From NCBI GenBank assembly GCA_004796365.1, contig QZLE01000074.1, positions 12,028 to 76,027 of the forward strand: DNA of 64,000 bases, written 5' to 3'. The notes beneath the pieces are model-generated. The model was not told where the DNA came from. It saw nothing but the letters and a program-made list of their open reading frames with translations, and did not search any database. This DNA is from Gammaproteobacteria bacterium (GTDB lineage: Bacteria; Pseudomonadota; Gammaproteobacteria; QZLD01). Positions 1-64,000 of the stretch are shown one piece after another. The position numbers and the translations under genes are program-made. Positions within the stretch are counted from its first letter, which is position 1, and each line of letters begins with the position of its first letter.

Positions 1-56
1 GCGGATGCCGAAAAAGATAGTGAAACTAATAGTGTCGAAATTATAAATCTCTTCAT
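1..56 (-). CDS. 5' end (about 18 codons) of an exported protein that runs off the left edge of the window
   Basis: The reverse complement of 1..56 reads ATG AAG AGA TTT ATA ATT TCG ACA CTA TTA GTT TCA CTA TCT TTT TCG GCA TCC = MKRFIISTLLVSLSFSAS, a signal-peptide-like N-terminus. A GAGGA Shine-Dalgarno (TCCTC at 64..68 on the + strand) sits 7 nt upstream. It is truncated, so it is absent from the ORF track. Confidence 0.4.
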   Translation of the reverse strand, partial: MKRFIISTLLVSLSFSAS

Positions 57-312
57 CACACAATCCTCATATTTAGTTTTATTAAGTTAATTTTTATAGG
101 CATAAATGAGCATATCAGCATGTACTTATAATGACAATTACATATGGGTTACAATATTGTTAAATGTGAATAAGCTCACTTATTCAAACAAAAATATAAG
201 GGGGAATTGAATTGGCATGCTAAACCATGCAAAAAATCAAACCATGCGTAGTAACAGTCGTATGGGTGCGCGCTAATGGTCTTTCTAATTTTCAATTTAT
301 ATTGAAAAGACC

Positions 313-2016
313 CTAAACCTGGGTAATATTGTCAATCGCTGGTGTTTTCTGCACTATGGGTAATCTACGACCGATACCGAATGATTTGCGATGTACCCTA
401 ATAATGGGTGGAGCCTGTCTGCGCTTGTATTCTGCTAGGTCAACCATTCTTATAATTCTTTCAATATCATCAAATCCAGCTTGTTCAATAATCTGCCTTT
501 CTTTTTCAAGCTCCTCATCGGTTAGCATTTCATGTTCGATGTAGATCCTTAAAACGGCATCAAGAACAGGATAGGGTGGCAGGGAATCGGTATCTTTTTG
601 TCCTTCGGATAATTCAGCCGAGGGCTCTTTTTCAATAATTTCCTGTGGAATGATCTCCCTACCGTTTAGGTGATTTATATATTCAGAGAGGGCATACACC
701 TCCATTTTGTACAGATCCCCCAGAAGGTTTAATCCTCCATTCATATCTCCATATAAGGTTGCATACCCCACCGAAAGCTCGCTCTTATTACCAGTCGAAA
801 GTAGCATTGACCCAAAGTGATTTGAATATTCCATCAAAATCTGGCCACGAATACGTGCCTGCATGTTTTCTTTAGTAAGCTTCGAAGGCTTTTGGTTATA
901 AGATTTTGTAAATCTATCTACTGCAAGGTCAAATGCATCTTTGATAGAAATCTCAAACAGCTCTACATCTAAATTGTCACACAGATCTTTCGAGTCATTA
1001 ACACTGCCACTTGATGAAAAATGGCTGGGCATAGTGATAGCCTTGACGTTTTCCGCGCCTAGAGCTGCGGTAGCAAGGGCTATGGTTAGCGCACTATCGA
1101 TTCCACCTGAGGAGCCAACTACTACAGACTTAAATCCACATTTTGCTGTATAATCTCGCAATCCCATTATGATCTGCTTGTATATAAGCTCATAGCAAGT
1201 AAGTGTGTTAGGCTGATCGTAATTATTAAACTCCGTATTGGCATTGACCTTGAGAGTGCCATCACTAAAATCAACTGACTGAACATCTTCAGCAAATGGG
1301 TCGCAAATCTGCAAATATTCACCGCAAGGATTAATAGCAAAACTATTGCCATCGAATATCAGCTCGTCATTTCCACCAACTTGGTTGATGTAAATAATTG
1401 GCTTTTTATACCTAATAGCTTTGTCTGTTAATAACTTCACACGTTCACTGTGCTTTTGGATATCAGCTGGTGAAGCATTAATACTTACCAACAAGTCGAT
1501 ATCTGCATCAACAAGCTCTTTAACCGGCTTGTTTTCATACTCAGGCTCAGATTCGCTATTCCAGGCGTCCTCACAGATCAAAAACCCGATTTTAGTATTA
1601 TTCAATTCAAAGACGCCGGGCAATTGTCCTGGTTCAAAATGACGCATTTCATCAAAAACGTTATACGTTGGCAAAAGTTGTTTGTGATATCTAAATACAA
1701 CCTTCCCTTTATGTATAACGCATAGTGCATTGTAATAATCTTTACCAATACCTTTATTTTTATCGATAAAGCCAATAACTATTGCAGCTTTAAATCGTTC
1801 GCTGCATTCAATAATCATCCCTATGTGTCTGTCTTGCTCTTCAACAAAACCACTTCTCTCAATCAGATCCATTGGATAGTAGCCCGTTACAGCTAGTTCT
1901 GAAAAAACAATAAGGTCTGCATCATTTCCATAATTGGAAATTACATCAAGGATTTTTTCGGTATTGCCTGTAAAATTTCCTACAGTGAAATTACATTGTG
2001 CAGCTACTATTTTCAT
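313..2016 (-). CDS. nadE: Glutamine-dependent NAD+ synthetase (CN-hydrolase glutaminase domain fused to an NAD synthetase domain)
   Basis: 567 aa. The N-terminal half has the nitrilase-type Glu/Lys/Cys contexts FSELAVTGY, HKQLLPTYNVFDE and GFLICEDAW. The C-terminal half has the PP-loop VVGSSGGIDSAL. Confidence 0.9.
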   Translation of the reverse strand: MKIVAAQCNFTVGNFTGNTEKILDVISNYGNDADLIVFSELAVTGYYPMDLIERSGFVEEQDRHIGMIIECSERFKAAIVIGFIDKNKGIGKDYYNALCVIHKGKVVFRYHKQLLPTYNVFDEMRHFEPGQLPGVFELNNTKIGFLICEDAWNSESEPEYENKPVKELVDADIDLLVSINASPADIQKHSERVKLLTDKAIRYKKPIIYINQVGGNDELIFDGNSFAINPCGEYLQICDPFAEDVQSVDFSDGTLKVNANTEFNNYDQPNTLTCYELIYKQIIMGLRDYTAKCGFKSVVVGSSGGIDSALTIALATAALGAENVKAITMPSHFSSSGSVNDSKDLCDNLDVELFEISIKDAFDLAVDRFTKSYNQKPSKLTKENMQARIRGQILMEYSNHFGSMLLSTGNKSELSVGYATLYGDMNGGLNLLGDLYKMEVYALSEYINHLNGREIIPQEIIEKEPSAELSEGQKDTDSLPPYPVLDAVLRIYIEHEMLTDEELEKERQIIEQAGFDDIERIIRMVDLAEYKRRQAPPIIRVHRKSFGIGRRLPIVQKTPAIDNITQV

Positions 2017-2203
2017 ATCTTTCCTACATCTAAAATTTTAGCCATTATAATGTAATGAATCTGTCAGCAAAATAAATTTATTCTGTTGGTATAGGATTGG
2101 CAAAACTAGTTGGCAAATATACGAAAAACTTTATGAAATATTCAGAATAGATATAATATTTCAAACCTTTTTGAATTACTGAACTAAAATTACTAATAAA
2201 GAG

Positions 2204-2524
2204 ATGAGCGAAGATAGAGATTTAGAAAAAGAAGAGGGTGTCGCGGTCCAGGAGGCAAAGCCAAAACTCGGCCAGCCTAAAAGGTACAAAGTTGTTTTAC
2301 TTAATGACGACTATACCCCGATGGATTTTGTAGTGCACGTTCTTGAATACTTTTTCCAGATGGATAGGCCGCAGGCAACACAAGTTATGTTGCAGGTTCA
2401 TACACAAGGTAAGGGTGTGTGTGGTATTTATCCTCGGGATATAGCAGAGACCAAAGAAGAACAGGTCAATCGATATTCAAGGGCGGAACAACATCCGCTA
2501 ATGTGTGTCATAGAAGAAGCATAG
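2204..2524 (+). CDS. clpS: ATP-dependent Clp protease adaptor ClpS
   Basis: 106 aa with the typical ClpS core [24 protein letters not shown]. It lies directly upstream of clpA. Confidence 0.92.
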
Positions 2525-2619
2525 AGATCTTTATCTTTCATTAATTACAATAATACGTTGTGTTGTGCATGAGCCGTCAAAAATTGCGGCGATTGCTTTA
2601 AAAAAGAGGTGGCCTTCAA

Positions 2620-4896
2620 ATGTTAGGCAAAGAATTAGAATTTACCCTTAATATGGCATTCAAAGAAGCACGTGAGAAGAATCACGAGTTTCTTACAGTA
2701 GAGCATATGCTGCTGGCATTATTGGATAATTTATCCGCTTTGAATGTTCTTCGTGCCTGTGGCGCTGATCTATTAATCCTGCGTAATGAGTTAGAGCAAT
2801 ATATTAAGGAAACAACCCCTCTGCTTTCTGAGCAAGACACCAGGGAAACCCAGCCAACGCTTGGTTTCCAACGCGTATTGCAAAGAGCAATTTTTCACGT
2901 TCAATCTTCTGGAAGTGATGAGGTTACTGGGGCAAATGTGCTGGTAGCTATCTTCAGTGAACAGGAGTCTCAGGCAGTATACCTACTGCATACTCAAGAC
3001 ATTTCAAGACTTGATGTTGTTAACTATATTTCACACGGTATCGCTAAGGTTGACGGTTATGAATCTATTGAGCAGAAAAAAACTGAGCCTGAGCAGGAAG
3101 CAGCAGAAGAGAATGAAACAAAAGAGAAAAGCCCTTTAGAGCTTTACGCTATCAACCTTAATCACCGTGCTGAAGAAGGAAAGATAGATCCTTTAGTTGG
3201 GCGAGATAAAGAGATAGAGCGTTCAATTCAGATTCTTTCGCGTAGACGTAAGAATAATCCTCTTTTGGTCGGTGAAGCAGGTGTTGGTAAAACTGCAATC
3301 GCCGAAGGTTTAGCAAAACGAATTGTAGAGAAGGATGTTCCCGAAGCACTGAGCGATGAAACCATCTTTTCACTCGATTTAGGAGCGTTGGTCGCAGGAA
3401 CAAAATATCGTGGTGATTTTGAAAAACGTTTTAAATCATTGCTTGCTGCATTAAATGAGCAGGATAACGTTATTCTATTTATTGATGAAATACATACCAT
3501 TATTGGAGCCGGATCTGCGTCAGGCGGAGTGATGGATGCGTCGAATCTAATAAAACCTGCACTGGCAAACGGTGAACTTAAATGCATGGGTTCGACTACG
3601 TATAACGAATATAGAGGTATTTTTGAAAAGGATAGGGCGCTTGCTCGCAGGTTCCAAAAGATTGATGTGCTAGAACCTTCTATTAATGAAACCTATGAAA
3701 TACTGAAGGGCCTTAAGCCTAAATACGAAGATTACCACAACGTTAAGTACTCTGCCAAAGGCTTAAAATGTGCGGCAGAGCTTTCAGCTCGTTACATTAA
3801 CGAAAGATACCTGCCAGACAAGGCTATTGACGTTATTGATGAGGCGGGGGCAAATCTTAAAATTTATGGTGCCGATAAGCGCAAAAAAACCGTAGGTGTA
3901 AAAGAGATTGAAGAAGTAATCGCACGGATAGCCAGGGTTCCTATGAAGAGTGTCTCGTCAAATGACAAGCAGATACTTAAGAATCTTGAGCGTAACCTCA
4001 AAATGGTTATTTTTGGGCAAGATACCGCGATTGAAGGTGTGTGCTCTTCAATTAAAACTTCCAGAGCTGGACTTGGAAATACTGAAAAACCTATCGGATC
4101 CTTTCTTTTTGCAGGGCCGACCGGTGTTGGGAAAACTGAGGTTGCAAAGCAATTAGCCAAAACAATGGGTGTTGAGTTTTTACGCTTTGATATGTCTGAA
4201 TATATGGAAAAGCACACTATTTCGCGTTTGATAGGTGCTCCTCCAGGGTATGTTGGATTCGATCAGAATGGGTTGCTTACTGAGTCTGTCCTTAATCATC
4301 CTCATTCAGTTGTTTTATTGGATGAGATTGAAAAGGCAAACCCAGAGATCTTTAACATACTGCTCCAGGTTATGGATCATGGTACCTTAACTGATAATAA
4401 TGGCCGCAAGATAGATTTTAAAAACGTAATTTTAATCATGACAACCAATGCAGGTGCGTTTGAACTGGACAAAGCATCCATTGGGTTTGCGGTTCAAGAT
4501 CACAGCACAGACGGGATGCAAGCCATTAATCGTATGTTCTCACCTGAATTTAGAAACAGAATTGACTCCATTGTTCAGTTTAATCAGCTTGATGCCGCAA
4601 CGATTGACCAGGTGGTTGATAAGTTCATCTACGAGCTTGAATCGCAGCTGCATGAGAAGTCAGTGACTATAGATGTTAGTGAAGCTGCTCGTGAGTGGAT
4701 TGGAAAACATGGCTACGACCCAAAGATGGGTGCTCGCCCAATGAGTCGCGTCATCCAGGACAATATTAGAAAACCTCTTTCTGAGGAGCTATTGTTCGGC
4801 CGCTTAACTAAAGGCGGAAATGTTTTTGTTATTGTTAAAGACGATAAGATAGAATTTGAGATTACAGAAACAGTGTCAAAAGAGTTGGTTCATTAA
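2620..4896 (+). CDS. clpA: ATP-dependent Clp protease ATP-binding subunit ClpA
   Basis: 758 aa with a Clp N-domain and two AAA+ modules. Walker A motifs are GEAGVGKTAIAEGLA and GPTGVGKTEVAKQLA; Walker B motifs are ILFIDEIH and VVLLDEIEKA. Confidence 0.95.
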   Translation: MLGKELEFTLNMAFKEAREKNHEFLTVEHMLLALLDNLSALNVLRACGADLLILRNELEQYIKETTPLLSEQDTRETQPTLGFQRVLQRAIFHVQSSGSDEVTGANVLVAIFSEQESQAVYLLHTQDISRLDVVNYISHGIAKVDGYESIEQKKTEPEQEAAEENETKEKSPLELYAINLNHRAEEGKIDPLVGRDKEIERSIQILSRRRKNNPLLVGEAGVGKTAIAEGLAKRIVEKDVPEALSDETIFSLDLGALVAGTKYRGDFEKRFKSLLAALNEQDNVILFIDEIHTIIGAGSASGGVMDASNLIKPALANGELKCMGSTTYNEYRGIFEKDRALARRFQKIDVLEPSINETYEILKGLKPKYEDYHNVKYSAKGLKCAAELSARYINERYLPDKAIDVIDEAGANLKIYGADKRKKTVGVKEIEEVIARIARVPMKSVSSNDKQILKNLERNLKMVIFGQDTAIEGVCSSIKTSRAGLGNTEKPIGSFLFAGPTGVGKTEVAKQLAKTMGVEFLRFDMSEYMEKHTISRLIGAPPGYVGFDQNGLLTESVLNHPHSVVLLDEIEKANPEIFNILLQVMDHGTLTDNNGRKIDFKNVILIMTTNAGAFELDKASIGFAVQDHSTDGMQAINRMFSPEFRNRIDSIVQFNQLDAATIDQVVDKFIYELESQLHEKSVTIDVSEAAREWIGKHGYDPKMGARPMSRVIQDNIRKPLSEELLFGRLTKGGNVFVIVKDDKIEFEITETVSKELVH

Positions 4897-4900
4897 AGGT

Positions 4901-4938
4901 TAAAACCAATTAACCGTTCATACGTTGATTGGAGGGTA
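4901..4938. terminator. Hairpin between convergent clpA and the methyltransferase-fold gene (candidate bidirectional terminator)
   Basis: Perfect 12-bp stem TAACCGTTCATA (4901..4912) / TATGAACGGTTA (4927..4938) with a 14-nt loop. It starts 5 nt after the clpA stop and ends 19 nt before the converging stop. There is no clean U-tract. Confidence 0.45.
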
Positions 4939-4956
4939 TGAACGGTTATAGCGTTA

Positions 4957-5706
4957 TTATCTATTTTCTACCCTGTACTCATAATTTCTGTAAAACCCTT
5001 TAAAAACTAGCTCCTTATGAGTATTTACAATTTTCTTGCCCGATCTTTCTGCGCATTCCTCCAATACCGAATCCAGGTTTTCTTCTATAAAACCAGGGAC
5101 ATAAGGTTCAAAGAATCCAAGAATTTTTCTCGAGGGCCAAAAAGTATGGAAAAAGTGGGTTTTGGTGCGTTCACCATATTCAGTAATTATCAGGTGGCCG
5201 CCTGGCTCTGTTACACGTACAGCTTCAGCAAGAACGTTTTTTCTTGATTCAGGCGGTAATTCATGTAGCAAAAAGAAAATTAAGCTCGCGTCAAAGCTGT
5301 TATCTTCAAAAGACAGGTTTTCAGCATTCATCCTGATTAAATTATTGGCCTGTTCGGCAGTTTCAGGTTGAGCACGCAGTTTGCGTGCGGCAGAATCCAG
5401 TTGACCCTGGGTAATATCTATCAAGTGATATTCGCTGTCAGCGTTATCCTGTTTTAGTTGCTTAGCCAAATCCGGAGTAATAGAACCATAAACGGCTGTA
5501 ATCTGCAGGGTTTTCTTTGGCATTATTCTTTTAAAGCGCTCCAGAGTCTTTTTAACAAGTTTTTTGTAATTTCCAAAAAGTATCATATTGACCAGAGGTT
5601 CATGATCCCAAAACCAGATCCCGAAAGGCCATACATAAGCCCACCAATAGTTACGAGCAAGGTATTCAGGAGTACCGTCTTTATGAAATTTTTTCCAGAT
5701 TGCCAT
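4957..5706 (-). CDS. Class I methyltransferase-fold protein with a degenerate SAM motif I; RquA-like (putative rhodoquinone biosynthesis)
   Basis: 249 aa. The N-terminus reads PEYLARNYWWAYVWPFGIWFWDHEPLVNMILFGNY. The position of motif I reads KTLQITAVYGSITPDL instead of the canonical xLDxGCGxG. By my recollection both traits match the RquA family. The methyltransferase post-I/II regions (HLIDIT, RMNAENLSF, FLLHELP) are retained. Confidence 0.5.
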   Translation of the reverse strand: MAIWKKFHKDGTPEYLARNYWWAYVWPFGIWFWDHEPLVNMILFGNYKKLVKKTLERFKRIMPKKTLQITAVYGSITPDLAKQLKQDNADSEYHLIDITQGQLDSAARKLRAQPETAEQANNLIRMNAENLSFEDNSFDASLIFFLLHELPPESRKNVLAEAVRVTEPGGHLIITEYGERTKTHFFHTFWPSRKILGFFEPYVPGFIEENLDSVLEECAERSGKKIVNTHKELVFKGFYRNYEYRVENR

Positions 5707-6032
5707 TATTGTGTCCGTTCCAAAGAAAAAAAGAAGCAGAATTATAAACTAAATACACATAACCCGTAAGTATTTTGCATAGAGTATTGATGCATAAAAG
5801 CTGCAAATAGTTGTCAGGAAAATTAAATATTTTGACATTGAAAACTGGATGCGCAATAAAATTAACTTCTGGTTTTCAATCATCTATATAAATAATGTAA
5901 AGTAAAACCTATATAAGAAATAGTTAAACGATTTAAAACGTGCTTTGTGTCACATAAATCAGTCCGTTGCCATACTAAATTTATAATACCCTGATACAAA
6001 ATGGTTAAGAGAATTATTAATCATTTTCATTG

Positions 6033-6084
6033 TTAAACACAAAAAGGAGCACTGGATAACCCGTGCTCCTTTTTGTGTGTTTAA
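6033..6084. terminator. Orphan bidirectional intrinsic-terminator-like hairpin in a divergent intergenic region
   Basis: ACACAAAAAGGAGCAC (6037..6052) pairs perfectly with GTGCTCCTTTTTGTGT (6063..6078) around a 10-nt loop. The GC core GGAGCAC/GTGCTCC is followed by a T-rich tract on both strands. No annotated gene ends here. Confidence 0.55.
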
Positions 6085-6189
6085 TGTTAGTATATTGAAT
6101 ATTTTAAAACTTGGGGTTATGGGTGCAGTTACAAGTAAAACGATTGCTTTTGCAGTTATAATCAGCTTTTTTTGTTATAGGGATTTTTC

Positions 6190-7002
6190 ATGGAAATTAT
6201 CCAAATTAAAGAAATTATTGAAGATGCTGATGCGATTTTAATAGGTGCTGGAGCAGGCATGGGTGTTGATTCTGGGCTGCCTGATTTTCGCGGCAATAGA
6301 GGTTTTTGGAAGGCATATCCAGCAATTGAAAAGCTTGGATATTCTTTTTCTGAGATGGCAAACCCCAGGTGGTTCCATGAAAATCCACGCCTAGCATGGG
6401 GATTTTATGGTCATAGACTGAATTTGTACCGTGATACCAAACCTCATGATGGATTCTATCAGATCTTGAAATATGCTGAACGCAAGCAAGGGGGTGTTTT
6501 TGTATTTACATCTAATGTTGATGGGCAATTCCAAAAGGCTGGGTTTACTGAAAACACTATAGTCGAATGCCATGGTTCCATCCATCACGTTCAGTGTTTA
6601 AGGGGATGTTCAGAAATTATTAGTGCAAATACTATTGATGTAAAAGTTGATATGACAACCTTTTTGGCAAACGAACCACTACCAAAATGCCGGGCTTGCG
6701 GCGCATTGCTTAGGCCAAATATCTTGATGTTCGGTGATTGGGAGTGGGATGGAGAACGCACTGATATTCAAAATAGAAATTTTGAAGAATGGCTCGATGC
6801 AAACAAAGATTCAAATATTGTAATTCTTGAATTTGGTGCAGGTAAAGCTGTTCCTACAGTCCGCTACATGTGTGAACGAATTGCAGGTGATTTTAATGCA
6901 TCTTTAGTAAGAGTTAACCCCAGAGATGCTGACGGTCCTTCTTGTACCTTGGGGATTGAATTAGGAGCCTTAGCTTTTTTTGAAGAATTAAATAAGTACT
7001 AG
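6190..7002 (+). CDS. SIR2-family NAD-dependent protein deacylase (sirtuin)
   Basis: 270 aa. It has the Rossmann NAD motif GAGAGMGVDSGLPDFRG, the catalytic ECHGS(I)H motif, and zinc-ribbon Cys pairs CLRGC and CRAC. Confidence 0.85.
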   Translation: MEIIQIKEIIEDADAILIGAGAGMGVDSGLPDFRGNRGFWKAYPAIEKLGYSFSEMANPRWFHENPRLAWGFYGHRLNLYRDTKPHDGFYQILKYAERKQGGVFVFTSNVDGQFQKAGFTENTIVECHGSIHHVQCLRGCSEIISANTIDVKVDMTTFLANEPLPKCRACGALLRPNILMFGDWEWDGERTDIQNRNFEEWLDANKDSNIVILEFGAGKAVPTVRYMCERIAGDFNASLVRVNPRDADGPSCTLGIELGALAFFEELNKY

Positions 7003-7244
7003 GTATTCCTATTGATAGATATAGGAACACCACAAGAGAGGGAGAGTTCCCTTGTGGTGCTTGGAGCTACATAATTATTGACACATCTTAAAGATATGAT
7101 GTCAATAACAATATACTACAATGATGAAACATCTATAACAAAAGGTTTTTATGCTAAATGTGAGGGCATTAACATCAAAGATGAACATTGGTCATCAATT
7201 GTGACGGCATCGTTATTTTTTCCCATTTATTTCTTTCTAGTATG

Positions 7245-7925
7245 TCAGACTCTAGGCCATTTAATCGTCATTAGATCAGGCAAGTTGCTCAAAGCTTGAT
7301 GGAATTCAGCGCCTAAAAAAAGTACTCCATATGTTGGAATGCACTTAAAATCATATTTTTTTCCCTTGAGGCTAAAGTGAAGAGCGAATGCATGCAAATA
7401 TGTACGGTCATATTTTTTGCTATCAGAAGAGTATATAGGATCGCCACATATTGGTGCTCCGATACTTTTTAATGCCACCCGGATTTGATGTGTTTTACCT
7501 GTAATTGGGCGTATCAAATAAAGGCGAACCCCGCTTTGTATTGGGTATGAAAAGAATTGCGTAATTGCCGGTGATTTAAACGACATATTTAGTTTCCAAC
7601 TTCCGCGACGAGATCTGGACATGTCACCTTTAATGGTGCCTTGCTTTTTTGCAGGTCGCTTTGCTGAAATGGCCAAGTAGAACTTATCTATTTGCTTGGT
7701 CTCGAACAATTTTCCTAATTCAGCAGCAGTTTCTTTATCCTTTGCAAATATTAATAGCCCCGATGTTGCCTTGTCTAACCTGTGGACAGGGTAAAGCAAA
7801 TCTATTCGTAAGTGCTCCTTTAGTTGAGTAAAAATTCCGCTTTCTTGATTATCATTATGAAAGCCAATACCAGGTTGTTTATCTATGATAATAAAGTGAT
7901 TATTTTCAAAAATTACTGTAAACAA
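7245..7925 (-). CDS. RluA-family pseudouridine synthase
   Basis: 226 aa with the catalytic Asp motif VHRLDKATSGLLIFAK and the downstream GKTHQIRV motif. Confidence 0.85.
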   Translation of the reverse strand: MFTVIFENNHFIIIDKQPGIGFHNDNQESGIFTQLKEHLRIDLLYPVHRLDKATSGLLIFAKDKETAAELGKLFETKQIDKFYLAISAKRPAKKQGTIKGDMSRSRRGSWKLNMSFKSPAITQFFSYPIQSGVRLYLIRPITGKTHQIRVALKSIGAPICGDPIYSSDSKKYDRTYLHAFALHFSLKGKKYDFKCIPTYGVLFLGAEFHQALSNLPDLMTIKWPRV

Positions 7926-8005
7926 ATCTAGGTTCTCGCTTCTGACGATTTTCGGAAAAATTTAATAAAAAATTAACACATTTATGCAGCAAATATCATT
8001 GAAAT

Positions 8006-11000
8006 ATGCTCAAGATGAGCTTTAATTATAAGAGAAAGTTTCCAATAAATTTAACAATTTATACATTGGAATTTTTTTTGCTTCCCCGGCAGAAAAAACG
8101 AGACATTTCAATTTCAGAAGTATATCATTACTTTGTTGTTTGCTTGCAATTATATACGGAGATTTTAGTGCAAGTTAAGTCCAATCTGGATACTGTTATA
8201 TCTATAGATGCCACGAAGTTGTCACGGGCAAATAGTCGAATTTCTGTTTTAGAAGCAGAAATCGAGTTGCTGTCTCAATTAGCTGCCTCCGACCATATCG
8301 ATCACACAATAACTAAACTATCTGAATTCATTAATAATAGATGGGGGTTTAATATATTTGGATTGCAGATTTGTGATAATGCCACGCAAAAATTAGTGTT
8401 CCATAAGCTGATAAAAGCAGATTCAATTGGTTCCAATTACTCTTCGTTAGATAATTTTGTACTACCTCTTGATTCTGCGAAGAGCATTTCAGTTGATGCA
8501 GCTGTCGACAAACGTTTTCAATATCACTCACTTGAGGATTTGAGTGAATCTGAATATGACTTTGATGCCAAAATCACTGCGAAACTTGGTTTAAAAAGCA
8601 TGTTGTACATACCAGTAATAGCTGGTGAAAATTCAATTGGTGTGATTAGGATTTCATCCAGTAATGGAAGAATAAGAGTTGTTCCAGAAACTGTTGATGA
8701 AATCATTTCTTTGGTTTCAAAGGTTTCAGCAATAGTTGCAAACAAATTGCAGGTATCGCAGATTGAACGGCAGAATCAAGTACAAAACAGAAACCTTAAA
8801 CTTGTCCATGACCTCAGCGCGATAACTGATTTATCCAGGATTTCCGAGCTACTAGTTCAGGAGATTCTGACCATAGATTCCTTTGATGCAATTATGGTTA
8901 ATACGCTTGACGCTGAAAAACGAAACTTTTGTTGCAATTGCGTCTATCTGCCATCTCACTTATCGCCAATGCGCACAGTTCTTGAAGGCTTCAAATATAA
9001 ATTTGATATTAATTCACTAGATAACAGCTGGAATAAAACGCATAAACCGGTAAGGATCGAAAGTAGTCAGTTTGACTTTTGTTCTGCATTTGTAACTGAG
9101 CGTTGTCAAAAGTGGGATATGCAGCATCTTGTTGTCCTACCGGTACTAGTCTCTGGCTTCGCAATTGGGGCAGTTTATATTTTCAATCAGGATAAATGCA
9201 TAAAAGACAGCAAGATACAAAATATTTCAAATATTCTGAAGCTTTTTTCCGGGGCAATTTATAATGCAGCTAGAATTGAAATAGTAAATGCTAAAGAAGA
9301 CGAACTGCTTAAGATCGAATTAGGAAAGAAAAAATTTCTGAAATTTGTAGAGAAAATAAATCATATTTCTGAACCCCGAAAAATATATCAAAATATCGCA
9401 GATGAATTTATCAGATGGTTTCCATTTAATATGGCATCTATACATATGGTGGAAGGGGAACAGCTGTTAACTAAAAATATAACCCTCGACGATTCTGTTG
9501 AAGCATCAGTGATTAATGCTTTAAAAAAGGCTCATGAAGATATTAAATTACAAATGGTTCCTGGTGAGAGTGTACAGGTTTCGACTGTATTTAACGATTC
9601 AGTAACTCATATTCATGATGTGCAGCAAATAAAAGATCTACCAATGCCCGAAAAAGATGCATATTGCATACAATTTCTCACTGGGCTGCGCACAGTTGTT
9701 CATGTTCCAATAAGAATTGGGACCACTCCGGTTGGGGTATTGTCTTTATGGTCCTTTGTAGATACAGTCGATTTAACAAATGATGACATTAATCTCATCG
9801 AGCTTATTACATCTTTCTGCGGATCAACAATTAACAATGCGTTTTTGTTCAATACGGTCGAAGAGCAAAAGGATCAAATAGCATCTCAATATGATGAATT
9901 AAGTACAACCAGAGATCTTCTTGAAATAGCTCGTGATGATGCCGAAATGTCAGCTCAGGCAAAATCAGACTTTTTGGCAAATATGAGCCATGAAATTAGA
10001 ACACCAATGAATGCGATTTTAAATTTCGCTGAATTGGTGATGAAAACCAATCTTGCCCCCAAGCAGATTGACTATATTTCTAAAATTAAGAAGTCATCAG
10101 ATTCTCTGCTTGATATAATAAACGATATCCTTGACCTTTCTAAGATAGAAGCCAATAAATTTGAAATTAACGAATATGAGTTCGACATCATTGATGTATT
10201 AAATGATGTCAGTGATATATTTGTTGAGCGTTTTAAAACCAAAGGGTTGGGATTTTATGTTAATGGGGCAGCATTATTAAGAAATAGCTTTATTGGTGAC
10301 GCGCTCAGAATTAAACAAGTGTTAATAAATATAATAAACAATGCACTTAAGTTTACTCATGATGGTTATATTGAGCTAGGTGTAACTGCCAAAAATAAAT
10401 CTTCTTGCGACGAACTTCTTCTTGAATTTTATGTAAAAGATACAGGGATCGGCATTAGTTCAGAAAAGATAAACAGGCTATTTGATTCCTTTACACAAGC
10501 GGATTCCTCTATTACTCGTGAGTATGGTGGCACCGGTCTCGGTCTTACTATATCCAAGCAGTTGTGTACGATGATGGGAGGCGATATTGCTGTTGAGAGT
10601 ATTGTTGGCAAAGGTAGTATTTTCCACTTTGCCTTTAGTTTAAAGTCATCACCAACACCTAATCTAATCGACAAGCAAATTACTGCAGATATTTGTCATA
10701 AACGCGTTCTGCTAGTAAGCAATATGCCAGAGATGGCTGGTTCTTTCCTCGGTGTGCTTAGCCGTATTAACGCAAAAGCAGATTATATCGACTCAATTGA
10801 TGATCTTTCTGTATATGTTAAGAAAATGCAAACAGATAGTCGGGGTGTTGATCTGGTTATAATAGATGAAGACCTTTATACCCACGACAGTGTCGACCTG
10901 TTGGCAAAGCTTATCACAATTACCGGTGCCAAATGCATAGTTCTACAGTCAATAGAAAACCATGAAACCTATCTTTATTGCGATGCTATTGGAACCAAGC

Positions 11001-12178
11001 CATTAAATGACTGCTCATTGATTGAGTTAATAGCTTCAACGATGAGCGGTAAAAACAACATCAGTGATAAAAACACCACCACTACAATTACTTCTATTGA
11101 AAGAAAGTACTATTCTAGGTTATGCAATAATAACGTACTGCTTATTGATGACAATGAAATTAATCTACAAATTGCTCAGGAACTGCTTGAGCTGGTAGGC
11201 ATTAACGTGACTCCCGTTAATAGCGGTCTAAAAGCTATAAATGCTATAAATAAACATGAATTTGATCTAGTTATCACCGACGTACAAATGCCTCACATGG
11301 ATGGTTACAAGCTCACTTCAATTATCAAAGAAACTTATAAAGACCTTCCTGTAATAGCTTTAACAGCTCATGCAATGCATGGATATAAGGAGCAATGTAT
11401 GGCAGCAGGTATGAGTGATTATATTACCAAGCCTATAAATCAAGCTTCTTTATATCAATGCTTAATTAAATGGTTAAAGCCAAAAACCTTGCACAATGAA
11501 TCTGCTAATTCAGATCATAAGATAAGCAATATTGCACCTATTACACTCACTGCAGAACAGTTTTCACATATTGATCTTGTGTCTGACATTGATATCTATT
11601 CTGCACTGGAAGCCATTGGTGGTAGCAAAAAACTATTTGTTAAGATTTTGCGCACAATCACTATGCAATACAAAAATGCGCCAGCAATCGTAAGAAAAAG
11701 ACTTGCTGCAAATGATATTGATGGAGCTGTTAATTTAATTCACTCTCTTAAGGGGTTGGTAGGGTCAGTTGCTGCGCAAGAGCTTTATGATGCCTGTAAG
11801 CTTTTAGAGGCAGCTTTAGCAGACCATAAAACTCAATTCCGCCCTGACATATTTATTATAATTGATAAACTGGAAAGCGAATTTGAGCCTGTATTAAGCG
11901 ATATATCAGCAATTATCACTTATGCAATATTGTTAAGCAATTCTGATGTCGCTCCAAAAGAAAAAACACATGATTTTGACTTATTAAATAGTAAGAATCA
12001 CATTGAAACATTTAAAGATCTTTTGGATGAAAATAACTATAAATCATTGGAATATATCCCATTTATTAAGAAACACTTAACAAATGTTGGTGGTAAGGCA
12101 GCTATTACTGAGATTGAGTCCGCAATTGAAAACTTTGATTTCCCAAAAGCCCGCGATATTTTCTATAGTTATATATAA
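8006..12178 (+). CDS. Cytoplasmic multi-GAF hybrid sensor histidine kinase (coiled coil, GAF repeats, HisKA, HATPase, intervening receiver-like region, REC, Hpt, extra C-terminal tail)
   Basis: H-box [14 protein letters not shown]; G-boxes DTGIGIS and [13 protein letters not shown]; [18 protein letters not shown]...ITKP; Hpt [10 protein letters not shown]. No TM helices are seen. The true start is probably GTG 8168, which has GGAG 6 nt upstream. The paralog at 60591 aligns only from that point ([10 protein letters not shown] vs [10 protein letters not shown]). Confidence 0.9.
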
Positions 12179-12213
12179 TTTCCAATACTTTACCTTCAAA
12201 CTGCGCTAAGTTT

Positions 12214-12242
12214 TTGACAAACAGCTGTTTGCATCGTAAATT
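12214..12242 (+). promoter_or_regulatory. Sigma70-like promoter for the RDD-to-DUF58 operon
   Basis: TTGACA (12214..12219), a 17-nt spacer, then TAAATT (12237..12242). The spacer opens with the perfect 10-bp palindrome AACAGCTGTT (12220..12229). A GGGGG Shine-Dalgarno at 12251..12255 precedes GTG 12260. Confidence 0.45.
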
Positions 12243-12259
12243 GTCATCAAGGGGGAAAA

Positions 12260-12979
12260 GTGCTAGATACTCAAATAAAAATAGAGACGCCTGAAGGAAT
12301 TGAGCTTGGAGTAAGGATTGCGGGACCAGTGGTCAGAGGTTTTGCATATTTTATAGACTCTTTAATCAAGTTTGTTGTCTACTTTGCTTTATATTTTTTG
12401 GTTTTGTTTTCTTATGCTGGGCTAAGCGAATCTTCGTTTAATGTTCTCATAGGTATTCTTCTTATTTTGATGTTCTTTTTTGAGTGGTTTTATTCTGTTT
12501 TTTTTGAAATATTTAAAGATGGAGCTACTCCTGGGAAAAAAGTTATGGGGATTAAGGTTATTTGTGATAGCGGGGTTCCAATTACCTGGAGTTCATCACT
12601 AACCAGAAATATTGTTAGAGTGGTTGATATGCTCCCATTTTTTTATTTTTTCCCATCTTGCGGAGTGGGATTGCTCTTTATCTTATTTGGTAAAAATTTT
12701 AAACGCATTGGTGATATTGCTGCTGGGACTATTGTTGTCCATGCTAAAGAAAAGAACAATACCCATAGAATCGCTGAAGCTGAACCGTTGGTCCCAAGTC
12801 AACCCTTAAGCCTTGATGATAAAAAAGCCATAGTAATGTTTTCTGAGAGGTTGAATTCAATGTCTGAGCCAAGAGCTTACGAATTAGCTGATATATTAGA
12901 AATACTAACTGATGAACTCGGTCCTAAAGGTGTTGAGAAACTTAATCGTTATGCAAATTGGGTGGTAGGTGAAAAATGA
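12260..12979 (+). CDS. RDD-family integral membrane protein
   Basis: 239 aa. The N-terminus has AGPVVRGFAYFIDSLIK (the Arg..Asp of the RDD signature), followed by 3 to 4 hydrophobic helices and GDIAAGTIVV. Starts with GTG. Confidence 0.7.
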   Translation: MLDTQIKIETPEGIELGVRIAGPVVRGFAYFIDSLIKFVVYFALYFLVLFSYAGLSESSFNVLIGILLILMFFFEWFYSVFFEIFKDGATPGKKVMGIKVICDSGVPITWSSSLTRNIVRVVDMLPFFYFFPSCGVGLLFILFGKNFKRIGDIAAGTIVVHAKEKNNTHRIAEAEPLVPSQPLSLDDKKAIVMFSERLNSMSEPRAYELADILEILTDELGPKGVEKLNRYANWVVGEK

Positions 12980-13965
12980 AGCAGCAGACATTTGAACGCC
13001 TCCATGCCAAGTTTTGGGATGATTTTGAATCCATGCTTGAGGTATACAATAAAAAGGGAACCTCAAGCGGTTATTCTGCAAATTATTCGCATGAGCGCTT
13101 TATAAACGATTACCGGCTTATCTGCCAACACTATTCTTTATCTAAAAGCAGAGCGTATAGCAATAATTTAATTGGACGACTTCACTCTTTGGCTATGGGA
13201 GGACATCAAGTCCTATATAAACGAGATAATATACCACTTGGAAGGATTCTTCACTTTATTACTACTGAATTTCCTTGTGCTGTTAGACGTGAATATAAAC
13301 TTATGATCGTCTCGATTCTGCTGTTTTTTGGTGTTATGTTTGCTTCTGCAAGTTTGATAGTAGCAAAGCCCGATTTGGCATATTCAGTTGTCAGTGAATA
13401 CCAATTAAAAGGTATTGAAAATATGTATGACCCTGGGGAGAGGAAAAATATTGGCCGCAAAAGGGACTCAGATAGTGATATCCTGATGTTTGGTTTTTAT
13501 ATCAGAAACAACACAGGGATCGGCCTGGGAACATTCGCCAGCGGTATTATCTTTGGTGTAGGTACAATATTTATTCTGCTCTTCAATGCAATTTTTATCG
13601 GAGTAATCAGCGGACATATAATTAATGTTGGTTTCATTGATACGTTCTTTCCGTTTGTAGTTGGGCATGGTTCATTTGAACTTACTGCGATAGCGCTTGC
13701 CGGCTGCGCCGGCCTTAAGCTTGGAATGGCGTTACTTAATCCTGGAAGATACTCACGGTTTGATTCAGTCAAAAGATCTGCACTACACATTATGCCCATA
13801 GTAATAGGAATGATGGGAATGTTCATTATTGCTGCATTTATTGAGGCATTTTGGTCATCGTCTACATTTTTATCAAATGAAACTAAATATATTACCGGTG
13901 CAATACTTTGGACTTTTGTAATTATCTATTTTTTATTTTCAGGACGCGGGCGTGCACATAGATAA
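12976..13965 (+). CDS. SpoIIM-like (DUF95) polytopic membrane protein
   Basis: 329 aa. It has FYIRNNTGIGLGTFASGIIFGVGTIFILLFNAIFIGV and GHGSFELTAIALAGCAG, typical of the stage II sporulation M-like family. ATGA overlap with the upstream stop. Confidence 0.65.
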   Translation: MKQQTFERLHAKFWDDFESMLEVYNKKGTSSGYSANYSHERFINDYRLICQHYSLSKSRAYSNNLIGRLHSLAMGGHQVLYKRDNIPLGRILHFITTEFPCAVRREYKLMIVSILLFFGVMFASASLIVAKPDLAYSVVSEYQLKGIENMYDPGERKNIGRKRDSDSDILMFGFYIRNNTGIGLGTFASGIIFGVGTIFILLFNAIFIGVISGHIINVGFIDTFFPFVVGHGSFELTAIALAGCAGLKLGMALLNPGRYSRFDSVKRSALHIMPIVIGMMGMFIIAAFIEAFWSSSTFLSNETKYITGAILWTFVIIYFLFSGRGRAHR

Positions 13966-15712
13966 AATTCAGGCAAAAATAAGACCACGCTCTAACTGGG
14001 AGGCTGTTGACCTAGGTTTTTTAATGGCTAATAAGTGGAAGGCCAATATATATATGGTTTGGTTTCTCGTGACTATGCCTTTTTTTGTACTTTCTAATCT
14101 CTTGTTCCACGATGATATGACTTGGTTTATATTAGTTTTTTGGTTATTTATCCCAATATATGACCGGTTTGTACTGTTGGTGGTAAGTCGCAGACTATTT
14201 GATGAAAAGATTACTGTAGTAGAGGTGATACGCGTTGCCCCGCGCCTAATCTTTAAACACTTTTTCAAGCACTTGACCTATTATCGGTTTGATCCAGCAA
14301 GAAGCTTTAACCTACCGGTTTGGTTTTTAGAAAATCTTAGTGGTTCAAAAAGATCTGCTAGAGCAAGAATACTAAAAATTTCGGCCTCAGGAACTGCTTC
14401 AACATTAACTACAGCATGCTCAATGCTGGTGTTTTTTTTCTATCTTTCAATTCTGGCGTCACTTATATCGTTTATTCCCGGTTTAAATCTTTTTGGAGAT
14501 ATATTCCGCGATTCATTTGAAAATATAATCGCAATGTATCAGTCGCAGAACTGGTATGTTCAACTATTTGCAAATTCCTTATTCTATTTGGCCATATCAT
14601 TAGTAGAGCCATTTTATGTATGTGCCGGATTCGCACTTTATCTCAATAGAAGAACAGAACTAGAATCTTGGGACATTGAGCTATCCTTTAAAAATCTGCG
14701 CAACAAACTGGAAGAAAAGGATAGAAAATTTGAAATGGCAGGCGTTGCAACTAAGGCATCTAAACTAGCTGTTATTGCTGTAACTACCTGTATTCTGGCA
14801 CTCACTCCAGTAGTGTTTCCATCTGAATCATATGCTAATACTCAAGGTGTAGAAAACCCTACTAAAAGGGGAGGTACTTGTAAGGCTCCTAGAGAGCCGG
14901 TTTTTGAGAATGGTGTTAAACGGTCTTTTGAATGCATTGACTGGGAAGAAAAGCTTAATGAACCAGCAAATAATCGTGCAGAAAAGGAGTTACGAGCACT
15001 GCTTTCTGAAGAAAAATATAACAAGTGCTCCGTTGTCACCAAATTTGAACGTATACCTGAAAAAGTTGATACTCCTGATACCAAAAGCATATGGGAGAAG
15101 ATATGGGAATATTTCTTTGGAGATGATGACAAAGAGCGAGAAAAAGATGATGATTCCGATGAGATATCATTTGCAAATATATTCGAAATAATTATTTGGA
15201 CGCTAGTAGGAATCGGCATAGTTTATCTGCTGGTACAGCTCTATAAATACCGAGAAGGGCTTATTGAATTTTTCAGCCCCTCATCAGAAAGTAACGAAGA
15301 TATTCCTACCGAAATCTTTGGGCTGGATATTACTCCAGAATCCATACCAGACCAGCTTTCAGACGAAGTGCTCAAATTATGGGAGGAGGGTGAACACCTC
15401 AAAGCACTGGCATTGCTTTACAGGGGTTACCTTTCCAAAATGATACATACTTTTAATGCCGAGATAAGAGCAAGTTATACAGAAAATGATTGCTTGAACT
15501 CTGCACGAAAAGTCGTTACTAGAAATAGTCATTTGATAAGTTTATTTTCCCAGATAACAGACCTTTGGCTTAAGGCAGCTTATGCTCATAGGCTCCCTTC
15601 AGATGCATCTGTCATCGATTGCTGCCGCTCCTGGCGCTTGAGCTTTGAGGTCGGATCTGCCACTGAAGCTTCTTTTGCTGCTAGAAAAAGTAAGGAATCG
15701 ACAGATGCTTAA
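13952..15712 (+). CDS. Multi-pass membrane protein with a C-terminal DUF4129-like domain
   Basis: 586 aa. It has several N-terminal TM helices, then a Cys-containing acidic linker, then one more TM helper helix (IIIWTLVGIGIVYLLV). The C-terminal region ALALLYRGYLSKMIHTFNAEIRASYTENDC resembles DUF4129. The GTG start lies 14 nt inside the upstream ORF. Confidence 0.6.
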   Translation: MHIDKIQAKIRPRSNWEAVDLGFLMANKWKANIYMVWFLVTMPFFVLSNLLFHDDMTWFILVFWLFIPIYDRFVLLVVSRRLFDEKITVVEVIRVAPRLIFKHFFKHLTYYRFDPARSFNLPVWFLENLSGSKRSARARILKISASGTASTLTTACSMLVFFFYLSILASLISFIPGLNLFGDIFRDSFENIIAMYQSQNWYVQLFANSLFYLAISLVEPFYVCAGFALYLNRRTELESWDIELSFKNLRNKLEEKDRKFEMAGVATKASKLAVIAVTTCILALTPVVFPSESYANTQGVENPTKRGGTCKAPREPVFENGVKRSFECIDWEEKLNEPANNRAEKELRALLSEEKYNKCSVVTKFERIPEKVDTPDTKSIWEKIWEYFFGDDDKEREKDDDSDEISFANIFEIIIWTLVGIGIVYLLVQLYKYREGLIEFFSPSSESNEDIPTEIFGLDITPESIPDQLSDEVLKLWEEGEHLKALALLYRGYLSKMIHTFNAEIRASYTENDCLNSARKVVTRNSHLISLFSQITDLWLKAAYAHRLPSDASVIDCCRSWRLSFEVGSATEASFAARKSKESTDA

Positions 15713-16847
15713 ATTTTCAAGTGCGCGACTTATCGCTTTGGTGGTTATCCTTCTGGGAATTTTTCTGGTGTACTACAGTTTGAAAGATTATGAACTGATT
15801 GAGCGCGAGCGCTATAACGGATTCAGTTCTCAGGTAGTTCAGGGTAGATATTCAATTTTGCAGGAATTTTTAAAACGGATGGATATGGATGTTAAACGCC
15901 ATATCCGAGTGACATCAATTAAGGAATTAAGAAGCAATCAGGGAACGATGTTTCTTGGAATATTGCCAGACAGGTATAGTGAAGACGAAATTAAAGCCAT
16001 TCTTGGTTGGGTAGAGCAGGGTGGGCACCTTATTATTAATGCCGAAATTGCAAAATATTATTATGATGAAGTAGTTGAAAATTCGATACTGAATAATTTT
16101 AATATTTCGCGTGAGTATATTCCTTACGATGACAGAGTTGAGTCTGATGCTACAGCAATCAAACTTTCCGAAAAAACCTATGAGCTAGCATATGGTTATG
16201 AGCACACTGCTATCTCTATTTCGGAACCAGATCGTCTTATAAGTAGTGATGATAATTCTCAGAAGTTTATCCAGATTAAGTATAAAAAAGGACTGGTTTC
16301 AGTATTTAGCTCGACTGAGTTTTTAATGAATAATCAAATTATTGAAAATGATCATGCTCTTTTTTCCTACGATCTTTTTAGCCTAAATAATCCGGAAGGA
16401 AAAGTATGGTTAGTAGAACAACCCAGAATGCCCCATTTTACTGACCTTATTTGGGATTACTATCGAAACGTGGTTATTTCTTGCGGCGTATTGCTGTTGT
16501 TCTTTCTTATCTGGTTAGGGCGCCGTTTTGGGGCTATCATCACTGATGAGAATACCTACAGTCGCAGTTTAATTGAGCAAATTCATGCTGCAGGAATTTT
16601 TGCAGTTAAAACTAAAAGTCTTAATAGCCTTGTCGTTAGAGTAAGAAAAGACCTTAGAAGAAAAATTGAACGCAAGCATCCGTCAATCGCCTTTGACTCC
16701 GATTGTGACGTTATTGGAGAGATTGCGAAAATTACACATCTTGATAGAAAAGATGTTGAATTTGCATTTAATTATAAGATGGCCCATCAACAAATTGAAT
16801 TTTTAAATATTATCAAAGCATTACATAAAATAGGTAAATTAATATGA
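15705..16847 (+). CDS. DUF4350-like membrane-anchored protein
   Basis: The track ORF starts at 15645. ATG 15705 (MLKFSSARLIALVVILLGIFLVYY) overlaps the upstream stop as ATGCTTAA and begins directly with a TM anchor. It also has a GGHLIINAE segment and a second TM helix (VVISCGVLLLFFLIWLG). Confidence 0.55.
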   Translation: MLKFSSARLIALVVILLGIFLVYYSLKDYELIERERYNGFSSQVVQGRYSILQEFLKRMDMDVKRHIRVTSIKELRSNQGTMFLGILPDRYSEDEIKAILGWVEQGGHLIINAEIAKYYYDEVVENSILNNFNISREYIPYDDRVESDATAIKLSEKTYELAYGYEHTAISISEPDRLISSDDNSQKFIQIKYKKGLVSVFSSTEFLMNNQIIENDHALFSYDLFSLNNPEGKVWLVEQPRMPHFTDLIWDYYRNVVISCGVLLLFFLIWLGRRFGAIITDENTYSRSLIEQIHAAGIFAVKTKSLNSLVVRVRKDLRRKIERKHPSIAFDSDCDVIGEIAKITHLDRKDVEFAFNYKMAHQQIEFLNIIKALHKIGKLI

Positions 16848-17938
16848 ACCCTGAAGATAACGCTAGTCCTGAGAATATGAAAGTTGAAGCCCTGGATAAT
16901 GAAGCTGGAATAATTAATCCGGATACATGTCATAGTGCGACCACGGTAGATGAAGAGAATCCAAATGAGTCCTCGGTGATTGATATTTCTGCAATTACTC
17001 AAAAAGCTGTTGCGATAAAAAACGAGATTCATAAAGTACTGGTTGGACAGGATGACGTCGTAGAACAGGTTTTGATAGCACTATTTGCTGCTGGCCACGT
17101 CTTAGTTGAAGGTGTTCCAGGACTTGGTAAGACTTTGCTGGTAAGAGCTTTGGCACAAACCTTTGATGGTAAACACGGAAGGATACAGTTTACTCCAGAC
17201 CTAATGCCTGCAGATGTTACCGGGCATGCAATTTATGATATGAAATCAGAGCAGTTTAAGATTCGAAAAGGGCCTGTATTTACAAATATTTTATTAGCAG
17301 ATGAGATAAATAGGGCTCCAGCAAAGACGCAAGCTGCGTTGCTAGAAGTTATGCAGGAGTTCCAGGTTACGATCGAAGGGAATAGCTTTTCTATGTCACG
17401 TCCATTTGTTGTGCTCGCAACGCAAAACCCCGTTGAACAGGAGGGAACCTACCCATTGCCGGAGGCACAGGTTGATAGATTCCTATTAAAAGTTCATATG
17501 TCATACCCGACCGATGAAGAGGAGCGTCAATTAGTTGCGAATGTCACTTCAAACAGTTTGGCAAGTACACTTGATGTAGATACGATTGAAAGTATCGCCA
17601 ATAAAGATGATATTCTTGAAATTCAAAAAGCAGTTGCCCAGGTTCTAGTGGACCAGCGAGCTGTAGAATATGCAGTAAACATTGTTCGAGCCACTCGTGA
17701 CTGGGGAGGTATCTATTTGGGTGCAGGACCAAGGGGGAGTATATCACTAATCAGGGCTGCCAAGTCATATGCAATGCTTAACGAACGTGACTTCGTAACC
17801 CCAGATGATATCAAACATGTAGCTCTTCCTGTTCTGCGTCACAGAATCACCCTTACCGCAGACTTTGAGATTGAAGGCTACACTGTTGATAACGTTCTTT
17901 CTTCAATTATTCAAAAAACTCCGGCACCGAGAGATTAA
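16844..17938 (+). CDS. MoxR-family AAA+ ATPase
   Basis: 364 aa with Walker A GVPGLGKTLL, Walker B ILLADEINRAPAKTQAALLEVMQE and the sensor region LATQNPVEQEGTYPLPEAQVDRF. It carries a roughly 60-aa acidic N-terminal extension. ATGA overlap with the upstream stop. Confidence 0.9.
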   Translation: MNPEDNASPENMKVEALDNEAGIINPDTCHSATTVDEENPNESSVIDISAITQKAVAIKNEIHKVLVGQDDVVEQVLIALFAAGHVLVEGVPGLGKTLLVRALAQTFDGKHGRIQFTPDLMPADVTGHAIYDMKSEQFKIRKGPVFTNILLADEINRAPAKTQAALLEVMQEFQVTIEGNSFSMSRPFVVLATQNPVEQEGTYPLPEAQVDRFLLKVHMSYPTDEEERQLVANVTSNSLASTLDVDTIESIANKDDILEIQKAVAQVLVDQRAVEYAVNIVRATRDWGGIYLGAGPRGSISLIRAAKSYAMLNERDFVTPDDIKHVALPVLRHRITLTADFEIEGYTVDNVLSSIIQKTPAPRD

Positions 17939-19242
17939 TGCGACCGACTAACTTTCTATTATATATATTGCTTGTTTGGGTCGGAATTGCCTTTGCCTCA
18001 TCGCATGAGCTTGTATCTACTGATGTTTGGCAATTTTTTGGTATCTGTCTGATTTTTTTATCATCCTTAAATATTATTTTTCTTTACCTTATAAAAAAGC
18101 CACAAATTTCAAGAAAGGTCAACACCACATTGCCGGTAGGTGTTAAAAGCATGGTGTATATGACCGTTAGCAATATGTCTAAAAGAACAATTAAAGTTAA
18201 ATTAACCGATCACGTTTCACAACAGCTTAACCCCCAAAACGATGTCATAATTGAAACTATAAAAGGAATGCATGGGTGTACTGCAAATTATTCAATTGAG
18301 CCTATCTCGCGTGGGAATTTGCAGTTTTACCGAGTTGAGATTCTCTTATCTACGCCTTTTTCCCTATTTAGTATTAAACGCATGATTGATCTGCCCCTCG
18401 CTGTTCGGGTTTATCCAAATTTCTCTGAAATCACTAAATATACAATACTCGCGACAGATAATAATATTAGCCAGATGGGCATCAAAAAACGACAAAGACG
18501 TGGTGAGGGAATGGAATTTCACCAGCTACGTGAATATCGCCAGGGGGATTCATTACGCCAACTTGACTGGAAAGCAACGTCAAGGCACAAAAAACTAATC
18601 TCAAAAGAATACCAGGATGAAAGGGATCAGCAGGTTGTTTTTCTGATAGATTGCAGTCAACGCATGCGCTCTAAAGATGGTGAAATGAGTCACTTTGATC
18701 ACGCTTTGAATTCGATATTACTATTATCTTATGTAGCCCTAAAACAGGGAGATGCTGTTGGGTTTCACGCTATAAATGGTATTGATAGATCTTTGTCACC
18801 ACGAAAGAGTATAACTTCAGTCAAAAGCATTCTTAATTCTGTGTATGATCTTGAACCGACCCTATCCCCGCCGGATTTTATAACTGCAGCAACGAATTAT
18901 CTTAAAACTGCAGAAAAAAGATCGCTTATTGTTATTGTCACTAATGCGTGTAGTGAGGATACTCAGGAGCTAATTACAGCGATAAACATGCTGCGCAAAA
19001 ACAATCTTGTTTTAATTGCCAACCTTAAAGAAGAGTGTCTTGAAATTACTTTTGAAAGCGATATAAATAGCTTTGACCAGGCACTTATTTACGCTTCTGC
19101 TCATGAATATATGTATTACCGAAATAAGGAATTCTCATCTATTAGAGCCACAGGCATACAGTTTATTGATGTAATTCCTCAAAAAATGCCAGCGGCAATT
19201 GTTAACAGGTATCTTGATATCAAAGCATCATCCCAGCTTTAG
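17938..19242 (+). CDS. DUF58-family protein (vWA-like fold) with two N-terminal TM helices
   Basis: 434 aa. It has EFHQLREYRQGDSLRQLDWKATSR, the hallmark DUF58 segment, followed by QVVFLIDCSQRM (MIDAS-like position). TAATG overlap with the moxR stop. Confidence 0.8.
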   Translation: MRPTNFLLYILLVWVGIAFASSHELVSTDVWQFFGICLIFLSSLNIIFLYLIKKPQISRKVNTTLPVGVKSMVYMTVSNMSKRTIKVKLTDHVSQQLNPQNDVIIETIKGMHGCTANYSIEPISRGNLQFYRVEILLSTPFSLFSIKRMIDLPLAVRVYPNFSEITKYTILATDNNISQMGIKKRQRRGEGMEFHQLREYRQGDSLRQLDWKATSRHKKLISKEYQDERDQQVVFLIDCSQRMRSKDGEMSHFDHALNSILLLSYVALKQGDAVGFHAINGIDRSLSPRKSITSVKSILNSVYDLEPTLSPPDFITAATNYLKTAEKRSLIVIVTNACSEDTQELITAINMLRKNNLVLIANLKEECLEITFESDINSFDQALIYASAHEYMYYRNKEFSSIRATGIQFIDVIPQKMPAAIVNRYLDIKASSQL

Positions 19243-19386
19243 TTTATATATTCTATACACCCCAACTAACTTAGTTTTAACACAAGTGTTAAAGGGTACT
19301 CAATTCTATATTTATTATTGATTTTATCCTGATAACTCAAAAATTTACTCTAAAATTATTGTATCAATAGATACATATTTTAAAGA

Positions 19387-22300
19387 ATGAATAAAGCTGG
19401 CTGCCCATCAATTTCTTTTAAACAGGCTCACATATATTTTGCCCTGATTTATACCATTTTATGCAGTTTTAATGCATCTGGCTTTGCATTGCATGATTCT
19501 CAGGAAAGATACATTATTTCTCCAGAGGCGAAATTATTTGAAGATGCTGATGGCATTAGTTTTCAAGCAGTGAGGAACTTACCAGCCACTTCTTTTAAAG
19601 CTAATGAGGTTGATTCTGTTAGCATTGATGATAGCAGCAAATTTTATTGGATTAAGTTTCAGATAAAGTATTACTCAAATTCACCCAGCCATTATCGAAA
19701 TTGGTTTATGGAAATAGCAGCACCATCGCTTGATATTCTGGATATTTATTTCATTGAGAATGGTAATACAACCTCACACCATTTGGGGGATGATAGGCCA
19801 TACAGGGTACGCCCAGTTCAGCATGGTAATTATATAATAGATTTTAGAACCCATTCAAAATACGAGACTATTGCCTATATTCGTGTAAAGAATAGCATCT
19901 CTACTAAATTGCCAATTCGAGTTTGGTCACATCAGGCTCTTTTTTCTGAATCACAAGTACTGCAATATCTGGCAGGAATTTGTTATGGCATTTTGTTGAT
20001 AATGGTTATATATAACTTGGCAACTGGAATAACCATAAAAGATAAATGCTATACATACCTGGCAATTTATATCTTGACAGCATTTGTCTGCCTAATATCC
20101 TATGATGGCTCTGCCAGGCAGTTTCTTTGGCCCAATAGCCTTTGGTGGGAGAGCAGGGCATTGTTTTTTTGGGAGTGTTTAGTAGTCTTTTGGGGTATAC
20201 AGTTTTCAAGAAACTTTATAGATTTAGAAAACAACTATCCAATGCTTGTTAAATCTCTATATTCAATCCAGTTTTCTGCCGTACTGTGTGCAATAGTCTC
20301 AATAATAATCCCGATGAATATGTTCAGTATTTTTATGGTCTTTGCATATTCAATAATCACATTTTTATTTATGATACCGGTCGCTAAGCATGCCCATAAG
20401 TCAGAAAAGCTGTTCTTCATTTTGGCTTGGTTGCCTTTATATGTTGTCACTATAGTTTTGATAGCCGGGAAAATTGAGCTTTTCGATTTCAATATTAATT
20501 CCATCAATAAAAGATATTTGTATTACCCACTTCTGACTGCACAGTGCTTGCTTTTGTCATTAGCTTTAACCCGCAGATACAATGCAATAAAAAATAGCAA
20601 AGAAAAAGCAGAGCAATACGCTCTTGGCTCTCTACAAAGGTATAAGGATTTATTTACTAACTCAACCGCCGGTATGTTTGAGATTAGCTATAACGGTAAG
20701 GTGTTATATGTAAACCCACAAATCCTGCAAATCCTTGGCTATGACTCAGAACAAGAACTGTTGAAAAATGATAACGCACTTGATACCAGTCTATTTGTTA
20801 ATGCTGCGGATAGAAAGCGTTACTTAAGGCTCCTATTAAAAAACGGACGTGTAACAAATTTTGAATTTCAATTTAAGAGAAAAAATGGAGAAATTGCCTG
20901 GGGGCTTGTTTCCAGTTGCCTGGTAACGGATTCAGATTCTACTGAATATGTGGTCAGTAAACCAAATATAGAAGGATCAATAGTTGATATTACTGCATCC
21001 AAGGAAAAAGAGAGCATTGAAAAGAGGCTTATTGAAGCGGAAACATCAGCTAACGTAAAATCTCAGTTACTTGCAAGCAGCAGTCATGAACTGCGCACCC
21101 CAATGAATGCGATAATTGGCTTTACGTCATTATTGCAAAAAACTGAACTAGATGAGAAGCAATTCAATTATTCTGAAAAAGTAAGGATTGCTGCGAAAGG
21201 GTTGTTAAGGCTGATTAATGACATCCTTGATAACTCTAAACTAGAAGCTGGTGAGATGGAAATTGAATCCGTCAACTTTAATCTAGATAAACTACTAAAT
21301 GAAGTAGTTGATATGTTTGCAGAGCCATTCAATGAGAAAGGGATAGAGTTGATACTCTTGAAGAAACCCGATGTACCTGTCGATTTAGTTGGTGACCCAC
21401 TGCGCATAAATCAGATCTTGATAAATCTAATCAACAATGCAATGAAGTTCACATCTGAAGGATATGTCGCGGTCACTATTGAGCATATTCCAGGTCATGA
21501 TGATGGTATTGATCTTTATTTTACAGTAAGTGATACAGGCGCCGGAATCGTTCCTGAAAGATGCGAAAGAATCTTTGATCCATACCAGCAGGCAAATTCA
21601 TCTGTGGCAAAGCTATTTGGCGGAACAGGGTTAGGCCTTAGCGTCTGTAAAAATCTGATTGAAAAAATGGGTGGGCAAATAAACGTTAAAAGCGCTGTAG
21701 GTCAAGGTTCAGAATTTATGTTTAGTATGCACCTTGGTATACAGCAGTTTGTAGGTAATGAAATTGAAACTTACGAGGAATTAGCTGGTAAAACCGCTTT
21801 TATTATTGATAGTAACAAGCTAGCCGTTGAGCAGCTTAAGGATGAGTTATCAAAATTTAAAATTAACTCAGTTTCTGCATTCAGTGGCGAAATGGCCCTA
21901 CAAAGGTTGATATCTCTTGGTGAAGCAGATCAATATGATTTTATTATTATTGAAAGAAATCTTGTCGATGCCCCAGGAATAAATATTATTAAAGAACTAA
22001 AGACTGACTCATCAACATCTAAGATACCGATTGCGCTTACATCCAGAACTGGATTTAATGATCTTTCAGAAAGGGATCGTAATTCGGGAATTAATGAACT
22101 CCTGGTCAAACCAATCAAAAGTAATAACTTAATTAAGACTTTAATAAGTATTTTCAATTTAGACTATGTTCCGCCAGTACAAGATGAAAATGAACATAAT
22201 GAATTAATTGGACTATTCAAAGATAAAAGAATACTGCTTGTTGAAGACAACGAGCTTAATCAAGAATTATTTACCGAGTTATTAGCTGGATCTGGTGCCA

Positions 22301-23016
22301 TTATCGAAATTGCAAAGACTGGGGCAGCAGCTATCGAGACAATCAACAAATCCGTATTTGATATTATTATGATGGATATTCAAATGCCAATATTAAACGG
22401 GATTGAAGCAACTAAAATTATAAGGAGAGAGCACAAAGAATTCGCTGATATCCCGATCATAGCCCTCACAGCAAATGTTTTGGAGTGTAATATTAAAGAG
22501 TATAGTGAGGCAGGTATGGACGGATTTATACCCAAGCCAATTGATTTTGCAGATCTTATATCGTCCCTAAAACAGTGGCTAAACATAGATAATAACGCCT
22601 TAATCTCTGAAACCAATAAAGAATCTGATGCTGTGTTAACTTGCCAATTACAGCAATCAGATACTATTGATCTTGCATCTGGATTAAAAAAGCTTGGAGG
22701 GAATAAAAAGCTGTATTATAAAATCCTGAATGACTTTGTAGATACATATAGACGTGAGAAAGAATCACTGTTTATCCTATTAAATGACAAGGACACTGAA
22801 ACTTTAAGTAGAAAGCTACATTCAATTAAAGGTATTAGCCTAAATTTAGGCCTTGATAATTTAGGTGAGATAGCTAGATCCGCTGAGCTGATAGTAAAAG
22901 ATGCTGGGTTAGATAAACAGAATGATTTTGAAAAAGCGCAAAGCCTCATTGAAAACTTCTATCAATTGCTTGAAGATGTTGCAGCTGAGCTAGATAAACT
23001 CCACATACTAAAATAG
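19387..23016 (+). CDS. 7TMR-DISM-type hybrid sensor histidine kinase (periplasmic DISMED2-like domain, 7 TM, PAS, HisKA, HATPase, receiver-like domain, REC, Hpt)
   Basis: 1209 aa. An N-terminal signal/TM is followed by a roughly 170-aa extracytoplasmic domain and then seven hydrophobic helices (aa ~195-400). PAS segment FTNSTAGMFEISYNGKVLYVNPQ; H-box SSSHELRTPMNAI; G-box [13 protein letters not shown]; REC DIIMMDIQMPILNG; Hpt LHSIKGISLNLG. Confidence 0.88.
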   Translation: MNKAGCPSISFKQAHIYFALIYTILCSFNASGFALHDSQERYIISPEAKLFEDADGISFQAVRNLPATSFKANEVDSVSIDDSSKFYWIKFQIKYYSNSPSHYRNWFMEIAAPSLDILDIYFIENGNTTSHHLGDDRPYRVRPVQHGNYIIDFRTHSKYETIAYIRVKNSISTKLPIRVWSHQALFSESQVLQYLAGICYGILLIMVIYNLATGITIKDKCYTYLAIYILTAFVCLISYDGSARQFLWPNSLWWESRALFFWECLVVFWGIQFSRNFIDLENNYPMLVKSLYSIQFSAVLCAIVSIIIPMNMFSIFMVFAYSIITFLFMIPVAKHAHKSEKLFFILAWLPLYVVTIVLIAGKIELFDFNINSINKRYLYYPLLTAQCLLLSLALTRRYNAIKNSKEKAEQYALGSLQRYKDLFTNSTAGMFEISYNGKVLYVNPQILQILGYDSEQELLKNDNALDTSLFVNAADRKRYLRLLLKNGRVTNFEFQFKRKNGEIAWGLVSSCLVTDSDSTEYVVSKPNIEGSIVDITASKEKESIEKRLIEAETSANVKSQLLASSSHELRTPMNAIIGFTSLLQKTELDEKQFNYSEKVRIAAKGLLRLINDILDNSKLEAGEMEIESVNFNLDKLLNEVVDMFAEPFNEKGIELILLKKPDVPVDLVGDPLRINQILINLINNAMKFTSEGYVAVTIEHIPGHDDGIDLYFTVSDTGAGIVPERCERIFDPYQQANSSVAKLFGGTGLGLSVCKNLIEKMGGQINVKSAVGQGSEFMFSMHLGIQQFVGNEIETYEELAGKTAFIIDSNKLAVEQLKDELSKFKINSVSAFSGEMALQRLISLGEADQYDFIIIERNLVDAPGINIIKELKTDSSTSKIPIALTSRTGFNDLSERDRNSGINELLVKPIKSNNLIKTLISIFNLDYVPPVQDENEHNELIGLFKDKRILLVEDNELNQELFTELLAGSGAIIEIAKTGAAAIETINKSVFDIIMMDIQMPILNGIEATKIIRREHKEFADIPIIALTANVLECNIKEYSEAGMDGFIPKPIDFADLISSLKQWLNIDNNALISETNKESDAVLTCQLQQSDTIDLASGLKKLGGNKKLYYKILNDFVDTYRREKESLFILLNDKDTETLSRKLHSIKGISLNLGLDNLGEIARSAELIVKDAGLDKQNDFEKAQSLIENFYQLLEDVAAELDKLHILK

Positions 23017-23118
23017 TAATTTGAGTTAATATAAAGACGCAATTCAATAGTTAGTGGTGATAAAATGCCACCACATGAATGCGTAATGGCATTTAAGAAT
23101 AGAATATTTGTTTTAGCC

Positions 23119-24291
23119 TTATACCACTGTTAACAGCATATAACCTGAAGAAAATCTGCCGCTTTCAGGAACAAAACACAATAGTCTTTCTCCTGCTTTC
23201 AGTTTTCCAGAATTAAATAACTCATCAAGAATAATATATATTGATGCCGAACCAGTATTTCCTTTGGAGTTAAGATTGGTAAACCACTTCTCTTCTGGAA
23301 TCGGATAATTCATCTCTTCCAGCTTTTCTAGGATTTTAGATCTGAAATATTCTGAAGATATGTGAGGTAGAAAATAGTCGATATCCTCAGGCTTGAGTCC
23401 CCTTTTTGCAATGACTTTATTGATGGTTTTTTCAATACAGTAATCAACAATGTTCTCATTGAGCAATTTTACATCTTGCTTGATAGCCATGATATTGTCT
23501 GAATACCATTCCTGATTGCTGAATTCACGCCAACCTACTAATGAGCCATCTTCCTGCTTTTGTGCGCCGGTATACATGCATGTCTCTATCTCATTGGCAT
23601 ATGAGTAGATATCAATCCATTCGATTTTTAATGACCGCTTACCCTTATTAGGTGTATTTTCTATTAAAACTGCACCAGCTCCATCTGAAAGCATCCAGCG
23701 TAAAAAATCTTTTTCAAACGCTAGCTCAGGTCTTTTATCTAGGTTATTAACCTTTTCTTCAATCTCGCCTTGATAGTACTCACCCTTAAAATGAGGTGAT
23801 GCTGCCTCAGATCCAGTAGCAACAGCATTTTCATGATCACCACTTAGAACAGATAGGTATGCATACTTAAGAGAGGTAAGACCCGCAAGGCATATACCAG
23901 CAGTTGAGATAACTTCACAAGGAGGATTTTTAAGTTCACCATGCACCATTACTGCATGACCTGGATTCATCTGGTCAGGCATTGTTGTACCGGAAGAAAG
24001 GCATTCAATTTCATCAACTGAAAACGAATCGCCTTCCAGGTTCTTAATGGCAAGCGCTGCAAGTTCAGCATTGGTATAAACAGCCTGCCTAGTTTTAGGG
24101 TCAAGTACATAGTACCTAGTCTCAATGCCATTGCTTTTAAGAATTATTTTTTTAGCTCTTGATGGTTTACCTCCAACCATTCCTAAAATATTCTCCATTT
24201 CATCATTGGAGACGGGGTCGTTGGGCATAAAGGCCGCAACATTTGTTATATATGCACTTATAGTATTATCCATTGATATTATCCATTTCAA
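23119..24291 (-). CDS. FabH-like beta-ketoacyl-ACP synthase III family protein, DarB-like
   Basis: 390 aa with a KAS III Cys-His-Asn triad in the contexts TAGICLAGLTS, FLPHISSEYF and KGNTGSASIYI. It overlaps the 3' end of the upstream DarA-like gene; the alternative start ATG 24273 would give an 8-nt overlap. Confidence 0.75.
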   Translation of the reverse strand: MKWIISMDNTISAYITNVAAFMPNDPVSNDEMENILGMVGGKPSRAKKIILKSNGIETRYYVLDPKTRQAVYTNAELAALAIKNLEGDSFSVDEIECLSSGTTMPDQMNPGHAVMVHGELKNPPCEVISTAGICLAGLTSLKYAYLSVLSGDHENAVATGSEAASPHFKGEYYQGEIEEKVNNLDKRPELAFEKDFLRWMLSDGAGAVLIENTPNKGKRSLKIEWIDIYSYANEIETCMYTGAQKQEDGSLVGWREFSNQEWYSDNIMAIKQDVKLLNENIVDYCIEKTINKVIAKRGLKPEDIDYFLPHISSEYFRSKILEKLEEMNYPIPEEKWFTNLNSKGNTGSASIYIILDELFNSGKLKAGERLLCFVPESGRFSSGYMLLTVV

Positions 24292-25240
24292 TTTTGTTCA
24301 TATTGAAATTATCAGAACCAGATGGCGCCTCAAAATATATCGCTTCTTTGCTTTTATTCTTCTTATTATTATATGACAAAGATATTAAAAATCTTATTAG
24401 CATAGGGATAGGCACCACTATAATTATCATTATTGTTAAGTATACCGCAAAAAGTAACAAAAAAGGGTAGCGAAGTATTGATTTCCGGGGCGCAATGAGC
24501 CTTAATAATTTTGACCAAACTTTAAATGCCCGGTGTCCAGATTTTTCACTAAAGATAAGTTTTTCATCAACCTCTGCAGCCTTATAACCTTGCAGCATAG
24601 ATTGGGATTTTAAATCTTTCTCTTCTTCGAAGCCCTTGATAATAGCACGCCCGAATCTCTGAGCATCCTTGATATCTTTAGGAGATATTCCAGGTTTAGG
24701 AAATATGCCGAATAGCGAATTTTTCTTACCTGTTAACAACCATCTTGTGACAGTTATGAAGTTTGCTATTGATCCCCCTCTGTCAACCAATACGGCGTTA
24801 TCTATATGTATTGCACCCAGGTCTAGTAATAATTTCTTCACTTTTTCCTGAGCCATCAACCACATGTTTCTGCAGCCAATAAGTGTAATTACCGGGGTAT
24901 CTTTAAACACCTTGGTAGCATAATCACTCTGCAAAAGTGCAGTAGCAGGTAGGGAGGGGGAGAGAAACCATACCTGATAGGCAAATATAATTAGGTCATA
25001 CTTTTGAGTCGGGGACTTAGGCTGATTAAGCGGAGGAGCATCCAAGGCAATACATTCAGGAAAAACATCAAAGAAACGAAAAAAACCCCATGGAAACTTG
25101 AACTCTTCTTGTACTGATATCTCTTCAAAAAAAAGTTCAATATCGCCAATATCGATTAGCGGAGCCGTAACCGAATCAACAACATCCTTCAGCTGTCCAG
25201 ACTGACTATAGTAAAAAACCAATATTTTACGTTTTTTCAT
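24266..25240 (-). CDS. DarA-like protein (dialkylresorcinol-condensing-enzyme family), flavodoxin-like N-terminus with C-terminal TM helices
   Basis: 324 aa. It has MKKRKILVFYYSQSGQL, YQVWFLSPSLP and LIGCRNMWLMAQEKVKKLL. These motifs match my recollection of DarA proteins encoded next to a FabH-like DarB. The family call has not been verified by search. Confidence 0.5.
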   Translation of the reverse strand: MKKRKILVFYYSQSGQLKDVVDSVTAPLIDIGDIELFFEEISVQEEFKFPWGFFRFFDVFPECIALDAPPLNQPKSPTQKYDLIIFAYQVWFLSPSLPATALLQSDYATKVFKDTPVITLIGCRNMWLMAQEKVKKLLLDLGAIHIDNAVLVDRGGSIANFITVTRWLLTGKKNSLFGIFPKPGISPKDIKDAQRFGRAIIKGFEEEKDLKSQSMLQGYKAAEVDEKLIFSEKSGHRAFKVWSKLLRLIAPRKSILRYPFLLLFAVYLTIMIIIVVPIPMLIRFLISLSYNNKKNKSKEAIYFEAPSGSDNFNMNKIEMDNING

Positions 25241-25263
25241 TATCTGACTTATTCAGCCCACAG

Positions 25264-26496
25264 TTAAAATCTGTAAGAAGTTTGCAGCATTATCATCTGC
25301 CAGTCTTTATGTAAGCTTCCGTTTTGCATTGAATAGATGAAATCTTTCATTGGAATCCATCCTGTACCTTCAACATCATGAAATTCAGCTCTAATAAGTA
25401 GAGAGTCAGAATAGTGCCATCCTAAACCAAGTACCCAGTTCTTTGCATAGAATGAGTGTGCAGGATATCCAGTACTTGCCTGAAGTCTAGCACCGTCTTT
25501 ATCGTTCTTATCTATATAGAGCACTCCATGACGCAGCATCAGCTCCCACTTTGGAACAAAACGATATGTGGATTGAAGGTAATATGATAGACCTTTTGTA
25601 TCCTGATCGGGAATAGGGGGTAGAAGGTTTAGAATTTTATTTTTTGTTGGTACGTATTCACCTACAAACTTCCATTTGTCAGTATTATATTCGGCAGATA
25701 GAAATTTTGCAGAAGTAGAAACTTCTGTTTCAGGAAGTATTCCATAACCTAAATTGCTATTGTTTATCTTGTATGCAGTGTAGCCATACGAAAGCCCGAT
25801 CCTAATTCTACCTGTATCGTGCTCATATAGAAGTTTTGCAACTCCTGTTTCACCATCTTTAATATCTCCAATGATATATCCTGGCGTTGCCAGAAGCTCT
25901 TTAACCGCTTCAGTGCTAGGATCTTTATTTGAACCAAGCAATCTAAAAGATAGAGAATTTGAAGACCAGCTGCGCATAGCAAATAACTCGAAACCATCAG
26001 TTGAATACATCCAATCCCTATATCTTTCAAGATACATTGATTGCGGAACTAGAATTCCTGGACGTGTAAATGCTACGTCTCTTGTTTCGTTATAAAATCC
26101 CTGAGGAGCTTTGATACGACCCGCTCTAACCCCTAATGACCAATCAACATCGTTTATGGCTGTGTAGGTTATAAAACCGTGGTCTAGCTCAATAGACCCA
26201 TCATCGCTTTTGCCGGCCTTTCTTGAAAGTAATGATGCTGAAAGTTGAAAATTTCTTAGAAAAGTAGTCGAGAAAAGAAATTCAACTTCTCTATAGTCAA
26301 GGCTAATATCATCATCGCTTTCGCCAAAGAAGTTATTGTTTGTAGTATGAATTAGCGATTGGCTTATATAACCGTCCCATCGAAAGTTTGAAAAAACTTC
26401 GTCTGCATTTACAGCAGTTGGTAGTAGCATCGTTACCACAAGGCTAAAAGCTAATTTTTTCTGTTTCTGATAGTTTCTATGCATAAGTTTATCCAC
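25264..26496 (-). CDS. Outer-membrane beta-barrel protein (porin-like, family unassigned)
   Basis: 410 aa. It has the signal peptide KLAFSLVVTMLLPTAVNA/DE, alternating-hydrophobicity strands throughout, and a C-terminus LQTSYRF whose terminal aromatic residue is typical of BAM substrates. Confidence 0.7.
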   Translation of the reverse strand: MDKLMHRNYQKQKKLAFSLVVTMLLPTAVNADEVFSNFRWDGYISQSLIHTTNNNFFGESDDDISLDYREVEFLFSTTFLRNFQLSASLLSRKAGKSDDGSIELDHGFITYTAINDVDWSLGVRAGRIKAPQGFYNETRDVAFTRPGILVPQSMYLERYRDWMYSTDGFELFAMRSWSSNSLSFRLLGSNKDPSTEAVKELLATPGYIIGDIKDGETGVAKLLYEHDTGRIRIGLSYGYTAYKINNSNLGYGILPETEVSTSAKFLSAEYNTDKWKFVGEYVPTKNKILNLLPPIPDQDTKGLSYYLQSTYRFVPKWELMLRHGVLYIDKNDKDGARLQASTGYPAHSFYAKNWVLGLGWHYSDSLLIRAEFHDVEGTGWIPMKDFIYSMQNGSLHKDWQMIMLQTSYRF

Positions 26497-26577
26497 TTAA
26501 GTTCCCTTTAAATCCTGGCTATGCTTATATAGCCTTTTAAGCATGCGTTAGAAAAATGGTCAAAGAGCTTCATTATA

Positions 26578-27021
26578 CTAGCGCATCGTTGTTCGTTTTA
26601 CATCTAATTCTACCCGTTTCACAGAATTAAGGTCGTTATCATAAAGTCTGTCTGTATAACCAATCGCACCCGGAGTTCGCTTGAGAATATCAATCATCTC
26701 TTCCTTGGTTTTAGCAACAATGGGCGGCTGCCCAAGACCTGAATACGTAACCCTATCCCACCCACCTTTTAGCTGATGAGGGAATATATTAAGGATCTTT
26801 TTACAAAACTCTTTATGTACTGTGGAGTTATTAGGCATTGTTACTACAGTAACTGGAAGGCCGTCAGGCCATTGTTTAAGCCTGAGGCTAAAGATTGCCC
26901 TTAACTCTCGATTAGTTAAGTATTCAAACTTTTGAGACGATGACGATTTGTTGGTGATTATATCTATTGCATAAGCACATGGTGAAAAAGCAATACACAA
27001 GACAAAGCATAGCAAAAGCAT
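26578..27021 (-). CDS. Small periplasmic PstS-like (type 2 PBP-fold) protein
   Basis: The track ORF extends to 27132, but ATG 27021 gives MLLLCFVLCIAFSPCAYA/IDI, a clean signal peptide (148 aa). It has REL(R)AIFS..WPDG, GAIGY and the PBP-like segment PHQLKGGWDRVTYSG. Confidence 0.55.
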   Translation of the reverse strand: MLLLCFVLCIAFSPCAYAIDIITNKSSSSQKFEYLTNRELRAIFSLRLKQWPDGLPVTVVTMPNNSTVHKEFCKKILNIFPHQLKGGWDRVTYSGLGQPPIVAKTKEEMIDILKRTPGAIGYTDRLYDNDLNSVKRVELDVKRTTMR

Positions 27022-27461
27022 ATTTCCAGCTCTTTTTGCATAATTTTCAATTGCTTGCGTTAATAACTTAATGTACAAAATTGAAAGATCCACGGTTACG
27101 AGCAATAAATACTCAATATCATTACCACACATGAAAGACAGATATTCAGCGGTCGTACATTATACATTAAAAATCTGTTGTAAAAAGGGGCATTACCAGA
27201 TTCTGATAAAGTAATTGCATACACTAAAATAAAATGCCTGTTTCAAATATTCTTGAGCTAAGTGTATCTGCTTGTTCTTACGACTAAATACAGTCCACAA
27301 TGGATAAATTCAGCCTTTTTTTCGTGAAAAGACCTGTTTATTTAATTATTTAGCAAACTTGATCACTTTTTTACCAATTTACCGTCCAAGATTGTGGTAT
27401 GGAGGGGTATATCAACTATATTTGTAATAGGAGATTGGCATCAAAAGTTATTGCAGGGAAT

Positions 27462-28067
27462 ATGATTATGACTGATCAGAATAACAATAGTAATACAAAT
27501 GACTATATGTCCGGTTCAAACGCCGAGTCGCCCGACCTAGACTGGAGTCAAGTCAGGGAAACCGTTTTTATTCTCAATCTTGCAGTTGGACAAATTCTTG
27601 CCTCTTTAAAAGATGGAAACGAAAGCATAGGTACCCTTTCTGATAATTTTATAAATATGGCAGGTGAGCTCACTGAGGTAGAACTGCTTGCAGGAAGAAT
27701 TTCTATTGATGCCGATCAACATATAAATACAGAGAGTAAAAAGCAAATCATAGAGCATTGCAAATCAGTTGCAGGATCCGTACAAAAATCAATAGTTACC
27801 TTTCAGTTTTATGATCGATTATGCCAAAGGCTTGAAAGAGTTTCAGATGGGTTAAACGGTGTTGCTGACATCATCGGCAATCCAGCAAAATTATACAACC
27901 CATTTGAGTGGAATAAATTACACCAGAAAATCCATACCAGCTATAGCACTGAAGAAGAGCGGCAGATGTTGGAGCTGATAAAAAATGGCTGTTCAGTTCA
28001 TGATGCTATAGAAAAAGTTGTTACGCAATCAGATATTTCTGATGAGGATTCAGTAGAGTTATTTTAG
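27462..28067 (+). CDS. CheZ-like protein (putative aspartyl-phosphate phosphatase), first gene of the phosphorelay operon
   Basis: About 201 aa from ATG 27462 (AGGGA Shine-Dalgarno upstream; the track ORF starts at 27399). It has [11 protein letters not shown] with D-x3-Q (Asp codon at 27813), which mirrors CheZ QDFQDLTGQ. The C-terminal tail is acidic and ends in hydrophobic residues ([12 protein letters not shown]), like the CheY-binding tail of CheZ, and the size is similar to CheZ. Confidence 0.45.
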
Positions 28068-30184
28068 TGGATAGTATGACAAACAAAATGCCAAAGATAC
28101 TTATAGTAGATGATCAGGAAATGAATATCTACGCCATGGAACAGGTGCTAAAAAATGTTGGCGCAGAGATCTTCACGGCTAAATCAGGTAATGAGGCTCT
28201 ATCCAGAATTCTTTACCACGATTTTGCACTAATACTGATGGATGTTCAGATGCCCGAAATGAACGGATTTGAGGCTGCTGAAATTATCCGTTCAAATGAT
28301 GAGACCAAATACACCCCTATCATATTTGTTACAGCAATAAACAAGGAAGAAAAATTTGTTGCACGAGGATACCAAACTGGCGCAGTGGATTATTTATTTA
28401 AGCCCGTTGATCCGGATATTCTTATAGCCAAAGTTAGCTTCTTTCTTGATTTGGCAAATGCGCATAATGAACTCAAAGAAAAGCAGTCGGAGCTGGAATT
28501 ATTAAATAACAAACTCATTGAAGAAAATGAAAGCCGTAAGAGAGCCGAAGAGGCTGCTCTAGAAGCAAGCAAGACAAAAAGCATGTTTTTAGCAAATATG
28601 AGTCATGAAATCAGAACCCCAATGAACGGGGTTATTGGTATGATAGGGCTCTTGCTTGATACGAACCTGTCTGATTTACAAAGAGAGTATGCGGAAGATG
28701 TTAAATTTTCTGCTGACTCATTACTTGGTATTATTAATGATATTCTCGATTTCTCAAAGATTGAAGCTGGCAAGCTAGACCTTGAGGTAATTGATTTTGA
28801 TTTACGAAACGCAATAAGTCACATTGTTTCTACTCTCAGACACAAAGCCCACGAAAAAGGTATTGCGATTAATTCTGAGATAGACGATCAAATTCCTTCT
28901 TCAATACGTGGTGACCCAACTAGACTAAGGCAAATCTTGCTCAACCTAACCGGGAATGCCATTAAGTTTACTCAGAAAGGCAGTGTAACGATCCAAATTC
29001 ATCTGGTTAGTGAGTCAACAAAAGACGCGACCATACGTTTTAATGTTATTGACACTGGAATAGGCATTGAAAACGAGCGACTAGGTAAGATTTTTGAGTC
29101 ATTTACCCAGGCTGATGACTCCACCACTAGGCAGTTTGGCGGTACAGGTCTTGGTTTAACAATATCTAAGCAGCTTATAGAGTTGATGAAAGGCTCTATT
29201 ACAGTTGAAAGCAAGATAAATGAGGGTACCAAATTTTCCTTTGAAGTAATGCTGGAAAAACAAAAGTTTGGAAGTAATGGTATTAGCCCGATTACTACTC
29301 AGCATGAGGATGATCAGCGAGCAGAGCAAAATACAATCGTACTTGATGATCAAAAAGTTGATAATCTTGGGACTGAAATTGTCGGCAAGAAGATTCTGAT
29401 TGTGGATAATGACCAGAAAACCCTAACAAATGTATCGACATTGCTTTACGATTTGGGATGTAATCCGCTTGTTACGCAAAGCGGAGCTGAAGCTATTGAT
29501 ATACTCATGACAACAGCGGCTAATAACGGCATTGATGTTGTATTAATTGATTCAATTCTATCTGACATGGACGGCTCTGATCTCGGCCAAAAAATACGGG
29601 GTATGAAACTTACATATACTCCTAAGCTAATAATGTCTACTGCAGTAGGGAAAAGAGGAGAGGGGGCCAAAGCTAAGGAGATAGGTTTTAGCGGTTATCT
29701 TTCAAAGCCAACAACGTCATCTCAATTGCATGACACAATCAGTGCGGTTATCCAAAGCAAAGAGAGCGACGATTCGTTTATTACCAAATACTCTTTTGCT
29801 GAAGCACAAAAAAGAGACGCCAACATTCTTCTTGTTGAGGATAACCAAATAAATAGAACTGTAGCTTCCGTAATAATCAAAAAATTTGGCTGCATGGTTG
29901 ATACTTCTACAAATGGCGAAGAGGCCATAAAGGCGCACCTTGAAAAGGATTATGACATCATACTAATGGATTGTGAGATGCCTGTAATGGATGGCTTCGA
30001 AGCAACAAAAAGCATTAGAGCAATGGATAATCATAAGAAGGACATACCAATAATTGCAATTACTGCATATGCAATGGAGGGAGATAGAGAAAAGTGTATT
30101 TCTGCGGGAATGGATGATCACATCACAAAACCTATTACAGCAAACGTATTAACAGGCCTGCTTGAAAGGTGGCTAAAAAAATAA
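28067..30184 (+). CDS. Soluble hybrid histidine kinase with architecture REC, coiled coil, HisKA, HATPase, REC, REC
   Basis: 705 aa. N-terminal REC ILIVDDQ...[15 protein letters not shown]...LFKP; H-box [14 protein letters not shown]; G-box [13 protein letters not shown]; middle [28 protein letters not shown]; C-terminal [28 protein letters not shown]. No TM or sensory domain is seen. The GTG start shares a base with the upstream TAG; ATG 28076 is an alternative start. Confidence 0.9.
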
Positions 30185-32847
30185 TGGCAGCAGAAAACGC
30201 AGAAAATACAAACCTTGTTATTGAAATGCTAAAGCATGAGATTGAGTATCTCAATGTTACAGTTCGCCTCGTAAAAGGTGAGCTCGAAAAAGAACGCAGC
30301 CACCGTAAAATTTTACAACTTCAACTTAAATCTGGTTCCATAGATACTGATCAACTTGAGTCTGATATAGAATCTATGAATGCTCCTGTTCATAGTAAAG
30401 ATATGTATTCTTTATTAGAACTAGAGGAACTTCTAAAGTATTTTGAAGAAAGCATTTCAGGTCTTTCTTCTGTCGATGGTTTCTTGTTCAATATAATTGA
30501 TTCAAGCAAGGAAAACCTAATTTGTGAACGCATCAAATTACCGCCAGCATATTATGGTGTAGAAGCCATGTATCGGAATTATAAATTCCCTTTAAGGCAG
30601 TTTGATGCAAACGTACATGCCTTTCGAGATCAGGTAACAATTTCAGTCGATGAGTCAAATCTAGACAACTATTCAGAAAGCACAAAAACACGATTTGAAC
30701 GCTGGAAAATGGAAAAGATGTTGGTAATTCCGATTATTCCTAATGATCGAGTCGACCCAATCGGCACACTTATGGTTTTTTCCCAGGATGGAAATATTGA
30801 TTCAAATTCAGTAAATTACATCGAAAAGCTACTACAAAATCTTCTTGTTCCGCTTAGCAACGCAATAAAATTTACAAGCCTTAAACGCAGAGAAAATAAT
30901 ATCAAACAGATAGAGGAAGAGCATATGCGTTTTTTGAGGTTTGTAGTTGAAATTAATAATCTAAATAATGTAGAACTCATTAGAGAGATAGTCTGCGAAG
31001 AGTTTTTATCAAGCTTCAATTTCGATGTTGCTTCACTTTTTATTCAGGAAGACGACAAATTAAAATGTTGTAAAACTGTCGTAAGTGAAGATGAATACAA
31101 CGATATTCAATCACAATGGACAGATTATTTTTGCAATGTTGACTATGAACTGAGTCTTAAAGACGGGAGTCCACCAACCTGTTTTTTGCAAAATGCGATT
31201 CAGCACATACCTGATACTGAAGAAATCATTCATCTTCCAATGTCAAAAATAGATCGCGACATTATTAATATAATGGGCGGCACGCCACATACAATGCTTT
31301 GCCTCCCTATTAGAGAACACTACCACCCTGTAGGTGTATTATGGATGTTTAGCTTGAAAAATCCTGTAAAGCTTACAGATCAACAACTAAAACTAATCGA
31401 GCTTTTATGTGTATTTGTGGGTGCAGAGATGGCGAATGCACAACTTTATACAACTGTTGAGCGCCAAAATATTGAGATTGAAGCGCTAAATCTTGACATG
31501 AGTGCTACTGTAAATGAACTTGAAGAGCACAAAAATAATCTGCAGTATCTGGTTAACGAAAAGACATATGACATAACGCTTGCAAAAAACGAAGCTGAAA
31601 GGGCCAATGCTGCAAAGTCAGAATTTTTAGCAAATATGTCTCATGAGCTTCGCACACCTCTAAATAGTATGCTAATGCTCACAAAGTTGATATTAAACGA
31701 TGATGAAAAAAACTTAACCCCTAATCAACTCGAGTATGCAAAAATAATTTACGAAAGTGGACAGAATCTTCTTCAGCTAATTAACGATATTCTCGATATA
31801 TCAAAAGCAGAATCTGGAAAGATGCAGATTGATCTGCTGAAGATTAATCTAATTGATCATCTGAATAGTATTATAGATATGTACAAAATATCAGTACATA
31901 AACAGCAGTTGTTCCTCAGACTCGATTTGAAGCAAAACATACCAACCTTTATTTATTCTGACCCACAGCGTTTAGAGCAAGTTATTGTGAATTTATTATC
32001 CAATGCAATGAAATTCACAAATAAAGGCGGCATTACAATCACTATATATTCACCTTTAAATAGTGAACTCTCAGAAGTACTGCCCGTTAAAGCAAGCACT
32101 GAATTTATTGCTATAACCGTTGAAGATACTGGTATAGGCATTTCGCCTGAAAAGCAAAAAAATATATTTGATGCGTTTATGCAAGCAGATGGATCAATAA
32201 GCAGAAATTATGGAGGAACAGGACTTGGTCTAGCTATCAGCAAAGAAATCTGCACATTGTTAAATGGAACAATAACTTTAGAATCTTCTGAAGGGCAGGG
32301 GAGTAAATTTACCGTATACTTACCTGTTGATCCCAAAGAAGCAAGTAAAGCCGATTCAGAGAGCGATGACCAATCGCTACTTTTAGCAACCAAGGAGCAG
32401 GTCGAGAAAATTAAAATTGAAGATATAAGAAAAGAAATGCCTGAAATCAATAAACCAGAGCAAGAATCAGAAAGTGAAGAGCAGAAAGAACAAATAATTA
32501 CTGGTGAGCATATCGATGGCCTTCCTATACTTATACTAGATAATGATATGCGCAATGCCTATATATTAGCCAATCAGTTACGACAAAAAGGGATGCATGT
32601 TGAGCTTGCTGATAGCGTGGAACTTGCAATTAATAAAATTAATGAAATTGAGTACATACACATAGCGATGATAAAGGGAATTGGTAATATTAAAAAAATT
32701 AAAAGTAACGTCGCTGAGGACACTATAATAATAGGCACTGATAACAACAACGACTTGAAGCATATCCAGGAAAATGGAGCCAGTATAAGCCTACAATACC
32801 CAGTTAACCCAGAAGCATTAGTTGCTGAATTACACCAGATGGATTAA
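30184..32847 (+). CDS. Cytoplasmic tandem-GAF histidine kinase with a C-terminal pseudo-receiver
   Basis: ATG 30184 overlaps the upstream stop (TAATG); the track ORF starts at 30169. It has an N-terminal coiled coil and two GAF-like blocks homologous to those in the 8006 and 60591 kinases. H-box ANMSHELRTPLNSM; G-box GGTGLGLAISKEI. The C-terminal ILILDND...IHIAMIKG domain lacks the phospho-acceptor Asp. Confidence 0.88.
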   Translation: MAAENAENTNLVIEMLKHEIEYLNVTVRLVKGELEKERSHRKILQLQLKSGSIDTDQLESDIESMNAPVHSKDMYSLLELEELLKYFEESISGLSSVDGFLFNIIDSSKENLICERIKLPPAYYGVEAMYRNYKFPLRQFDANVHAFRDQVTISVDESNLDNYSESTKTRFERWKMEKMLVIPIIPNDRVDPIGTLMVFSQDGNIDSNSVNYIEKLLQNLLVPLSNAIKFTSLKRRENNIKQIEEEHMRFLRFVVEINNLNNVELIREIVCEEFLSSFNFDVASLFIQEDDKLKCCKTVVSEDEYNDIQSQWTDYFCNVDYELSLKDGSPPTCFLQNAIQHIPDTEEIIHLPMSKIDRDIINIMGGTPHTMLCLPIREHYHPVGVLWMFSLKNPVKLTDQQLKLIELLCVFVGAEMANAQLYTTVERQNIEIEALNLDMSATVNELEEHKNNLQYLVNEKTYDITLAKNEAERANAAKSEFLANMSHELRTPLNSMLMLTKLILNDDEKNLTPNQLEYAKIIYESGQNLLQLINDILDISKAESGKMQIDLLKINLIDHLNSIIDMYKISVHKQQLFLRLDLKQNIPTFIYSDPQRLEQVIVNLLSNAMKFTNKGGITITIYSPLNSELSEVLPVKASTEFIAITVEDTGIGISPEKQKNIFDAFMQADGSISRNYGGTGLGLAISKEICTLLNGTITLESSEGQGSKFTVYLPVDPKEASKADSESDDQSLLLATKEQVEKIKIEDIRKEMPEINKPEQESESEEQKEQIITGEHIDGLPILILDNDMRNAYILANQLRQKGMHVELADSVELAINKINEIEYIHIAMIKGIGNIKKIKSNVAEDTIIIGTDNNNDLKHIQENGASISLQYPVNPEALVAELHQMD

Positions 32848-32849
32848 AG

Positions 32850-34988
32850 ATGTCAGAAGATAAGGTCAAAGTTCTAGTAGTAGATGACATTGAAGCAAAC
32901 CTGTTTGCTATGCAGCAGGTGCTAAAACCAATTGATGGTATAGAGATAATAACAGCTTCAAATGGCCGAGATGCATTAGATATTCTCAATGAACAAGAAA
33001 TTGCATTGGTCTTTTTGGATGTTCAGATGCCCGAAATGAATGGCTACGAGGTGGCCAGCAAAATTCAGGAGCTAGAAAACTATAATTGTGATGTGCCGAT
33101 AATACTGGTAACAGCTATAAATACAGAGGAAGAGTTTATATCAAACGGTTATCAAAGTGGTGCAATCGATTATATTTCTAAGCCAGTTAATAATGATATT
33201 TTAATAAAAAAGACTAAGGCGTTTGTTAAGTTATTTGAAAATAAGAAAAAGCTTGAGCAAGCAAATAAGCAGTTACAAATACTTTCAAACAAAAACGAAT
33301 CAATTCTGACCTTTGCAGGTGAAGGGATATTAGTTATATCTAAAGATGGTGCAATAATGCTTTCAAATCCCGCATCACAAAAGCTACTTGAGGTTGAGGA
33401 ATCCGAGATCATTGGCATGTCGATATGCGATATTATAACTACAGATGAAACAAAAAAGTATGGCTGGAATGACTCCGTACTTTACAAATGCGCTAACAAC
33501 AATAATACCTACCATATTGATAACACAGAATTTAGAAAAATAAATGGTCAGCGATTTCCGGTCGATTATACATTTTCACCTATAAAAGATGATCCAGATA
33601 CAGCAGGTATGATAATCTTCCGTGATATATCAATAAGAAAACATGCTGAAGAACAGCTAATAAAATTAGCAAGATATGACTCATTGACAGGCCTTGCCAA
33701 CAGATCTGTATTTAAAGATTCACTTGTCAGATCAATGGCTCGCGCGGCACGCCAAAAGCAGATGGTTGGTGTGATGTTTTTAGATCTTGATCACTTCAAA
33801 GAAGTAAATGATAAACACGGACATACCATCGGAGATCAGTTACTTATCAGTGTTGCCAATAGGTTACAAAAATGCATCAGAACAAATGATATGGCAGCAC
33901 GACTAGGTGGCGATGAGTTTGCAATAATTTTGGATTTGATCTCTTCATCTGATAATGCCGCCCATATCGCGCAAAAGATTATTGATACCGTTGGCGGGCA
34001 GCATGAGCTAGATGGAATATCAGTTTATATCAGCCCAAGCATCGGTATTACAATCTATCCAGGCGAAAGTGAAACCCCGGAAGATATCCTTAAATCTGCC
34101 GATTCTGCGATGTATCGTGCTAAAGAAGTTGGGCGTAATAATTATCAATTCTACGATAGAAAGATGTATGAAAAGGCCAGAGAGCGCGCACATCTGGAGA
34201 ATGAACTCAAAATTGCTACGATGCGTAATGATTTTGAACTATATTATCAGCCGCAAATATCGTCTAAAACCGGGCAAATATGCGGTTTAGAGGCGTTGCT
34301 AAGGTGGCCGCATTATGACTTTGGTATGGTTTCACCAGCTGTATTTATTCCAGCGGCTGAAAGCACCGGTCTCATCACGACAATTGGCGAATGGGTGTTG
34401 AGAACTGTATGCCAGCAGACACATGAATGGGTTGAGAAAGGTATTACAGGGCTTGATTTAACCGTTGCTTTAAACGTATCTACCAGGCAATTGCGAGATG
34501 GCACATTTGCAAAAATGGTAGAGGAGGTCATTAAAACATCACACCTTGAACCAAATCAGGTAGAAATTGAAATAACAGAAAGTACTATTATGGACGACCC
34601 TGAAACAGCAATTGCCGAATTGCAAAAGGTCCATGATCTAGGTGTTAAGATTGCAATGGACGATTTCGGTACTGGCTTTTCATCCTTAAGCTATTTGAAT
34701 ATGCTACCAATAGACACAATTAAGATAGACCAGAGTTTTACGAAAGATATCGGAGAAGATCCGAAAGATGAAGCAATAGTAAAAGCCATTATTGGTTTGG
34801 CGCATACCTTAGGGTTAAAGGTGATTGCAGAAGGTGTTGAGGAAGAATATCACGTTAATTTCTTGCGCGAAAACGGATGCGATATCTTGCAAGGTTACTT
34901 CTATAGTAGGCCGGTAGCTGTCGATATTATTACCGAGCTACTTACAGAAAATGACAGTGACCATAACAACACAGTACCAAAAAGTTAA
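32850..34988 (+). CDS. Response regulator with REC-PAS-GGDEF-EAL architecture (c-di-GMP turnover)
   Basis: 712 aa. [28 protein letters not shown]; PAS; GGDEF with RTNDMAARLGGDEFAIIL (intact I-site and A-site); EAL with EALLRW, EITES and DDFGTGFSS. Confidence 0.93.
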   Translation: MSEDKVKVLVVDDIEANLFAMQQVLKPIDGIEIITASNGRDALDILNEQEIALVFLDVQMPEMNGYEVASKIQELENYNCDVPIILVTAINTEEEFISNGYQSGAIDYISKPVNNDILIKKTKAFVKLFENKKKLEQANKQLQILSNKNESILTFAGEGILVISKDGAIMLSNPASQKLLEVEESEIIGMSICDIITTDETKKYGWNDSVLYKCANNNNTYHIDNTEFRKINGQRFPVDYTFSPIKDDPDTAGMIIFRDISIRKHAEEQLIKLARYDSLTGLANRSVFKDSLVRSMARAARQKQMVGVMFLDLDHFKEVNDKHGHTIGDQLLISVANRLQKCIRTNDMAARLGGDEFAIILDLISSSDNAAHIAQKIIDTVGGQHELDGISVYISPSIGITIYPGESETPEDILKSADSAMYRAKEVGRNNYQFYDRKMYEKARERAHLENELKIATMRNDFELYYQPQISSKTGQICGLEALLRWPHYDFGMVSPAVFIPAAESTGLITTIGEWVLRTVCQQTHEWVEKGITGLDLTVALNVSTRQLRDGTFAKMVEEVIKTSHLEPNQVEIEITESTIMDDPETAIAELQKVHDLGVKIAMDDFGTGFSSLSYLNMLPIDTIKIDQSFTKDIGEDPKDEAIVKAIIGLAHTLGLKVIAEGVEEEYHVNFLRENGCDILQGYFYSRPVAVDIITELLTENDSDHNNTVPKS

Positions 34989-35273
34989 CTTACCGAGAAT
35001 AAATTGGCAGCTTAGAATAAACATAATATGAGCACAAAGCCTATTTAACATAATATGTATTATGCGCAATTAGATATAGAGGCACGGCTGCTTTGTATTG
35101 CATTATTTCTGTTTACTGGAGTATAAATAATTATACGTGCAGATTATTGTTTTATATGTAAAATCTAGAACTTTTATCCAACATAACTACTCTAATATTA
35201 AAGGAGAAATGCATTTTAAACCCTAGAATATGGATTGAAATAGTTCTTGTTAATATGAATAAAGGCAGCAACA

Positions 35274-35498
35274 ATGTTAAATAGTTTCGTTTATTCCACT
35301 TATGATGAGAATACTGAAAGCTGGGAAATTAATAGGAATGGATTTGTCTTTAAGTGCACATATATTCCTGGTGATGACTGGGTTGAGGTTTATTGCCCGG
35401 AAATATCAAGCGTACCACAAGGAGCTGAAGCCAAAAAAATGGACTATCATAGAATAGCTGATTTTCTGGCTTCAGAAATACTTAGATACGCTGCATGA
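35274..35498 (+). CDS. Hypothetical small protein (74 aa)
   Basis: This is an ORF only, with no recognisable motif. It lies in an AT-rich gap, and AAAGGCAGCAACA precedes the ATG with a weak Shine-Dalgarno. Confidence 0.3.
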   Translation: MLNSFVYSTYDENTESWEINRNGFVFKCTYIPGDDWVEVYCPEISSVPQGAEAKKMDYHRIADFLASEILRYAA

Positions 35499-35511
35499 CA
35501 CCTCAAAGAAT

Positions 35512-35919
35512 TTAAGCAAATCTATCCTTTTTAGAAGTGGTTAAAGAATTAAGACCGCTTTTGCGGACTCTTTTAATGTTTGAGCGAGCAAGAACCTTAT
35601 ACTCATCTACTACATCTTCACCAAGAACTTTCAAATCTTTCATATCATGACTGAGTTTATACATTAACGCATTTCTCATCTCAGCTTGATTGATTAGATA
35701 CGCTTTAAGCGGCTCACTTCCATCTTTTAGTTGAGATAGCTGGCTAACTTGGTCAGCGCTATACGCGTAACAATCAGTTAACTTATGCGTATTGTAATTA
35801 CCGCACTTTTGTATTGTTTCGACAGCAAAATTAATTGTCGATTTCACGTTTGGCGCTGTTGTTTCGGCATAGTTTTTTAGGTAGTTATCTACCTGTTTTT
35901 TAAGTTTTTGGTTGATCAT
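35512..35919 (-). CDS. Hypothetical protein (135 aa, predicted helical and soluble)
   Basis: This is an ORF with a codon pattern similar to its neighbours, but I recognise no family. Confidence 0.4.
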   Translation of the reverse strand: MINQKLKKQVDNYLKNYAETTAPNVKSTINFAVETIQKCGNYNTHKLTDCYAYSADQVSQLSQLKDGSEPLKAYLINQAEMRNALMYKLSHDMKDLKVLGEDVVDEYKVLARSNIKRVRKSGLNSLTTSKKDRFA

Positions 35920-36119
35920 CAGTCAATTCCAGCTAAATATCGGTATAACAATTAACATCCTGTGAAAAAAACGTATGTCCATACCTTAGTAATTATTATC
36001 CAAATAACTGCTGCACCGCAACATACCAGTTCATATTTCTGGGGAAAATATTCACTCATTAAACTGCAAAGTTAATCTTAATTATAAATATGCGCAGTAA
36101 TGCAATGATATTAAATGAT

Positions 36120-36170
36120 AATATGCGTTCAAAAAAATGATATATCAGATAATAATTCTGAACGCATATT
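36120..36170. repeat. 12-bp perfect inverted repeat just 3' of the EamA gene
   Basis: AATATGCGTTCA (36120..36131) pairs with TGAACGCATATT (36159..36170) around a 27-nt loop. A third direct copy of AATATGCG lies at 36087..36094. Confidence 0.6.
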
Positions 36171-36173
36171 TAT

Positions 36174-37055
36174 CTATTCAGCTATTTTTTTTGCACTTTC
36201 TTGTTTGGTTAATACAAAAAGTGCTAAGCCAATTATTACAATTGCCAAGCCGATCCATTGTTGATTTATTACTTTTTCATTATTTGCAAACACACCCAAA
36301 AGCATTGCAAAAACTGGTGTCATAAGTGTTATCAAACCAACACTTACTACATTCATTTTTTGCAGAACGAAATAATATGCTATAAATCCGATTACTGATC
36401 CCCCTATTGCTAGATAGATTATAGATAACATATTAATTATGCTTATATGATTTGGTATTGTGCCGTCTATGCATGCCCACGCAACAATATAAAAAGCAGA
36501 TGATACAAACAATGTACCTGTTGTTTGCCCTAGTGGATGTAACTCAGTACCTGTTAGCTTCACGCATATTGTACTTACATTGAATAGAAGTACAGCAAAT
36601 AATATTATTGCTATTCCTGTTAACCCAGCGCTTTCATTGACATTTTTTCCAAATACTAAGGATAGTCCTGCTATTGATATAATGATTGAAAAAACTTTTT
36701 TAGTAGTGAGGAACTGCTCCTTTAGTATCAATGCCGCAAGAATCGCAGAAATAATCGGTGTTAACCCAAACATTATAGAGATTAGACCGGACGGGACATA
36801 AGCTGACCCCCAATAAACACAAAGTAATCCACCAAATGCCCCTATTGCTCCCGATATATATGCAGCAATAGATTTTTTATCAAAAGGAATGGCTATTTTG
36901 AACAGCTTGCAAGTTGCATATGCAAAAAATGCCGCAGCTACCATACGTAAAGTTACAGCAGCAACAAAGCTCACACTTCCTGAGCTGAGAGTTATAGCAA
37001 GTGGTGTTGTTGACCAAATTACAACGACTAATATATAGCAAGCTATGATCGGCAT
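36174..37055 (-). CDS. EamA/DMT-superfamily transporter
   Basis: 293 aa, about 10 TM helices in two internally similar halves, as is typical of EamA-domain duplication. Confidence 0.8.
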   Translation of the reverse strand: MPIIACYILVVVIWSTTPLAITLSSGSVSFVAAVTLRMVAAAFFAYATCKLFKIAIPFDKKSIAAYISGAIGAFGGLLCVYWGSAYVPSGLISIMFGLTPIISAILAALILKEQFLTTKKVFSIIISIAGLSLVFGKNVNESAGLTGIAIILFAVLLFNVSTICVKLTGTELHPLGQTTGTLFVSSAFYIVAWACIDGTIPNHISIINMLSIIYLAIGGSVIGFIAYYFVLQKMNVVSVGLITLMTPVFAMLLGVFANNEKVINQQWIGLAIVIIGLALFVLTKQESAKKIAE

Positions 37056-37091
37056 TTTATTTACTCCTATTGTTGTGCAGATAAAAGCCGC

Positions 37092-37124
37092 AAAAAAAAA
37101 CCGCAGCTTTTAGGCTGCGGTTTT
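37092..37124 (-). terminator. Rho-independent terminator downstream of the S8 peptidase gene
   Basis: CCGCAGC (37101..37107), loop TTTTAG, GCTGCGG (37114..37120). On the minus strand the stem is followed by a 9-nt U-tract (the A-run at 37092..37100). Confidence 0.7.
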
Positions 37125-37375
37125 AGAAAATCTTTTGGAATCTTGTAGGTTCTAACCGCAGCAATAACGTGCACGAAACGCCCATGCAAAATGTTTTGCA
37201 TGTTTAGGCATATTTCGTACGACTGTTGCAATTAGAGTCTTCATGTAATTCCTACAAATTTGGTTTACATATAGATAATATGCGGAGTTTATTCTTATAG
37301 CAATAATATATTTAAAAAAATACCGCGCCTATAAAAATAGGGGCGGTATTTTTAATCAAATTTGGTTGCAGATTA

Positions 37376-40009
37376 TTAGTTACAAGAGTCTACAACCACC
37401 CAATAACCACTACTCTCCTCTTGTAGGGAACTGGTAGCACTGTACCAAACAGATCCTGTATATCCCATATGGTCATCAGAGCCATTTGCATATGCGTTTG
37501 CGACATACCAAACACTCTTGCTGTACGCTCTACCCTCTTCCACATGATCATAGTTTGTAGCAGTTATACAGTCACCTACCGGTGTATTTTTTACTTCCAA
37601 GTCGAAAACAATAGGCTTACTACTTAGTCCAGAACTATCATTCGCTTCTATTGTGACGTTGTAAGGCCCTGGCTCAAGATTAGTAAAACTGCAAGTAAAG
37701 TCAGTTGTGCCGTCGCAGATAACCACCCCTACACCGACAACTGAGGCAATAACTTCTTTGATGTCATTATTGTCGTCTATAGCTTTACCTGTAATGGTCA
37801 AGTTAAGATCTTGGACGTCATAGCTGTAATCAATGATGGAAGGTGCAACTGGTTGAGTACTAGGACATTTACCAACGGAGAAGTACCCTTTTGGAGTTTC
37901 TTTTAGTGTAGTTTCATCTGAACCAGATGTACCAAGGTTTTCATCACTTCCGTTTGTGTACCAAGTTGTCGTTGCATACCACCACCAACCAGATGTTTTG
38001 GTATATGCTCTGCCGCTTGCCTTATGTTCCGAGTTTGAAGATGTATATTGTTTGCAATCAAAAGTTATCTCAAAATATTGAGGTTCTGTTTCAAAACTAT
38101 AGAGATTACCTGTATCGATAGCTCTAGCTTTTACGGTGTATGTGCCCTCATCCATCTCAGGGCTTGAATAACTAAATGCTTCTTGGCCGTCAACCGTTAT
38201 CCAGTTTCCTGAATCATTGATATCTATTTGAACGTATGAAAGATTATTGTCTGGATCTGATGCTGTTCCAGTAACAGTGAAGAATAATCCGTTAGCTGAA
38301 ACTTCAATTGAATCAATTGTTGGTGGATTTTTAGGAACATCTGGAGCGATAAAACATTTCTCATCTGACCATTCACTTTGGTTTAACGCAACATCTGCTG
38401 CATATGCTCTTATGCAGTGCTCACCAGCATCTAATAGTGCATAATCTATTTGGTGTGTCACAGTTGCAGTAGGGCCATCAGTTTCAACATCAATAGCTTT
38501 GTGCTCACTGCCATCTACGTATAAATATATCTTATCTAGATCTGCATCACTATCAGATACATTGATGGCAATTGTAACTACGGTTTCTTCTGTAGTTATA
38601 TTAATTGCTTCAATGATCGGTGGGTGAGTTACAAAATTTCCTATTGCTGCAACTAGGTCTATTCTACGCTTATCTTCATCTCCTATTACTTGAACACCTG
38701 TATTATGGAATGTTGCAACAAGGTTGTCCTTATCTAGAGAAAGATCTGGCTTAAATTGTAATATTTGAGCTGTCATGCCTGCCGCAGCTGGGGTTGCAGA
38801 TGATGTACCACCTAATGTCCAGGTTCCTCCGCCGCACTGTGCGCATTCGACTTCCTCAGAAGGAGCATAAAGATCAAGAAACGATGTCATATTTGAATAG
38901 CAAGTTTTTTCGTCAGCTGACCTTTCGTTATCAATGCAATTTGCTGGACTAAAGGGCTCGTAATTAGCATTATCTTCATCCCATACAGAGCCGATGGAAA
39001 TAATATTATCTGAGCAAGCTGGGCTAGCAATAGCATTTGTGTACCCATCATTACCTGAAGCGGCTATCACTAAAACACCATTTTCAAGAGCAGTTTCTGC
39101 AGCTTCATGCATTATGCCAGTGTTACATGTACTGTAGTTTCTGCCAGCACCAAGGGACATGCTAATTACCTTGATAGGTGGTCCGCCTGCTACACCATCT
39201 TTATTTTCAATTACCCAGTTAATGGCGTTCGCAATTACTGAATCATATGCATTGGGAAATACAGTTAGAGCATAAATTCCAGAGTCTGGGGCATATCTTC
39301 TTGCGATAGAGGCTGTTCCAGTGCCATGGTAACAGCTTGCAAAATCGTGTGAGTGAACTGATTCACCAGGGTCAGAAAAGTTTTCTCCAGCAAATACAAC
39401 GCCATTTGGAAGCGTGGTACTTCCACCAAGTTCTTCATGCAGTAAGTCAAAATGAGAATCAATGATGGCTATACCAACATCTTTTCCGGTATAACCACTA
39501 GCAGCAACTACATCACTACCAGTTCTCATTCTTCCTTCAACTGTAAAAAGCTTATTTAGTTTATCAATTTCGATAGATACAACATCATTTCTTGCTGCGA
39601 TTAGGTTTGCCACTTCAAGTGATGGAAGATACCCAGCAACCGAGTTTTGCAATTTGAGCTTCGTTGCTAAAGAGAATCCGTTCTGACCATAGGTTTTAAA
39701 CAGCCCATTTTGTTTCAGCGATTCGATGAATTTATTTTGCAGATTAAGATTTCTTTGAATAATTTCACTTATGCTAAAGGGCATTGCAGTGTTAAAAGAT
39801 TTTAAAGTATCTTTTAATTTAATTATTACTCTTACTTGCTCGCCTTGAGATTTTATTGATGCAGGAGAAAATTGATCAGTGAGGCTCTTGGTATCAAATG
39901 CGTTAAACACATCTGGAGAAATTTTTTGGCTGTACTCGGCACTAACTGTATGTGAACTAAATGAAACTACGAATAAAAAAATCGATACGACGAAATATCT
40001 TAACGTCAT
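37376..40009 (-). CDS. Secreted subtilisin-like (S8) serine peptidase with a modular C-terminal extension
   Basis: 877 aa with the signal peptide FLFVVSFSSHTVSA/EY. Catalytic triad contexts are AIIDSHFD (Asp184), CYHGTGTASIA (His228) and GGTSSATPAAAG (Ser403). Three Ig-like repeats and two Cys-bounded GRAY modules follow. Confidence 0.9.
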   Translation of the reverse strand: MTLRYFVVSIFLFVVSFSSHTVSAEYSQKISPDVFNAFDTKSLTDQFSPASIKSQGEQVRVIIKLKDTLKSFNTAMPFSISEIIQRNLNLQNKFIESLKQNGLFKTYGQNGFSLATKLKLQNSVAGYLPSLEVANLIAARNDVVSIEIDKLNKLFTVEGRMRTGSDVVAASGYTGKDVGIAIIDSHFDLLHEELGGSTTLPNGVVFAGENFSDPGESVHSHDFASCYHGTGTASIARRYAPDSGIYALTVFPNAYDSVIANAINWVIENKDGVAGGPPIKVISMSLGAGRNYSTCNTGIMHEAAETALENGVLVIAASGNDGYTNAIASPACSDNIISIGSVWDEDNANYEPFSPANCIDNERSADEKTCYSNMTSFLDLYAPSEEVECAQCGGGTWTLGGTSSATPAAAGMTAQILQFKPDLSLDKDNLVATFHNTGVQVIGDEDKRRIDLVAAIGNFVTHPPIIEAINITTEETVVTIAINVSDSDADLDKIYLYVDGSEHKAIDVETDGPTATVTHQIDYALLDAGEHCIRAYAADVALNQSEWSDEKCFIAPDVPKNPPTIDSIEVSANGLFFTVTGTASDPDNNLSYVQIDINDSGNWITVDGQEAFSYSSPEMDEGTYTVKARAIDTGNLYSFETEPQYFEITFDCKQYTSSNSEHKASGRAYTKTSGWWWYATTTWYTNGSDENLGTSGSDETTLKETPKGYFSVGKCPSTQPVAPSIIDYSYDVQDLNLTITGKAIDDNNDIKEVIASVVGVGVVICDGTTDFTCSFTNLEPGPYNVTIEANDSSGLSSKPIVFDLEVKNTPVGDCITATNYDHVEEGRAYSKSVWYVANAYANGSDDHMGYTGSVWYSATSSLQEESSGYWVVVDSCN

Positions 40010-40219
40010 TTTGGTCTCCTTTCCAAGCTAAAAGGGCAGTTTTTGTTTTATTTAAGTAAAATCACTGGGGGCAAGTTGATTTTATTCGGTCATTATTTAT
40101 ACAAATATTATTGGTATTTGTCCAGCAAAAAACTAGTCTTATTTAGATTCTAACTTGAACTTCAAGCTTTAAAACTTATTGATTTTAAGAATAAACGACA
40201 GAGCCTTTGATATTTAAAA

Positions 40220-40687
40220 TTAGTTAGTGGCAACTTCTTCCTGCTCTTCCAACAACAGGGGTATTGACTCAGGAAGTGTTTCCACAAATTCTTTTATTTG
40301 ATCTCTAACAACTCGATAACAGTTAAGTTTGCGTTGCTCACCCTCGACAAGCGCCGCCAGCTTTGGCGGATCGTCAAAATATCTACTAATTATTGTGGCA
40401 TTTGCTGGAAATACAGGGCATATCTGTTGTGCGTTATCACAAACTGTTACAACAAAATCAAAGTCAATGTGCAATAAATCATTTATATGCTGCGACTCAT
40501 GTTCTGTTATATCAATTCCAACCTCCTGCATTACTTTTACCGCATGAGGATTCAAGCCGCGGGCTTCAACACCTGCTGAATAAACATCAAAAAAGTCGTT
40601 TTTAAGCGCTCTGGTCCAACCTTCAGCCATCTGGCTTCTGCACGAATTACCTGTGCATAGGAATAATAGCTTTATTTTTTTGTCCAT
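40220..40687 (-). CDS. arsC: Arsenate reductase, LMW-PTP (thioredoxin-coupled) type
   Basis: 155 aa with the P-loop LFLCTGNSCRSQMAEGW plus the downstream Cys pair VTVCDNAQQICP. Confidence 0.8.
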   Translation of the reverse strand: MDKKIKLLFLCTGNSCRSQMAEGWTRALKNDFFDVYSAGVEARGLNPHAVKVMQEVGIDITEHESQHINDLLHIDFDFVVTVCDNAQQICPVFPANATIISRYFDDPPKLAALVEGEQRKLNCYRVVRDQIKEFVETLPESIPLLLEEQEEVATN

Positions 40688-40754
40688 TTTAGCTCCATAC
40701 GCGACTGTTTTAGGTCAATATCAATTTACTATCTTAAATAGTAGCATCAGAAAA

Positions 40755-42686
40755 CTATTTTTTTACTCTTGGAATCAGGTTTTTTTTATCGTTGCCGATT
40801 AGATAATCTTTTCCCATAATTCTCAATGTCTTTCTAAGTAAATCCCAGTTTTTTGGATCATGATACCTTAGAAATGCCTTTTGAATCCTTCTTTGAGTGC
40901 CTTTTTTAACGTTCCGAATTCTGTCACTTTCCTTACTTACCCGGTGGGTCACATCAAGATCTGAAAAATACATGGCCGCAGCCTTGGTCATAGGTGTAGG
41001 ATAAAAACTTTGCACCTGATCAACACGAAAACGATTCTTTTTCAGCCACAGAGCAAGGTCAAGCATGTCTTGATCTGATGTCCCAGGATGGCCAGAAATA
41101 AAATAGGGGATTATGTATTGCTCCTTGCCCTCCTCTTTTGAAAATTGAGAAAACAGCTGCATAAAACGTTCAAATTGTTCAATTCCAGGTTTATACATCA
41201 AGCGAAGAACAGGAGTTTGTGTATGCTCAGGCGCAATCTTCAAATAACCTCCAGTGTGATGAGCCGCTAACTCACGAATATATTTTTTTGAGCGCAATGC
41301 TAGATCATATCTTACACCTGAGCCAATAAGCACTTTTTTTATACCGGCAATTTTTCTGGATTTTCGATACAGATCTAAAAGCTGACTGTGATCAGTATTT
41401 AGGTTGCTGCAAATTTTGGGGTAAAGGCATGATTGACGGTTACATTTTTTACACTGTTCAAACTCTTTGCCTCGCATTTTATACATATTTGCACTGGGAC
41501 CACCAATATCGCTTATAACTCCAGTAAAGCCTGCAACAGAATTTTTAATTTGCTCTATCTCTTCTAAAACAGACTGCTCAGAGCGTGACTGAATAAATTT
41601 ACCTTCGTGAGCTCCGATAGAGCAGAAGCTGCACCCACCAAAGCAGCCACGCATAATATTTACAGAAAAACGGATCATTTCATATCCGGGCATTTTAAAT
41701 GTTTTGTAGTCAGGATGCGGTATACGTTTAAAGGGCAACCCATAAATGTAATCCATCTCATCTGGCAATAGTGGCTCAGCTGGTGGGTTTATCCAGATAT
41801 ATCTATCACCATGCGCTTGTATCATAGGTGCAGAACTATATGGGTTAATTCCTTGATGAAACTGATGGGAAGCATGCGCATAAGCTGACGAATCTTTGCA
41901 AATACTCTCATATGACGGGAGTTTTATAACACTATTAGCTTTATGGGACTGTTTTACTATCTTTGAGAGTTTTTCAGGAAGTTGACTTCTGTCATCAACA
42001 TTAACCCCTTCAGGCAACTTTGAAACTGCTGTGACAGTTCCGGAGATTTGGTTGAGAAGGCTTATTAAATTTCCTTTTGCAAGCTGGTGGGATATCTCAG
42101 CAAGCTGTCTTTCCCCGTTTCCATAAACCAGTATATCTGCCTTTGAATCGATAAGGATCGAACGACGAACCTTATCCGACCAGTAATCATAATGCGCAAT
42201 ACGGCGCAGACTGGCTTCAATTCCACCAATTATAACCGGTACATCATTAAATGCCTCTTTGCAGCGCTGACTGTAAACAATTACTGAGCGGTCAGGTCTT
42301 TTATTAGCTTCACCATTTGGAGAATAAGCATCATCACTGCGTATTTTTTTATCCGCAGTATATTTGTTTACCATAGAATCCATGTTGCCGGATGTTACAC
42401 CGAAATAAAGATTCGGTTTTCCAAGGCGTTTAAAGTCTTCAGGGGTATTCCAGTTTGGTTGATCTATGATGCCAACTCTATATCCGAGAGATTCAAGAAA
42501 ACGCCCAACAATGGCCATCCCATAACTCGGATGATCAACATATGCATCCCCTGTAACTATAATAATATCGCAGCTATCCCAACCAAGGTTCTCCATCTCT
42601 TTTCTTGATCTGGGCAAGAAATCGGCAACGCCAAAACATTCAGCCCAATATTTAGGATAATGCGAAATATTTTTGTATGAGAACAC
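40755..42686 (-). CDS. ygiQ: YgiQ-family radical SAM protein (UPF0313)
   Basis: 643 aa. The radical-SAM cluster motif is [12 protein letters not shown], and the N-terminus [23 protein letters not shown] is typical of YgiQ. Confidence 0.85.
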
Positions 42687-42815
42687 TAAGAGTTTCCTGG
42701 ACAGAAATAAAGTTGATAGAGTTAACTATATCAGAAACTACTGAGGTGATCAGCTTGAAAAGCCCTGTGATTTCGACTAGATAGTATATATAACTATAAA
42801 TTTTCCGGTGGTTTA

Positions 42816-43634
42816 ATGCCTTATTTCAGTACTGGCGAAGTTGAATTGTATTATGAGATGCTTGGTTCAGGCGAGGAATCAATAGTATTTCTTAATGGTG
42901 TAATGATGAACACCGATACTTGGGCGATTCAAACAAGAGAACTTAAAGATAAGTACAACATAGTAGTTAGCGACTTCCGGGGACAAGGTAAATCTTCAAA
43001 ACCTGATATGCCTTATACATTTGAAATGCATGCTGATGACCTGAAACAATTACTTGATGGTCTAGGTATAAAAAAGGCGCATTTTGTAGGGACTTCCTAC
43101 GGGGCTGAAGTCGGAATGCACTTTGCGCTTCGATATCCTGCATTAGTTAAAAGTCTGGTTCTGGCAACCGCTGTTAGCGAGTCTGATGCGTTATTAAAAC
43201 ATAAGATCGAAACCTGGAAAGTTGCTGCCAAACACGCTTTGGAGCTAGGCGAACAATCAAAGTATGATTTTTTCCTATCATGTGCGCCGCTAAATTTTTC
43301 ATCAATGTTTATTGAAAAACACCCGGATTTTATTCACGAAAGAGCAACATCAATAGCTAAGTTTTCAGATGAGTGGTTCACCGCCTTTATCAGGTTATGC
43401 GAGTGCTTCCAGAGCTTGGACATTACCGGGCAATTGCACAAAATCAATGTACCTTCATTAATTATTGCCGCTGAATATGATGACCTTAAAACCGTGAGAT
43501 ATTCTTCAATACTATCAAATGAAATCCCAAACTCGGAATCTGTAATCGTTATGAATGCAGGGCACTCAATGGTAATTGAAAATTCCAGGGAGTTTTTGAC
43601 TTGTATTTTGGGCTTTATTAGTAAAATAAAATAG
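42816..43634 (+). CDS. Alpha/beta-fold hydrolase
   Basis: 272 aa. The nucleophile elbow is FVGTSYGAEVG (G-x-S-x-G), and the C-terminal NAGHSMVIE supplies the His. Confidence 0.8.
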   Translation: MPYFSTGEVELYYEMLGSGEESIVFLNGVMMNTDTWAIQTRELKDKYNIVVSDFRGQGKSSKPDMPYTFEMHADDLKQLLDGLGIKKAHFVGTSYGAEVGMHFALRYPALVKSLVLATAVSESDALLKHKIETWKVAAKHALELGEQSKYDFFLSCAPLNFSSMFIEKHPDFIHERATSIAKFSDEWFTAFIRLCECFQSLDITGQLHKINVPSLIIAAEYDDLKTVRYSSILSNEIPNSESVIVMNAGHSMVIENSREFLTCILGFISKIK

Positions 43635-43635
43635 C

Positions 43636-44508
43636 TTACACGCCGAGTATCTCATTAATCTTATCCAAACTTTCCTTGTCGGTATTACCCTGCTCTCTTG
43701 CTAAAGCAACTGTTTTCAATCCAAGTAATTTATATGCAGCTAATAACTGCTCATCACCCTCTTCAACAAACGCATCCAAATGCTTGGTTATAGTTAACAC
43801 ATCACCTCGAGATATAGGCCCGGTGAGGGCTGCTGAAGGGGATGAGTTAAAGATATTGCACAGAGTGTCTTTTGCAATTGTTTCAATAATGTTGCTAGCT
43901 ATTTCCCTGTTAACACCAGCTTTGCCATAGGTGGTTATTCCTAGTTCAATGAGCGTATTCAAATAATTGCAGGATAATACAGCTGCAGCATGATAAAGTG
44001 ACTTTTTTTCCGGATCTATATCGAAGCAGTAAGCTCCAGCACGGGCGAATATTGATTTTAATAAATCAACAGCTTCATAGTCCCCCTCAAAACCACAATA
44101 TGTTCCACTAAATGTTTTAGCAGCATGCTCAGGTGAAGCGAAGCTTTTAACCGGGTGGACGCTTGCTACTAAATGTTCATTATTGACCGCGTCACACAAC
44201 GAGGAAGATGCAATAGTGCCACTACAGTGCGCAAAAATTGATTTAGTCTTTATTAGTTGAGATTTTATGATTTCGTCGCATGTGCTTATGATGAGGTCAT
44301 CCGGTGTTGTTATCAAATGGATATCTGCATCCGGCAAACAGCCTGCAGATGTAATAAAATCATCAGCATTTATTTTGTCATATAAAACAGACAGTTTAGT
44401 AGGGTCATAATCGCAAATTGCACCCAATCGTATCTCTGGATTTTTGTTAAAAATTATTGCTAGCGTAGACCCCGCCTTACCTGCACCAATTATATTTATC
44501 TTTTTCAT
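43636..44508 (-). CDS. Rossmann-fold oxidoreductase-like protein with a DUF2520-type C-terminus
   Basis: The track ORF extends to 44550. ATG 44508 gives MKKINIIGAGKAGSTLA, a dinucleotide-binding G-x-G-x-x-G right at the N-terminus. Confidence 0.65.
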   Translation of the reverse strand: MKKINIIGAGKAGSTLAIIFNKNPEIRLGAICDYDPTKLSVLYDKINADDFITSAGCLPDADIHLITTPDDLIISTCDEIIKSQLIKTKSIFAHCSGTIASSSLCDAVNNEHLVASVHPVKSFASPEHAAKTFSGTYCGFEGDYEAVDLLKSIFARAGAYCFDIDPEKKSLYHAAAVLSCNYLNTLIELGITTYGKAGVNREIASNIIETIAKDTLCNIFNSSPSAALTGPISRGDVLTITKHLDAFVEEGDEQLLAAYKLLGLKTVALAREQGNTDKESLDKINEILGV

Positions 44509-44613
44509 AGTTGCTCTGCGTATCGGTATTGATAATAGTAAGAAAATCATAACAGCTTGAAGATAATCGTAAAGCTATTTAGTATTGCTCTTTTGTAAAT
44601 CGCGGCCCGGCAA

Positions 44614-45609
44614 ATGCAGCAGTCTCAAGGTTACATGTTTAAGCAGCACAACATACTGGCTATATATCTATTATTGGCCCTATTCGTGCTTTTTTTTGTG
44701 TCTTTATTTATTGGGCGTATTCCAATCTCAATTAGCGAATTAACCTCTGATAGCAGGGTCTACTCAATAATAATTGAACTTCGCTTACCAAGAATTATCT
44801 CAGCATTATGTATTGGCGTTGGCCTAGCAGGCAGTGGTGCTGTATATCAGGCATTATTTAGAAATCCCTTAGTTTCTCCTGATATTCTAGGAGTAACTGC
44901 TGGATGCTCACTTGGTGCTGCCTTAGCCCTTATTTTGGGCTATGAATCTATATTTAGCGTACAACTGTTTTCATTTGTCTTTGGCCTGGCTTCTGTCTTT
45001 ATCGCACTTTACGTTTCGAAACTAATTGCGCCTAGTCAAATTGTAACGCTAGTTCTTATTGGAATCATTATAACGGCTACCTTTAATGCCTTTTTACTCT
45101 GTGCAAAATATATTGCCGACCCATATGACGAGCTTCCGGCTATTATATTCTGGATCATGGGAGGCCTGTACAGAATTGGATGGAACGAGGCCATTTCGTT
45201 AGCAATTCTAATTGCAATTGTCTTTGTTGGTATTTATAAAGCCCGTTTTCGTCTGAATATTCTCTCTCTAGGTGAAGTACATGCCAAATCACTTGGGGTA
45301 AATTACACATTAAATAAAATAATATTAATTACTATAACTTCTATAGTTATTAGCTTGATTATCTCTAATTGTGGCCAAATCGGATGGGTTGCGCTAGTTG
45401 TTCCACATTTGTCCAGGGTGCTGGTTGGTCCTGATCATAAGAAAATGATCCCGATAGCTATGATTATCGGTGCTATTATGATGCTTTTATTTGATGATTT
45501 GGCGAGGTCAATAACCTCTGCAGAGCTCCCTATTTCTATCTTTACTTCAATTATTGGTGCTCCAATTTTCGGAATATTATTAATTAAAAACCGTGGAGTA
45601 AATTGGTAG
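44614..45609 (+). CDS. FecCD/BtuC-family ABC importer permease
   Basis: 331 aa, about 9-10 TM helices. It has RLPRIISALCIGVGLAGSGAVYQALFRNPLVSPDILGV and GAPIFGILLI, typical of iron-siderophore/cobalamin permeases. Confidence 0.85.
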   Translation: MQQSQGYMFKQHNILAIYLLLALFVLFFVSLFIGRIPISISELTSDSRVYSIIIELRLPRIISALCIGVGLAGSGAVYQALFRNPLVSPDILGVTAGCSLGAALALILGYESIFSVQLFSFVFGLASVFIALYVSKLIAPSQIVTLVLIGIIITATFNAFLLCAKYIADPYDELPAIIFWIMGGLYRIGWNEAISLAILIAIVFVGIYKARFRLNILSLGEVHAKSLGVNYTLNKIILITITSIVISLIISNCGQIGWVALVVPHLSRVLVGPDHKKMIPIAMIIGAIMMLLFDDLARSITSAELPISIFTSIIGAPIFGILLIKNRGVNW

Positions 45610-46376
45610 TGGCATTGAATGTTGAATCAATATCTTTTGCTTACAGCAATAAACCGGTGTTAAAAAATATTTCAGTGAAAATTAACAGTGGAAGTCTGTG
45701 CGCTATTTTAGGTGGTAATGGATCAGGAAAAACAACTTTTATTAAATGTATTAATAAGTTGTTATCGCCGCAATCTGGAAGAATTCTATTAAATGATAAT
45801 GACATAAACCAATTGTCACATAATGAAGTTGCAAAGCTAGTTAGTTACGTACCACAGGAGCACGATAATATCTTGCCCTACCCTGTCATCGAGGTTGTTG
45901 TGATGGGGGTGTCGCCATACCTTAGTGTTGGTCAAATTCCAAATGCTGAGCATTACCAATTTGCCAGGGATGTGCTTTCCAAGCTAAATGCGAGATATCT
46001 TGAGACCAAACAATTTAACCAAATTTCGGGTGGCGAAAGGCAGATTGCTCTTATAGCAAGAGCGTTAGTTCAAAAAAGCCCCATTATGCTTTTGGATGAA
46101 CCTTCAAATCACCTTGATTTTAGTCGCAAATCACTATTAATGAACTTATTAAGGAATATATGTTCACAGGAAAATAAAACTATCGTTACAACCACCCATG
46201 ACCCTAATCTAATATCATCAGTTGCTGACCACGTGATTATGTTAAAAGATGGGGAGGTTTTCTGCGAAGGTTTTACTGAAAATGTATTGCAATCAAATAA
46301 TATTTCAGAGATTTATGATGTTGATATAGAGACAGTTAGAGATGATTGTGGAAGAAATCTCTTCTTTGCTAGGTAA
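45603..46376 (+). CDS. ABC transporter ATP-binding protein (BtuD/FepC-like)
   Basis: Walker A GGNGSGKTT, signature ISGGERQ, Walker B IMLLDEPSNHLD, H-loop TTHD. The start is TTG 45603 or GTG 45609 and overlaps the permease stop. Confidence 0.88.
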   Translation: MVVALNVESISFAYSNKPVLKNISVKINSGSLCAILGGNGSGKTTFIKCINKLLSPQSGRILLNDNDINQLSHNEVAKLVSYVPQEHDNILPYPVIEVVVMGVSPYLSVGQIPNAEHYQFARDVLSKLNARYLETKQFNQISGGERQIALIARALVQKSPIMLLDEPSNHLDFSRKSLLMNLLRNICSQENKTIVTTTHDPNLISSVADHVIMLKDGEVFCEGFTENVLQSNNISEIYDVDIETVRDDCGRNLFFAR

Positions 46377-46595
46377 AAAGCTAAATATAAGCATCCAAAA
46401 AAATGCTCGATATATAATTCGATTTTTTTTGTCATTTACGACTGTTACCTAATTTTATTCAATCTATCTAATAAAATAGTTTATTAATACAACGAAAGAT
46501 GGCTTTACTGTGAAATATTTACGCCTTAATACTATATAGAAGAAATTTATTTTTATGCTTTACTTTTAATAAGGGTAAAATTATGGGATGTAACT

Positions 46596-47987
46596 ATGCA
46601 AATTGCGCTATTAAAGCTTTCTAACAAAGAAATTCCTGGAATTGAAGAACATAAACACATTTTTATAACAGAATTTATTTCAGCAGATAATATACTTGAA
46701 TCTGATATCAAGTTTGATGTGGTTTTGATAATCAGCAATATTGAAAATGAAATTATATCTACAACCAAGGAATTGCGCTCAGAAAATCACCTGATACCCA
46801 TCTTTGTTTCAACCGGGCTGGAAAAAAACAAGCTCAAATACAATGCATACATTGACGGCTATTATGAAAGCTTCGAGGATTTTTATTCCAAATGCAGTTC
46901 TATAATTGAAATCGGAAACAGCCTAATAAACCGCGGAGTTAATGATCAGGACAATAAAATCCTGGAATTTCTGCTCTGCAGGCCAGACTACGTTGCACAA
47001 CCTATTAAAGATTGGAAATCCCGCAAAATATACACTTACCCTATTCTCAATGTTTTTGCTGATGAAGGCACCGATACAGAGCAATGGATGCAAACACTGC
47101 ATAATCGCGACCTTATTGCCCAGGTTGAACTAGTTGGCCGTATTAGAGAATGTCCATTTTGTGGTTCGGCTCACCTTATGTTTGTGGATATATGCCCTAA
47201 TTGCCAAAGTATTGATATCGTAAACGTGCCATTTATTCACTGCTTTACTTGCGGGAACATTGAGCCACAGGAAAAATTTATTTCTGGAGATAGCCTTAAC
47301 TGTCCGCGCTGCATGACACACTTACGCCATATAGGAGTTGATTACGACAGACCACTGGAAAATCACTTATGCAATAGCTGTGGTCATATTTTTGAAGAAC
47401 CAAACGTTATAGCTAATTGTGCTGAATGCGGAAATAACTCAAAATCTGAAGAATTGATCACGATTGAAAAATATAGTTTTCAGTTATCCGAGCACGGCAA
47501 GGTTGTCACTCAGCACGATAATATTTCAGATGTAATTAAAATTCTGGATAACATAAATTATGCGCACCTACCATACTTTCAGTTTATAACTAACTGGTTG
47601 ATATCAATGTATAAACGTCAAAATGATATGAACTTTAGTATAGTTGGTCTTAACCTGGACAATATGGCGCAGTTGATTAACACCATCGGCAGAGGCAAGG
47701 CCTCAATGATCCTCCACGGATTTGCTGAAAGTCTGCGCAAACTTGTGCGCACATCAGATATATGCACCAGAAGCTCTGAGACACATTTTTGGTTATTACT
47801 GCCTCAGACCGATAGCAAGGGTTGTGAACAGTTTATAAAACGCCTAAACGATATTAAGCATGTTTCGGAACATGAAGGTGGCGAAGCCCTATCCTTTACC
47901 ATCGAATCATACAGCAGTGATAAGGACTTCGATCAAGATGAGACTTCGGAATTAATTATGGCAGCTCTCAGTTCTAGGCTTTCTTAA
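46596..47987 (+). CDS. Three zinc-ribbons plus a degenerate GGDEF domain with an intact RxxD I-site (candidate c-di-GMP receptor)
   Basis: 463 aa. Six CxxC pairs lie between aa 186 and 278: CPFC, CPNC, CFTC, CPRC, CNSC and CAEC. The C-terminal block FSIVGLNLDNMAQLINTIGRGKASMILHGFAESLRKLVRTSDICTRSSETHFWLLLPQT aligns to a GGDEF domain. The signature is replaced by SETHF, while RTSD sits at the canonical I-site spacing. Confidence 0.6.
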   Translation: MQIALLKLSNKEIPGIEEHKHIFITEFISADNILESDIKFDVVLIISNIENEIISTTKELRSENHLIPIFVSTGLEKNKLKYNAYIDGYYESFEDFYSKCSSIIEIGNSLINRGVNDQDNKILEFLLCRPDYVAQPIKDWKSRKIYTYPILNVFADEGTDTEQWMQTLHNRDLIAQVELVGRIRECPFCGSAHLMFVDICPNCQSIDIVNVPFIHCFTCGNIEPQEKFISGDSLNCPRCMTHLRHIGVDYDRPLENHLCNSCGHIFEEPNVIANCAECGNNSKSEELITIEKYSFQLSEHGKVVTQHDNISDVIKILDNINYAHLPYFQFITNWLISMYKRQNDMNFSIVGLNLDNMAQLINTIGRGKASMILHGFAESLRKLVRTSDICTRSSETHFWLLLPQTDSKGCEQFIKRLNDIKHVSEHEGGEALSFTIESYSSDKDFDQDETSELIMAALSSRLS

Positions 47988-48371
47988 CAATTATCCTGAT
48001 TGACTGGTAAGAATCTTGTAACAGCAGGATATTCAGCTACAAACCAATACTAAGCAAAATTAGATACTGCGCAATAAACTTAAAAAAGAACTCCCATTTC
48101 TCTGCAGTTATAGAGATTCTGTCCCAAAGCCAAATCAACAAAGTTCCGCTAACTCGGTCAGTACGCTTGGTATAGAACCCAAAGGTATTATTATCGAACT
48201 TGTTACTGAACTCGATTTTCATGATGATTTCATAGTTAATGACCTACTGGTGACTGTCAAATTTAATATGAATGTTTGGGACACTAATGAGCACGCATGA
48301 TATAATCTTCTATAAATTAACAAGTTAAGCAAACATAAAATAGTGCTTATATTGTAATAATAAATAAAATA

Positions 48372-48391
48372 CTGTAACAATTGTGTAACAC
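48372..48391 (+). promoter_or_regulatory. Pho box upstream of phoB
   Basis: CTGTAACAATTGTGTAACAC contains two TGTAACA heptamers (48373 and 48384) spaced 11 bp apart, like the E. coli CTGTCAT-N4-CTGTCAT Pho box. TATAGT at 48395..48400 lies downstream of it. Confidence 0.55.
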
Positions 48392-48438
48392 GGGTATAGT
48401 TCAATGCAACACTCTGTAATTCTTTGTAGGAAAGTGTG

Positions 48439-49122
48439 ATGCAAATTCGTCTGTTAGTGGTTGAAGATGAACAACCAATTCGCGAAATGTTAAAAATGGT
48501 TTTATCATATCAAAATATGATTATTATCGAAGCAGAAACAGGTAATGCTGCTCTGGAAATATTAAAAACAGAGCCTGTCGATTTAATGTTACTTGATTGG
48601 ATGTTGCCGGACATTAGCGGTATTGAAATTGCAAAAAGAATAAAATCAAACTCCAATCTTTCCAAAATACCTGTAATCATGCTTACAGCTAAAGGTGAAG
48701 AGGATGACAAAATCAGAGGCCTTGAGTGCGGGGCTGATGATTATGTTACCAAACCATTTTCACCCAAAGAGCTTACTGCAAGAATCAAAGCGGTTTTAAG
48801 AAGGGTTAATCCGAGTAAGGACGATAAAGAGATCAGTTTTGAAAACATCAGGCTCGACCCGAAAAGTCATGCAGTAACAGTTTCCGATCAAAATGTTAAA
48901 CTAGGTCCTCTGGAGTTTAAATTACTTCATTTCTTCCTTACTCATCAAAACAAAGTCTACAGCAGAGAGCAGCTATTGGACAATGTATGGGGTACCAATG
49001 TATTCGTTGAAGAAAGAACCGTAGATGTGCATATACGACGTTTACGTAAAGCGATTAGTGTTAATGGTGCTGACCAATTCATTAAAACAATTAGAGGCGC
49101 TGGTTATATTTTTGCATCATGA
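48439..49122 (+). CDS. phoB: Phosphate regulon response regulator PhoB
   Basis: REC LLVVEDE..LMLLDWMLPDISG..VTKPF; OmpR-type winged helix RTVDVHIRRLRKAI..IKTIRGAGY. ATG 48439 is preceded by GGAAAG; the track starts at GTG 48436. Confidence 0.92.
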   Translation: MQIRLLVVEDEQPIREMLKMVLSYQNMIIIEAETGNAALEILKTEPVDLMLLDWMLPDISGIEIAKRIKSNSNLSKIPVIMLTAKGEEDDKIRGLECGADDYVTKPFSPKELTARIKAVLRRVNPSKDDKEISFENIRLDPKSHAVTVSDQNVKLGPLEFKLLHFFLTHQNKVYSREQLLDNVWGTNVFVEERTVDVHIRRLRKAISVNGADQFIKTIRGAGYIFAS

Positions 49123-50408
49123 TAATTGATAAAAACCCGTGGCCATTTCTAATACTTAAACATCTGATCTATTTAGCTGTAGCTGTAGGAATAGGAGCAT
49201 TCTTTGGCTTAGAACAACTAGCTGCGATTATTGTACTTTCCATTATTCTTATAATTTTGTTTTCAAGAATGTATATTCTCGATCGCTGGTTGCGAACTAG
49301 TAGAATGACAAGCCCTCCTGAGGCACCTGGCATTTGGGGTGATATCTTAGACCAAATTCATAACCTGCGGCAGCGCGATAAGAAAAGGGCGCATAATTTG
49401 TCCAGGATCGTTAAACGTTTTGAATCTTCTGCACTTGCATTACCGGACGGAGTTGTTGGTATTGATGCCGAAGGTGAAATGGAATGGTGGAATGAAACTG
49501 CAGCTTTACTACTTGGCCTAAAACGCAAACAGGATAAAGGACAGAGAATAGATAATTTAATTCGAAACCCTGAATTCGTGCAATTTTACCGCCAGACAAA
49601 TCACGAAAAACCTATTCACATCCCCTCCCCCGTCAACAATGAAATAATTATGGAAATCAGGGTTGTTGACTATGGACTAAAAGAGCAAATAATAATTGTT
49701 CGAGATATCAGTGATGCTATACGCACACAACAAATGAGAAAGGACTTTGTGGCAAACGTTTCACATGAGCTGCGCACTCCCCTTACAGTTCTAAATGGTA
49801 CAACTGAACTGCTTTATGATTCAGCACATGCGTTGCCAGAACAGATGGGCAAGCCAATTGAGCTTATGAACCAGCAAACCAAGCGCATGACTTCCATCGT
49901 TAATGATTTATTGACCTTATCCAGACTCGAAACTGAGTCTAGCGAGGCCCATTTCGAAGATATTAAGATGAAAGGATTCATCGAAACACTGCAAAAAGAA
50001 GCGAAAGCACTTAGCGGTGATTCAAAGCATGAAATTATTTGTGAAATTGATGCAGAGCTCCATTTTAAGGGTAATCTGCATGAAATTACCAGCTGCTTTA
50101 CCAACCTTGTGAGTAACGCGATAAGACACACCCCGAAAAATGGTAAAATTATTATTCGCTGGTACAAAAAAGAAGGTGATAAATGCTTTGAAGTCCAAGA
50201 TAACGGATTTGGTATTGCACCCGAGCACATCCCCAGATTAACAGAAAGGTTTTATCGTGTTGATGCAGGAAGATCTCGCGATACCGGGGGCACCGGACTA
50301 GGTCTTTCTATTGTAAAAAGAATCCTTATTCGTCATAACGCCACCCTAGAAATTGAGAGTATTGAAGGTGCTGGGAGCACCTTTAGATGCCGGTTTAAAA
50401 ACCAGTAA
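49119..50408 (+). CDS. phoR: Phosphate regulon sensor kinase PhoR
   Basis: 429 aa with two N-terminal TM helices and a PAS domain. H-box ANVSHELRTPLTVL; G-box [18 protein letters not shown] overlap with phoB. Confidence 0.9.
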   Translation: MIIDKNPWPFLILKHLIYLAVAVGIGAFFGLEQLAAIIVLSIILIILFSRMYILDRWLRTSRMTSPPEAPGIWGDILDQIHNLRQRDKKRAHNLSRIVKRFESSALALPDGVVGIDAEGEMEWWNETAALLLGLKRKQDKGQRIDNLIRNPEFVQFYRQTNHEKPIHIPSPVNNEIIMEIRVVDYGLKEQIIIVRDISDAIRTQQMRKDFVANVSHELRTPLTVLNGTTELLYDSAHALPEQMGKPIELMNQQTKRMTSIVNDLLTLSRLETESSEAHFEDIKMKGFIETLQKEAKALSGDSKHEIICEIDAELHFKGNLHEITSCFTNLVSNAIRHTPKNGKIIIRWYKKEGDKCFEVQDNGFGIAPEHIPRLTERFYRVDAGRSRDTGGTGLGLSIVKRILIRHNATLEIESIEGAGSTFRCRFKNQ

Positions 50409-50422
50409 GATTTTGAAAATCG

Positions 50423-50513
50423 TGTAGTAATTCACAGTGTAATAAATTATTTACAGCATGTAATATATTTGTAACACAAATGTAACAAAATCTTCACACC
50501 TCAGAAACATAAT
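50423..50513 (+). promoter_or_regulatory. Phased Pho-box array and -10 element upstream of pstS
   Basis: Heptamers are TGTAGTA 50423, TGTAATA 50438, TGTAATA 50459, TGTAACA 50470, TGTAACA 50481 and CTTCACA 50492. The last four are in strict 11-bp phase, which equals two tandem Pho boxes. CATAAT (50508..50513) lies 9 nt after the last heptamer. Confidence 0.6.
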
Positions 50514-50549
50514 CAGTTTCTACATTAACATCGCACAAGGAGAAAGTTT

Positions 50550-51521
50550 ATGCGAATTTTTAAAGTGGCATGCGCTACAGTTCTATCAGCTACTATGGCA
50601 GTAAGCGCTTATGCAGGACCAAAGGTAGATGCAAATCTTCCTATGTATAAGAAGGCAAGTGGTATCTCTGGAAATATTTCCAGTGTTGGTTCTGACACTC
50701 TTGCTAACCTTATGACCTTCTGGGCAGAAGACTTTAAAAAAGAATATCCTAATGTAAACATCCAAATTCAAGCGGCAGGTTCGTCTACTGCTCCTCCAGC
50801 ACTTACAGAGCAAACTTCTAACTTTGGCCCAATGAGCCGTAAAATGAAGGACAAAGAAGTACAGGCTTTCGAAGAAAAGCACGGATATAAACCAACTCCA
50901 ATCCGCGTTGCAATTGACGCACTTGCAGTTTTTGTAAACAAAGACAACCCAATCAAAGGCATGTCTATCGATCAAGTAGATGCAGTATTCTCTAGCACAA
51001 GAAAGTGCGGATACCCTGACCAAGTTAGTAAATGGGGTGATCTAGGTCTTACTGGTGAGTGGGCAAATAAAGGCATCCAGCTATTTGGTCGTAACTCGGT
51101 TTCTGGTACATACGGTTACTTCAAGAAGAAAGCTCTATGTAAGGGAGACTACAAAAACAATGTAAACGAGCAGCCAGGTTCAGCTTCTGTAGTTCAATCT
51201 GTTAGTACATCTATGAACGGTATTGGTTACTCTGGAATTGGTTATAAGTCAGCAGGTGTTAAAGCTGTTGCGCTAACCAAAAAAGGTACTGACTATGTAG
51301 AAGCTACTCCAGATAATGCACTAGCTGGTAAGTACCCTCTTTCAAGATTTCTTTATGTTTATGTAAATAAGCATCCTAATAAAGAACTATCTCCACTTGA
51401 AAGAGAGTTCATCAAGCTTGTTCTTTCTAAGCAAGGTCAAAAAATCGTTGCTAAGGACGGATACATTCCACTTCCAAATAAAGTTGCTGCAAAAGAACTA
51501 GAGAAGCTTGGAATTAAGTAA
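50550..51521 (+). CDS. pstS: Phosphate ABC transporter substrate-binding protein PstS
   Basis: 323 aa with the signal peptide [12 protein letters not shown] and the motifs [18 protein letters not shown] and SGTYGYF. It is the first gene of pstSCAB-phoU. Confidence 0.9.
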
Positions 51522-51533
51522 ACTAAGTAATAT

Positions 51534-51563
51534 AATCCGGGTGGCATTAACGCCTCCCGGATT
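51534..51563 (+). promoter_or_regulatory. Intercistronic hairpin between pstS and pstC
   Basis: AATCCGGG (51534..51541) pairs with CCCGGATT (51556..51563) around a 14-nt loop. It starts 13 nt after the pstS stop and has no U-tract. Confidence 0.5.
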
Positions 51564-51573
51564 AAAGACATTT

Positions 51574-53817
51574 ATGAAACAAGATAACTCTTCCCCCGAT
51601 CTAAATCTGGCCAAAACTTTTTCAATAAGAAATGTTAGAGATCTTATTACGCAAATAATAGTTTATGCCGGAGGAGGATCCGTTTTTATCGCCCTGGGCC
51701 TGATATTTGTTTACCTGGGAATTGAAGTTGTACCTCTATTTCAGGATATTGACTTATCCGATAACACCGCAAAATTCGACAGTTCAACAGAGCTTGTCCA
51801 TTTATCACTTGAAGAGCAAAACGAAGTAGCTTTGACCCTTCACAAATCCGGTACGCTACGTTTTATAGAAATTGATACGGGCAAAATCATTTCAGAACAG
51901 CCTATTTCCGAACAAAAGCCGGTTTCAGAACAACAAGTAATAGCTGCTCACACCTTAAAAGAATCGTCAAATGTATATGTTCTCGCAGCTTTTGCGGACG
52001 GAACTGCTTTGTTGGTTAAGCCCGAATATAAGAGTATTTATTCTACAAATACCAAGAGAACTATTTTACCTTCAATTACTTATCCGCTTGGCAAAGATCC
52101 TCTCAAGCTACATGATCTGGATAAAAAGATCGCGAATATCGCATTCCAAGTAAATGAAGAGCAGGTCACCATTGTTTCCACCTCATCAAACGAACTATTT
52201 CTTACCAAACTGTTAAAGCAGGAATCATTCTATGACGACAGTATTAGTTGGGAAAAATCTCAAGTATCTAAAACAATAGAAATCGCTCCTGATTATGTGT
52301 TTGCCGATCAGAGCCTGCAAAACATTGTGGTTTTAGATGAAACAGGTAGATATTTAAATTTCGACAAAGAGCTTTCTTTAAGAAAAGATGGTGACTTCCT
52401 GCAAGATGATAAACTTATAGTCACAACTGCACAGGCATTATCTGCCGGTAGTTCACTCTTGATAGCAGACAGCAGCAAAAAAATCACGCAATGGTTTCCG
52501 GTAAGAAATAAAAGCAATGTATTTGAGTATACTAAGATCCGTGACTTTGAATTTGACGGCACTATCAACACAATTGTACCTGAATATTCACGTAAGGTAG
52601 CATATGCATATGGTGATAATGGAATTGTATCAGTATTACACGCCACTTCTGGTCAGGTACTGATAGCCAAAAAACTCGCACAAGCCAACATTGATATTCT
52701 AGCAATAAGTCCACGTTCCAATGCTGTTCTTGTTAAGAGTGAAAGTTCAATATCCTTGTTTGATGTACATAATGAGCACCCTGAATTTTCCATGTCATCT
52801 ATATGGAGCAAGGTGTGGTACGAAGGGTATGAAAAACCTGAGTTCATCTGGCAGTCATCCTCATCATCAAATGATTTTGAGCCAAAATTCAGCTTTATGC
52901 CTCTGGCATTTGGTACCCTTAAAGCAGCATTTTATGCGATGTTATTCGCTACCCCGATAGGTGTATTAGCAGGGGCATATACTGCATATTTTATGAGCCC
53001 AAGACTTCGTAAAGTCGTAAAGCCAACGGTTGAGATTATGGCTGCACTACCAACCGTTATTCTTGGGTTCCTGGCAGGGCTGTGGTTAGCGCCCTTCATT
53101 GAAAGCAATTTGCCCGGGATATTTACTGCGCCAATTGTCGTCTTGGTCGGGGTTATAGTACTCTCATTTGTTTGGACGATTATCCCTAAGACCATTCGAA
53201 ACTATATTCCGGAAGGCTATGAAATTCTGCTTCTTATTCCAGTGATTATTATCCTTATATGGTTGCCATTTTATTTCAGTCCTTTACTAGAAATTGCATT
53301 ATTCGACGGTAATACAAGACAATGGCTGACAGATGATATGGGCATTGACTTCGATCAGCGTAATTCCATTATTATTGGTATTACTATGGGTATTGCTGTT
53401 ATCCCAAATATATTCTCTATAACCGAAGATGCTGTTTTTGGTGTACCAAAATCGCTGACCAATGGTTCTTTGGCGCTAGGGGCTACTCACTGGCAAACCA
53501 TGACTAGAGTTATTATTCTAACTGCTAGCCCTGCTATCTTTTCAGCCATTATGATTGGAATGGGCAGAGCCATCGGCGAAACCATGATTGTGCTTATGGC
53601 GACTGGTAACACCCCGATTATGGATTTCAACATCTTTGAAGGAATGAGAACTCTGGCCGCTAATATTGCAGTTGAAATGCCTGAAGCTGAAGTTGGTAGT
53701 ACTCACTTCAGACTTCTGTTCTTATCTGCATTTACCCTTTTCATTCTGACGTTTATCTTTAACACCATGTCTGAAATTATTAGCACCAGACTCAGAAACA
53801 AATACAGTAACTTGTAA
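51574..53817 (+). CDS. pstC: Phosphate ABC transporter permease PstC, long form
   Basis: The track ORF starts at 51508, upstream of and spanning the hairpin; ATG 51574 (MKQDNSS) lies downstream of the hairpin. One TM helix is followed by a roughly 400-aa extracytoplasmic insert and then the canonical PstC core, including the EAA-like region GSLALGATHWQTMTRVIL. Confidence 0.85.
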   Translation: MKQDNSSPDLNLAKTFSIRNVRDLITQIIVYAGGGSVFIALGLIFVYLGIEVVPLFQDIDLSDNTAKFDSSTELVHLSLEEQNEVALTLHKSGTLRFIEIDTGKIISEQPISEQKPVSEQQVIAAHTLKESSNVYVLAAFADGTALLVKPEYKSIYSTNTKRTILPSITYPLGKDPLKLHDLDKKIANIAFQVNEEQVTIVSTSSNELFLTKLLKQESFYDDSISWEKSQVSKTIEIAPDYVFADQSLQNIVVLDETGRYLNFDKELSLRKDGDFLQDDKLIVTTAQALSAGSSLLIADSSKKITQWFPVRNKSNVFEYTKIRDFEFDGTINTIVPEYSRKVAYAYGDNGIVSVLHATSGQVLIAKKLAQANIDILAISPRSNAVLVKSESSISLFDVHNEHPEFSMSSIWSKVWYEGYEKPEFIWQSSSSSNDFEPKFSFMPLAFGTLKAAFYAMLFATPIGVLAGAYTAYFMSPRLRKVVKPTVEIMAALPTVILGFLAGLWLAPFIESNLPGIFTAPIVVLVGVIVLSFVWTIIPKTIRNYIPEGYEILLLIPVIIILIWLPFYFSPLLEIALFDGNTRQWLTDDMGIDFDQRNSIIIGITMGIAVIPNIFSITEDAVFGVPKSLTNGSLALGATHWQTMTRVIILTASPAIFSAIMIGMGRAIGETMIVLMATGNTPIMDFNIFEGMRTLAANIAVEMPEAEVGSTHFRLLFLSAFTLFILTFIFNTMSEIISTRLRNKYSNL

Positions 53818-53819
53818 TT

Positions 53820-55454
53820 ATGAATAAACTAATTGATTGGTATAAAGAAGGAACCCCGTTTTTATGGGTCTGTGCTGCGGCTATTGCTCTATCAGTTATT
53901 CTGGTTCTGGGTATCGTCGGATTTATTGGTTATCAGTCGCTAAGTCACTTTTGGCCAAGCAATACGCATCTCATTACCCTGCAAAATGAAAGCGGACAGA
54001 AATCCAAGATAGTAGCCGAATACTATCAGTCCAAAAATAAGGTATCACCAGCTGGAAAATACAAAGATATCCTTCTTAAAACCGGAAACAGAGATATTTT
54101 CGGCCTGGATTTCAGATGGGTAAAAGATTCAAGCATTACTGCCTCGGAACTAGCTGACAAATACATTACTTTTGAACGCAGAGAGTGGGGTAATCTTTAC
54201 GGCATAGCTACAAAGATTGTTGAGACATCATCTGATACTGAACTACCAGGCGATTTATGGGGTAATCTTCAGGATAAAATTACCGAAACCTCTCAGATTC
54301 ACCATCAGATTGAAAAGATTCAGAATATTGAAATTGGTGCTATTAACTATGAAATGGAACAAATCCGCCTTCACAAACGCTCGCTTGAACTAAGAGACGA
54401 ATTGACTGAAATGGCTATAGCTGAGGCCAAACTTGAAGTTGAGCAGTTAGATCTGCAATATAATGAATTAAATAATAAATTGACTAAGCTAAGTGACGAT
54501 CTAAACAAATATTCACTATATGTTGATGTTTTTTCAGATAATGGATCAAAAACCATTAAAATCAAGGTTTCCAGTATTGTTCGAGCTTACACACCAAATA
54601 ACATCGGCACCTTTGAAAAAATATCCATCTATATTGACAGGATTGATGAATACATCTTCGACAGCCCAAGAGAAGCCAATACTGAAGGCGGTGTTTTTCC
54701 TGCAATTTTTGGAACAGTGTTGATGGTATTTATTATGACCATCTTTGTGACACCTTTTGGGATATTGGCAGCCATATATCTACGTGAGTATTCAAAGCAG
54801 AATGTTTTCACCAGAATTATCAGAATATCCGTTGTGAATCTAGCTGGTGTACCGTCAGTCGTTTATGGTGTATTTGGCCTAGGTTTTTTTGTTTATATCT
54901 TAGGCGGCGAGATCGATGCTCTGTTTTATCCTGAAGCACTACCTTCTCCTACATTTGGTACACCAGGCATTCTATGGGCTTCAATAACTCTTGCGCTCCT
55001 AACACTTCCGGTTGTTATTGTTTCAACCGAAGAAGGACTTGCTCGTATCCCGCGTGCATTTAAGGAAGGCAGCCTTGCTCTAGGTGCAACCAAATCTGAA
55101 ACCTTGTGGAAAGTGATAATACCTATTTCAACGCCGGCACTAATAACCGGTATGATTCTAGCTATAGCGCGTGCAGCTGGCGAAGTTGCACCATTGATGC
55201 TAGTTGGTGTTGTAAAACTAGCTCCTTCTCTTCCACTGGATGGTAACTTCCCATATTTGCACATGGATAGAAAGTTTATGCACCTTGGATTTCACATCTA
55301 TGATGTTGGTTTCCAGAGCCCTAATGTTGAGGCGGCAAGACCTCTGGTTTTTGCAACAGCATTTTTATTAATTGCCATAATTATTTTCCTTAACCTATTC
55401 GCATTTTCACTGCGCAACAGATTAAGAGAAAAATACAAATCAATAGCAGGTTAA
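53820..55454 (+). CDS. pstA: Phosphate ABC transporter permease PstA, long form
   Basis: 544 aa. TM1 is followed by a roughly 270-aa insert with a coiled-coil stretch and then the PstA core, including EGSLALGATKSETLWKVIIP. Confidence 0.85.
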   Translation: MNKLIDWYKEGTPFLWVCAAAIALSVILVLGIVGFIGYQSLSHFWPSNTHLITLQNESGQKSKIVAEYYQSKNKVSPAGKYKDILLKTGNRDIFGLDFRWVKDSSITASELADKYITFERREWGNLYGIATKIVETSSDTELPGDLWGNLQDKITETSQIHHQIEKIQNIEIGAINYEMEQIRLHKRSLELRDELTEMAIAEAKLEVEQLDLQYNELNNKLTKLSDDLNKYSLYVDVFSDNGSKTIKIKVSSIVRAYTPNNIGTFEKISIYIDRIDEYIFDSPREANTEGGVFPAIFGTVLMVFIMTIFVTPFGILAAIYLREYSKQNVFTRIIRISVVNLAGVPSVVYGVFGLGFFVYILGGEIDALFYPEALPSPTFGTPGILWASITLALLTLPVVIVSTEEGLARIPRAFKEGSLALGATKSETLWKVIIPISTPALITGMILAIARAAGEVAPLMLVGVVKLAPSLPLDGNFPYLHMDRKFMHLGFHIYDVGFQSPNVEAARPLVFATAFLLIAIIIFLNLFAFSLRNRLREKYKSIAG

Positions 55455-55457
55455 ACA

Positions 55458-56321
55458 ATGAGCGATGTAAATACAGCGAATGCTGAGACCCAGTCAGAAC
55501 AGGATATTGTAATCAAAACTTCCCTTGCATCTGATAAGATGGATGCAATAAACGAACTTGCTGATGAAACAATAGCATTTACTGCTGATAAGCTGAACTT
55601 GTTCTATGGTGATAGCCAGGCCCTGAATGATATCGATATTCAAATACCCGAAAAAAAGGTAACCGCTTTCATTGGTCCAAGTGGCTGCGGTAAATCTACC
55701 CTGCTTAGATGCTTCAACAGAATGAATGACTTGATTGATGATGTAACCATCAAAGGTGACATTAAGCTATATGGCCAAGATATTTATGAGCGAAATGTAG
55801 ATGTAGCAGCCCTAAGAAGAAAAGTTGGAATGGTATTCCAGAAGCCAAACCCTTTCCCTAAAACTATTTATGAAAATGTAGCATACGGACTGCGTATCCA
55901 GGGAATAAAAAGTAAGCGCGTTATCGATGAAATTGTAGAAAAATCTCTAAAAGGCGCTGCTCTTTGGGATGAGGTTAAAGACAGACTGAATCAAAGTGCA
56001 CTTGGGTTGTCCGGTGGTCAGCAACAACGACTAGTGATCGCAAGAGCTATTGCGATTCAACCATCTGTTTTACTGCTTGATGAGCCTGCTTCAGCACTTG
56101 ACCCAATCTCAACATTGAAAATTGAAGAGTTGATCAATGATCTTAAGAATGAATTTACTATAGTTATAGTAACGCATAATATGCAGCAGGCCGCACGTGT
56201 ATCAGACTACACTGCGTTCATGTACATGGGTGATATTATTGAATTTACCGATACAAAGACGATATTCACTACACCAAAGAACCAACAAACAGAAGACTAT
56301 ATAACTGGACGATACGGATAA
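55458..56321 (+). CDS. pstB: Phosphate ABC transporter ATP-binding protein PstB
   Basis: Walker [10 protein letters not shown], signature LSGGQQQRL, Walker [14 protein letters not shown]-loop VTHNMQQA. Confidence 0.95.
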
Positions 56322-56330
56322 GGATAAATT

Positions 56331-57047
56331 ATGAGCTCAGGAATCGGAAGCCACATTTCAAGACAGTTTGAAGACGAGCTGGAAGACATTCGCAATAAAG
56401 TTATGGCCATGGGAGGCCTGATTGAAAAACAGCTTCAGCAGGCTATAAACTGCCTATTGATCAGTGATTCTGCGCTGGCAGAAGACGTTATCAAGACTGA
56501 TACTGCAGTAAATAAAATGGAGCTGGATATAGATGAGGAATGTACTCAAATTTTAGCTCGTAGACAACCTACAGCTAGTGATCTCCGCCTAGTTATCACA
56601 GTAATTAAAACCATTAATGATCTTGAGCGCATTGGTGATGAAGCTAAACGAATCGCTAGAATGGCACTTGAGTTAATGGATAAAGATGTAGGTAAAGCGC
56701 GCTTGCAGGCAATTAAACACCTTGGTGAGCATGTAAAAACTGTGCTGCATCATATCCTGGATGCCTTTGCTAGAATGGATACAACAGAGGCATATCAAAT
56801 TTACCGTCAAGACAAACAGGTAGATCTTGAATATGAGTCGACTCTTCGACAAACCATCACATTTATGATGGAAGATCCACGCTCAATTCCATGGGCATTA
56901 AATATTATTTGGATTGCACGAGCTCTAGAGCGCATAGGCGACAGAGCAACAAATATCAGTGAATACATTATATTCTTCGTTAAAGGTAAAGATGTAAGGC
57001 ACACTGGTGTAGAAGGCATTGAAGAAACTATTAAAGACGATCTTTAG
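56331..57047 (+). CDS. phoU: Phosphate signalling complex protein PhoU
   Basis: 238 aa with two PhoU repeats that carry the metal-binding contexts NDLERIGDEA and RALERIGDRATNI. Confidence 0.93.
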   Translation: MSSGIGSHISRQFEDELEDIRNKVMAMGGLIEKQLQQAINCLLISDSALAEDVIKTDTAVNKMELDIDEECTQILARRQPTASDLRLVITVIKTINDLERIGDEAKRIARMALELMDKDVGKARLQAIKHLGEHVKTVLHHILDAFARMDTTEAYQIYRQDKQVDLEYESTLRQTITFMMEDPRSIPWALNIIWIARALERIGDRATNISEYIIFFVKGKDVRHTGVEGIEETIKDDL

Positions 57048-57073
57048 AAGCCTTTGTATTTAATATTTGCTTA

Positions 57074-57101
57074 GGGGCAGACCTGTGTGTCTGCCCTTTT
57101 T
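57074..57101 (+). terminator. Rho-independent terminator after phoU
   Basis: GGGGCAGAC (57074..57082), loop CTGTGT, GTCTGCCC (57089..57096), then TTTTT. Confidence 0.8.
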
Positions 57102-57166
57102 GATTTAAGACAAACTCACAGGCTCACCCTAAACTGTGAATTACCATGCTGCTTTCAATGCATCCA

Positions 57167-57784
57167 TTAAAAATCAAAGCTGCTTTGTAGTTCCTGCTTT
57201 CTTGATTTGAAATCAATTATATTTGGCATATCTGAAGACTTAACATTTAAGTCATTATTTACTTGCAATGCAGTGGGTTTATTTTCGAAACTCAATTCAG
57301 CTGATTGAACAAATAATGAATGTGAGCAGCTCATTGTGCTCACTGGAGAACTATACACCTCACCTTGTGTCTTCCATTCAGATTGTCCAATAATATATGC
57401 AATTGAATTTCCAGTAATACAGGCATCATATATTTTTTGATATTGCTGCAATGAAACATCATCATGTTTACCAATAACTGCAGCACAGTTACCGCAAGCT
57501 AGTGCCCGACAGATGGTGTCAATATTATTTGATCTATCATTTGAATACACCATTATAATTTGTCTTGTATCCAGCTCTACCGCGTTAAGCATATTTTTTA
57601 GAAGGCTAGATGGATTGATTACAGCAATCCAGCGCTGGTCTTGCCTTACATAGTTAATAATTCGGCAAAAATCATTTAAATCATTTTTGAAATTTACTAG
57701 CTCACCCTTACTGGCAGCAAAACTTGGCTCAAAACTGCCGGTTATAAAAATCTCTGGGTTATTAAATGCTTTAAATGTTCTCAT
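57167..57784 (-). CDS. sulA: SulA-like SOS cell-division inhibitor, co-transcribed with lexA
   Basis: 205 aa, starting 45 nt downstream of lexA on the same strand. TICRALACGNCAAVIGK parallels E. coli SulA MVRALRTGNYSVVIGW. A lexA-sulA operon is known in Pseudomonas. Confidence 0.55.
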   Translation of the reverse strand: MRTFKAFNNPEIFITGSFEPSFAASKGELVNFKNDLNDFCRIINYVRQDQRWIAVINPSSLLKNMLNAVELDTRQIIMVYSNDRSNNIDTICRALACGNCAAVIGKHDDVSLQQYQKIYDACITGNSIAYIIGQSEWKTQGEVYSSPVSTMSCSHSLFVQSAELSFENKPTALQVNNDLNVKSSDMPNIIDFKSRKQELQSSFDF

Positions 57785-57829
57785 CCCTTACCTCTCTACG
57801 TTCTCTTTAGCAATTTATAATCAGTTAGA

Positions 57830-58462
57830 TTAAATATTTCTTATTACACCGATTCCAAGTCCTTCTATAGCAAAATATTCATTAGTGGAATCAATAGTTA
57901 TTGGCAAAAGTTCGTCATTCTCTGGAATTAAGCTAATAGTGTTGCCTTGTTTTTCAAAACGTTTCACAGTTACTTCATCTTCTAAGCGGGCGACAACAAT
58001 TTGTCCATTTCTCACTTGATTTGTTTTATGTACAACCAGAAAATCATCGTCATATATACCAATATTGATCATGCTATTACCTGATACCTTAAGTAGATAG
58101 TCAGGTTTCATGGGAAAAATTGATTCATCTATAGCATACCTTTGAGTGATATGTTCTTGCGCAAGGATTGGGCTGCCCGCAGCAACCATACCAACCAGAG
58201 GAATGCCCTGCTCTGATTCATGACTAACAGGTATCTCATGATGTTGATTGCTATGTACAATTCTTATTCCACGTGACGATCCTGCTTGAAGCTCAATCAC
58301 CCCTTTTTTCTGTAATGCTTTTAAATGATCTTCGGCGGCGTTAGGAGATCTAAATCCAAGTGCTTTGCAAATATCAGATCGTGTAGGAGGATATCCTTCA
58401 TCGTTAATAAAAGATGATATAAAATCCAAAACCTGTTGTTGCCTGTTTGTTAATTTCTTCAT
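57830..58462 (-). CDS. lexA: LexA repressor
   Basis: 210 aa. It has an N-terminal wHTH (LTNRQQQVLDFI...GYPPTRSDI), the cleavage site VAAGSP (Ala-Gly), the catalytic Ser in VSGNSMIN and the catalytic Lys in VTVKRF. Confidence 0.95.
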   Translation of the reverse strand: MKKLTNRQQQVLDFISSFINDEGYPPTRSDICKALGFRSPNAAEDHLKALQKKGVIELQAGSSRGIRIVHSNQHHEIPVSHESEQGIPLVGMVAAGSPILAQEHITQRYAIDESIFPMKPDYLLKVSGNSMINIGIYDDDFLVVHKTNQVRNGQIVVARLEDEVTVKRFEKQGNTISLIPENDELLPITIDSTNEYFAIEGLGIGVIRNI

Positions 58463-58488
58463 TTGTATTCTTAACTATTAAGTATCAA

Positions 58489-58508
58489 TACTGTAATTCT
58501 ATACAGTA
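58489..58508. promoter_or_regulatory. SOS box (LexA operator)
   Basis: TACTGTAATTCTATACAGTA is a perfect CTGT-N8-ACAG palindrome, 27 nt upstream of the lexA start. Confidence 0.85.
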
Positions 58509-58523
58509 TTATTTGCTTGTCAA
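58496..58523 (-). promoter_or_regulatory. lexA promoter overlapped by the SOS box
   Basis: On the minus strand it reads TTGACA (58523..58518), a 16-nt spacer, then TAGAAT (58501..58496). The -10 lies inside the operator. Confidence 0.6.
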
Positions 58524-58593
58524 TAAACTTAAATTAAAATAACCTGAGTTAAAACAGCTATAATCTATATTGTAACAATTTTAGGGATAATTT

Positions 58594-59508
58594 ATGTCAG
58601 TAAGTTTTGATGACAAACTAGTAGTAGCCATATCTTCAAGAGCGCTTTTTGATATGGCGGAAAGCCATGAAATATATATAACACAAGGCATAGATGCCTA
58701 TTACCAATATCAGCTTGAACACGAAGATGAAATATTAAAGCCTGGTGTTGCCTTCGATCTTGTAAAAAAATTTTTGTCGTTAAATGATATCTCCCCTGAT
58801 GACGGCACTAAAGTTGAAGTTATTTTGTTATCTCGTAATAGTGCAGATACTGGATTACGTGTTTTTAAATCGATTGAGGAGCATAACCTAAATATTGTCA
58901 GGGCGGCATTCACAAATGGCAAAAGCCCTTATCGTTATGTTTCGTCATTTGGTGCGCATCTATTTTTATCTGCTGACCCAGATGATGTTAAAAGCGCTTT
59001 GCAGGCGGGCATTGCTGCTGCAACTATTTTACCCTCTTCTTCTGGGGGAGTTGATAGTTCTTCAAATCACCCAGAGCTTAAAATTGCCTTTGATGGAGAT
59101 GCAGTTCTATTCTCAGATGAGGCGGAAAGAATTTACCAGTTGGATGGACTTGAAACTTTTAATAAGGTTGAAAAAAATCGAGCTGATAAACCTCTTCCAG
59201 GAGGTCCATTTAAAAATTTTCTTGCTGCTTTACAGAAGATACAATCAGAATATCCAACTGACTCATCACCTCTACGCACTGCTCTTGTAACTGCTAGGGG
59301 TGCCCCTGCACATGAAAGAGTTATTAAAACGCTAAGGGCATGGGATATCAGAATTGATGAAGCGTTATTTTTAGGCGGGCTAGATAAGGCAACTTTTCTT
59401 GATTCTTTCGAGGCTGATATATTCTTTGACGACAACACTTCGAATTGTGCCTCAGCATCTGGACTTGTTACCACAGGGCATGTTCCAAATGGGATATCAA
59501 ATGAATAA
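58594..59508 (+). CDS. 5'-nucleotidase-family protein (cytosolic, HAD-like)
   Basis: 304 aa. It has KLVVAISSRALFDMAESHEIY and KIAFDGDAVLFSDEAE, an Asp-x-Asp-like HAD motif I context. I recognise it as the bacterial 5'-nucleotidase family of roughly 300 aa. Confidence 0.6.
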   Translation: MSVSFDDKLVVAISSRALFDMAESHEIYITQGIDAYYQYQLEHEDEILKPGVAFDLVKKFLSLNDISPDDGTKVEVILLSRNSADTGLRVFKSIEEHNLNIVRAAFTNGKSPYRYVSSFGAHLFLSADPDDVKSALQAGIAAATILPSSSGGVDSSSNHPELKIAFDGDAVLFSDEAERIYQLDGLETFNKVEKNRADKPLPGGPFKNFLAALQKIQSEYPTDSSPLRTALVTARGAPAHERVIKTLRAWDIRIDEALFLGGLDKATFLDSFEADIFFDDNTSNCASASGLVTTGHVPNGISNE

Positions 59509-59532
59509 AGTTATATATCGTTCTAGCTGAGC

Positions 59533-60507
59533 CTATTCAACCCCGATTTGGTTGCGCCCCTTCTCTTTTGCCAAATATAAACCTTTATCTGCTTTATCAA
59601 CAACCTCTTTCCATGAAGGGTATTCTGATGGTGGATTGAAACAACTAACGCCACCGCTTATAGTTAAATATCCAAGCGCAGAGGCTTCATGAGCCATTTT
59701 TTCCAAGGCTAGTTCCTGCACTACCCTTTCAGCCAAAGTCTTTGCGCTTTCAAGATCTGTTCTAGGCATAAGAAGCAAAATCTCTTCTCCACCGTATCGA
59801 TACAATCTATCAGAATCCCTTACAGTGCCTTTTAAAAATTCGGCAACTTGTTTTAGAAGTGCGTCGCCTGCTGGATGACCATAGTAATCATTATATTTTT
59901 TAAAGAAATCAAGATCAAAAAGGGCAACAGAATATTCAGTATTGTATCTGATAGAAGCTGAGTGAGTATGCTGCAGATCGACTTCCATAGCTCGCCTATT
60001 GCCAATTTTCATCATACTATCTTCAAGAGATAAAGCTCTTAACCTTTGGTTTGCGTCTTCAAGTTCTTTGGTTTTTTGTTCAACATTTTTTTCAATAATT
60101 TCAGTTGCGCCTTCAATAACCCGGAAATATGCATCAACCAGATTAGACTGGGTGATGACACCAATTACAGCACCGGTTTTACCAATTACAGGAAGATGCC
60201 TAATCTTTTCCATCTTAGAAATTGTAAGTGCCTCAAAAAGAGTCTTATCATCCTTAATTGCAACTAAAGAAGTACACATAAAATCTGAGGCGTGATGATT
60301 ATAAAAAAACTCTTCTTTGTATGAGCGCGCTAAAAAGTGCACAACATCTCTTTCTGTAACAATGCCAATTGGAATGTTGTTTTCGGCAATAATGATGCAG
60401 GAATATTTGTTTTCATACATTGCGGTGACAATTTCTGAAAGCAACGCTGTTGGCTCCATGCACAAAACGTTGGTAGTCATTAAACTGGTGACACTATAGT
60501 CAAACAA
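59533..60507 (-). CDS. Tandem-CBS diguanylate cyclase (CBS-CBS-GGDEF)
   Basis: 324 aa. Two CBS motifs (MTTNVLCMEP.., GIVTERDV; MCTSLVAI.., GVITQSNL) and a coiled-coil linker precede a GGDEF domain with RDSDRLYRYGGEEILLLMP. The I-site is present and the signature reads GGEEI. Confidence 0.88.
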   Translation of the reverse strand: MFDYSVTSLMTTNVLCMEPTALLSEIVTAMYENKYSCIIIAENNIPIGIVTERDVVHFLARSYKEEFFYNHHASDFMCTSLVAIKDDKTLFEALTISKMEKIRHLPVIGKTGAVIGVITQSNLVDAYFRVIEGATEIIEKNVEQKTKELEDANQRLRALSLEDSMMKIGNRRAMEVDLQHTHSASIRYNTEYSVALFDLDFFKKYNDYYGHPAGDALLKQVAEFLKGTVRDSDRLYRYGGEEILLLMPRTDLESAKTLAERVVQELALEKMAHEASALGYLTISGGVSCFNPPSEYPSWKEVVDKADKGLYLAKEKGRNQIGVE

Positions 60508-60590
60508 TTAGTTTCTCCTTAAACAATATTTTAGAACTAGCAAATATTATAGAAATCAATTGCTACAATTATAGGTAATTATACATTTTC

Positions 60591-63500
60591 ATGGAAAAAA
60601 TAATGCGACCTAGTATTGTCCAACTCCAAGAACAGCTTAAATCTGCTGAAGAGCAATTGCAACAGCACGAACAAACGATATCCCTATTACAACAAGAGCG
60701 TGACATAATTGCCAAAGTTGCAGCAGCAGCATCTTTAAAAAGTGTATTCGATGAAATGTTACACTTTATTTGTCAAAGATGGGGGTTTAACAGTTTTGGT
60801 ATTCAACTGGTTGATCAAGAAAATAATTGCCTGAAGTTTTACACCAACTATGGCATCGAAAATAAACTTAATACCCCTGAACTACAACAATATTTAACCG
60901 CAGATATACCCCTTGACGATTCGAACTCCTCGGTTGCTTCATACGTTGCTACAAAACAAAAGTGGGTGTATGCCGATTTTACTTCTTCTGATAACTTAGA
61001 CTCACTTCCGACATTAGATCGCTATGTTGTTGAAACACTGAATATTTCGGAAAATCTTGTGATTCCTATTGTTGATAAAGCAGAAACTATTGGAGTTTTA
61101 CATTTAACTGCAGCAAATAAGCGCTTAGATCTTACAAAGCAGGATGTTAAAGATATAAACCATCTAATTAATAGCACTTCTGGTCATATTAAAGCAACTA
61201 GACAAAAAGACGAACTTGAAGAAATCAAGGAAAAGCAGGAAAATTTTTTAGCAATTGTTCAAGATATTGGGGTAAATATCGAGCTAAATTCCCTGCTGAG
61301 TTTGCTTGGGAATAACATATTAAAAATTCTTAACATCGACGGTTATCTTATAAACACTGTGGATTTTCATACTGGCGATCTTATTTGTCAACAGATACAT
61401 CTACCTGGTGAATTTAAAGAGATTGAGAAGGCTTATAAAAAATATGTTTATCGACAAGAGAAAGACGACCCTAATTTCCAGTGCTTTTTAAACCAAAAAC
61501 CTGTATCAATTACTAAAAAGGACATTAAAAAATACCGAGGACATACTAAGGTCCAGTTTATCGGCTGGAAGATGAAAGAACTAATCATTTATCCGTTAGT
61601 ATATAACGGATCATCAACCGGAACGGTGATGATATTTAATCAAAACGACTGTATATCACAGAAATTATTGCCAGATTTTGAACATCTGCTGGATGTATTT
61701 AGTGCACAGATCAGTAATAGCAATTATTACACGTCATTAAAAGAGCGGGAAAGAAATATTTCCAGAGTCGAAGCGGAAAAAACTAATTTTCTAGAATTTA
61801 TCACAAAGATTAACAACCTTACTTCAAGTGATCTGATCTTTAAGCTAGTTACAGCCGAACTGTTTAAACTCTTTCCGTTTGACCTAATCGGTTGCTTTAT
61901 AAAAGAAGGCGATAAGTTAATACTGAAGGAAGTATTTAATAAAGAAGCCGTTTACGATAATCAGACAGAGCAATGGAGAAAACATTATTTAAGCAATCCT
62001 ATAGACTTGACAAAAAAAGGAGAAGCTTTGTCTGTTCTAATGAATACAAATAAACGCTTTCATATTGAAGATATACAGAAAATTATACATCTCCCAATGG
62101 CACGCAACGACCGTAAAGCAATATCATATTTTGATCACCCGCGTACTTGTTTGCATATCCCTATTGCCAAAGCAGATTACTCCATCGGTGCCATAACACT
62201 AATTACACTTGAAGAAATATTTGATATTAAACCAGAACAATTACGATTACTTGAACTTGTTTGCTCATTTATCGGGACAGCGATTGTTAATGCTGGAGTG
62301 TATTCACAATTGATCGATACACAAAAACAGCTTGTATTAACCGAAAGAAAGAAAACTGAAGCACTTCAAGAAGCAAAAGATGCTGCAGAGGCTACTGCAA
62401 ATGCAAAAAGCAGCTTCCTTGCTAATATGAGTCATGAAATAAGAACACCGATGAATGCAATTATCGGACTATCAAAACTGGCACTTGATACCGATCTTAA
62501 TGAAAAGCAGTATGACTATCTGAAAAAAATTTCATCTTCTTCAAACTCTCTGCTTGGAATTATTAATGATATTCTCGATTTCTCTAAAATTGATGCAGGT
62601 AAGATGCAATTTGAGGCTGTTGAGTTTGATATCAATGAAGTAACAGACCAATTAAGCGATGTATTTTCAGCCAAGTTATCAGAAAAAGATATCAACATTA
62701 CCATTGACAGAGACTGTGATGTACCATGCAAACTTATTGGTGATCCTTTAAGGCTTGGCCAGGTCTTAACGAACCTGACTTCTAATGCTTTCAAATTTAC
62801 CGAAGTTGGACACATCGCGATCAAAATTGCCAAGTTGGAAGAATCCGGCAGAAAAGTAAAACTACAATTCTCAATATCTGATAGCGGTATCGGAATAAAG
62901 AAAGAAAAAGTCGCGGAGCTCTTTAAATCTTTTACACAGGCAGATGGATCAACAACCCGAAAATATGGTGGCACCGGCCTTGGATTAAGTATTTCAAAAT
63001 CATTAACTGAAATGATGGGTGGGGAAATATGGGCAGAAAGTGAATTTGGTAAGGGAAGCTGTTTTCATTTTACCGGCCTGTTTGAGCTACAACCAGATCA
63101 GACACCACACTACCTTCAAACTGAAATTAATAACATTATCAAGAATAAGAATATTCTAGTTATCGACAGAAATAAAGAAGGCAGAAACTTTCTCAAAGAT
63201 AAAATTGGGGGGTATTGTGGAGATATCAGATTAGCTCAATCGTTGAAAAATGCCCTTAGAATTATCGATAACTCATCTAGCGTAGATATTATTATTTTGG
63301 ACTGGAATCTTTCTGATACGAATACGGTAGATGCGATTAATAAAATAAAAGCGGTTGCAAGTGAATCTGAATTAATTCTTATGTGTAATCTAGACCAGGA
63401 ACGAATAAGAACACAAGCAGAGAATCTAGGTATTTCAAATTTTATTGTTAAGCCAGTTAAGGAGATGGCGCTTTATAATGCGCTTTATTATTCAATAACC

Positions 63501-64000
63501 GGAAAAGACGCTATAAAAAGCAACTCCAAAAAGGATGGCAACGAACAGATAGAGGCATTCAAGAAAAAAATATCAGGCTCATACGTTCTGCTAGTTGAAG
63601 ATAATTATATTAATCAGCAAGTTGCTCGCGAGTTTTTATCCAATGCAGGTATTGTTGTCGATATTGCCAATAATGGTAAAGAAGCTATTGCAGCAGTGAA
63701 GAATTACAAATATGACGTGATTTTAATGGATGTTCAAATGCCAGAAATGGACGGTTATGAAGCGACAAAAGTGATAAGGAAGGATGCAAAAAGTCATACT
63801 CCTATTATTGCGATGACAGCCAATGCACTAGCAGGTGATAAAGAAAAATGTCTTATTGCTGGTATGGATGGTTACATCTCCAAACCAATTAATGATCTAA
63901 TGCTGTATAAAACGTTAAGCGACTGGGTTCTAAATGATGAAACAGAATCATTTAAACCAGAATCTAAATACAGCATAGATGATGATAGCTCTAAGCCACC
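60591..64000 (+). CDS. Cytoplasmic multi-GAF hybrid sensor histidine kinase, 3'-truncated by the window edge (paralog of the 8006 and 30184 genes)
   Basis: It is missing from the ORF track because no stop is reached. The frame (codons starting at positions divisible by 3) is open at every stretch I translated: the start, the H-box region and the last 40 nt. I did not translate the whole frame. Starts with ATG 60591 ([10 protein letters not shown]..) or ATG 60603. [11 protein letters not shown]; H-box [14 protein letters not shown] (near 62420); G-box [13 protein letters not shown] (near 62970); [29 protein letters not shown] (63590-63890). Confidence 0.88.

Follow-up and report, generated by a model that had tools for sequence, protein, structure and literature searches.

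The described counterpart of the locus considered here is Arc2, an 'antagonism resistance cluster' defined in Pseudomonas aeruginosa (Ting et al., 2022, eLife). All six arc2B-G genes (PA4318-23) are required for survival of this bacterium under attack by the T6SS of Burkholderia thailandensis, where all were Tn-seq hits at 7-20x (ratios of 8.9, 16.1, 17.4, 6.9, 12.1 and 20.5 from PA4318 to PA4323), and a Tn7 construct is listed for expression of PA4323 in the dPA4323 strain (Ting et al., 2022). The arc2 genes are induced through the Gac/Rsm danger-sensing pathway and are otherwise expressed at low levels. The protection has some specificity for ColA, a pore-forming toxin against which it is partial (3-5x), and four arc2 genes are still above 3x in the colA comparison; since the phenotype against wild-type attackers exceeds this effect, ColA is not the sole insult countered by Arc2. 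The arc2 genes do not contribute to tolerance of H2O2, heat, osmotic or detergent stress, and their inactivation does not affect the killing of the competitor. These authors offer no mechanism for Arc2 (Ting et al., 2022), and none has been published.

Parts of this gene neighborhood had also been noted in silico (Makarova et al., 2015), and operons combining MoxR and vWA proteins with polytopic membrane partners were proposed to encode membrane-proximal unfolding machines (Zhang and Aravind, 2012). In mycobacteria the counterpart is Rv3691-95, the annotation of which shares five family names with the locus considered here.

Correspondence of the locus to arc2B-G

The window that we analyzed, a stretch of 64,000 nucleotides from an uncultured gammaproteobacterium, carries six overlapping forward-strand ORFs (g1-g6; Table 1) that are, by sequence comparison, one-to-one counterparts of PA4318-23. 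This correspondence follows from the mapping of the published PA4320 and PA4323 deletion primers into Pseudomonas orthologs: the PAO1 primer dPA4320_F1 falls, with 0-1 mismatches, within the SpoIIM-like (g2) orthologs of Pseudomonas about 470 bp before the gene end, dPA4323_F1 falls within the MoxR (g5) orthologs of that genus about 520 bp before the gene end, and the peptides at the PA4320 deletion junction, LTDASV and GWRxLF, lie at the N- and C-termini of g3 orthologs. What was originally predicted to be an undescribed membrane module with no known function is thus Arc2, an already described system that is regulated by Gac/Rsm and has a defined defence phenotype. PA4322, the g5 counterpart, carries an AAA ATPase annotation. 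For PA4317 (arc2A), which is not a Tn-seq hit, no counterpart was identified in the window.

Table 1. Positions of the Arc2-like genes and associated features in the window
Feature	Coordinates	Strand	Remarks
Six-gene module g1-g6	12260-19242	+	ORFs confirmed
Candidate sigma-70 promoter, TTGACA-17-TAAATT	12214..12242	+	18 nt 5' of g1 start
g1, RDD-family membrane protein, 239 aa	12260..12979	+	counterpart of Arc2B/PA4318
g2, SpoIIM-like membrane protein, 329 aa	12976..13965	+	counterpart of Arc2C/PA4319
g3, two-part membrane protein, 586 aa	13952..15712	+	counterpart of Arc2D/PA4320
DUF4129 domain of g3, aa 490-562	15419..15637	+	sub-threshold Pfam match
g4, DUF4350 protein, 380 aa	15705..16847	+	counterpart of Arc2E/PA4321
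g5, MoxR-family AAA+ ATPase, 364 aa	16844..17938	+	counterpart of Arc2F/PA4322
g6, DUF58/vWA protein, 434 aa	17938..19242	+	counterpart of Arc2G/PA4323
Degenerate first MIDAS motif of g6, D238-C-S-Q-R-M243	18649..18666	+	alignment of 65 sequences

The gene junctions read exactly as originally predicted: ATGA at 12976/12979 (g1/g2) and at 16844/16847 (g4/g5), ATGCTTAA at 15705/15712 (g3/g4), TAATG at 17936-17940 (g5/g6), and a GTG at 13952 that sits 14 nt within g2 as the start of g3. Four junctions most often show a 4-nt overlap (41-54 of 64 orthologous loci), and the 14-nt g2/g3 overlap is found again in 34 of the 64; because the overlaps recur across these loci, the tight packing of the six genes is not due to chance. 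By these features of the sequence g1-g6 are a single operon, with predicted translational coupling. A Shine-Dalgarno-like AAGGGGG lies 5' of GTG 12260, the start of g1. The promoter proposed at 12214 is indeed the best promoter-like match of the region (10 of 12 positions), but such matches show no enrichment there over shuffled sequence (18 found versus 25 expected), and it is hence a candidate only.

That the six genes constitute a single unit is borne out: 58 of the 65 species-representative loci keep the colinear order, the overlaps are themselves conserved, no seventh gene accompanies the module in the neighborhoods of orthologous loci, and the six P. aeruginosa orthologs share one Tn-seq phenotype, with a double deletion no worse than a single one (Ting et al., 2022). 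In Alphaproteobacteria, Actinomycetota and Bacteroidota the same families co-occur in rearranged order. For the carriers in the latter two phyla, T6SS-delivered colicin-like toxins may not be the relevant threat. The module is present in both monoderm and diderm bacteria, and its flanking genes are kept only within a genus; Pseudomonas loci have MvaT/PurU/SbcB upstream and PilZ/pyruvate kinase downstream in common, and the module there occupies a fixed core-genome position, not a defence island. The window proteins are 21-62% identical to their Stutzerimonas and Sulfuriferula orthologs, and profiles built from the proteins of all three sources match them.

Domain architectures of the six proteins

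Profile HMM annotation upheld all six predicted family assignments, five with matches above the Pfam cut-offs and DUF4129 via homologs, and hydropathy agrees with the claim of TM helices in five of the six products. The RDD protein g1 (Pfam match 2.4e-23, above the curated cut-off) has a predicted topology of three TM helices and a 96-aa C-terminal tail, with R26, D33, E83, K93, R116, R149 and D152 invariant across phyla. In g2 (SpoIIM match 1.3e-34, likewise above the curated cut-off; 41-49% identity to orthologs) a soluble N-terminal domain of about 110 aa is predicted to precede 5-6 TM helices; PF28475 (DUF8413) is also present at the N-terminus of g2 orthologs, and N179, N204, H231, E235, R261 and E290 are invariant in the comparison across phyla.

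The predicted layout of g3 comprises a 4-TM N-terminal domain, for which we recovered no Pfam model and no PDB fold match, followed by TM5, an acidic loop of about 119 aa, TM6 and a cytoplasmic DUF4129 helical bundle. The DUF4129 match of this copy, covering profile positions 2-69 of 69, falls below the Pfam cut-off (E 0.011; 16.2 bits versus 24.8), yet the original family assignment holds because 76 of 84 full-length homologs match (best E 1.1e-10). In an AF2 model the stretch folds into a bundle of helices (block-mean pLDDT 89-98); a likeness of this bundle to HEPN was not significant in fold comparison. At nine loci the g3 gene is split in two ORFs, and Rhizobium has only its C-terminal half.

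For the DUF4350 protein g4 (Pfam match 1.2e-10, above the curated cut-off) a single TM anchor had been claimed; hydropathy instead gives two TM helices, aa 4-22 and 254-272. These are predicted to bracket a periplasmic alpha/beta domain of about 230 aa, the second being followed by a conserved 108-aa cytoplasmic helical tail (conserved residues R274, G276, R287, E291, H292 and W301). Foldseek with the AF2 model (mean pLDDT 81.4) returned 45 PDB matches at E<=1e-3, which are to the GATase1-like trimerisation domain of GH42/GH164 enzymes and to STM3548/STM1381.

The ATPase g5 (Pfam AAA_3 4.3e-64 and AAA_lid_2 2.8e-21; closest solved structure 2R44, 6.5e-84) has a Walker A motif GVPGLGKT (aa 90-97), a Walker B DEINR (aa 153-157) and TQNP at aa 193. 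A TM segment flagged by hydropathy was treated as a false positive since it overlaps the Walker A motif. The N-terminal extension, originally put at about 60 aa, is present and acidic (12 D/E versus 3 K/R in the first 60 aa) but shorter, at about 27-37 aa: approximately 37 residues precede the conserved core, where orthologs have a median of 10, i.e. about 27 extra. Close relatives are similar in length (357-367 aa), and on sequence comparison the extension is lineage-specific.

In g6 (DUF58 7e-23, with VWA_2 and VWA sub-threshold only; no solved relative found by sequence) a two-TM hairpin is predicted to precede a cytoplasmic DUF58 domain with a vWA-like core. The core motif of this copy, D-C-S-Q-R-M (within VVFLIDCSQRM), departs from the DxSxS MIDAS of canonical vWA domains. 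Across the 65 aligned sequences, i.e. the window copy and its orthologs, the consensus is D-C-G-R-R-M (D 63, G 60, R 57, R 56, M 63). As the core has this conserved Arg-Arg in place of DxSxS, partner recognition by g6 is probably not metal-mediated.

A proposed remodelled membrane platform and its alternatives

A membrane machine powered by MoxR/vWA, as originally put forward, is in general terms a reasonable idea, and we consider it likely that this Arc2-ortholog operon encodes an inner-membrane platform, remodelled from the cytoplasmic side by the MoxR/vWA pair, that counters inner-membrane damage. The RDD, SpoIIM-like, DUF4129 and DUF4350 proteins would form the platform, which on its periplasmic side would expose no more than one loop of the DUF4129 protein and the GATase1-like domain of the DUF4350 protein. 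The DUF58 vWA adaptor, which its TM hairpin would anchor in the membrane, might engage the conserved cytoplasmic elements (the g3 loop and DUF4129 bundle, the g4 tail, the SpoIIM N-terminal domain and the RDD tail) and couple them to a MoxR hexamer. ATP hydrolysis by the latter could then remodel the platform, or extract or disassemble a foreign membrane-inserted polypeptide, either of which would reduce pore formation or other inner-membrane damage. The SpoIIM-like Rv3694c and the RDD protein Rv3695 of M. tuberculosis are recovered together in one pull-down, a hint of physical association, and the membrane-proximal unfolding machines postulated by Zhang and Aravind (2012) are a mechanistic precedent.

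It is unlikely that the module is instead a maturation chaperone akin to NorQ/NorD, CbbQ/CbbO, CoxD/CoxE and RavA/ViaA, which would activate a specific enzyme or respiratory complex or equip it with a metal cofactor, the four membrane proteins being accessory or client. The insertion machine originally put forward, with its unknown client, is a model of this kind. The adjoining MoxR and DUF58/vWA genes fit such a role, for which precedent was cited in the case of Arc2 (Ting et al., 2022), and H231, E235 and E290 of the SpoIIM-like protein and H108, D216, H217 and H292 of the DUF4350 protein are possible metal ligands. However, no candidate client enzyme accompanies the module, whose flanks vary among genera; in NCBIfam its proteins match no equivalog of a known chaperone system; the g6 core lacks the DxSxS MIDAS; and the defect of the P. 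aeruginosa mutants is antagonism-specific, with no general-stress component.

Quite improbable, too, is a transporter or channel formed by the RDD and/or SpoIIM-like proteins and gated or assembled by MoxR/vWA, which would protect by restoring ion gradients. One RDD protein is reportedly a Na+(Li+,K+)/H+ antiporter. Such a function would suit protection against a depolarising toxin and the invariant charged or polar residues within or beside TM helices across phyla; moreover, the RDD and SpoIIM-like genes are a conserved pair of their own, sometimes without a nearby MoxR (Bernardetia, Arthrobacter). Against this, Pfam and NCBIfam find no transporter family, the P. aeruginosa mutants show no osmotic-stress phenotype, and the DUF4129/DUF4350 partners and the need for an AAA+ ATPase are left unexplained.

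We regard a novel secretion or surface-assembly system as very unlikely. Such a role was proposed, from GldG similarity, for an archaeal DUF4350-MoxR-vWA neighborhood (Makarova et al., 2015) that has this triad in common with the module, and the modelled periplasmic domain of g4 appears to be of the GldG/GH42-trimerisation type; but no outer-membrane component, substrate, S-layer or Ig-like protein occurs in or beside the module, the same set occurs in monoderms and diderms, and Arc2 inactivation leaves competitor killing intact. Least credible is a ternary MoxR-vWA system that acts against phages or in other conflicts (Kaur et al., 2020) and in which the pair relays a sensed threat to an effector as in the Esr pathway of Actinomycetales, where MoxR-vWA signalling is demonstrated: although Arc2 is itself a defence determinant, g5 has a bpMoxR Pfam match (6.3e-12), and PADLOC weakly matches the MoxR protein to DolB (1.1e-8), mad8 and IetA and the RDD protein to PD-T4-6 (E 3.3e-4), these matches are generic rather than system-level, AAA_3 scores far above bpMoxR (215 versus 45 bits), the module lacks any beta-propeller sensor, kinase, FHA or effector domain, and the Pseudomonas position lies outside defence islands.

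As to the favored reading, a MoxR/vWA-remodelled platform, the module also occurs in phyla without Gac/Rsm, and its ancestral role was therefore probably a general one in inner-membrane protection or maintenance, of which defence against ColA is one expression.

Organization and conservation of the operon

The six plus-strand genes g1-g6, encoding in order RDD, SpoIIM-like, DUF4129, DUF4350, MoxR AAA+ and DUF58 proteins, were recovered with exactly the boundaries of the original prediction, as were their junctions: an ATGA overlap, a GTG lying 14 nt within the preceding ORF, ATGCTTAA, a second ATGA and TAATG. The RDD, SpoIIM-like, DUF4350, MoxR and DUF58 assignments were borne out by Pfam matches above the curated thresholds for five of the six proteins. 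The remaining assignment, that of g3 to DUF4129, holds for the family but falls below the Pfam cut-off in the window copy (16.2 bits vs a cut-off of 24.8, with the whole profile spanned); we accept it because 76 of the 84 aligned full-length g3 relatives match DUF4129 (PF13559). NCBIfam has a specific equivalog for none of the six proteins. A mechanical ORF list puts the g4 start at TTG 15645 (400 aa); however, ATG 15705, which gives an 8-nt overlap with the g3 stop, appears to be the likelier start, since AAGGAA lies just upstream of it and it fits the tight g3/g4 junction of the orthologs (mostly a 4-nt overlap). Promoter-like matches in the region show no enrichment over shuffled sequence, no convincing intrinsic terminator was found within or directly 3' of the operon, and neither Rfam nor a tRNA scan gave a match anywhere in the window.

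Features of the operon and its immediate neighborhood in the window
Feature	Position	Strand	Domains or evidence
g1 (RDD)	12260-12979	+	Pfam RDD 2.4e-23
g2 (SpoIIM-like)	12976-13965	+	Pfam SpoIIM 1.3e-34
g3 (DUF4129)	13952-15712	+	DUF4129 aa 490-562, E 0.011, below Pfam cut-off
g4 (DUF4350)	15705-16847	+	Pfam DUF4350 1.2e-10
g5 (MoxR)	16844-17938	+	Pfam AAA_3 4.3e-64; AAA_lid_2 2.8e-21
g6 (DUF58)	17938-19242	+	Pfam DUF58 7e-23; VWA, VWA_2 below threshold
Promoter-like site TTGACA-17-TAAATT	12214-12242		best such match in region; candidate
Upstream hybrid sensor kinase	8006-12178	+	GAF-HisKA-HATPase-REC-HPt
Downstream hybrid sensor kinase	19387-23016	+	7TMR-DISMED2 + 7TMR-DISM_7TM + PAS + HisKA-HATPase + REC x2 + HPt

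These genes constitute a single operon, conserved and tightly coupled, whose orthologs are arc2B-G of Pseudomonas aeruginosa. A genome scan with one genome per species, queried with a three-sequence SpoIIM-like alignment (the 32-sequence DUF4350 alignment being too divergent for pattern design), recovered SpoIIM-like relatives at at least 559 loci, the best 80 of which are mostly from Gammaproteobacteria, with many from Pseudomonas, Stutzerimonas, Microbulbifer, Cellvibrio, Thiodiazotropha, Thiomargarita and Arenicella. Using local profile HMMs made from the window, Stutzerimonas and Sulfuriferula proteins, we found all six genes colinear and on one strand in 58 of the 65 loci with enough flanking sequence, many of them from Pseudomonas (E about 1e-43 to 1e-220), in agreement with the expectation that the six families co-occur in set order across genomes. 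The order is retained amid unrelated flanks in Stutzerimonas, Sulfuriferula and on a Catenovulum plasmid (L001, L002 and L090; L numbers denote loci fetched from other genomes for comparison). Four of the junctions most often show a 4-nt overlap (in 41-54 of 64 loci), and the unusual 14-nt g2/g3 overlap was found again in 34/64 loci. Flanking genes are kept only within Pseudomonas and Stutzerimonas (MvaT, PurU and SbcB upstream; PilZ and pyruvate kinase downstream), and no seventh module gene emerged from the compared flanks of the orthologous loci. Chance clustering of the six genes is ruled out by the synteny and overlap statistics.

Four orthologous loci show an interruption at the same DUF4350/MoxR junction. 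Two of these (L020 13786-18559 and L076 13918-18619) have three consecutive inserted ORFs of like size and arrangement, with the tyrosine recombinase domain Phage_integrase (Pfam) in two of the three ORFs of L020 and one of the three of L076. In the third, a KAP-family NTPase occupies the junction (L050 13942-15822), and in the fourth a dCache-HAMP-GGDEF gene lies there on the opposite strand (L049 13930-15720), the MoxR-DUF58 genes resuming ~2 kb later. Directly upstream of the module we observed one DUF805 membrane-protein gene in Sulfuriferula (L002 5770-6330) and two in Rhizobium phaseoli (L084 2560-3643); DUF805 may be an occasional accessory gene of the module.

Correspondence to the Arc2 cluster and genomic context

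The flanks of the Pseudomonas module pointed to PAO1 PA4317-23, named arc2A-G (antagonism resistance cluster 2) by Ting et al. 2022 (PMC8926400). The correspondence was established by mapping published primers and deletion-junction peptides onto Pseudomonas orthologs. Primer dPA4320_F1 (encoding FGFYIMN) lies with 0-1 mismatches within the SpoIIM-like gene of Pseudomonas loci, ~470 bp before its end, and dPA4323_F1 (encoding TQNPIE) matches within their MoxR gene, ~520 bp before its end. Of the PA4320 junction peptides, LTDASV is at the extreme N-terminus of g3 orthologs and GWRxLF 11 residues from their C-terminus; another source lists PA4322 as an AAA ATPase. The primer positions, junction peptides and this listing together indicate that PA4318-23 in all probability encode the RDD, SpoIIM-like, DUF4129, DUF4350, MoxR and DUF58 proteins corresponding to g1-g6.

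In P. aeruginosa, Arc2 has a very low basal expression, is induced by the Gac/Rsm pathway and is needed to survive T6SS attack by B. thailandensis; it does not contribute to withstanding H2O2, heat, osmotic or SDS/EDTA stress and has no offensive role (Ting et al. 2022, PMC8926400). The Tn-seq ratios for PA4318-PA4323 are 8.9, 16.1, 17.4, 6.9, 12.1 and 20.5, with PA4319, PA4320, PA4322 and PA4323 still >3x in the comparison involving colA (ColA being a pore-forming toxin), and PA4317 is not in the hit list (PMC8926400). Ting et al. 2022 noted the cluster in Pseudomonadaceae and Xanthomonadaceae, stated that none of its proteins was characterised and offered no mechanism (PMC8926400); we found no later work on Arc2 in the literature searched. 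After carbon starvation, 2 of the 15 non-dispersing biofilm isolates that were sequenced carried mutations in the DUF4350 gene PA4321; no follow-up was reported.

Arc2 and the window module thus agree in their six families, in gene order and in having all genes on one strand, with overlaps kept across gamma- and betaproteobacterial orthologs, many of them from Pseudomonas. However, their sequences are divergent: window g2 is 41-49% identical to its best orthologs, and g4 only 21-24% to the Stutzerimonas and Sulfuriferula copies, within a DUF4350 family of 1,606 representative clusters at E<=1e-3. The window MoxR also has a longer acidic N-terminus than its Arc2 counterpart. No window gene was recognized as corresponding to arc2A (PA4317). 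The contexts differ too, Arc2 lying between sbcB and a PilZ gene (sbcB is directly upstream of the RDD gene in L082) and the window module between two hybrid sensor kinases, of which the GAF kinase directly precedes the RDD gene. The original prediction had put the operon forward as an undescribed system with no known function. That claim does not hold, since a name, Arc2, already exists for the family of which the module is a divergent member; the description was largely accurate and the finding is real, but the best "undescribed" candidate had already been described.

Both large kinases bracketing the module are on the same strand as the operon. The layout of the downstream one is presumably that of the RetS/LadS type; RetS/LadS sensors gate the Gac/Rsm pathway, which controls arc2 in P. 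aeruginosa. The same kinase flanks recur in the relatives L091 and L092. Because the whole region is syntenic there, a possible regulatory link of the RetS/LadS-like kinase to the module is only a lead. In L092, a close relative, an alpha/beta-hydrolase gene (7369-8205) separates the RDD gene from the GAF kinase upstream of it.

Phyletic spread, sub-modules and protein architectures

More distant loci were traced by searching annotated plasmids and chromids (tblastn), the SpoIIM-like protein serving as query. Rhizobium phaseoli has all six families in a permuted order (DUF4129, DUF4350, MoxR, DUF58, SpoIIM, RDD). In the actinobacteria Nonomuraea and Nocardia an RDD/SpoIIM pair adjoins DUF4350-MoxR-DUF58, and in Prevotella (Bacteroidota) the pair is followed by two unannotated ORFs and then DUF4350-MoxR-DUF58. 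Bernardetia and Arthrobacter show the RDD/SpoIIM pair alone locally, and a haloarchaeon locus SpoIIM alone. Given these arrangements, the set appears to comprise two sub-modules that usually occur together, namely RDD + SpoIIM and DUF4129 + DUF4350 + MoxR + DUF58. In the M. chelonae/M. tuberculosis annotation, Rv3691 is DUF4350, Rv3692 MoxR, Rv3693 DUF58, Rv3694c SpoIIM and Rv3695 RDD; the counterparts of Rv3691-Rv3695 are adjacent and co-regulated in M. chelonae, and both Rv3694c and Rv3695 were recovered in one pull-down of the divisome-associated Rv0954. The mycobacterial Rv3689-Rv3695 cluster and the actinobacterial versions resemble the window in the adjacency of the DUF4350, MoxR, DUF58, SpoIIM-like and RDD genes. 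However, the actinobacterial versions have their RDD and SpoIIM genes in divergent orientation and DUF4350-MoxR-DUF58 as a run of its own, and no match to DUF4129 was found in them.

Based on hydropathy, the RDD protein has three TM helices and a 96-aa tail, and in the SpoIIM-like protein 5-6 TM helices come after a soluble N-terminal domain of ~110 aa. Residues invariant across phyla include R26, D33, E83, K93, R116, R149 and D152 in the former and N179, N204, H231, E235, R261 and E290 in the latter. We considered the SpoIIM of the sporulation DMP engulfment complex and rejected it: the SpoIIM domain is present, but no SpoIID/SpoIIP-type gene occurs in the operon or scanned flanks and the carriers are non-sporulating Proteobacteria.

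The g3 protein (941 homologs at E<=1e-3; a MAG labelled Gammaproteobacteria bacterium carries an identical sequence) begins with four TM helices and continues through TM5, an acidic loop of 119 aa and TM6 into a C-terminal stretch of 158 aa that holds the DUF4129 domain. In its AlphaFold2 model (mean pLDDT 81) the polytopic N-terminal domain is helical, a very long helix spans aa 201-284 and the C-terminal part folds into a helical bundle. No significant match to the model was obtained in the PDB, the best being HEPN four-helix bundles (E ~1-3) and CysZ (9% probability), and the polytopic domain (aa 1-260) has no match among solved folds. In nine loci, including those from Thiomargarita, Parabeggiatoa, Cocleimonas and Arenicella, g3 occurs as two ORFs, one for the polytopic N-terminal domain and one for TM + DUF4129 (L006, L011, L030, L039, L066, L068, L071, L075 and L080), and the 252-aa DUF4129 protein of R. 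phaseoli (L084 3647-4402) equals only its C-terminal half; hence, the 586-aa window protein is a fusion of two modules. In Nonomuraea a gene for a GPDPase_memb/DUF7847/DUF7544-type polytopic protein lies just upstream of DUF4350-MoxR-DUF58 (L085 13184-14662, minus strand), whose motifs GRAVFGG and YPFEAGVAGLLYADRRMRSEAFDL align in order with SRALFGE and EPFYVAAGFALYLNRRTxLEGWDIEL of the g3 N-terminal domain, the profile comparison being not significant (Prob 2%, E 0.025). Across the GPDPase_memb/DUF7847-like gene and the two Prevotella ORFs, the order of the motifs matches that in this domain, but hhalign gave a probability of <=2% (E 0.025-0.28), and there were no GPDPase_memb/DUF7847-type Pfam matches among the g3 homologs.

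The predicted TM anchor of g4 was found, at the N-terminus, but is joined by a second TM helix: by hydropathy, the anchor is followed by a 231-aa extracytoplasmic domain, this second helix and a 108-aa basic tail. In the g4 model (mean pLDDT 81) the periplasmic alpha/beta domain matches the GATase1-like trimerisation domain of GH42/GH164 glycosidases and the stand-alone proteins STM3548/STM1381 (45 hits, E<=1e-3). In GH42/GH164 enzymes the GATase1-like domain serves in oligomerisation, not catalysis. The fold match is in line with the HHpred result of Makarova. The juxtamembrane cytoplasmic tail is among the best-conserved parts of the family (R274, G276, R287, E291, H292, W301).

The MoxR protein is of the MoxR-proper type, with an AAA_3 core, Walker A/B, a lid domain and DUF58 as the next gene; its motifs GVPGLGKT, DEINR and TQNP are intact and its closest solved relative is 2R44 (6.5e-84). 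Its N-terminal extension is indeed acidic, but measures 37 aa before the core (16844-16954, aa 1-37), not the ~60 aa first proposed; the ortholog median is 10 aa, with up to 48 aa in some Pseudomonas loci, and close relatives total 357-367 aa. The DUF58 protein has a two-TM hairpin by hydropathy, the remainder being cytoplasmic, and no solved relative was found for it by sequence. Its first MIDAS motif, the metal-site motif (DxSxS) of canonical vWA domains, reads D-C-S-Q-R-M in the window and D-C-G-R-R-M in the family (G in 60/65 and R in 56-57/65 sequences). A vWA domain with a functional MIDAS was rejected on this motif and on the below-threshold VWA and VWA_2 matches. Taken together, the topology, folds and invariant residues of the six proteins place nearly all of the predicted conserved mass in the membrane or at its cytoplasmic face, within reach of a DUF58-tethered MoxR ring.

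Comparable systems and a proposed mechanism

An AAA+ ring with a vWA adaptor is also the arrangement of NorQ/NorD, CbbQ/CbbO, RavA/ViaA and BchI/BchD, which would favor reading the module as a classical cofactor-insertion chaperone. However, those pairs act on a specific enzyme client, soluble or in the membrane, that has been identified, and their MIDAS is typically functional, whereas the window module has no linked client enzyme and a degenerate motif. Snider and Houry reportedly described, in 2006, MoxR-proper (MRP) systems with DUF58, such as the Bacteroides Bat aerotolerance operon. Like the latter, the window has an AAA_3-type MoxR directly followed by a DUF58 protein; unlike it, it lacks the BatA/BatB vWA-TM and TPR BatC-E proteins and has RDD, SpoIIM, DUF4129 and DUF4350 instead. 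A Bat-type operon was rejected, the window operon stopping after DUF58 with a sensor kinase as the next gene 3'.

A secretion system has its parallel in the archaeal arCOG01314 (DUF4350)-MoxR-vWA neighborhood, a predicted secretion or membrane-remodelling system (Makarova, Galperin, Koonin 2015, PMC5898192), which shares with the window the triad of DUF4350, COG0714 MoxR and vWA. Its DUF4350 protein is predicted to have a membrane-anchored extracytoplasmic flavodoxin-like domain, and bacterial SpoIIM homologs were seen to adjoin vWA and COG0714 genes (PMC5898192). In contrast to the window, the archaeal version has S-layer/Ig-like partners and no experimental phenotype, and RDD and DUF4129 are not described there; it was rejected since these partners are absent from the window.

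Against these readings, and against an ion-transport module, stand the lack of a linked client enzyme, the degenerate MIDAS, the absence of a stress phenotype, the lack of genes for outer-membrane components or substrates and of sensor and effector domains, and PADLOC matches of a generic kind only; at least one of these points weakens each reading. The same points weaken a conflict-signalling or anti-phage system, the MoxR-vWA-beta-propeller ternary type being rejected for want of sensor/effector domains and with bpMoxR far below AAA_3, and the anti-phage reading on PADLOC matches that are only generic (MoxR to DolB, mad8 and IetA; RDD weakly to PD-T4-6).

We infer instead that the four membrane proteins would form an inner-membrane platform, which the DUF58 vWA adaptor, without a canonical MIDAS motif, would couple to a MoxR hexamer, whose ATP-driven remodelling would counter membrane-inserting toxins or the resulting damage. 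Among published mechanisms, this comes closest to the one suggested for MoxR-vWA operons with polytopic partners, that they act as membrane-proximal AAA+ unfolding machines (Zhang and Aravind 2012, PMC3495828). The MoxR-vWA-YebA/TgpA operon likewise strictly links MoxR and vWA to a polytopic inner-membrane protein, whereas the window has no transglutaminase or peptidase domain and has four membrane partners rather than one. TgpA-type proteins also end in a DUF4129 domain, and the P. aeruginosa PA2874/PA2875 context is presumably a second MoxR-DUF58-DUF4129 context. The families of PA2874/PA2875 are not named in the TgpA paper (PMC3507681).

The operon's defence phenotype against T6SS attack and ColA comes from P. 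aeruginosa only (PMC8926400). The ancestral function is more likely to have been general membrane protection or maintenance, because the module is present in lineages without Gac/Rsm. More speculatively, and with a low likelihood in our estimate, the Arc2-type set could be an ancient AAA+-driven machine shared across phyla (Proteobacteria, Actinomycetota including M. tuberculosis Rv3691-95, and Bacteroidota), made up of two separable sub-modules and a vWA adaptor with a conserved Arg-Arg replacing the MIDAS metal, which extracts or disassembles foreign pore-forming polypeptides or repairs local damage to the cytoplasmic membrane. If true, the set would approximate a generic, energy-dependent counterpart of the colicin immunity proteins.

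Arc2 is one of the few known "innate" bacterial defences against attack by other bacteria. To it the present analysis adds the six-protein core with its kept start/stop overlaps, a wider distribution with rearranged versions in Alphaproteobacteria, Actinomycetota (including Nocardia, of the Mycobacteriales) and Bacteroidota, the two evolutionary sub-modules, and a topology and fold map featuring the GATase1-like periplasmic domain, the non-canonical MIDAS and one polytopic domain without a known fold; with these, concrete hypotheses can be framed and tested for a locus that was named but opaque. Elsewhere in the window, other tightly packed same-strand runs are seen at 28067-34988 (+), encoding proteins of 705, 892 and 712 aa, and at 51508-55454 (+), encoding proteins of 769 and 544 aa.

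Follow-up and report, generated by a model that had tools for sequence, protein, structure and literature searches.

The closest described relatives of the locus analysed here are the DarAB/StlCD systems (darABC of P. chlororaphis, their counterparts in Chitinophaga pinensis, and StlC/StlD of Photorhabdus), a dialkylresorcinol (and stilbene) pathway. Published dar clusters without an ACP gene include brt and the putative microcarbonin cluster of cyanobacteria, and brt is functional without an ACP of its own, using that of primary metabolism (PMC6836626). Dar clusters with exporter genes, DevBCA, have been published as well (PMC6836626), and P. chlororaphis continues to form HPR when darC is mutated (PMC6403133). 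Two further systems bear on the envelope genes that accompany the pair in our locus: phosphate uptake by PstS with OprP/OprO, and NspS-MbaA of Vibrio cholerae, in which the periplasmic binding protein NspS controls MbaA, a GGDEF-EAL enzyme with a periplasmic sensor (PMC5646818, PMC8079147).

The window, by which we mean the whole 64-kb stretch of gammaproteobacterial DNA that was analysed, contains the four minus-strand genes that a preliminary description had reported, with the spacing claimed for them: 81 nt between the first two, 23 nt between the porin gene and darA, and then an overlap of darA with the ketosynthase gene. Their order and the identities of their products are established directly, and the features on which our argument depends are as follows.

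19387..23016, plus strand: 7TMR-DISMED2/7TMR-DISM hybrid histidine kinase, 1209 aa (context, convergent)
23063..23094, minus strand: 13-bp hairpin in the convergent gap 3' of the ketosynthase gene (folding against shuffles)
23119..24291, minus strand: StlD/DarB-family ketosynthase gene (ORF listing; NF005293; StlD 5gk0)
24266..25240, minus strand: DarA-type protein gene (ORF listing; homologues, motifs, adjacency)
25264..26496, minus strand: predicted 16-strand outer-membrane porin gene (ORF listing; AF2 and Foldseek)
26578..27021, minus strand: mini periplasmic binding protein (mini-PBP) gene (ORF listing; PF12849; PstS-like fold)
27133..27398, unstranded: divergent intergenic region of 266 nt separating the PBP-porin-darAB and phosphorelay operons
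27399..34988, plus strand: divergent phosphorelay operon (context; ORFs, domain matches)

The ketosynthase has 390 aa if read from a TTG codon, giving a 26-nt overlap with darA, but its likely start is the ATG at 24273, the choice of gene callers, for a protein of 384 aa and an 8-nt overlap. It matched the NCBIfam model of the StlD/DarB family, NF005293, over the full model (positions 1-378 of 378) at 616.9 bits, above the cut-off of 450, and fell just under the cut-off of NF053539, the DarB 'exception' model (528 bits; cut-off 550). Its alignment with crystallised StlD (5gk0; E 5e-148) is gap-free over 379 aa at 57% identity, and Cys134, His310 and Asn345 (390-aa numbering) align with the same residues of StlD, which we take to be the catalytic triad of that enzyme; the FabH-like ketosynthase with intact Cys-His-Asn of the preliminary description is thus upheld. 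By homology, the 390-aa protein is an StlD/DarB-family ketosynthase.

The 324-aa product of the neighbouring gene has 4493 homologues, all the named ones of which are called 'dialkylresorcinol condensing enzyme', and those found in a plasmid search are annotated only as 'hypothetical protein'; the family has no NCBIfam or Pfam model. Similarity to the named homologues is strong (E 1e-85 to 1e-94, 45-51% identity over >94% of the length), these being proteins named DarA by annotation rather than experimentally verified DarA sequences; the lack of similarity to DarA that the preliminary description had named as refuting its assignment was not observed. Across the family alignment 68 columns are invariant, YSQxGQ, WFLSPS and CRNMW among them, and the peptides that had been quoted, ILVFYYSQSGQL, YQVWFLSPS and GCRNMWLMAQEKVKK, are present in the 324-aa protein and represent the motifs that its family conserves most. 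The claimed flavodoxin-like N-terminus also stood (residues 2-103 match the WrbA-like 2mwm in a profile comparison, E 7e-5), whereas the claimed C-terminal transmembrane helices reduced to one hydrophobic segment, residues 254-291, by hydropathy. The protein belongs to the large DarA family and is a putative aromatase. With darA adjoining darB in 80 of 80 related genome loci and lying immediately upstream of and overlapping the ketosynthase gene here, the evidence supports a darA/darB-type pair.

We found no ACP-like ORF in the 64-kb window (phmmer with AcpP, best E 5.5), and the 102-nt convergent gap downstream of the ketosynthase gene leaves no room for darC, so that its absence, as first reported, is real. 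It is not a special feature of this locus, however, because in 80 related darAB loci darB is never followed directly by an ACP gene, and the brt and microcarbonin clusters and the HPR-positive darC mutant point the same way. Similarly, the supposition that envelope or export genes lack precedent in dar clusters is not supported, given DevBCA and the ABC-2 transporter genes near darAB in 40-46 of 79 related loci. The locus does differ from the DarAB/StlCD systems in having neither darC nor, near darAB, darS/darR or a PauR-type LuxR solo, in a ketosynthase that scores under the strict DarB model, and in that the pair follows the genes of a porin and a mini-PBP and does not form a separate cluster. 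It resembles brt and microcarbonin in its DarA/DarB homologues, the lack of its own ACP, the presumed use of primary-metabolism acyl-ACPs and the clustering with envelope genes (PMC6836626). The envelope genes of those clusters are tripartite exporters, accompanied by tailoring enzymes, whereas here there are no tailoring enzymes, and the envelope proteins, a diffusion porin and a half-PstS protein, also exist independently elsewhere.

Read from the ATG at 27021, the mini-PBP has 147 aa; an upstream ATG at 27132 would give 184 aa (26578..27132), with an N-terminal extension that is not conserved among homologues. Its assignment to the PBP fold was confirmed by Pfam PF12849 (30.2 bits, cut-off 27, profile positions 95-192 of 267 only) and by an AF2 model (pLDDT 83) whose best Foldseek matches are all PstS (TMq ~0.6, TMt ~0.35). 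It has a putative signal peptide; among the products of the four genes, the N-termini MLLLCFVLCIAFSPCAYA and ...LLPTAVNA resemble such peptides by eye. The mature protein would have ~125 aa, compared with 240-320 aa in PstS chains; this length and the TMt of ~0.35 do not fit a two-lobe Venus-flytrap, and the model suggests about half of the PstS fold, roughly one lobe. Small size is typical of the family, which has 2784 clusters at E<=1e-10, the best 150 of these 2784 all being 117-221 aa long. The likeness to PstS and OprP/OprO is that of fold, together with the porin described below, and has limits: the window has no pstCAB genes, and the stretch of the mini-PBP family that aligns with 'R...SGT', presumably the anion-binding motif of PstS, reads L/M...S-x-L/V-H (by eye).

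The porin has 410 aa from a GTG codon (406 aa if the ATG at 26484 is used) and ends in SYRF, and its AF2 model (pLDDT 83) has 16 strands, which bears out the outer-membrane beta-barrel ending in YRF of the preliminary description. Foldseek matched it to OmpT, Omp32, DcaP, ChiP, OprP (TMq 0.62) and OprO (0.56); OprP has the highest TMq, but the general porins OmpT, Omp32, DcaP and ChiP equal OprP/OprO by E-value. The window porin is below every Pfam porin model, with no PF07396 match at E<=0.01, although PF07396 (Porin_O_P) is matched by 13 of the 120 relatives listed, and several relatives that carry PF07396 or PF13609 are named phosphate-selective porin. The barrel is therefore best modelled as a 16-strand diffusion porin of the general/OprP-OprO/Omp32 type, probably a distant OprO/OprP-like member. 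Porins of this class are not known to move lipids.

Both envelope genes have a life apart from darAB. We surveyed 84 porin loci (L085-L168), 80 from metagenomes and four from protein look-ups. The mini-PBP gene is upstream of the porin gene in 79 of the 84, the remaining five ending before that region, and darAB is present in none of the 80 metagenome loci. In most loci a same-strand gene for a protein of ~950-1000 aa directly follows the porin gene; among 35 such proteins scanned, dCache_3 was found in all 35 and GGDEF plus EAL in 34. The PBP-porin pair is thus an independent, widespread module, usually ahead of a dCache_3-PAS-GGDEF-EAL sensor, and we define mini-PBP, porin and dCache_3-GGDEF-EAL sensor as a three-gene module. 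In the window the slot after the porin is occupied by darA, and a profile of the N-terminal domain of the dCache_3 sensor found nothing over the 64 kb (best E 1.1). The canonical module resembles NspS-MbaA in that the gene for a periplasmic binding-type protein adjoins one for a membrane-bound GGDEF-EAL protein whose sensor domain is periplasmic. However, NspS is full-size, PotD-like and has no porin gene, whereas the module always includes a porin, its PBP is half-size and PstS-like, and its sensor is missing from the window.

Four other genomes or populations have the same four-gene order, and the arrangement is therefore real and inherited. Among the 80 darAB genome loci, PBP and porin accompany the pair only in a close relative, L005, and in a syntenic locus, L085, the flanks are the same and PBP and porin are kept, but darAB is absent. 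Since the pair is widespread without darAB and is kept in L085, the barrel and the mini-PBP are not dar accessories. A neighbour-joining tree of concatenated DarA and ketosynthase recovered the lineage as a clade in 190 of 200 bootstraps; darAB was acquired once in this lineage. On the other side of the divergent region, an unknown protein of 222 aa, a hybrid kinase of 705 aa (RR-HisKA-HATPase-RR), a GAF kinase of 892 aa and an RR-PAS-GGDEF-EAL protein of 712 aa are encoded. The divergent arrangement is kept in six of six lineage loci, and the first three of these genes adjoin the PBP-porin pair in all six, the 712-aa gene lying beyond the DNA fetched for the other loci. The convergent 7TMR-DISM kinase, the only membrane sensor adjoining the operon, occurs in the window, L004 and L085 but not in L086 or L170.

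From their spacing, the PBP, porin, darA and ketosynthase genes look like one transcription unit, a reading that rests on the tight junctions (23 nt, then overlap), the absence of a terminator-like site at the porin-darA junction in a consensus scan, and the hairpin after the ketosynthase gene. That hairpin (-15 kcal/mol, z -3.96, equalled by 0 of 200 shuffles) has a weak U-tract and was missed by the consensus terminator scan; it is a possible terminator shared by both converging units. The region 27133..27398, which matched no Rfam family and has promoter-like sites at consensus level only, no more than expected by chance, is presumed to be the shared promoter region of both divergent operons.

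On balance, we judge it somewhat probable that the locus combines two separable modules of known type in a composite operon transcribed as one unit, and is not a new lipid-export machine. In the darA-darB module (23119-25240), the ketosynthase would, by homology, join beta-ketoacyl and alpha,beta-enoyl thioesters head-to-head to a carboxy-cyclohexanedione, which the membrane-tethered DarA-type protein would aromatise and decarboxylate to a 2,5-dialkylresorcinol; because no dedicated carrier is encoded, the acyl donors would come from housekeeping ACP or CoA pools. The mini-PBP and porin (25264-27021) would form a widespread envelope input device, in which a small hydrophilic solute enters through the porin, and the half-PstS protein in the periplasm binds either this solute or a partner. 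In most bacteria the pair would feed its co-encoded dCache_3-PAS-GGDEF-EAL sensor; in one gammaproteobacterial lineage the sensor gene is absent, darAB is in its position, and the pair is divergent from a predicted cytoplasmic phosphorelay that ends in RR-PAS-GGDEF-EAL. Such a composite origin would mean that the four genes are co-expressed and yet resorcinol export is not the role of the porin and PBP.

Could the parts instead form one circuit, in which DarAB make a diffusible dialkylresorcinol (DAR) or cyclohexanedione (CHD) autoinducer that re-enters through the porin and mini-PBP and acts through the 7TMR-DISM kinase and/or the divergent phosphorelay on c-di-GMP via the RR-PAS-GGDEF-EAL protein? 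Biofilm, adhesion and motility are phenotypes typical of c-di-GMP control. All three are controlled by HPR in P. chlororaphis (PMC6403133), Photorhabdus is known to signal with DAR/CHD, which PauR senses (PMC7154725), and NspS-MbaA is a precedent for PBP-assisted GGDEF-EAL sensing (PMC5646818, PMC8079147). In addition, darAB is exactly in the module's usual sensor slot, its operon has a presumed control region in common with the phosphorelay, and the arrangement persists in five diverged genomes. A signalling link from resorcinol to c-di-GMP is possible, but we regard the full circuit as unlikely. Locus L085 has PBP, porin and phosphorelay without darAB, and their function therefore does not require the DarAB product; a single acquisition offers no convergent evidence; the porin is of a hydrophilic-solute class; and the mini-PBP occurs in thousands of clusters, with darAB in 0 of 80 surveyed PBP-porin loci. 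Nor did a hydropathy scan give any transmembrane segment or periplasmic domain in the divergent-operon proteins (the sole stretch flagged, at residues 642-660 in the 712-aa protein, is inside its EAL domain), and a literature search found no paper linking DAR to c-di-GMP.

Rather less likely still, darAB may make a structural or protective resorcinol that remains in the envelope, as does the DAR portion of flexirubin or arcuflavin pigments, its tie to the signalling genes being only regulatory or accidental. Bacteroidetes and Azoarcus build pigments from DARs (PMC3992019, PMC3949708), DarA has a predicted membrane anchor, and related darAB loci often adjoin FabF-like ketosynthase, ACP-like and ABC-2 genes. 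However, such accessory genes are absent from the 64-kb window: it has no ACP, and tblastn found no homologue of the ~135-aa protein or the BtrH_N/DUF4872 protein, the products of two extra conserved genes that typical members of the darAB clade carry; moreover, this explanation overlaps with the composite-operon reading, from which sequence alone cannot separate it. Least probable is the original proposal, in which the porin and mini-PBP are dedicated to moving a lipidic resorcinol or cyclohexanedione through periplasm and outer membrane: four contiguous, probably co-transcribed genes, a DarA whose hydropathy would place product release at the inner membrane, and the exporters of other dar clusters (DevBCA, PMC6836626; ABC-2 in related loci) speak for it, but the pair is without darAB in 80 of 80 metagenome loci and in L085, its usual partner is a sensor and not a biosynthetic or transport gene, the barrel is a diffusion porin and not a FadL-, TolC- or Lpt-type lipid conduit, the half-PstS protein has no evident lipid-carrier features, and the operon has no inner-membrane exporter gene.

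For the composite operon that we favour, the occupation of the sensor's slot by darAB is limited to one small gammaproteobacterial lineage (marine) of five genomes or populations. This lineage is without the ~135-aa and BtrH_N/DUF4872 genes, and the DarAB product or its fate may therefore differ from that in the rest of the clade. The four-gene order has been kept despite divergence to 43% identity in DarA and 48% in the porin, and its retention across so deep a divergence could reflect selection for a functional link between the two modules, not mere inheritance.

The best-supported reading of this locus, and the one towards which we lean, is that it is a composite operon in which a biosynthetic pair, darA and darB, has been joined to a pair of envelope genes of separate origin. 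Its four genes are arranged as follows:

26578-27021, minus strand: mini-PBP, 147 aa from the ATG at 27021 (184 aa from an upstream ATG at 27132)
25264-26496, minus strand: porin, 410 aa, C-terminus SYRF
24266-25240, minus strand: DarA-type protein, 324 aa
23119-24291, minus strand: DarB/StlD-type ketosynthase (KS), 390 aa from a TTG (384 aa from the ATG at 24273)

An ORF listing of the window confirmed these four minus-strand frames as they stood in the preliminary description, along with the gaps of 81 nt and 23 nt and the final overlap, which is 26 nt, or 8 nt if the KS begins at its ATG. Start codons are ambiguous in three of the four genes (23119-27132). For the KS (TTG 24291 or ATG 24273) the gene callers chose ATG 24273, for the porin (GTG 26496 or ATG 26484) they chose the shorter form, and for the mini-PBP (ATG 27132 or ATG 27021) an alignment of homologues favors the shorter protein, as the N-terminal extension is not conserved. 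The spacing of the genes, a consensus scan that placed no terminator-like site between porin and darA, the strong hairpin 3′ of the KS gene (-15 kcal/mol, z -3.96) and an Rfam search of the operon with its leader, in which no riboswitch or other RNA family matched at E<=1, together suggest that the four genes are co-transcribed. The consensus scan returned fewer promoter-like sites than shuffled controls did, and a number of terminator-like sites within about one standard deviation of those controls.

The identification of the last two genes as a DarAB-type pair was borne out by several lines of evidence. The KS matches the NCBIfam StlD/DarB family model from end to end (616.9 bits, cut-off 450), falls just below the cut-off of the strict DarB model (528 bits, cut-off 550), aligns without gaps to the crystallized StlD of Photorhabdus (5gk0; E 5e-148, 57% identity) and conserves the FabH-type Cys-His-Asn triad. 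For the 324-aa protein neither Pfam nor NCBIfam offers a model; its family comprises 4493 matches at E<=0.001, the named members of which are all called “dialkylresorcinol condensing enzyme,” and the most conserved blocks of this DarA-named family are the peptide motifs quoted in the preliminary description, every one of which we found in the protein. Adjacency is equally consistent, as the DarA-type gene adjoins a DarB-type gene in every one of the 80 related genome loci and lies directly upstream of it in 79. The genome set as a whole contains more than 594 darAB loci. Since the DarA family profile matches a WrbA-like flavodoxin-fold protein (residues 2-103, E 7e-5) and the protein has a single hydrophobic segment (residues 254-291), it is reasonable to consider it flavodoxin-like with a C-terminal membrane anchor. 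A search of a plasmid collection with the same protein gave four matches, all named “hypothetical protein.” In itself the pair in the window adds little, as its family already numbers thousands of members. In the established chemistry of this family DarB carries out a condensation and DarA an aromatization (PMC6836626). By analogy, the window's KS would condense two fatty-acyl thioesters drawn from housekeeping pools to a carboxy-cyclohexanedione, which the membrane-anchored DarA would then aromatize to a dialkylresorcinol (DAR).

Is such a pair unusual in having no acyl carrier protein (ACP) gene and in lying beside envelope genes? Both features had been put forward as oddities, and neither holds up as one. 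No ACP was found in the 64-kb window when every stop-to-stop ORF of at least 40 aa was searched by phmmer with E. coli AcpP (best E 5.5), and an ACP gene directly follows darB in 0 of 80 related loci. The brt and putative microcarbonin clusters also have no ACP gene and are thought to use acyl-ACPs of primary metabolism (PMC6836626), and in Pseudomonas chlororaphis PCL1606 a darC insertion mutant keeps synthesis of the resorcinol HPR while darA and darB mutants lose it (PMC6403133). A dar pair without an ACP gene is thus the rule, not the exception. Similarly, export genes beside darAB are no novelty: cyanobacterial dar clusters include DevBCA exporters (PMC6836626), and ABC-2 permease and ATPase genes lie no more than a few kb away in 40-46 of 79 related loci.

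The neighborhoods of these 79 loci (L006-L084) have further recurrent features. There, darB is usually followed by a gene for a conserved protein of ~135 aa that belongs to no Pfam family and carries the motif DIPQD...SPLEYHMY..RMD (55 loci; e.g., L007, 9093-9503), and next by one for a ~330-aa BtrH_N and DUF4872 protein (68 loci; e.g., L006, 4644-5633); tblastn gave nothing meaningful for homologs of either protein anywhere in the window. At 3-7 kb downstream of darA are genes for a FabF-like ketosynthase (49 loci), an ABC-2 permease (46), a 281-aa protein with no function assigned (41), an ABC ATPase (40) and a ~88-aa protein with a weak PP-binding match (35). With PP-binding and ABC-2 genes in so many loci, the broader dar clade often has a carrier protein and an exporter nearby.

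The first two genes of the operon have a different affiliation. Some relatives of the 410-aa protein match Porin_O_P (PF07396) and some are named phosphate-selective porin. A sequence-profile comparison with the PDB gave only noise, and a fold search was needed to place the protein. Its AlphaFold model (pLDDT 83) is a 16-strand barrel that most closely resembles diffusion or anion porins (OmpT, Omp32, DcaP, chitoporin, OprP and OprO), with the highest TMq, 0.62, for OprP; it does not belong to the FadL, TolC or Lpt classes. The mini-PBP, whose mature form would span residues ~19-147, matches only the middle third of the PBP_like_2 profile. The top structural matches of its model (pLDDT 83) are exclusively PstS proteins, and the alignments cover ~60% of the mini-PBP but only ~35% of the PstS chains; the mini-PBP is thus predicted to correspond roughly to one lobe of PstS. 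Where PstS has its lobe-2 anion ligands, which we take to be R...SGT, the mini-PBP family appears, as read by eye, to have L/M...S-x-L/V-H.

That the mini-PBP and porin genes form a module of their own is evident from their occurrence elsewhere. Scanning metagenome contigs with the porin alignment gave 80 loci (33-38% identity), in none of which is darA or darB present. A mini-PBP homolog lies upstream of the porin in 79 of 84 loci examined, the other five lacking enough upstream DNA. In most loci the gene after the porin, on the same strand, encodes a protein of ~950-1000 aa; a periplasmic dCache_3 sensor domain is present in all 35 non-redundant full-length examples, 34 of which also have GGDEF and EAL domains, usually with PAS, the remaining one being a histidine kinase. 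Typical examples (L087, 5538-10176; L092, 6541-11139; both from the module loci L087-L168) combine a half-PstS mini-PBP of ~150 aa, an OprP-like 16-strand porin and a membrane-bound dCache_3-PAS-GGDEF-EAL sensor of ~970 aa; in L087 the mini-PBP lies at 5538-6023 and the sensor at 7255-10173. The mini-PBP family is large, with 2784 clusters (50% identity) at E<=1e-10, the best 150 of which are all of 117-221 aa. From the constant upstream mini-PBP, the sensor after the porin and the size of this family we conclude that the canonical unit is mini-PBP, porin and periplasm-sensing c-di-GMP enzyme. Its logic resembles that of NspS-MbaA of Vibrio cholerae (PMC5646818, PMC8079147), with the addition of an outer-membrane channel. 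We found no description of such a unit in the literature searched, which is not proof of novelty.

In the window the place of the sensor is taken by darAB: darA starts 23 nt past the porin stop, at the position where the sensor gene normally begins, and an HMM of the canonical sensor N-terminus found no dCache_3-type sensor in the window. The 712-aa RR-GGDEF-EAL protein encoded nearby was rejected as the canonical sensor, its identity to the cytoplasmic part of the sensors being only 32-38% and generic. The order mini-PBP, porin, darA, darB is found again in four other genomes or populations:

L169: DarA 75% identical to that of the window
L004/L005, a gammaproteobacterial MAG: DarA 65%
L170: DarA 63%
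L086: DarA 43%, porin 48%

Divergent from the mini-PBP-porin pair in the window, in all four relatives and in L085, a syntenic locus lacking darAB, is a conserved phosphorelay operon:

27399-34988 of the window, plus strand: 222-aa protein, RR-HisKA-HATPase-RR kinase, GAF kinase and RR-PAS-GGDEF-EAL protein

A hydropathy scan of these proteins found no transmembrane segments, the lone flagged stretch (residues 642-660 of the 712-aa protein) lying within the EAL domain. The 222-aa protein (27399-28067, plus strand), encoded by the first gene, belongs to no Pfam family and lacks transmembrane segments. Comparison by tblastn with three relatives showed 65-72% conservation, and in all five related loci its position is occupied by a gene of similar length (194-201 aa).

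Locus L085 (GCA_041156845.1, 4612-10957) has the same divergent operon, mini-PBP, porin, 7TMR-DISM kinase and DUF58/MoxR genes, yet the next gene after its porin, at a distance of 50 nt, is that of the convergent kinase. In a neighbor-joining analysis of concatenated DarA and KS, the five darAB-bearing members group in 190 of 200 bootstraps, which means that darAB was gained once and later lost once, in L085. On the same result we rejected the alternative that darAB had been inserted behind the porin more than once by convergence, a history that would have been evidence of functional coupling. The KS alone groups the lineage including L086 (143 of 200 bootstraps), whereas DarA alone fails to place L086 (7379-9497) within it (9 of 200); DarA proteins of Arcobacter are up to 50% identical to that of the window, against 43% for the DarA of L086. 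Fast evolution of DarA or replacement of darA could account for this conflict. What is new here is modest: specifically in this lineage, a biosynthetic pair has been fused into a sensory operon, both of them common.

Elsewhere in the window, large signaling proteins are unusually dense near the locus (8006-12178, 19387-23016 and 28067-34988, all within ~27 kb), comprising a 1390-aa GAF hybrid kinase with Hpt, a 1209-aa 7TMR-DISM hybrid kinase that has a DISMED2 domain, 705-aa and 892-aa kinases and the 712-aa RR-PAS-GGDEF-EAL protein. A plus-strand operon at 12260-19242 encodes RDD, SpoIIM-like, unassigned 586-aa, DUF4350, MoxR-type AAA_3 ATPase and DUF58 proteins, and its DUF58-proximal part adjoins the locus in the relatives with enough DNA (L004, L085, L086 and L170). 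An 877-aa subtilase (Peptidase_S8) with Y_Y_Y/Big_13-like repeats is encoded at 37376-40009 (minus strand), adjoining an EamA transporter gene (36174-37055).

Under the composite-operon reading, the porin and mini-PBP would be an input device for a small hydrophilic ligand that, in the window lineage, has lost its cis sensor and now adjoins a phosphorelay with c-di-GMP output. Might the locus instead be an integrated circuit running from resorcinol to c-di-GMP? The appeal of this idea is that DARs serve as signals in Photorhabdus (PMC7154725) and that biofilm formation and motility are under HPR control (PMC6403133), but the retention of mini-PBP, porin and divergent operon without darAB in L085, the single origin of darAB in the lineage and the class of the porin all speak against it, and we consider it rather unlikely. 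Our literature search found nothing specific on a link from DARs to c-di-GMP, which is not proof of absence. It is unlikely, too, that the product is a membrane-resident lipid whose linkage to its neighbors is regulatory only, a reading that overlaps with that of a composite operon. We give still less credence to the product (DAR or cyclohexanedione) being an autoinducer that is perceived via the porin and half-PstS protein, not a LuxR solo, and feeds the hybrid kinases and the RR-GGDEF-EAL protein; if true, this would be a new quorum-sensing architecture that ties resorcinol signals directly to c-di-GMP and arose when a signal synthase was swapped into the slot of the module's sensor. The earlier proposal that barrel and PBP traffic the lipid was not upheld and is improbable, as the mini-PBP-porin pair is an independent module and its porin is of the diffusion/anion class.

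We conclude that the window lineage represents a natural experiment, in which a signal-lipid synthase stands in the place of a sensor beside a phosphorelay. Because the sensor was replaced in this way, any crosstalk between DARs and c-di-GMP signaling could be tested directly with a few constructs. In addition, our analysis exposed, as a by-product, a widespread three-gene module leading from the envelope to c-di-GMP that deserves study in its own right.

Follow-up and report, generated by a model that had tools for sequence, protein, structure and literature searches.

Four genes of the window, the 64,000-nucleotide stretch of DNA from an uncultured gammaproteobacterium analysed here, may encode a branched cytoplasmic two-component circuit that tunes c-di-GMP, in which the first product, g1, would be a receiver-directed negative regulator, probably a phosphatase analogous to CheZ. 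We give this reading about an even chance. The interest of the operon lies in g1, which belongs to a large family that was missed in the original prediction. The features of the operon are as follows:

27133-27467, no strand, 335-bp intergenic region with divergent flanking genes, presumed site of the operon promoter
27468-28067, forward strand, g1, helical-hairpin protein of 199 residues, with alternative starts at 27462 and 27399
28067-30184, forward strand, g2, soluble hybrid kinase of 705 residues, REC1-HisKA-HATPase_c-REC2-REC3 (Pfam)
28091-28450, forward strand, g2 REC1, residues 9-128, complete receiver (DD, D, T, K)
28577-29254, forward strand, g2 kinase core, HisKA residues 171-235 and HATPase_c residues 282-396 (Pfam)
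29390-29746, forward strand, g2 REC2, residues 442-560, with acceptor Asp, Thr and Lys present
29822-30172, forward strand, g2 REC3, residues 586-702, canonical hybrid-kinase receiver (ED, D, T, K)
30184-32847, forward strand, g3, soluble kinase of 887 residues with N-terminal coiled coil, GAF-A, GAF-B, HisKA, HATPase_c and pseudo-receiver
30421-31443, forward strand, g3 tandem GAF sensor module, about residues 80-420 (Pfam, AF2/Foldseek)
31612-32331, forward strand, g3 kinase core, HisKA residues 477-545 and HATPase_c residues 593-716, H-box MSHELRTP
32527-32832, forward strand, g3 C-terminal pseudo-receiver, residues 782-883 (Pfam E = 0.0055, residue mapping)
32850-34988, forward strand, g4, REC-PAS-GGDEF-EAL protein of 712 residues

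The open-reading-frame listing and direct reading of the sequence agree with the original description of four co-oriented, tightly coupled genes. The TAG stop of g1 (28065-28067) overlaps the GTG start of g2 at 28067 (TTTTAGTGGAT, TAGTG), the TAA stop of g2 (30182-30184) overlaps the ATG start of g3 at 30184 (AAATAATGGCA, TAATG), and a 2-nt gap (32848-32849) separates g3 from g4 in the junction TAA-AG-ATG. The ATG at 27468 fits better as the start of g1 than the originally proposed 27462, a possible alternative, because AGGGA is located 8 nt upstream of it, the NCBI model (P0001) is 199 residues long, and the family alignment starts there. No promoter element was found in the 335-bp upstream region, where the consensus scan at best equalled shuffled sequence, and an Rfam search of the region gave no match. 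Promoter and terminator scans were uninformative. A Kyte-Doolittle scan detected no transmembrane helix in any of the four products, the highest 19-residue mean being 1.71, within the EAL fold, which is in line with the all-cytoplasmic location claimed before.

The four-gene arrangement is more than chance, since the same genes recur, in identical order and with the same tight junctions and all motifs, in the related metagenomic genomes L005, L092, L093 and L094, in which g1 is 67-81% identical to that of the window. Another relative, L006, has a three-gene version, g1-g2-g3 without g4, with a g1 identity of 50%. The catalytic residues are all conserved across the operon orthologues, and the 1-nt overlap of g1 and g2 is kept in the relatives.

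The domain architectures originally assigned to g2, g3 and g4 were reproduced by Pfam, with one GAF domain of g3 coming from AF2/Foldseek, and both kinase cores are intact. Pfam matches in g2 comprise three Response_reg domains (E = 5e-72), HisKA (7e-21) and HATPase_c (6e-30); its H-box MSHEIRTP and its N, G1 and G2 boxes can be read in the translation and are conserved in five orthologues. Residue mapping identified the full D/D/D/T/K set in g2 REC1, g2 REC3 (where the acidic pair is E-D) and g4 REC. The REC2 domain of g2 contains Asn at the position of the Mg ligand D13 of CheY and is missing the usual DxxMP motif, so its phosphorylation competence appears doubtful. The corresponding triad is DND in the clade of the window and DDD in L006. 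Because of this Asn, the four apparently competent receivers of the original prediction become three clear ones and a doubtful one. A regulatory role is the more likely one for REC2 with this substitution.

In g3, Pfam recognises a GAF domain (residues 268-415, E = 7.5e-6), HisKA, HATPase_c and a weak Response_reg match (782-883, E = 0.0055), and gives no match to the N-terminal GAF domain. The AF2 model of residues 1-469 was matched by Foldseek to the tandem GAF-A/GAF-B modules of PDE2A, PDE5A, PDE6 and CyaB2 (E = 1e-13 to 1e-10, across 370-440 columns), and the N-termini of two GAF-GAF-GGDEF proteins, P0387 and P0388, share 35-40% identity with the GAF module. The C-terminal domain of g3 is a pseudo-receiver, as had been noted, because in all orthologues it has neither the acceptor Asp nor the conserved Lys. 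The g4 protein matches REC, PAS, GGDEF (6.7e-52) and EAL (1.3e-75) in Pfam. Its receiver is intact, as are RTND-x5-GGDEF, which combines the RxxD I-site with the active site, and the EAL motifs EALLR, DDFGTG and EGVE, in agreement with the proposed c-di-GMP output. Searches with Pfam at E ≤ 0.01 and a purpose-built Hpt HMM found no Hpt domain in the operon and no stand-alone Hpt protein in the window; the kinases at 8006 and 19387 of the window do contain Hpt domains, as originally stated.

The g1 protein contains the motif FQFYD116RLxQ120 and ends with the tail ...D-S-V-E-L-F. Its AF2 model (pLDDT 73) is a long helical hairpin of helices 26-77 and 88-137; helix 2 carries D116 and Q120, and the C-terminal tail is disordered. 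Searches of Pfam, NCBIfam and PDB sequences gave no match. The family comprises 1470 clusters at 50% identity, occurs in at least 566 species genomes and is without a Pfam or NCBIfam model, its members being labelled mostly "hypothetical protein"; UniProt names a few of them "Chemotaxis protein CheZ". A set of 55 diverse members shows no variation at Q113, Q120, W148, G174 or the C-terminal F. At least 90% of the family retain D116, the partner of Q120 in the DxxxQ motif; in alignment A2 a single member lacks it, an exception that fits a sequencing error. The sequence [DE]x[IV]E[LF]F is the extreme C-terminus of nearly all members.

The original prediction called g1 CheZ-like and a dedicated phosphatase. 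CheZ is the CheY~P phosphatase of beta- and gamma-proteobacterial chemotaxis (PF04344; E. coli structure 1KMI). Like CheZ, g1 is small, soluble and, by prediction, a long helical hairpin whose second helix has Asp and Gln four residues apart (D116/Q120 in g1, D143/Q147 in CheZ), and an acidic, hydrophobic peptide ending in Phe lies at its extreme C-terminus, behind a variable linker. However, g1 has no detectable sequence or profile similarity to CheZ. None of 26 family members matches PF04344 even at E ≤ 10, NCBIfam gave no match, and PDB profile searches with the family did not find CheZ. Alignment of the family to 12 CheZ sequences with hhalign had a probability of 0.2-0.3% with the motifs out of register, and the family HMM scored 0-2 bits on CheZ sequences. 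Foldseek with the g1 model returned only generic hairpins, mainly chemoreceptor cytoplasmic domains. The conserved N-terminal 11-letter box and the P-x-EW box of g1 are without counterpart in CheZ, the family tail is shorter (DDIELF as opposed to DDLLDSLGF), and the genes linked to g1 in the window are those of hybrid kinases and a c-di-GMP enzyme instead of cheY and cheA. The g1 protein is therefore not detectably a CheZ family member, and it represents a separate large family that either resembles CheZ by analogy or has diverged from it extremely. The label CheZ-like is based on a motif, a class of fold and the surrounding genes, and the phosphatase assignment on DxxxQ, the helical hairpin and the acidic C-terminal tail. 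A weakness of the comparison is that DxxxQ, placed on a helix, is short as a motif.

The gene neighbourhoods of g1 homologues tie the family to receiver signalling, since members turn up repeatedly among chemosensory, PilSR and phosphorelay genes. Seven of 80 loci have the homologue within operons of the order cheY-cheA-cheW-MCP-cheW-parA-STAS-[g1]-cheR-cheD-cheB-MCP, a setting shared with CheZ, and the 16.5 kb that were sampled there contained no cheZ gene. Chemosensory clusters of the ancestral (stage 1/2) F7 type reportedly carry cheY and no cheZ (Ortega et al. 2020, PMC7184735). Two loci with g1 homologues, L061 and L039, match their order cheY-cheA-cheW-aer2-like MCP-cheR-cheD-cheB-MCP and also contain STAS and serine-phosphatase genes; this likeness concerns relatives of g1, whereas the operon of the window is without che genes. 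In six of the 80 loci the homologue overlaps the end of pilR downstream of pilS, and in L066 its neighbours on the two sides are genes for a REC protein and an HK-REC-REC-Hpt kinase. Fusions to Hpt (P0368) and STAS (P0354, P0385) were also found.

Signalling genes are missing within 4 kb of about 45 of the 80 homologues, as in the murB-g1-cupin locus of Zoogloea and a Methyloprofundus locus, and g1 might be functionally unrelated to the kinases and merely share a transcript with them, the family, most members of which are orphans, having another cellular role. We consider this very improbable, given at least five independent kinds of linkage or fusion (che operon, pilSR, hybrid kinases, Hpt and STAS) and the conserved overlap with g2. 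It is less improbable, though still unlikely, that g1 is a non-catalytic adaptor, inhibitor or scaffold, which would tune signalling without acyl-phosphate hydrolysis, its hairpin and tail serving to bind a receiver, the DHp bundle of a kinase, or a STAS or Hpt protein. The kinase inhibitors FixT, Sda and KipI, alongside Lpg0279 of Legionella, are models for such a protein. The lpg0279 product, encoded upstream, is an accessory negative regulator of a kinase and REC-GGDEF-EAL pair (bioRxiv 10.1101/604611). That searches found no homology to a known phosphatase favours this possibility, and the STAS fusion and the STAS adjacency in 7 of 80 loci could indicate partner-switching instead of phosphatase chemistry. 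However, a near-absolutely conserved polar Asp/Gln pair one helical turn apart, midway along an otherwise variable helix, is more typical of catalysis than of a surface for binding, and the terminal docking tail mirrors that of CheZ. Both kinases retain the H-E-x-x-T phosphatase motif, and thus a separate phosphatase is not strictly required.

The following circuit, its wiring based on sequence similarity alone, can be proposed for a CheZ-analogous g1. The four genes would form one transcription unit for a wholly cytoplasmic, branched circuit that sets c-di-GMP turnover. The tandem-GAF kinase g3 may bind an intracellular small molecule, autophosphorylate and, since its own C-terminal receiver is dead, hand the phosphoryl group to external receivers. 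The best candidate acceptors are the putative paralogues g2 REC1 and g4 REC, which are 53% identical (the remaining receiver pairs of the window reach 23-43%) and have a near-identical alpha-1 segment, ExN(I/L)(Y/F)AM(E/Q)QVLK. Phosphorylation of g4 REC would shift the balance of diguanylate cyclase and phosphodiesterase activity, and that of g2 REC1 would gate the g2 kinase core, which probably phosphorylates REC3 intramolecularly. REC-to-REC transfer requires an Hpt intermediate. The phosphoryl group on REC3 may await an Hpt domain in trans or simply be drained, and the earlier suggestion that g2 uses such a domain or that its receivers are sinks appears reasonable. Two copies of g1 presumably pair their hairpins to form a four-helix bundle, and the acidic ...VELF tail would attach the protein to a phosphorylated receiver, whose dephosphorylation D116 and Q120 would speed, as D143 and Q147 do in CheZ. 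Since g1-g2-g3 persist in L006 without g4, the conserved target of g1 is probably a g2 receiver of the REC1 type, with g4 REC as the second target.

The circuit could instead be a linear cascade, a tentative alternative that we regard as unlikely, in which g3 phosphorylates g2 REC1 only, this switches on the g2 kinase, and g2 phosphorylates g4 REC directly, with REC2 and REC3 as intramolecular sinks. The sink role is the one already suggested in the original prediction. The REC-HK order of g2 hints at a kinase gated by its receiver, no Hpt domain is present to take phosphate onward from REC3, and conservation within the operon is highest for g2 and g4, all of which are consistent with the cascade. 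However, the presumed specificity helix common to g2 REC1 and g4 REC argues for one donor, L006 retains g1-g2-g3 without g4, and in a hybrid kinase the phosphoryl group normally goes to the tethered receivers.

The original statement that no relay with this layout has been characterised is literally true, but the kind of operon is familiar from accessory protein, kinase and REC-GGDEF-EAL operons and from multi-kinase, multi-receiver operons without Hpt. The "four-component" system RedCDEF of Myxococcus xanthus likewise combines, in one operon, two kinase-like proteins and several receivers without Hpt, and the roles of phosphatase and sink fall to one of the kinase-like proteins together with a dual receiver. 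It differs in its developmental-timer output, in other architectures and in having no separate hairpin protein. Legionella pneumophila lpg0279-lpg0278-lpg0277 (Lpl0330/Lpl0329) similarly unites an accessory gene, here a co-transcribed negative regulator, with a histidine kinase and a REC-GGDEF-EAL output, which is bifunctional, phosphorylation setting its cyclase/phosphodiesterase balance (bioRxiv 10.1101/604611). Unlike g1, the Legionella accessory protein is a FIST/NosP-type sensor and no hairpin protein, and the single kinase there has an atypical H-box, with neither hybrid kinase nor tandem GAF domains. In Xanthomonas, as summarised in that preprint, the cytoplasmic sensing kinase(s) RavA/RavS control RavR, a REC-GGDEF-EAL regulator alternating between cyclase and phosphodiesterase activity. 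The system as summarised includes no accessory phosphatase-like gene or REC-gated hybrid kinase, and it senses through PAS domains, whereas g3 has GAF domains.

The potentially important part of the operon is the protein family represented by its first gene, g1, which is large, rich in motifs, and without a Pfam or NCBIfam model. The operon comprises four co-oriented open reading frames, and the ORF listing contains alternative starts for g1 and g3:

27399 or 27468 to 28067, co-oriented with g2–g4: g1, a 199-residue helical-hairpin protein
28067 to 30184, co-oriented with g1, g3, and g4: g2, a hybrid kinase
30169 or 30184 to 32847, co-oriented with g1, g2, and g4: g3, a tandem-GAF kinase
32850 to 34988, co-oriented with g1–g3: g4, a REC-PAS-GGDEF-EAL protein

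Direct reading of the sequence confirmed the tight coupling of the genes, with junctions TAGTG between g1 and g2 and TAATG between g2 and g3, and a gap of 2 nt between g3 and g4. The most likely start of g1, judged from sequence, is the ATG at 27468, which has AGGGA 8 nt upstream, agrees with the 199-residue NCBI model, and is the point where the family alignment begins. The source of the window is an uncultured gammaproteobacterium, and the NCBI protein D6B28_04535 is 100% identical to g1. The products of all four genes are soluble, as had been proposed, since no 19-residue stretch reaches transmembrane hydrophobicity except for a buried helix of the EAL domain. The GC content of the window is about 37%. 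A scan for sigma-70 promoters and intrinsic terminators identified fewer sites than were found in shuffled sequences, and the operon boundaries are thus neither supported nor opposed by it. An Rfam scan of positions 26500–36200 at E ≤ 1 found no riboswitch and no sRNA.

The four-gene order, the overlaps, and every listed motif are kept in four related metagenome-assembled genomes (loci L005, L092, L093, and L094), with identities of 67–81% for g1, 77–83% for g2, 66–75% for g3, and 80–88% for g4. Therefore, the four-gene unit is real and under selection. A more distant locus, L006, the g1 homologue of which is 50% identical, contains g1, g2, and g3; g4 is absent. The comparison of sequences points to g1-g2-g3 as the conserved core of the operon, and the four-gene form is confined to one clade. 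Precedents exist both for operons in which an accessory regulator and a kinase accompany a REC-GGDEF-EAL protein and for Hpt-less operons with multiple kinases and receivers. Downstream of g4 in L005, at a distance of about 1.4 kb, a gene (18883–19251) encodes a single-domain receiver of 122 residues, and a search with a receiver HMM found no counterpart of it downstream of g4 in the window.

Sequence and profile searches of Pfam, NCBIfam, and the PDB returned no match for g1. A profile search identified at least 1470 clusters of relatives at 50% identity (E ≤ 1e-3), 579 of them below 1e-10. Gamma- and Betaproteobacteria encode the relatives in at least 566 genomes at species level, among them those of Zoogloea, Methylophaga, Methylomonas, Ectothiorhodospira, Competibacter, Dechloromonas, and Gallionellaceae. 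Alignments of the family contain a conserved N-terminal box of eleven letters, the motif (A/S)FQFYD(R/K)LxQRL (FQFYD116RLxQ120 in the window), a conserved P-x-EW box, and, after a variable linker, [DE][DE]x[IV]E[LF]F at the extreme C-terminus. Among 55 diverse members, no variation is seen at Q113, Q120, W148, G174, or the final Phe, and 54 of them also keep D116. The AF2 model of the monomer (pLDDT 73) predicts a long helical hairpin formed by residues 26–77 and 88–137, followed by three short helices and a disordered tail; D116 and Q120 are located on the predicted helix 2.

The original prediction described g1 as CheZ-like. As a family label, this description has to be abandoned, since every test of homology to CheZ was negative. 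The Pfam model of CheZ (PF04344) does not match g1 or 26 of its relatives even at E ≤ 10, PDB profile searches with the g1 family did not retrieve CheZ, and the g1-family HMM scores CheZ sequences at 0–2 bits. The hhalign comparison of the g1 family to a purpose-built alignment of twelve CheZ sequences gave a probability of 0.2–0.3%. That alignment contained sequences from enterics, Cupriavidus, Ralstonia, a Pantoea plasmid, and Photobacterium; the protein search with E. coli CheZ yielded only relatives at 78% identity or above, and diversity was added by tblastn from plasmids and chromids. Superposition of D116 and Q120 onto D143 and Q147 in an hhalign comparison to the single E. coli CheZ sequence had an E-value of 0.49, and the register was lost with the real CheZ alignment; the superposition is therefore not counted as evidence. 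A Foldseek search of the PDB with the g1 model gave no match at E ≤ 0.001; its hits, at E ≥ 0.05, were generic and headed by chemoreceptor hairpins, and the method is uninformative for a two-helix fold such as that of g1. The name "Chemotaxis protein CheZ" is attached to a few members of the family in UniProt, and the NCBI name is hypothetical protein. What makes g1 resemble CheZ is the Asp and Gln of a DxxxQ motif on a hairpin helix, which is a match at the motif level only, together with a long hairpin predicted for the monomer and an acidic tail whose last residue is Phe. In CheZ, the hairpin dimerizes into a four-helix bundle, and the C-terminal peptide docks on the receiver. Unlike CheZ, the window copy of g1 is linked to hybrid kinases rather than to cheY and cheA. 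We therefore leave g1 outside the CheZ family, and that it works like CheZ is our leading hypothesis.

The gene neighborhoods of 80 g1 homologues were scanned with HMMs built from the domains of the window, and selected loci were checked with Pfam. In seven of the 80 loci, the homologue belongs to a complete chemosensory operon, where it immediately follows a STAS gene. The order in L061 (1–12546) is cheY-cheA-cheW-MCP(PAS, CZB)-cheW-parA-STAS-[g1]-cheR-cheD-cheB-MCP, and an F7-like operon in L039 (1–16245) continues with genes for a REC-PP2C-HATPase protein and a PAS-kinase-Hpt protein. No canonical cheZ was found in the sampled 16.5 kb of the che-operon loci with g1 homologues. The layout of the L061- and L039-type loci resembles that of ancestral F7 chemosensory clusters, which contain cheY and lack cheZ, according to Ortega et al. 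(PMC7184735). The g1 family sits where CheZ-like activity is expected, yet no CheZ is known. In six Methylophaga-type loci, the g1 homologue overlaps the 3′ end of pilR, which encodes a REC-sigma54-HTH protein, and pilS, encoding a 6TM_PilS kinase, is located upstream (pilS-pilR-g1 at 139–3760 in L017; also in L013, L019, L029, L053, and L081). This arrangement suggests a link of the family to type IV pilus regulation in these genomes. Separately, pilY1 is located upstream of the g1 homologue in L006, and fimW and a gene for a REC-PAS-GGDEF-EAL protein are near that in L007.

Hpt and STAS domains recur as partners of the family. The order in L066 is REC-[g1]-HK-REC-REC-Hpt, an Hpt adjoins the homologue in L076, and natural fusions carry an N-terminal Hpt (protein P0368) or an N-terminal STAS domain (P0354 and P0385). 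About 45 of the 80 loci, for example in Zoogloea and Methyloprofundus, have no signaling neighbor within 4 kb. An enrichment of GGDEF or EAL genes near the homologues was considered and dismissed, since about ten of the 80 loci have such a gene within 4 kb, a number that does not clearly exceed what would be expected in these genomes. The family is repeatedly, not obligatorily, tied to receiver-based signaling. The recurrent signaling neighborhoods support a receiver-directed function of g1 and do not prove catalysis; the main alternative is that g1 is non-catalytic.

Pfam confirmed the proposed architectures REC-HisKA-HATPase_c-REC-REC of g2 and REC-PAS-GGDEF-EAL of g4. In g3, it recognized GAF-HisKA-HATPase_c, and the C-terminal receiver was detected only below threshold (E 0.0055). 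The H, N, G1, and G2 boxes are canonical in g2 and g3. The g2 protein is a hybrid histidine kinase, in which HisKA and HATPase_c domains with intact boxes are tethered to a competent receiver. Of the four receivers that had been considered competent, REC1 and REC3 of g2 and the receiver of g4 contain complete catalytic sets, whereas REC2 of g2 (29390–29746) does not: its alignment to CheY placed Asn at the D13 Mg-ligand position. The corresponding residues read D-N-D in the window clade and D-D-D in the distant L006 orthologue, and the Asn therefore arose recently and only in the window clade, in a receiver that is conserved in other respects. The C-terminal domain of g3 (residues 782–883) lacks the residues of the D57 and K109 positions in all orthologues. 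With neither the acceptor Asp nor the Lys retained, it is a pseudo-receiver, as had been proposed.

The second GAF domain of g3, which Pfam does not detect, is borne out by structure prediction. The AlphaFold model of residues 1–469 contains two α/β modules linked by a long helix and matches the tandem GAF-A/B of PDE2A, PDE5A, PDE6, and CyaB2 with E-values of 1e-13 to 1e-10. According to this model, g3 has a tandem-GAF sensor of two consecutive GAF folds. The sensor module (30421–31443) is 35–40% identical to the N-termini of P0387 and P0388, which are GAF-GAF-GGDEF diguanylate cyclases, and thus in other proteins a g3-like sensor is coupled directly to c-di-GMP synthesis. The search with the module returned these two proteins only and missed the g3 of the window and its orthologues, probably due to a word-index limit. 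In g4, the motifs RTND-x5-GGDEF, EALLR, DDFGTG, and EGVE and the receiver residues DD/D/T/K are intact, and by these motifs g4 would fit a bifunctional REC-GGDEF-EAL regulator of the Lpl0329/RavR type. Assignment of g4 to the DibA phosphodiesterases (NCBIfam NF045675 equivalog) was rejected at 503 bits versus a cut-off of 980.

Based on these domains, a signaling circuit can be proposed. The tandem GAF of g3 may sense a cytoplasmic ligand. The kinase has no usable receiver of its own and would therefore have to phosphorylate external receivers. REC1 of g2 and the receiver of g4 are 53% identical, whereas all other receiver pairs are 23–43% identical. The α-1 segment of receivers usually carries partner specificity. 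REC1 and the g4 receiver have this segment in common, and therefore probably share a phosphodonor. Phosphorylation of g4 would change the balance of its cyclase and phosphodiesterase activities, by analogy to Lpl0329 and RavR, in which phosphorylation shifts this balance (10.1101/604611). Phosphorylated REC1 may gate the g2 kinase, which would pass the phosphoryl group to the tethered REC3, and g1 may end the signal on REC1-type receivers. The main alternative to this circuit is a linear cascade from g3 to g2 to g4.

Onward flow from REC3 in the proposed circuit would require an Hpt in trans. Domain searches found no Hpt in g1–g4, in agreement with the original prediction, and none in the window that stands alone. 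[quoted passage not shown] The possibility that g1 is a hidden Hpt was ruled out, since its family alignments lack any conserved His. The sole Hpt sites in the window are the domains fused to the kinases at 8006 and 19387, as had been noted. The latter (19387–23016) is a 7TMR-DISMED2/7TMR-DISM-PAS-HisKA-HATPase-REC(weak)-REC-Hpt kinase, which resembles RetS/LadS except that it has an Hpt. Its position beside the operon is conserved in L005 and L093, and it is the closest putative donor of an Hpt, which it could in principle supply to g2.

To our knowledge, dedicated receiver phosphatases are known for few pathways only, namely CheZ, CheC/CheX/FliY, Rap, and Spo0E. In most two-component systems, this task is commonly assigned to the phosphatase activity of the kinase itself. 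Tentatively, and with more doubt than confidence, we speculate that g1 founds a new class of auxiliary phosphatases for response regulators, one that is widespread and either convergent with CheZ or diverged from it beyond recognition. The clients of such a class would be non-flagellar receivers: those of hybrid kinases and c-di-GMP enzymes in the window operon, PilR in Methylophaga, and CheY or CheB of F7-type systems without a known CheZ. If the family does terminate signals in the style of CheZ, such termination would also reach hybrid kinases, PilR, and ancestral F7 chemosensory systems as a general control point of two-component signaling, and the family would offer a candidate for the CheZ that is "missing" from F7 clusters. 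More than 1000 "hypothetical proteins" could then be named and assigned a function open to testing. The operon offers a compact, all-soluble in vitro test bed of two kinases, four receivers, one pseudo-receiver, and one c-di-GMP enzyme.

A conserved four-gene cluster (23119–27132, minus strand) is divergent from the operon:

23119 to 24291, minus strand: StlD/DarB-family β-ketosynthase (NCBIfam NF005293, 617 bits versus a cut-off of 450; 528 versus 550 on the DarB model)
24266 to 25240, minus strand: weak flavodoxin-like N-terminus (PDB 3klb, E 0.0012)
25264 to 26496, minus strand: no match in any library tried
26578 to 27132, minus strand: weak PBP_like_2

The cluster, with all four genes and in the same divergent orientation, adjoins g1–g4 in L005, L092, L093, and L094, and is absent from this position in L006. 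Enzymes of the StlD/DarB family produce dialkylresorcinol-type molecules. Such molecules have reportedly been linked to biofilm formation in Pseudomonas chlororaphis (PMC6403133). That the product of the cluster is the ligand of the g3 tandem GAF is pure speculation. Further along the window, a GGDEF protein is encoded at 59533–60507 (minus strand), and an HK-REC(weak)-REC hybrid kinase, the gene of which starts at 60579 on the plus strand, runs past the window end (63998+). In the 64 kb as a whole, histidine kinases number at least five and c-di-GMP enzymes at least two.

Follow-up and report, generated by a model that had tools for sequence, protein, structure and literature searches.

A widespread family of hypothetical proteins with a CheZ-type motif: candidate auxiliary phosphatases for receiver domains

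Introduction

Phosphatases dedicated to the resetting of receiver domains are known from chemotaxis (CheZ and CheC/CheX/FliY) and from sporulation (Spo0E and Rap), and ordinary proteobacterial two-component systems are thought to depend on a bifunctional kinase or on intrinsic decay. CheC/CheX/FliY and Spo0E/Rap are stand-alone proteins that insert an amide or an acid side chain to speed dephosphorylation of the receiver. The HisKA_3 kinases, such as NarX and DesK, carry the phosphatase motif H-[DE]-x-x-x-Q on a helix of the DHp domain (see PMC3510030). For CheZ, a published survey of over 1,800 proteins places a conserved AxxF(Y)Q directly before the catalytic DxxxQ (PMC7750401). The 'stage 1' F7 chemosensory system possesses its own cheY, contains no cheZ and has an unknown output (Ortega et al. 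2020; PMC7184735), and the ancestral 'stage 1/2' F7 systems include V. cholerae cluster III and P. aeruginosa Che2 (PMC7184735).

Here we describe a protein encoded on a 64,000-nucleotide stretch of gammaproteobacterial DNA (the window), together with its relatives. The original prediction for this protein, made from the DNA alone, was that of a dedicated phosphatase of the CheZ type that resets one of the receiver domains of its own operon. The comparison with CheZ, the conservation of the motif and the genes that accompany the family are presented below, and the alternatives to a phosphatase are weighed against them.

The gene and its operon

Four tightly packed genes make up the operon (Table 1), and the present gene comes first among them; its upstream neighbour is divergent. 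Two other starts are possible, at 27399 and 27468, the second of which is where an identical public protein (P0001) begins. The reading frame contains the expected motif with the D-x3-Q spacing and ends in ..DEDSVELF. The two residues first designated Asp139 and Gln143 are the right pair, with the Asp codon correctly placed, and that numbering holds from the start at 27399; counted from 27462, as throughout this text, they are D118 (GAT, 27813..27815) and Q122 (CAA, 27825..27827), and the motif segment comprises residues 114-124 of the 201. The TAG stop codon overlaps or abuts the start of the hybrid kinase gene at 28067..30184, and the gene is translationally coupled to this kinase, whose first domain is a receiver.

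Four receiver domains had been counted in the operon; with Pfam there are five receiver-like domains, three in the hybrid kinase, a weak one in the second kinase and one in the GGDEF-EAL protein. The weak domain, at the C-terminus of the GAF kinase (window 32527-32832; residues 787-888), matches Response_reg with an E-value of 0.0055; it has probably degenerated to a pseudo-receiver. The N-terminal receiver of the hybrid kinase (about 28094..28441) and the receiver of the GGDEF-EAL protein (about 32871..33212) are paralogues of 52% identity, far nearer to each other than to the other two receivers of the kinase, and the acidic pocket, phospho-Asp, Thr and Lys are all present in both. These two domains probably share a phosphodonor or a phosphatase. 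A special kinship of the kinase receiver to the CheY of F7 systems was considered and rejected: pairwise identity is 29-32%, and the strong phmmer E-value is the summed score of three receivers.

As originally stated, the window contains no che, mcp or flagellar gene, none being found by Pfam among the scanned ORFs of at least 150 aa. The scan took in all but 5 of the 42 ORFs of that size (the exceptions being three of the four at 23119..27132 on the minus strand, 57167..57784 and 57830..58462) and one ORF of 135 aa. It also gave several other kinases, GGDEF proteins and a pho/pst cluster. The window is rich in signalling genes; those at 8006-12178, 19387-23016, 59533-60507 (minus strand) and 60579->63998 include a 1,390-aa GAF-kinase-REC protein, a 7TMR-DISM kinase that also bears REC and Hpt, a CBS-GGDEF protein and a long ORF with REC that extends past the end of the window. 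At 46596-47987 a TackOD1 domain (Thaumarchaeal output domain 1, E 1.5e-62) is joined to a partial GGDEF domain.

Table 1. Features of the gene, its predicted protein and the operon, in window coordinates
Feature	Position	Strand	Basis and remarks
CDS of the CheZ-like family member	27462..28067	+	201 aa; stop TAG 28065..28067
N-terminal conserved block, residues 24-34 (PDLDW..ET)	27531..27563	+	Start of helix 1; distant members keep only W28, E33, T34
Predicted helix 1, residues 28-79	27543..27698	+	AlphaFold2, pLDDT about 80-88; holds conserved G52, S55, L59, F63
Predicted helix 2, residues 90-139, bearing the motif	27729..27878	+	AlphaFold2
Core motif T113-F-Q115-F116-Y117-D118-R-L-C-Q122	27798..27827	+	Family consensus A-F-Q-F-Y-D-[RK]-L-x-Q; proposed catalytic pair D118/Q122
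Small helical C-terminal subdomain, residues 141-193	27882..28040	+	AlphaFold2; three short helices 147-193; conserved P147, E149, W150, G176
Acidic low-confidence tail	28029..28064	+	Proposed receiver-docking peptide; ends in conserved [IV]-E-L-F-COOH
Hybrid kinase REC-HisKA-HATPase-REC-REC	28067..30184	+	Pfam; likelier start ATG 28076
Second kinase GAF-HisKA-HATPase with degenerate receiver	30169..32847	+	Pfam; kept beside the first kinase in loci L005 and L007
REC-PAS-GGDEF-EAL response regulator	32850..34988	+	Pfam

The family and its conserved motif

A word-indexed search returned 313 homologues of the window protein, and by exhaustive search the family amounts to 1,617 clusters at 50% identity. 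Its members are roughly 180-200 aa in length and nearly all are annotated as 'hypothetical'. No Pfam, NCBIfam or PDB sequence match was obtained for the family, the matches that did appear being coiled-coil noise that was set aside (Baculo_PEP_C, COG3_N and designed coiled coils). A PhoU-like metal-binding bundle, suggested by a single match at E = 3, was likewise rejected. A search of a literature library found no description of the family, of a CheZ-like family outside chemotaxis, of a phosphatase linked to pilR or of the motif string. Three relatives (P0070, P0463 and P0465) bear the name 'Chemotaxis protein CheZ' or 'Chemotaxis protein', given by UniProt or by one submitter and probably automatic; at NCBI they are hypothetical. 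Another relative, P0336, has an N-terminal extension of 120 aa (residues 1-120) with no Pfam match.

Conservation was assessed over 344 distinct sequences, the most distant of them 22% identical to the window protein, and the motif is the best-conserved part of the family. Q115 is present in all 344, D118 and Q122 in 343 each, F116 in 342 and W150 in 340. The residue before the Asp is Tyr in 330 sequences, Phe in 9 and His in 5. Five positions before the Asp there is Ala in 310 sequences, Ser in 15 and Thr in 12, and the window protein has T113. The C-terminal residue is Phe in 332/344, and the last four residues fit [IV][ED][LF]F. The acidic tail with a hydrophobic end, likened in the original prediction to the CheY-binding peptide of CheZ (..DDLLDSLGF), does resemble that peptide, and both its acidic stretch and its terminal Phe are conserved across the family, but it has a short tether.

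The bare D-x3-Q spacing is uninformative, because 54% of 1,025 control ORFs of at least 150 aa, drawn from the window and the fetched loci, contain D...Q. The signal above chance is the conservation of the motif across the family and not the spacing. Of the control ORFs, 0.4% contain the extended pattern of the CheZ type, A..[FY].D...Q, and 0.4% have an acidic/hydrophobic tail ending in F, and among about 1,000 of these ORFs only CheZ and members of the family combine the extended motif with the tail.

Predicted structure

The window protein was modelled as a monomer with AlphaFold2 from an alignment of 54 sequences (mean pLDDT 79). The model consists of a long hairpin of two helices (50+50 residues, pLDDT about 80-90), followed by the small C-terminal subdomain and a tail in which pLDDT falls below 50 at residues 196-201. 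A helical hairpin had been anticipated, and the model agrees with this. It places the D/Q pair on the second helix, with D118 located 28 residues into the 50-residue helix 2. The conserved residues of helix 1 should, by their position in the model, face the motif. E. coli CheZ was modelled as a control, with low confidence; there D143 comes 39 residues into the second helix, which is 66 residues long and is followed by a 30-residue linker and a terminal helix.

Foldseek comparison of the family model with the PDB gave generic hairpins (MCP signalling domains, Vipp1/PspA and prefoldin) with a best E-value of 0.09. When the CheZ control model was searched in the same way it retrieved 1KMI only, via 84% sequence identity, and everything else had an E-value above 1. 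The negative Foldseek result carries no weight, because the method fails to retrieve the fold class even for the CheZ control.

Comparison with CheZ and other phosphatases

CheZ (PF04344; 1KMI) is among the known proteins nearest to the family. Both are about 200 aa in length with a long helical hairpin, as predicted here for the family; in both, an Asp and a Gln at a spacing of four residues follow A-x-x-F on the second helix; both end in an acidic peptide that closes with L-(x)-F-COOH; and some members of the family adjoin cheY or lie within che clusters. The family consensus agrees with the CheZ signature at A(-5), F(-2), D and Q(+4). In the model the putative catalytic Asp and Gln stand on the C-terminal hairpin helix, and they follow a sequence of the AxxF(Y)Q kind, but position -1 is Y rather than Q, and the window protein has T at -5. 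The differences extend to positions +1 and +2, so that -1, +1 and +2 are Y, R/K and L in the family and Q, L and T in CheZ, and the D/Q pair appears, on a tentative reading, to be one position off the heptad register of CheZ. The hairpin is also shorter (50+50 residues, against about 51+66 in the CheZ control), the disordered linker of ~30 residues gives way to a folded helical subdomain, the tail is short and the PDLDW..ET block at the N-terminus is peculiar to the family. Finally, most members, the window copy included, are found outside che operons.

The original prediction was to stand or fall in part by profile similarity to CheZ; none that was significant was found with Pfam, with a profile search of the PDB or with hhalign, and on that count it formally falls. 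Pfam CheZ (PF04344) matched 0/107 members (54 + 53) at E-values up to 10, and did not match the window protein. A profile of the family run against PDB sequences did not retrieve 1KMI, and hhalign against alignments of 15 and of 44 CheZ sequences gave probabilities of 0.3-0.5% with the motifs unaligned. These alignments were an enterobacterial CheZ set (15) and a set of 44 non-redundant CheZ recovered from genomes, all with identities to E. coli CheZ of 54% or more, the Pseudomonas, Helicobacter and alpha-proteobacterial types being absent from them; the E. coli CheZ query is 100% identical to 1KMI_Z.

Below the threshold of significance, the two families do align at the motif. With HMMER run unfiltered, the segment 'ivafqFYDrlsqrl' of the family profile pairs without gaps with 'MMAQDFQDLTGQVI' of CheZ in the great majority of the CheZ sequences listed first, at sub-threshold scores of 1-9 bits (E 0.002-0.8 for 44 sequences). 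This alignment places A, F, D and Q of the family in exact register with MAQDFQDLTGQ of CheZ, and the reverse search, from CheZ to the family, maps the same helices. The resemblance at the level of the motif is compatible with either very deep divergence or convergence. Significant homology is not demonstrated by these sequence comparisons, and we make no claim that the proteins belong to the CheZ family.

The family shares with the HisKA_3 kinases a D-x3-Q on a helix of a hairpin, the HisKA_3 domain being a four-helix bundle that dephosphorylates its receiver, and Tyr117 occupies the place of the phospho-accepting His. The family differs in that it lacks the His and the ATPase domain and gave no Pfam match to HisKA_3, and its motif is carried on the second helix, whereas in the kinases it is on the first helix of the DHp domain. 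No invariant His was found in the family, nor any HisKA_3 or HATPase match, and the idea that the protein is the DHp remnant of a HisKA_3 kinase was rejected, the His being missing and the motif lying on the wrong helix. An Hpt identity finds no invariant His in the family either, and only in P0367 does an Hpt domain occur, as a distinct domain fused at the N-terminus. The family is stand-alone, as are CheC/CheX/FliY and Spo0E/Rap, but those proteins have other folds and motifs (E-x2-N; SQELD) and gave no Pfam match in the family. In two of the chemosensory clusters described below (L174 and L175) a separate CheC/CheX-like gene coexists with the family member.

Genomic context of the relatives

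The order of family member, REC-kinase and GAF-kinase seen in the window is kept in its own clade, in loci L005 and L007 (72% and 50% identity). In L007 (344-4198) a PilY1 gene lies three genes upstream of the family member. A metagenome survey added 80 further loci at 36-46% identity, in which ORFs were called anew and annotated with HMMs. Taking one locus for each of 27 lineages and two genes on each side, 94 neighbours were scanned with Pfam; the most frequent domains were Response_reg (5), Sigma54_activat (3), CheR (3) and ParA-like ATPase (3), followed by MCPsignal, CheD, EAL and HisKA/HATPase (2 each).

There is also a clade of 17 members, 15 of whose loci have the order pilS-pilR-family member, with a PilS-type kinase (PF25323 6TM_PilS) and an NtrC-family regulator directly upstream. 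The gaps are 0-141 nt, mostly under 40. Type IV pilus regulators recur beside the family in settings that are otherwise unrelated, and PilR or a pilus-linked receiver could be a common partner. With typA in front, the series typA-pilS-pilR-family member is seen in L094-L096, L106, L108, L110, L112, L121, L123, L125, L127, L133, L135, L138 and L166. Elsewhere, in L173 (9463-11268), FimW and a REC-PAS-GGDEF-EAL gene lie downstream of the family member. Individual loci show further receivers: in L164 a kinase, a REC-PP2C gene and a gene for a 452-aa REC protein precede the family member, so that the REC-PP2C is two genes upstream and the REC immediately upstream, and in L169 a PAS kinase comes after the family member, and a REC protein is encoded convergently on the other strand.

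The protein had been described as lying outside any chemotaxis context, which is true of the window copy and not of the family, since some members are embedded in che clusters. Members are encoded with che genes in L174, L175, L109, L165 and L134. In L174 and L175 the order is cheY-cheA-cheW-aer2-like mcp-parA-like-STAS-family member-cheR-cheD-cheB, and after cheB come an mcpA-like mcp, STAS, REC-PP2C, REC and a faint CheC/CheX-like gene; L109 and L165 are further instances of this kind of cluster. The first two (L174:3355-17840 and L175:782-17944) are complete clusters resembling 'stage 1' of F7 and lie beside soxYZ. In L134 and L142 an F7-type cheY (phmmer 4e-56 to the CheY of L174) is directly followed by the family member, cheD, an mcpA-like mcp and STAS. 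The L174/L175 clusters share with the F7 'stage 1' system the order cheY-cheA-cheW-aer2-like mcp ... cheR-cheD-cheB-mcpA-like mcp-STAS-REC-PP2C, and differ in that the published cluster has neither the insertion of parA-like, STAS and family member nor a phosphatase for its CheY (PMC7184735). The window copy is not inside a cluster of the F7 type.

Two fusions were found. P0367 joins an Hpt domain, with its HxxxG histidine present, to a family member, and P0349 resembles such a fusion with a damaged N-terminus. P0356 joins STAS to a family member, and the STAS gene that precedes the family member in L109 and L165 is a homologue of the STAS part of P0356. Many loci are orphans, beside murB, purT/djlA, helicases or tRNA genes. 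The order purT-family member-djlA recurs in one lineage (L097, L111, L122, L124, L140, L144, L145 and L149), and in the Rhodocyclales loci L001, L009 and L010 the family member follows murB. The motif and the tail are unchanged across every one of these contexts.

Discussion

In our best explanation the family consists of auxiliary CheZ-like aspartyl-phosphate phosphatases for receiver domains, one of which has here been recruited to a relay of kinases and c-di-GMP enzymes. This reading is preferred because a receiver domain is common to the informative contexts (CheY/CheB, PilR, the receivers of hybrid kinases, REC-PP2C and REC-GGDEF-EAL) and because the protein combines a CheZ-type motif, a hairpin and a tail. 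We hold it with about even confidence, because catalysis is something that we infer, profile homology was not found, three motif positions are unlike CheZ and the tail is conserved across clades with very different neighbouring receivers; the many orphan members also count against it. As for the dedicated receiver phosphatase of the original prediction, the motif, the predicted hairpin, the tail, the coupling to the kinase and the contexts speak for it, and the lack of significant CheZ profile similarity speaks against it.

The mechanism would resemble that of CheZ. The protein would dimerize with its D/Q pair exposed on the surface, and its tail may dock on a phosphorylated receiver domain so that Asp118 and Gln122, on the second helix of the hairpin, could enter the active site of the receiver. 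There Gln122 would position the attacking water and Asp118 would pair with the conserved Lys of the receiver, and loss of the aspartyl phosphate would be sped up. As putative substrates of the window protein we propose the receiver at the N-terminus of the hybrid kinase, which is the prime candidate, and/or the receiver of the GGDEF-EAL protein that is 52% identical to it. The signal that governs c-di-GMP turnover would then be shorter-lived.

The same features could belong to a non-catalytic accessory of phosphorelay and chemosensory modules, such as an adaptor, an anti-kinase or a positioning factor. The tail and a patch on the hairpin would then bind a receiver, Hpt, STAS or ParA-like partner, and QF.D...Q would be a binding surface that hydrolyses no acyl phosphate. 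ParA-like proteins such as PpfA and ParC position chemoreceptor arrays, and small helical hairpins such as Sda and PspA inhibit kinases or activators, both of which count towards this reading. So do the company of a ParA-like ATPase and a STAS protein in the che clusters, the STAS fusion, the lack of detected homology to any phosphatase and the presence of Vipp1/PspA among the weak Foldseek matches. An accessory role is nevertheless rather unlikely in our judgement, since most contexts contain no ParA-like or STAS gene, the near-invariant Asp and Gln at i and i+4 after A..F are the catalytic signature of CheZ, and the F7 clusters that carry a family member are without any CheZ. A more distant alternative is a coiled-coil protein unrelated to phosphotransfer, whose D[IV]ELF tail binds a universally conserved partner and whose signalling neighbourhoods are lineage-specific accidents. 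Roughly half of the loci that were sampled are of the orphan kind, beside housekeeping genes (murB, purT/djlA, helicases and a tRNA synthetase), which agrees with this, as does the uniformity of the tail across contexts. The receivers that neighbour different clades are only about 23% identical to one another, yet the tail is conserved across those clades, which argues for one common partner better than for many receivers. We still think this alternative improbable: signalling genes are enriched by the family in independent lineages (REC 5, CheR 3, MCP 2, CheD 2 and kinase 2 of 94), Hpt and STAS fusions occur, and the tight operon with kinases is kept down to 50% identity. The family tail recalls that of SSB (DDDIPF) or clamp-binding peptides (QLxLF), but it has no Gln as in the latter and exceeds the former by one residue. 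Mimicry of either peptide has no contextual support and was set aside except as part of this alternative.

Very improbable indeed is a divergent orthodox CheZ that acts on a flagellar CheY encoded elsewhere, with the neighbouring kinase incidental. UniProt automatically names two relatives 'Chemotaxis protein (CheZ)' and some relatives do lie in che clusters, but those clusters are of the non-flagellar F7 'stage 1' type. In addition, the stop codon overlaps or abuts the kinase start, the gene order with the kinases is conserved, Pfam CheZ gave no match and the scanned ORFs of the window yielded no che or fla gene.

Returning to the receiver phosphatase, we suggest more tentatively that the family is the missing CheY-P phosphatase of the ancestral, non-flagellar F7-type systems, repeatedly recruited to PilS-PilR, to hybrid kinases that feed c-di-GMP enzymes and to Hpt/STAS partner-switching modules. 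If so, it would offer a candidate for the phosphatase that is missing from F7-type systems with unknown output (PMC7184735). If the phosphatase reading is true, the family would represent a new and widespread class of auxiliary receiver phosphatases (over 1,600 clusters at 50% identity) that has arrived at the D-x3-Q solution of CheZ by deep divergence or by convergence, and a large family of hypothetical proteins would gain a name. It would also constitute a general point of control for signal lifetime beside PilR, hybrid kinases and c-di-GMP enzymes.
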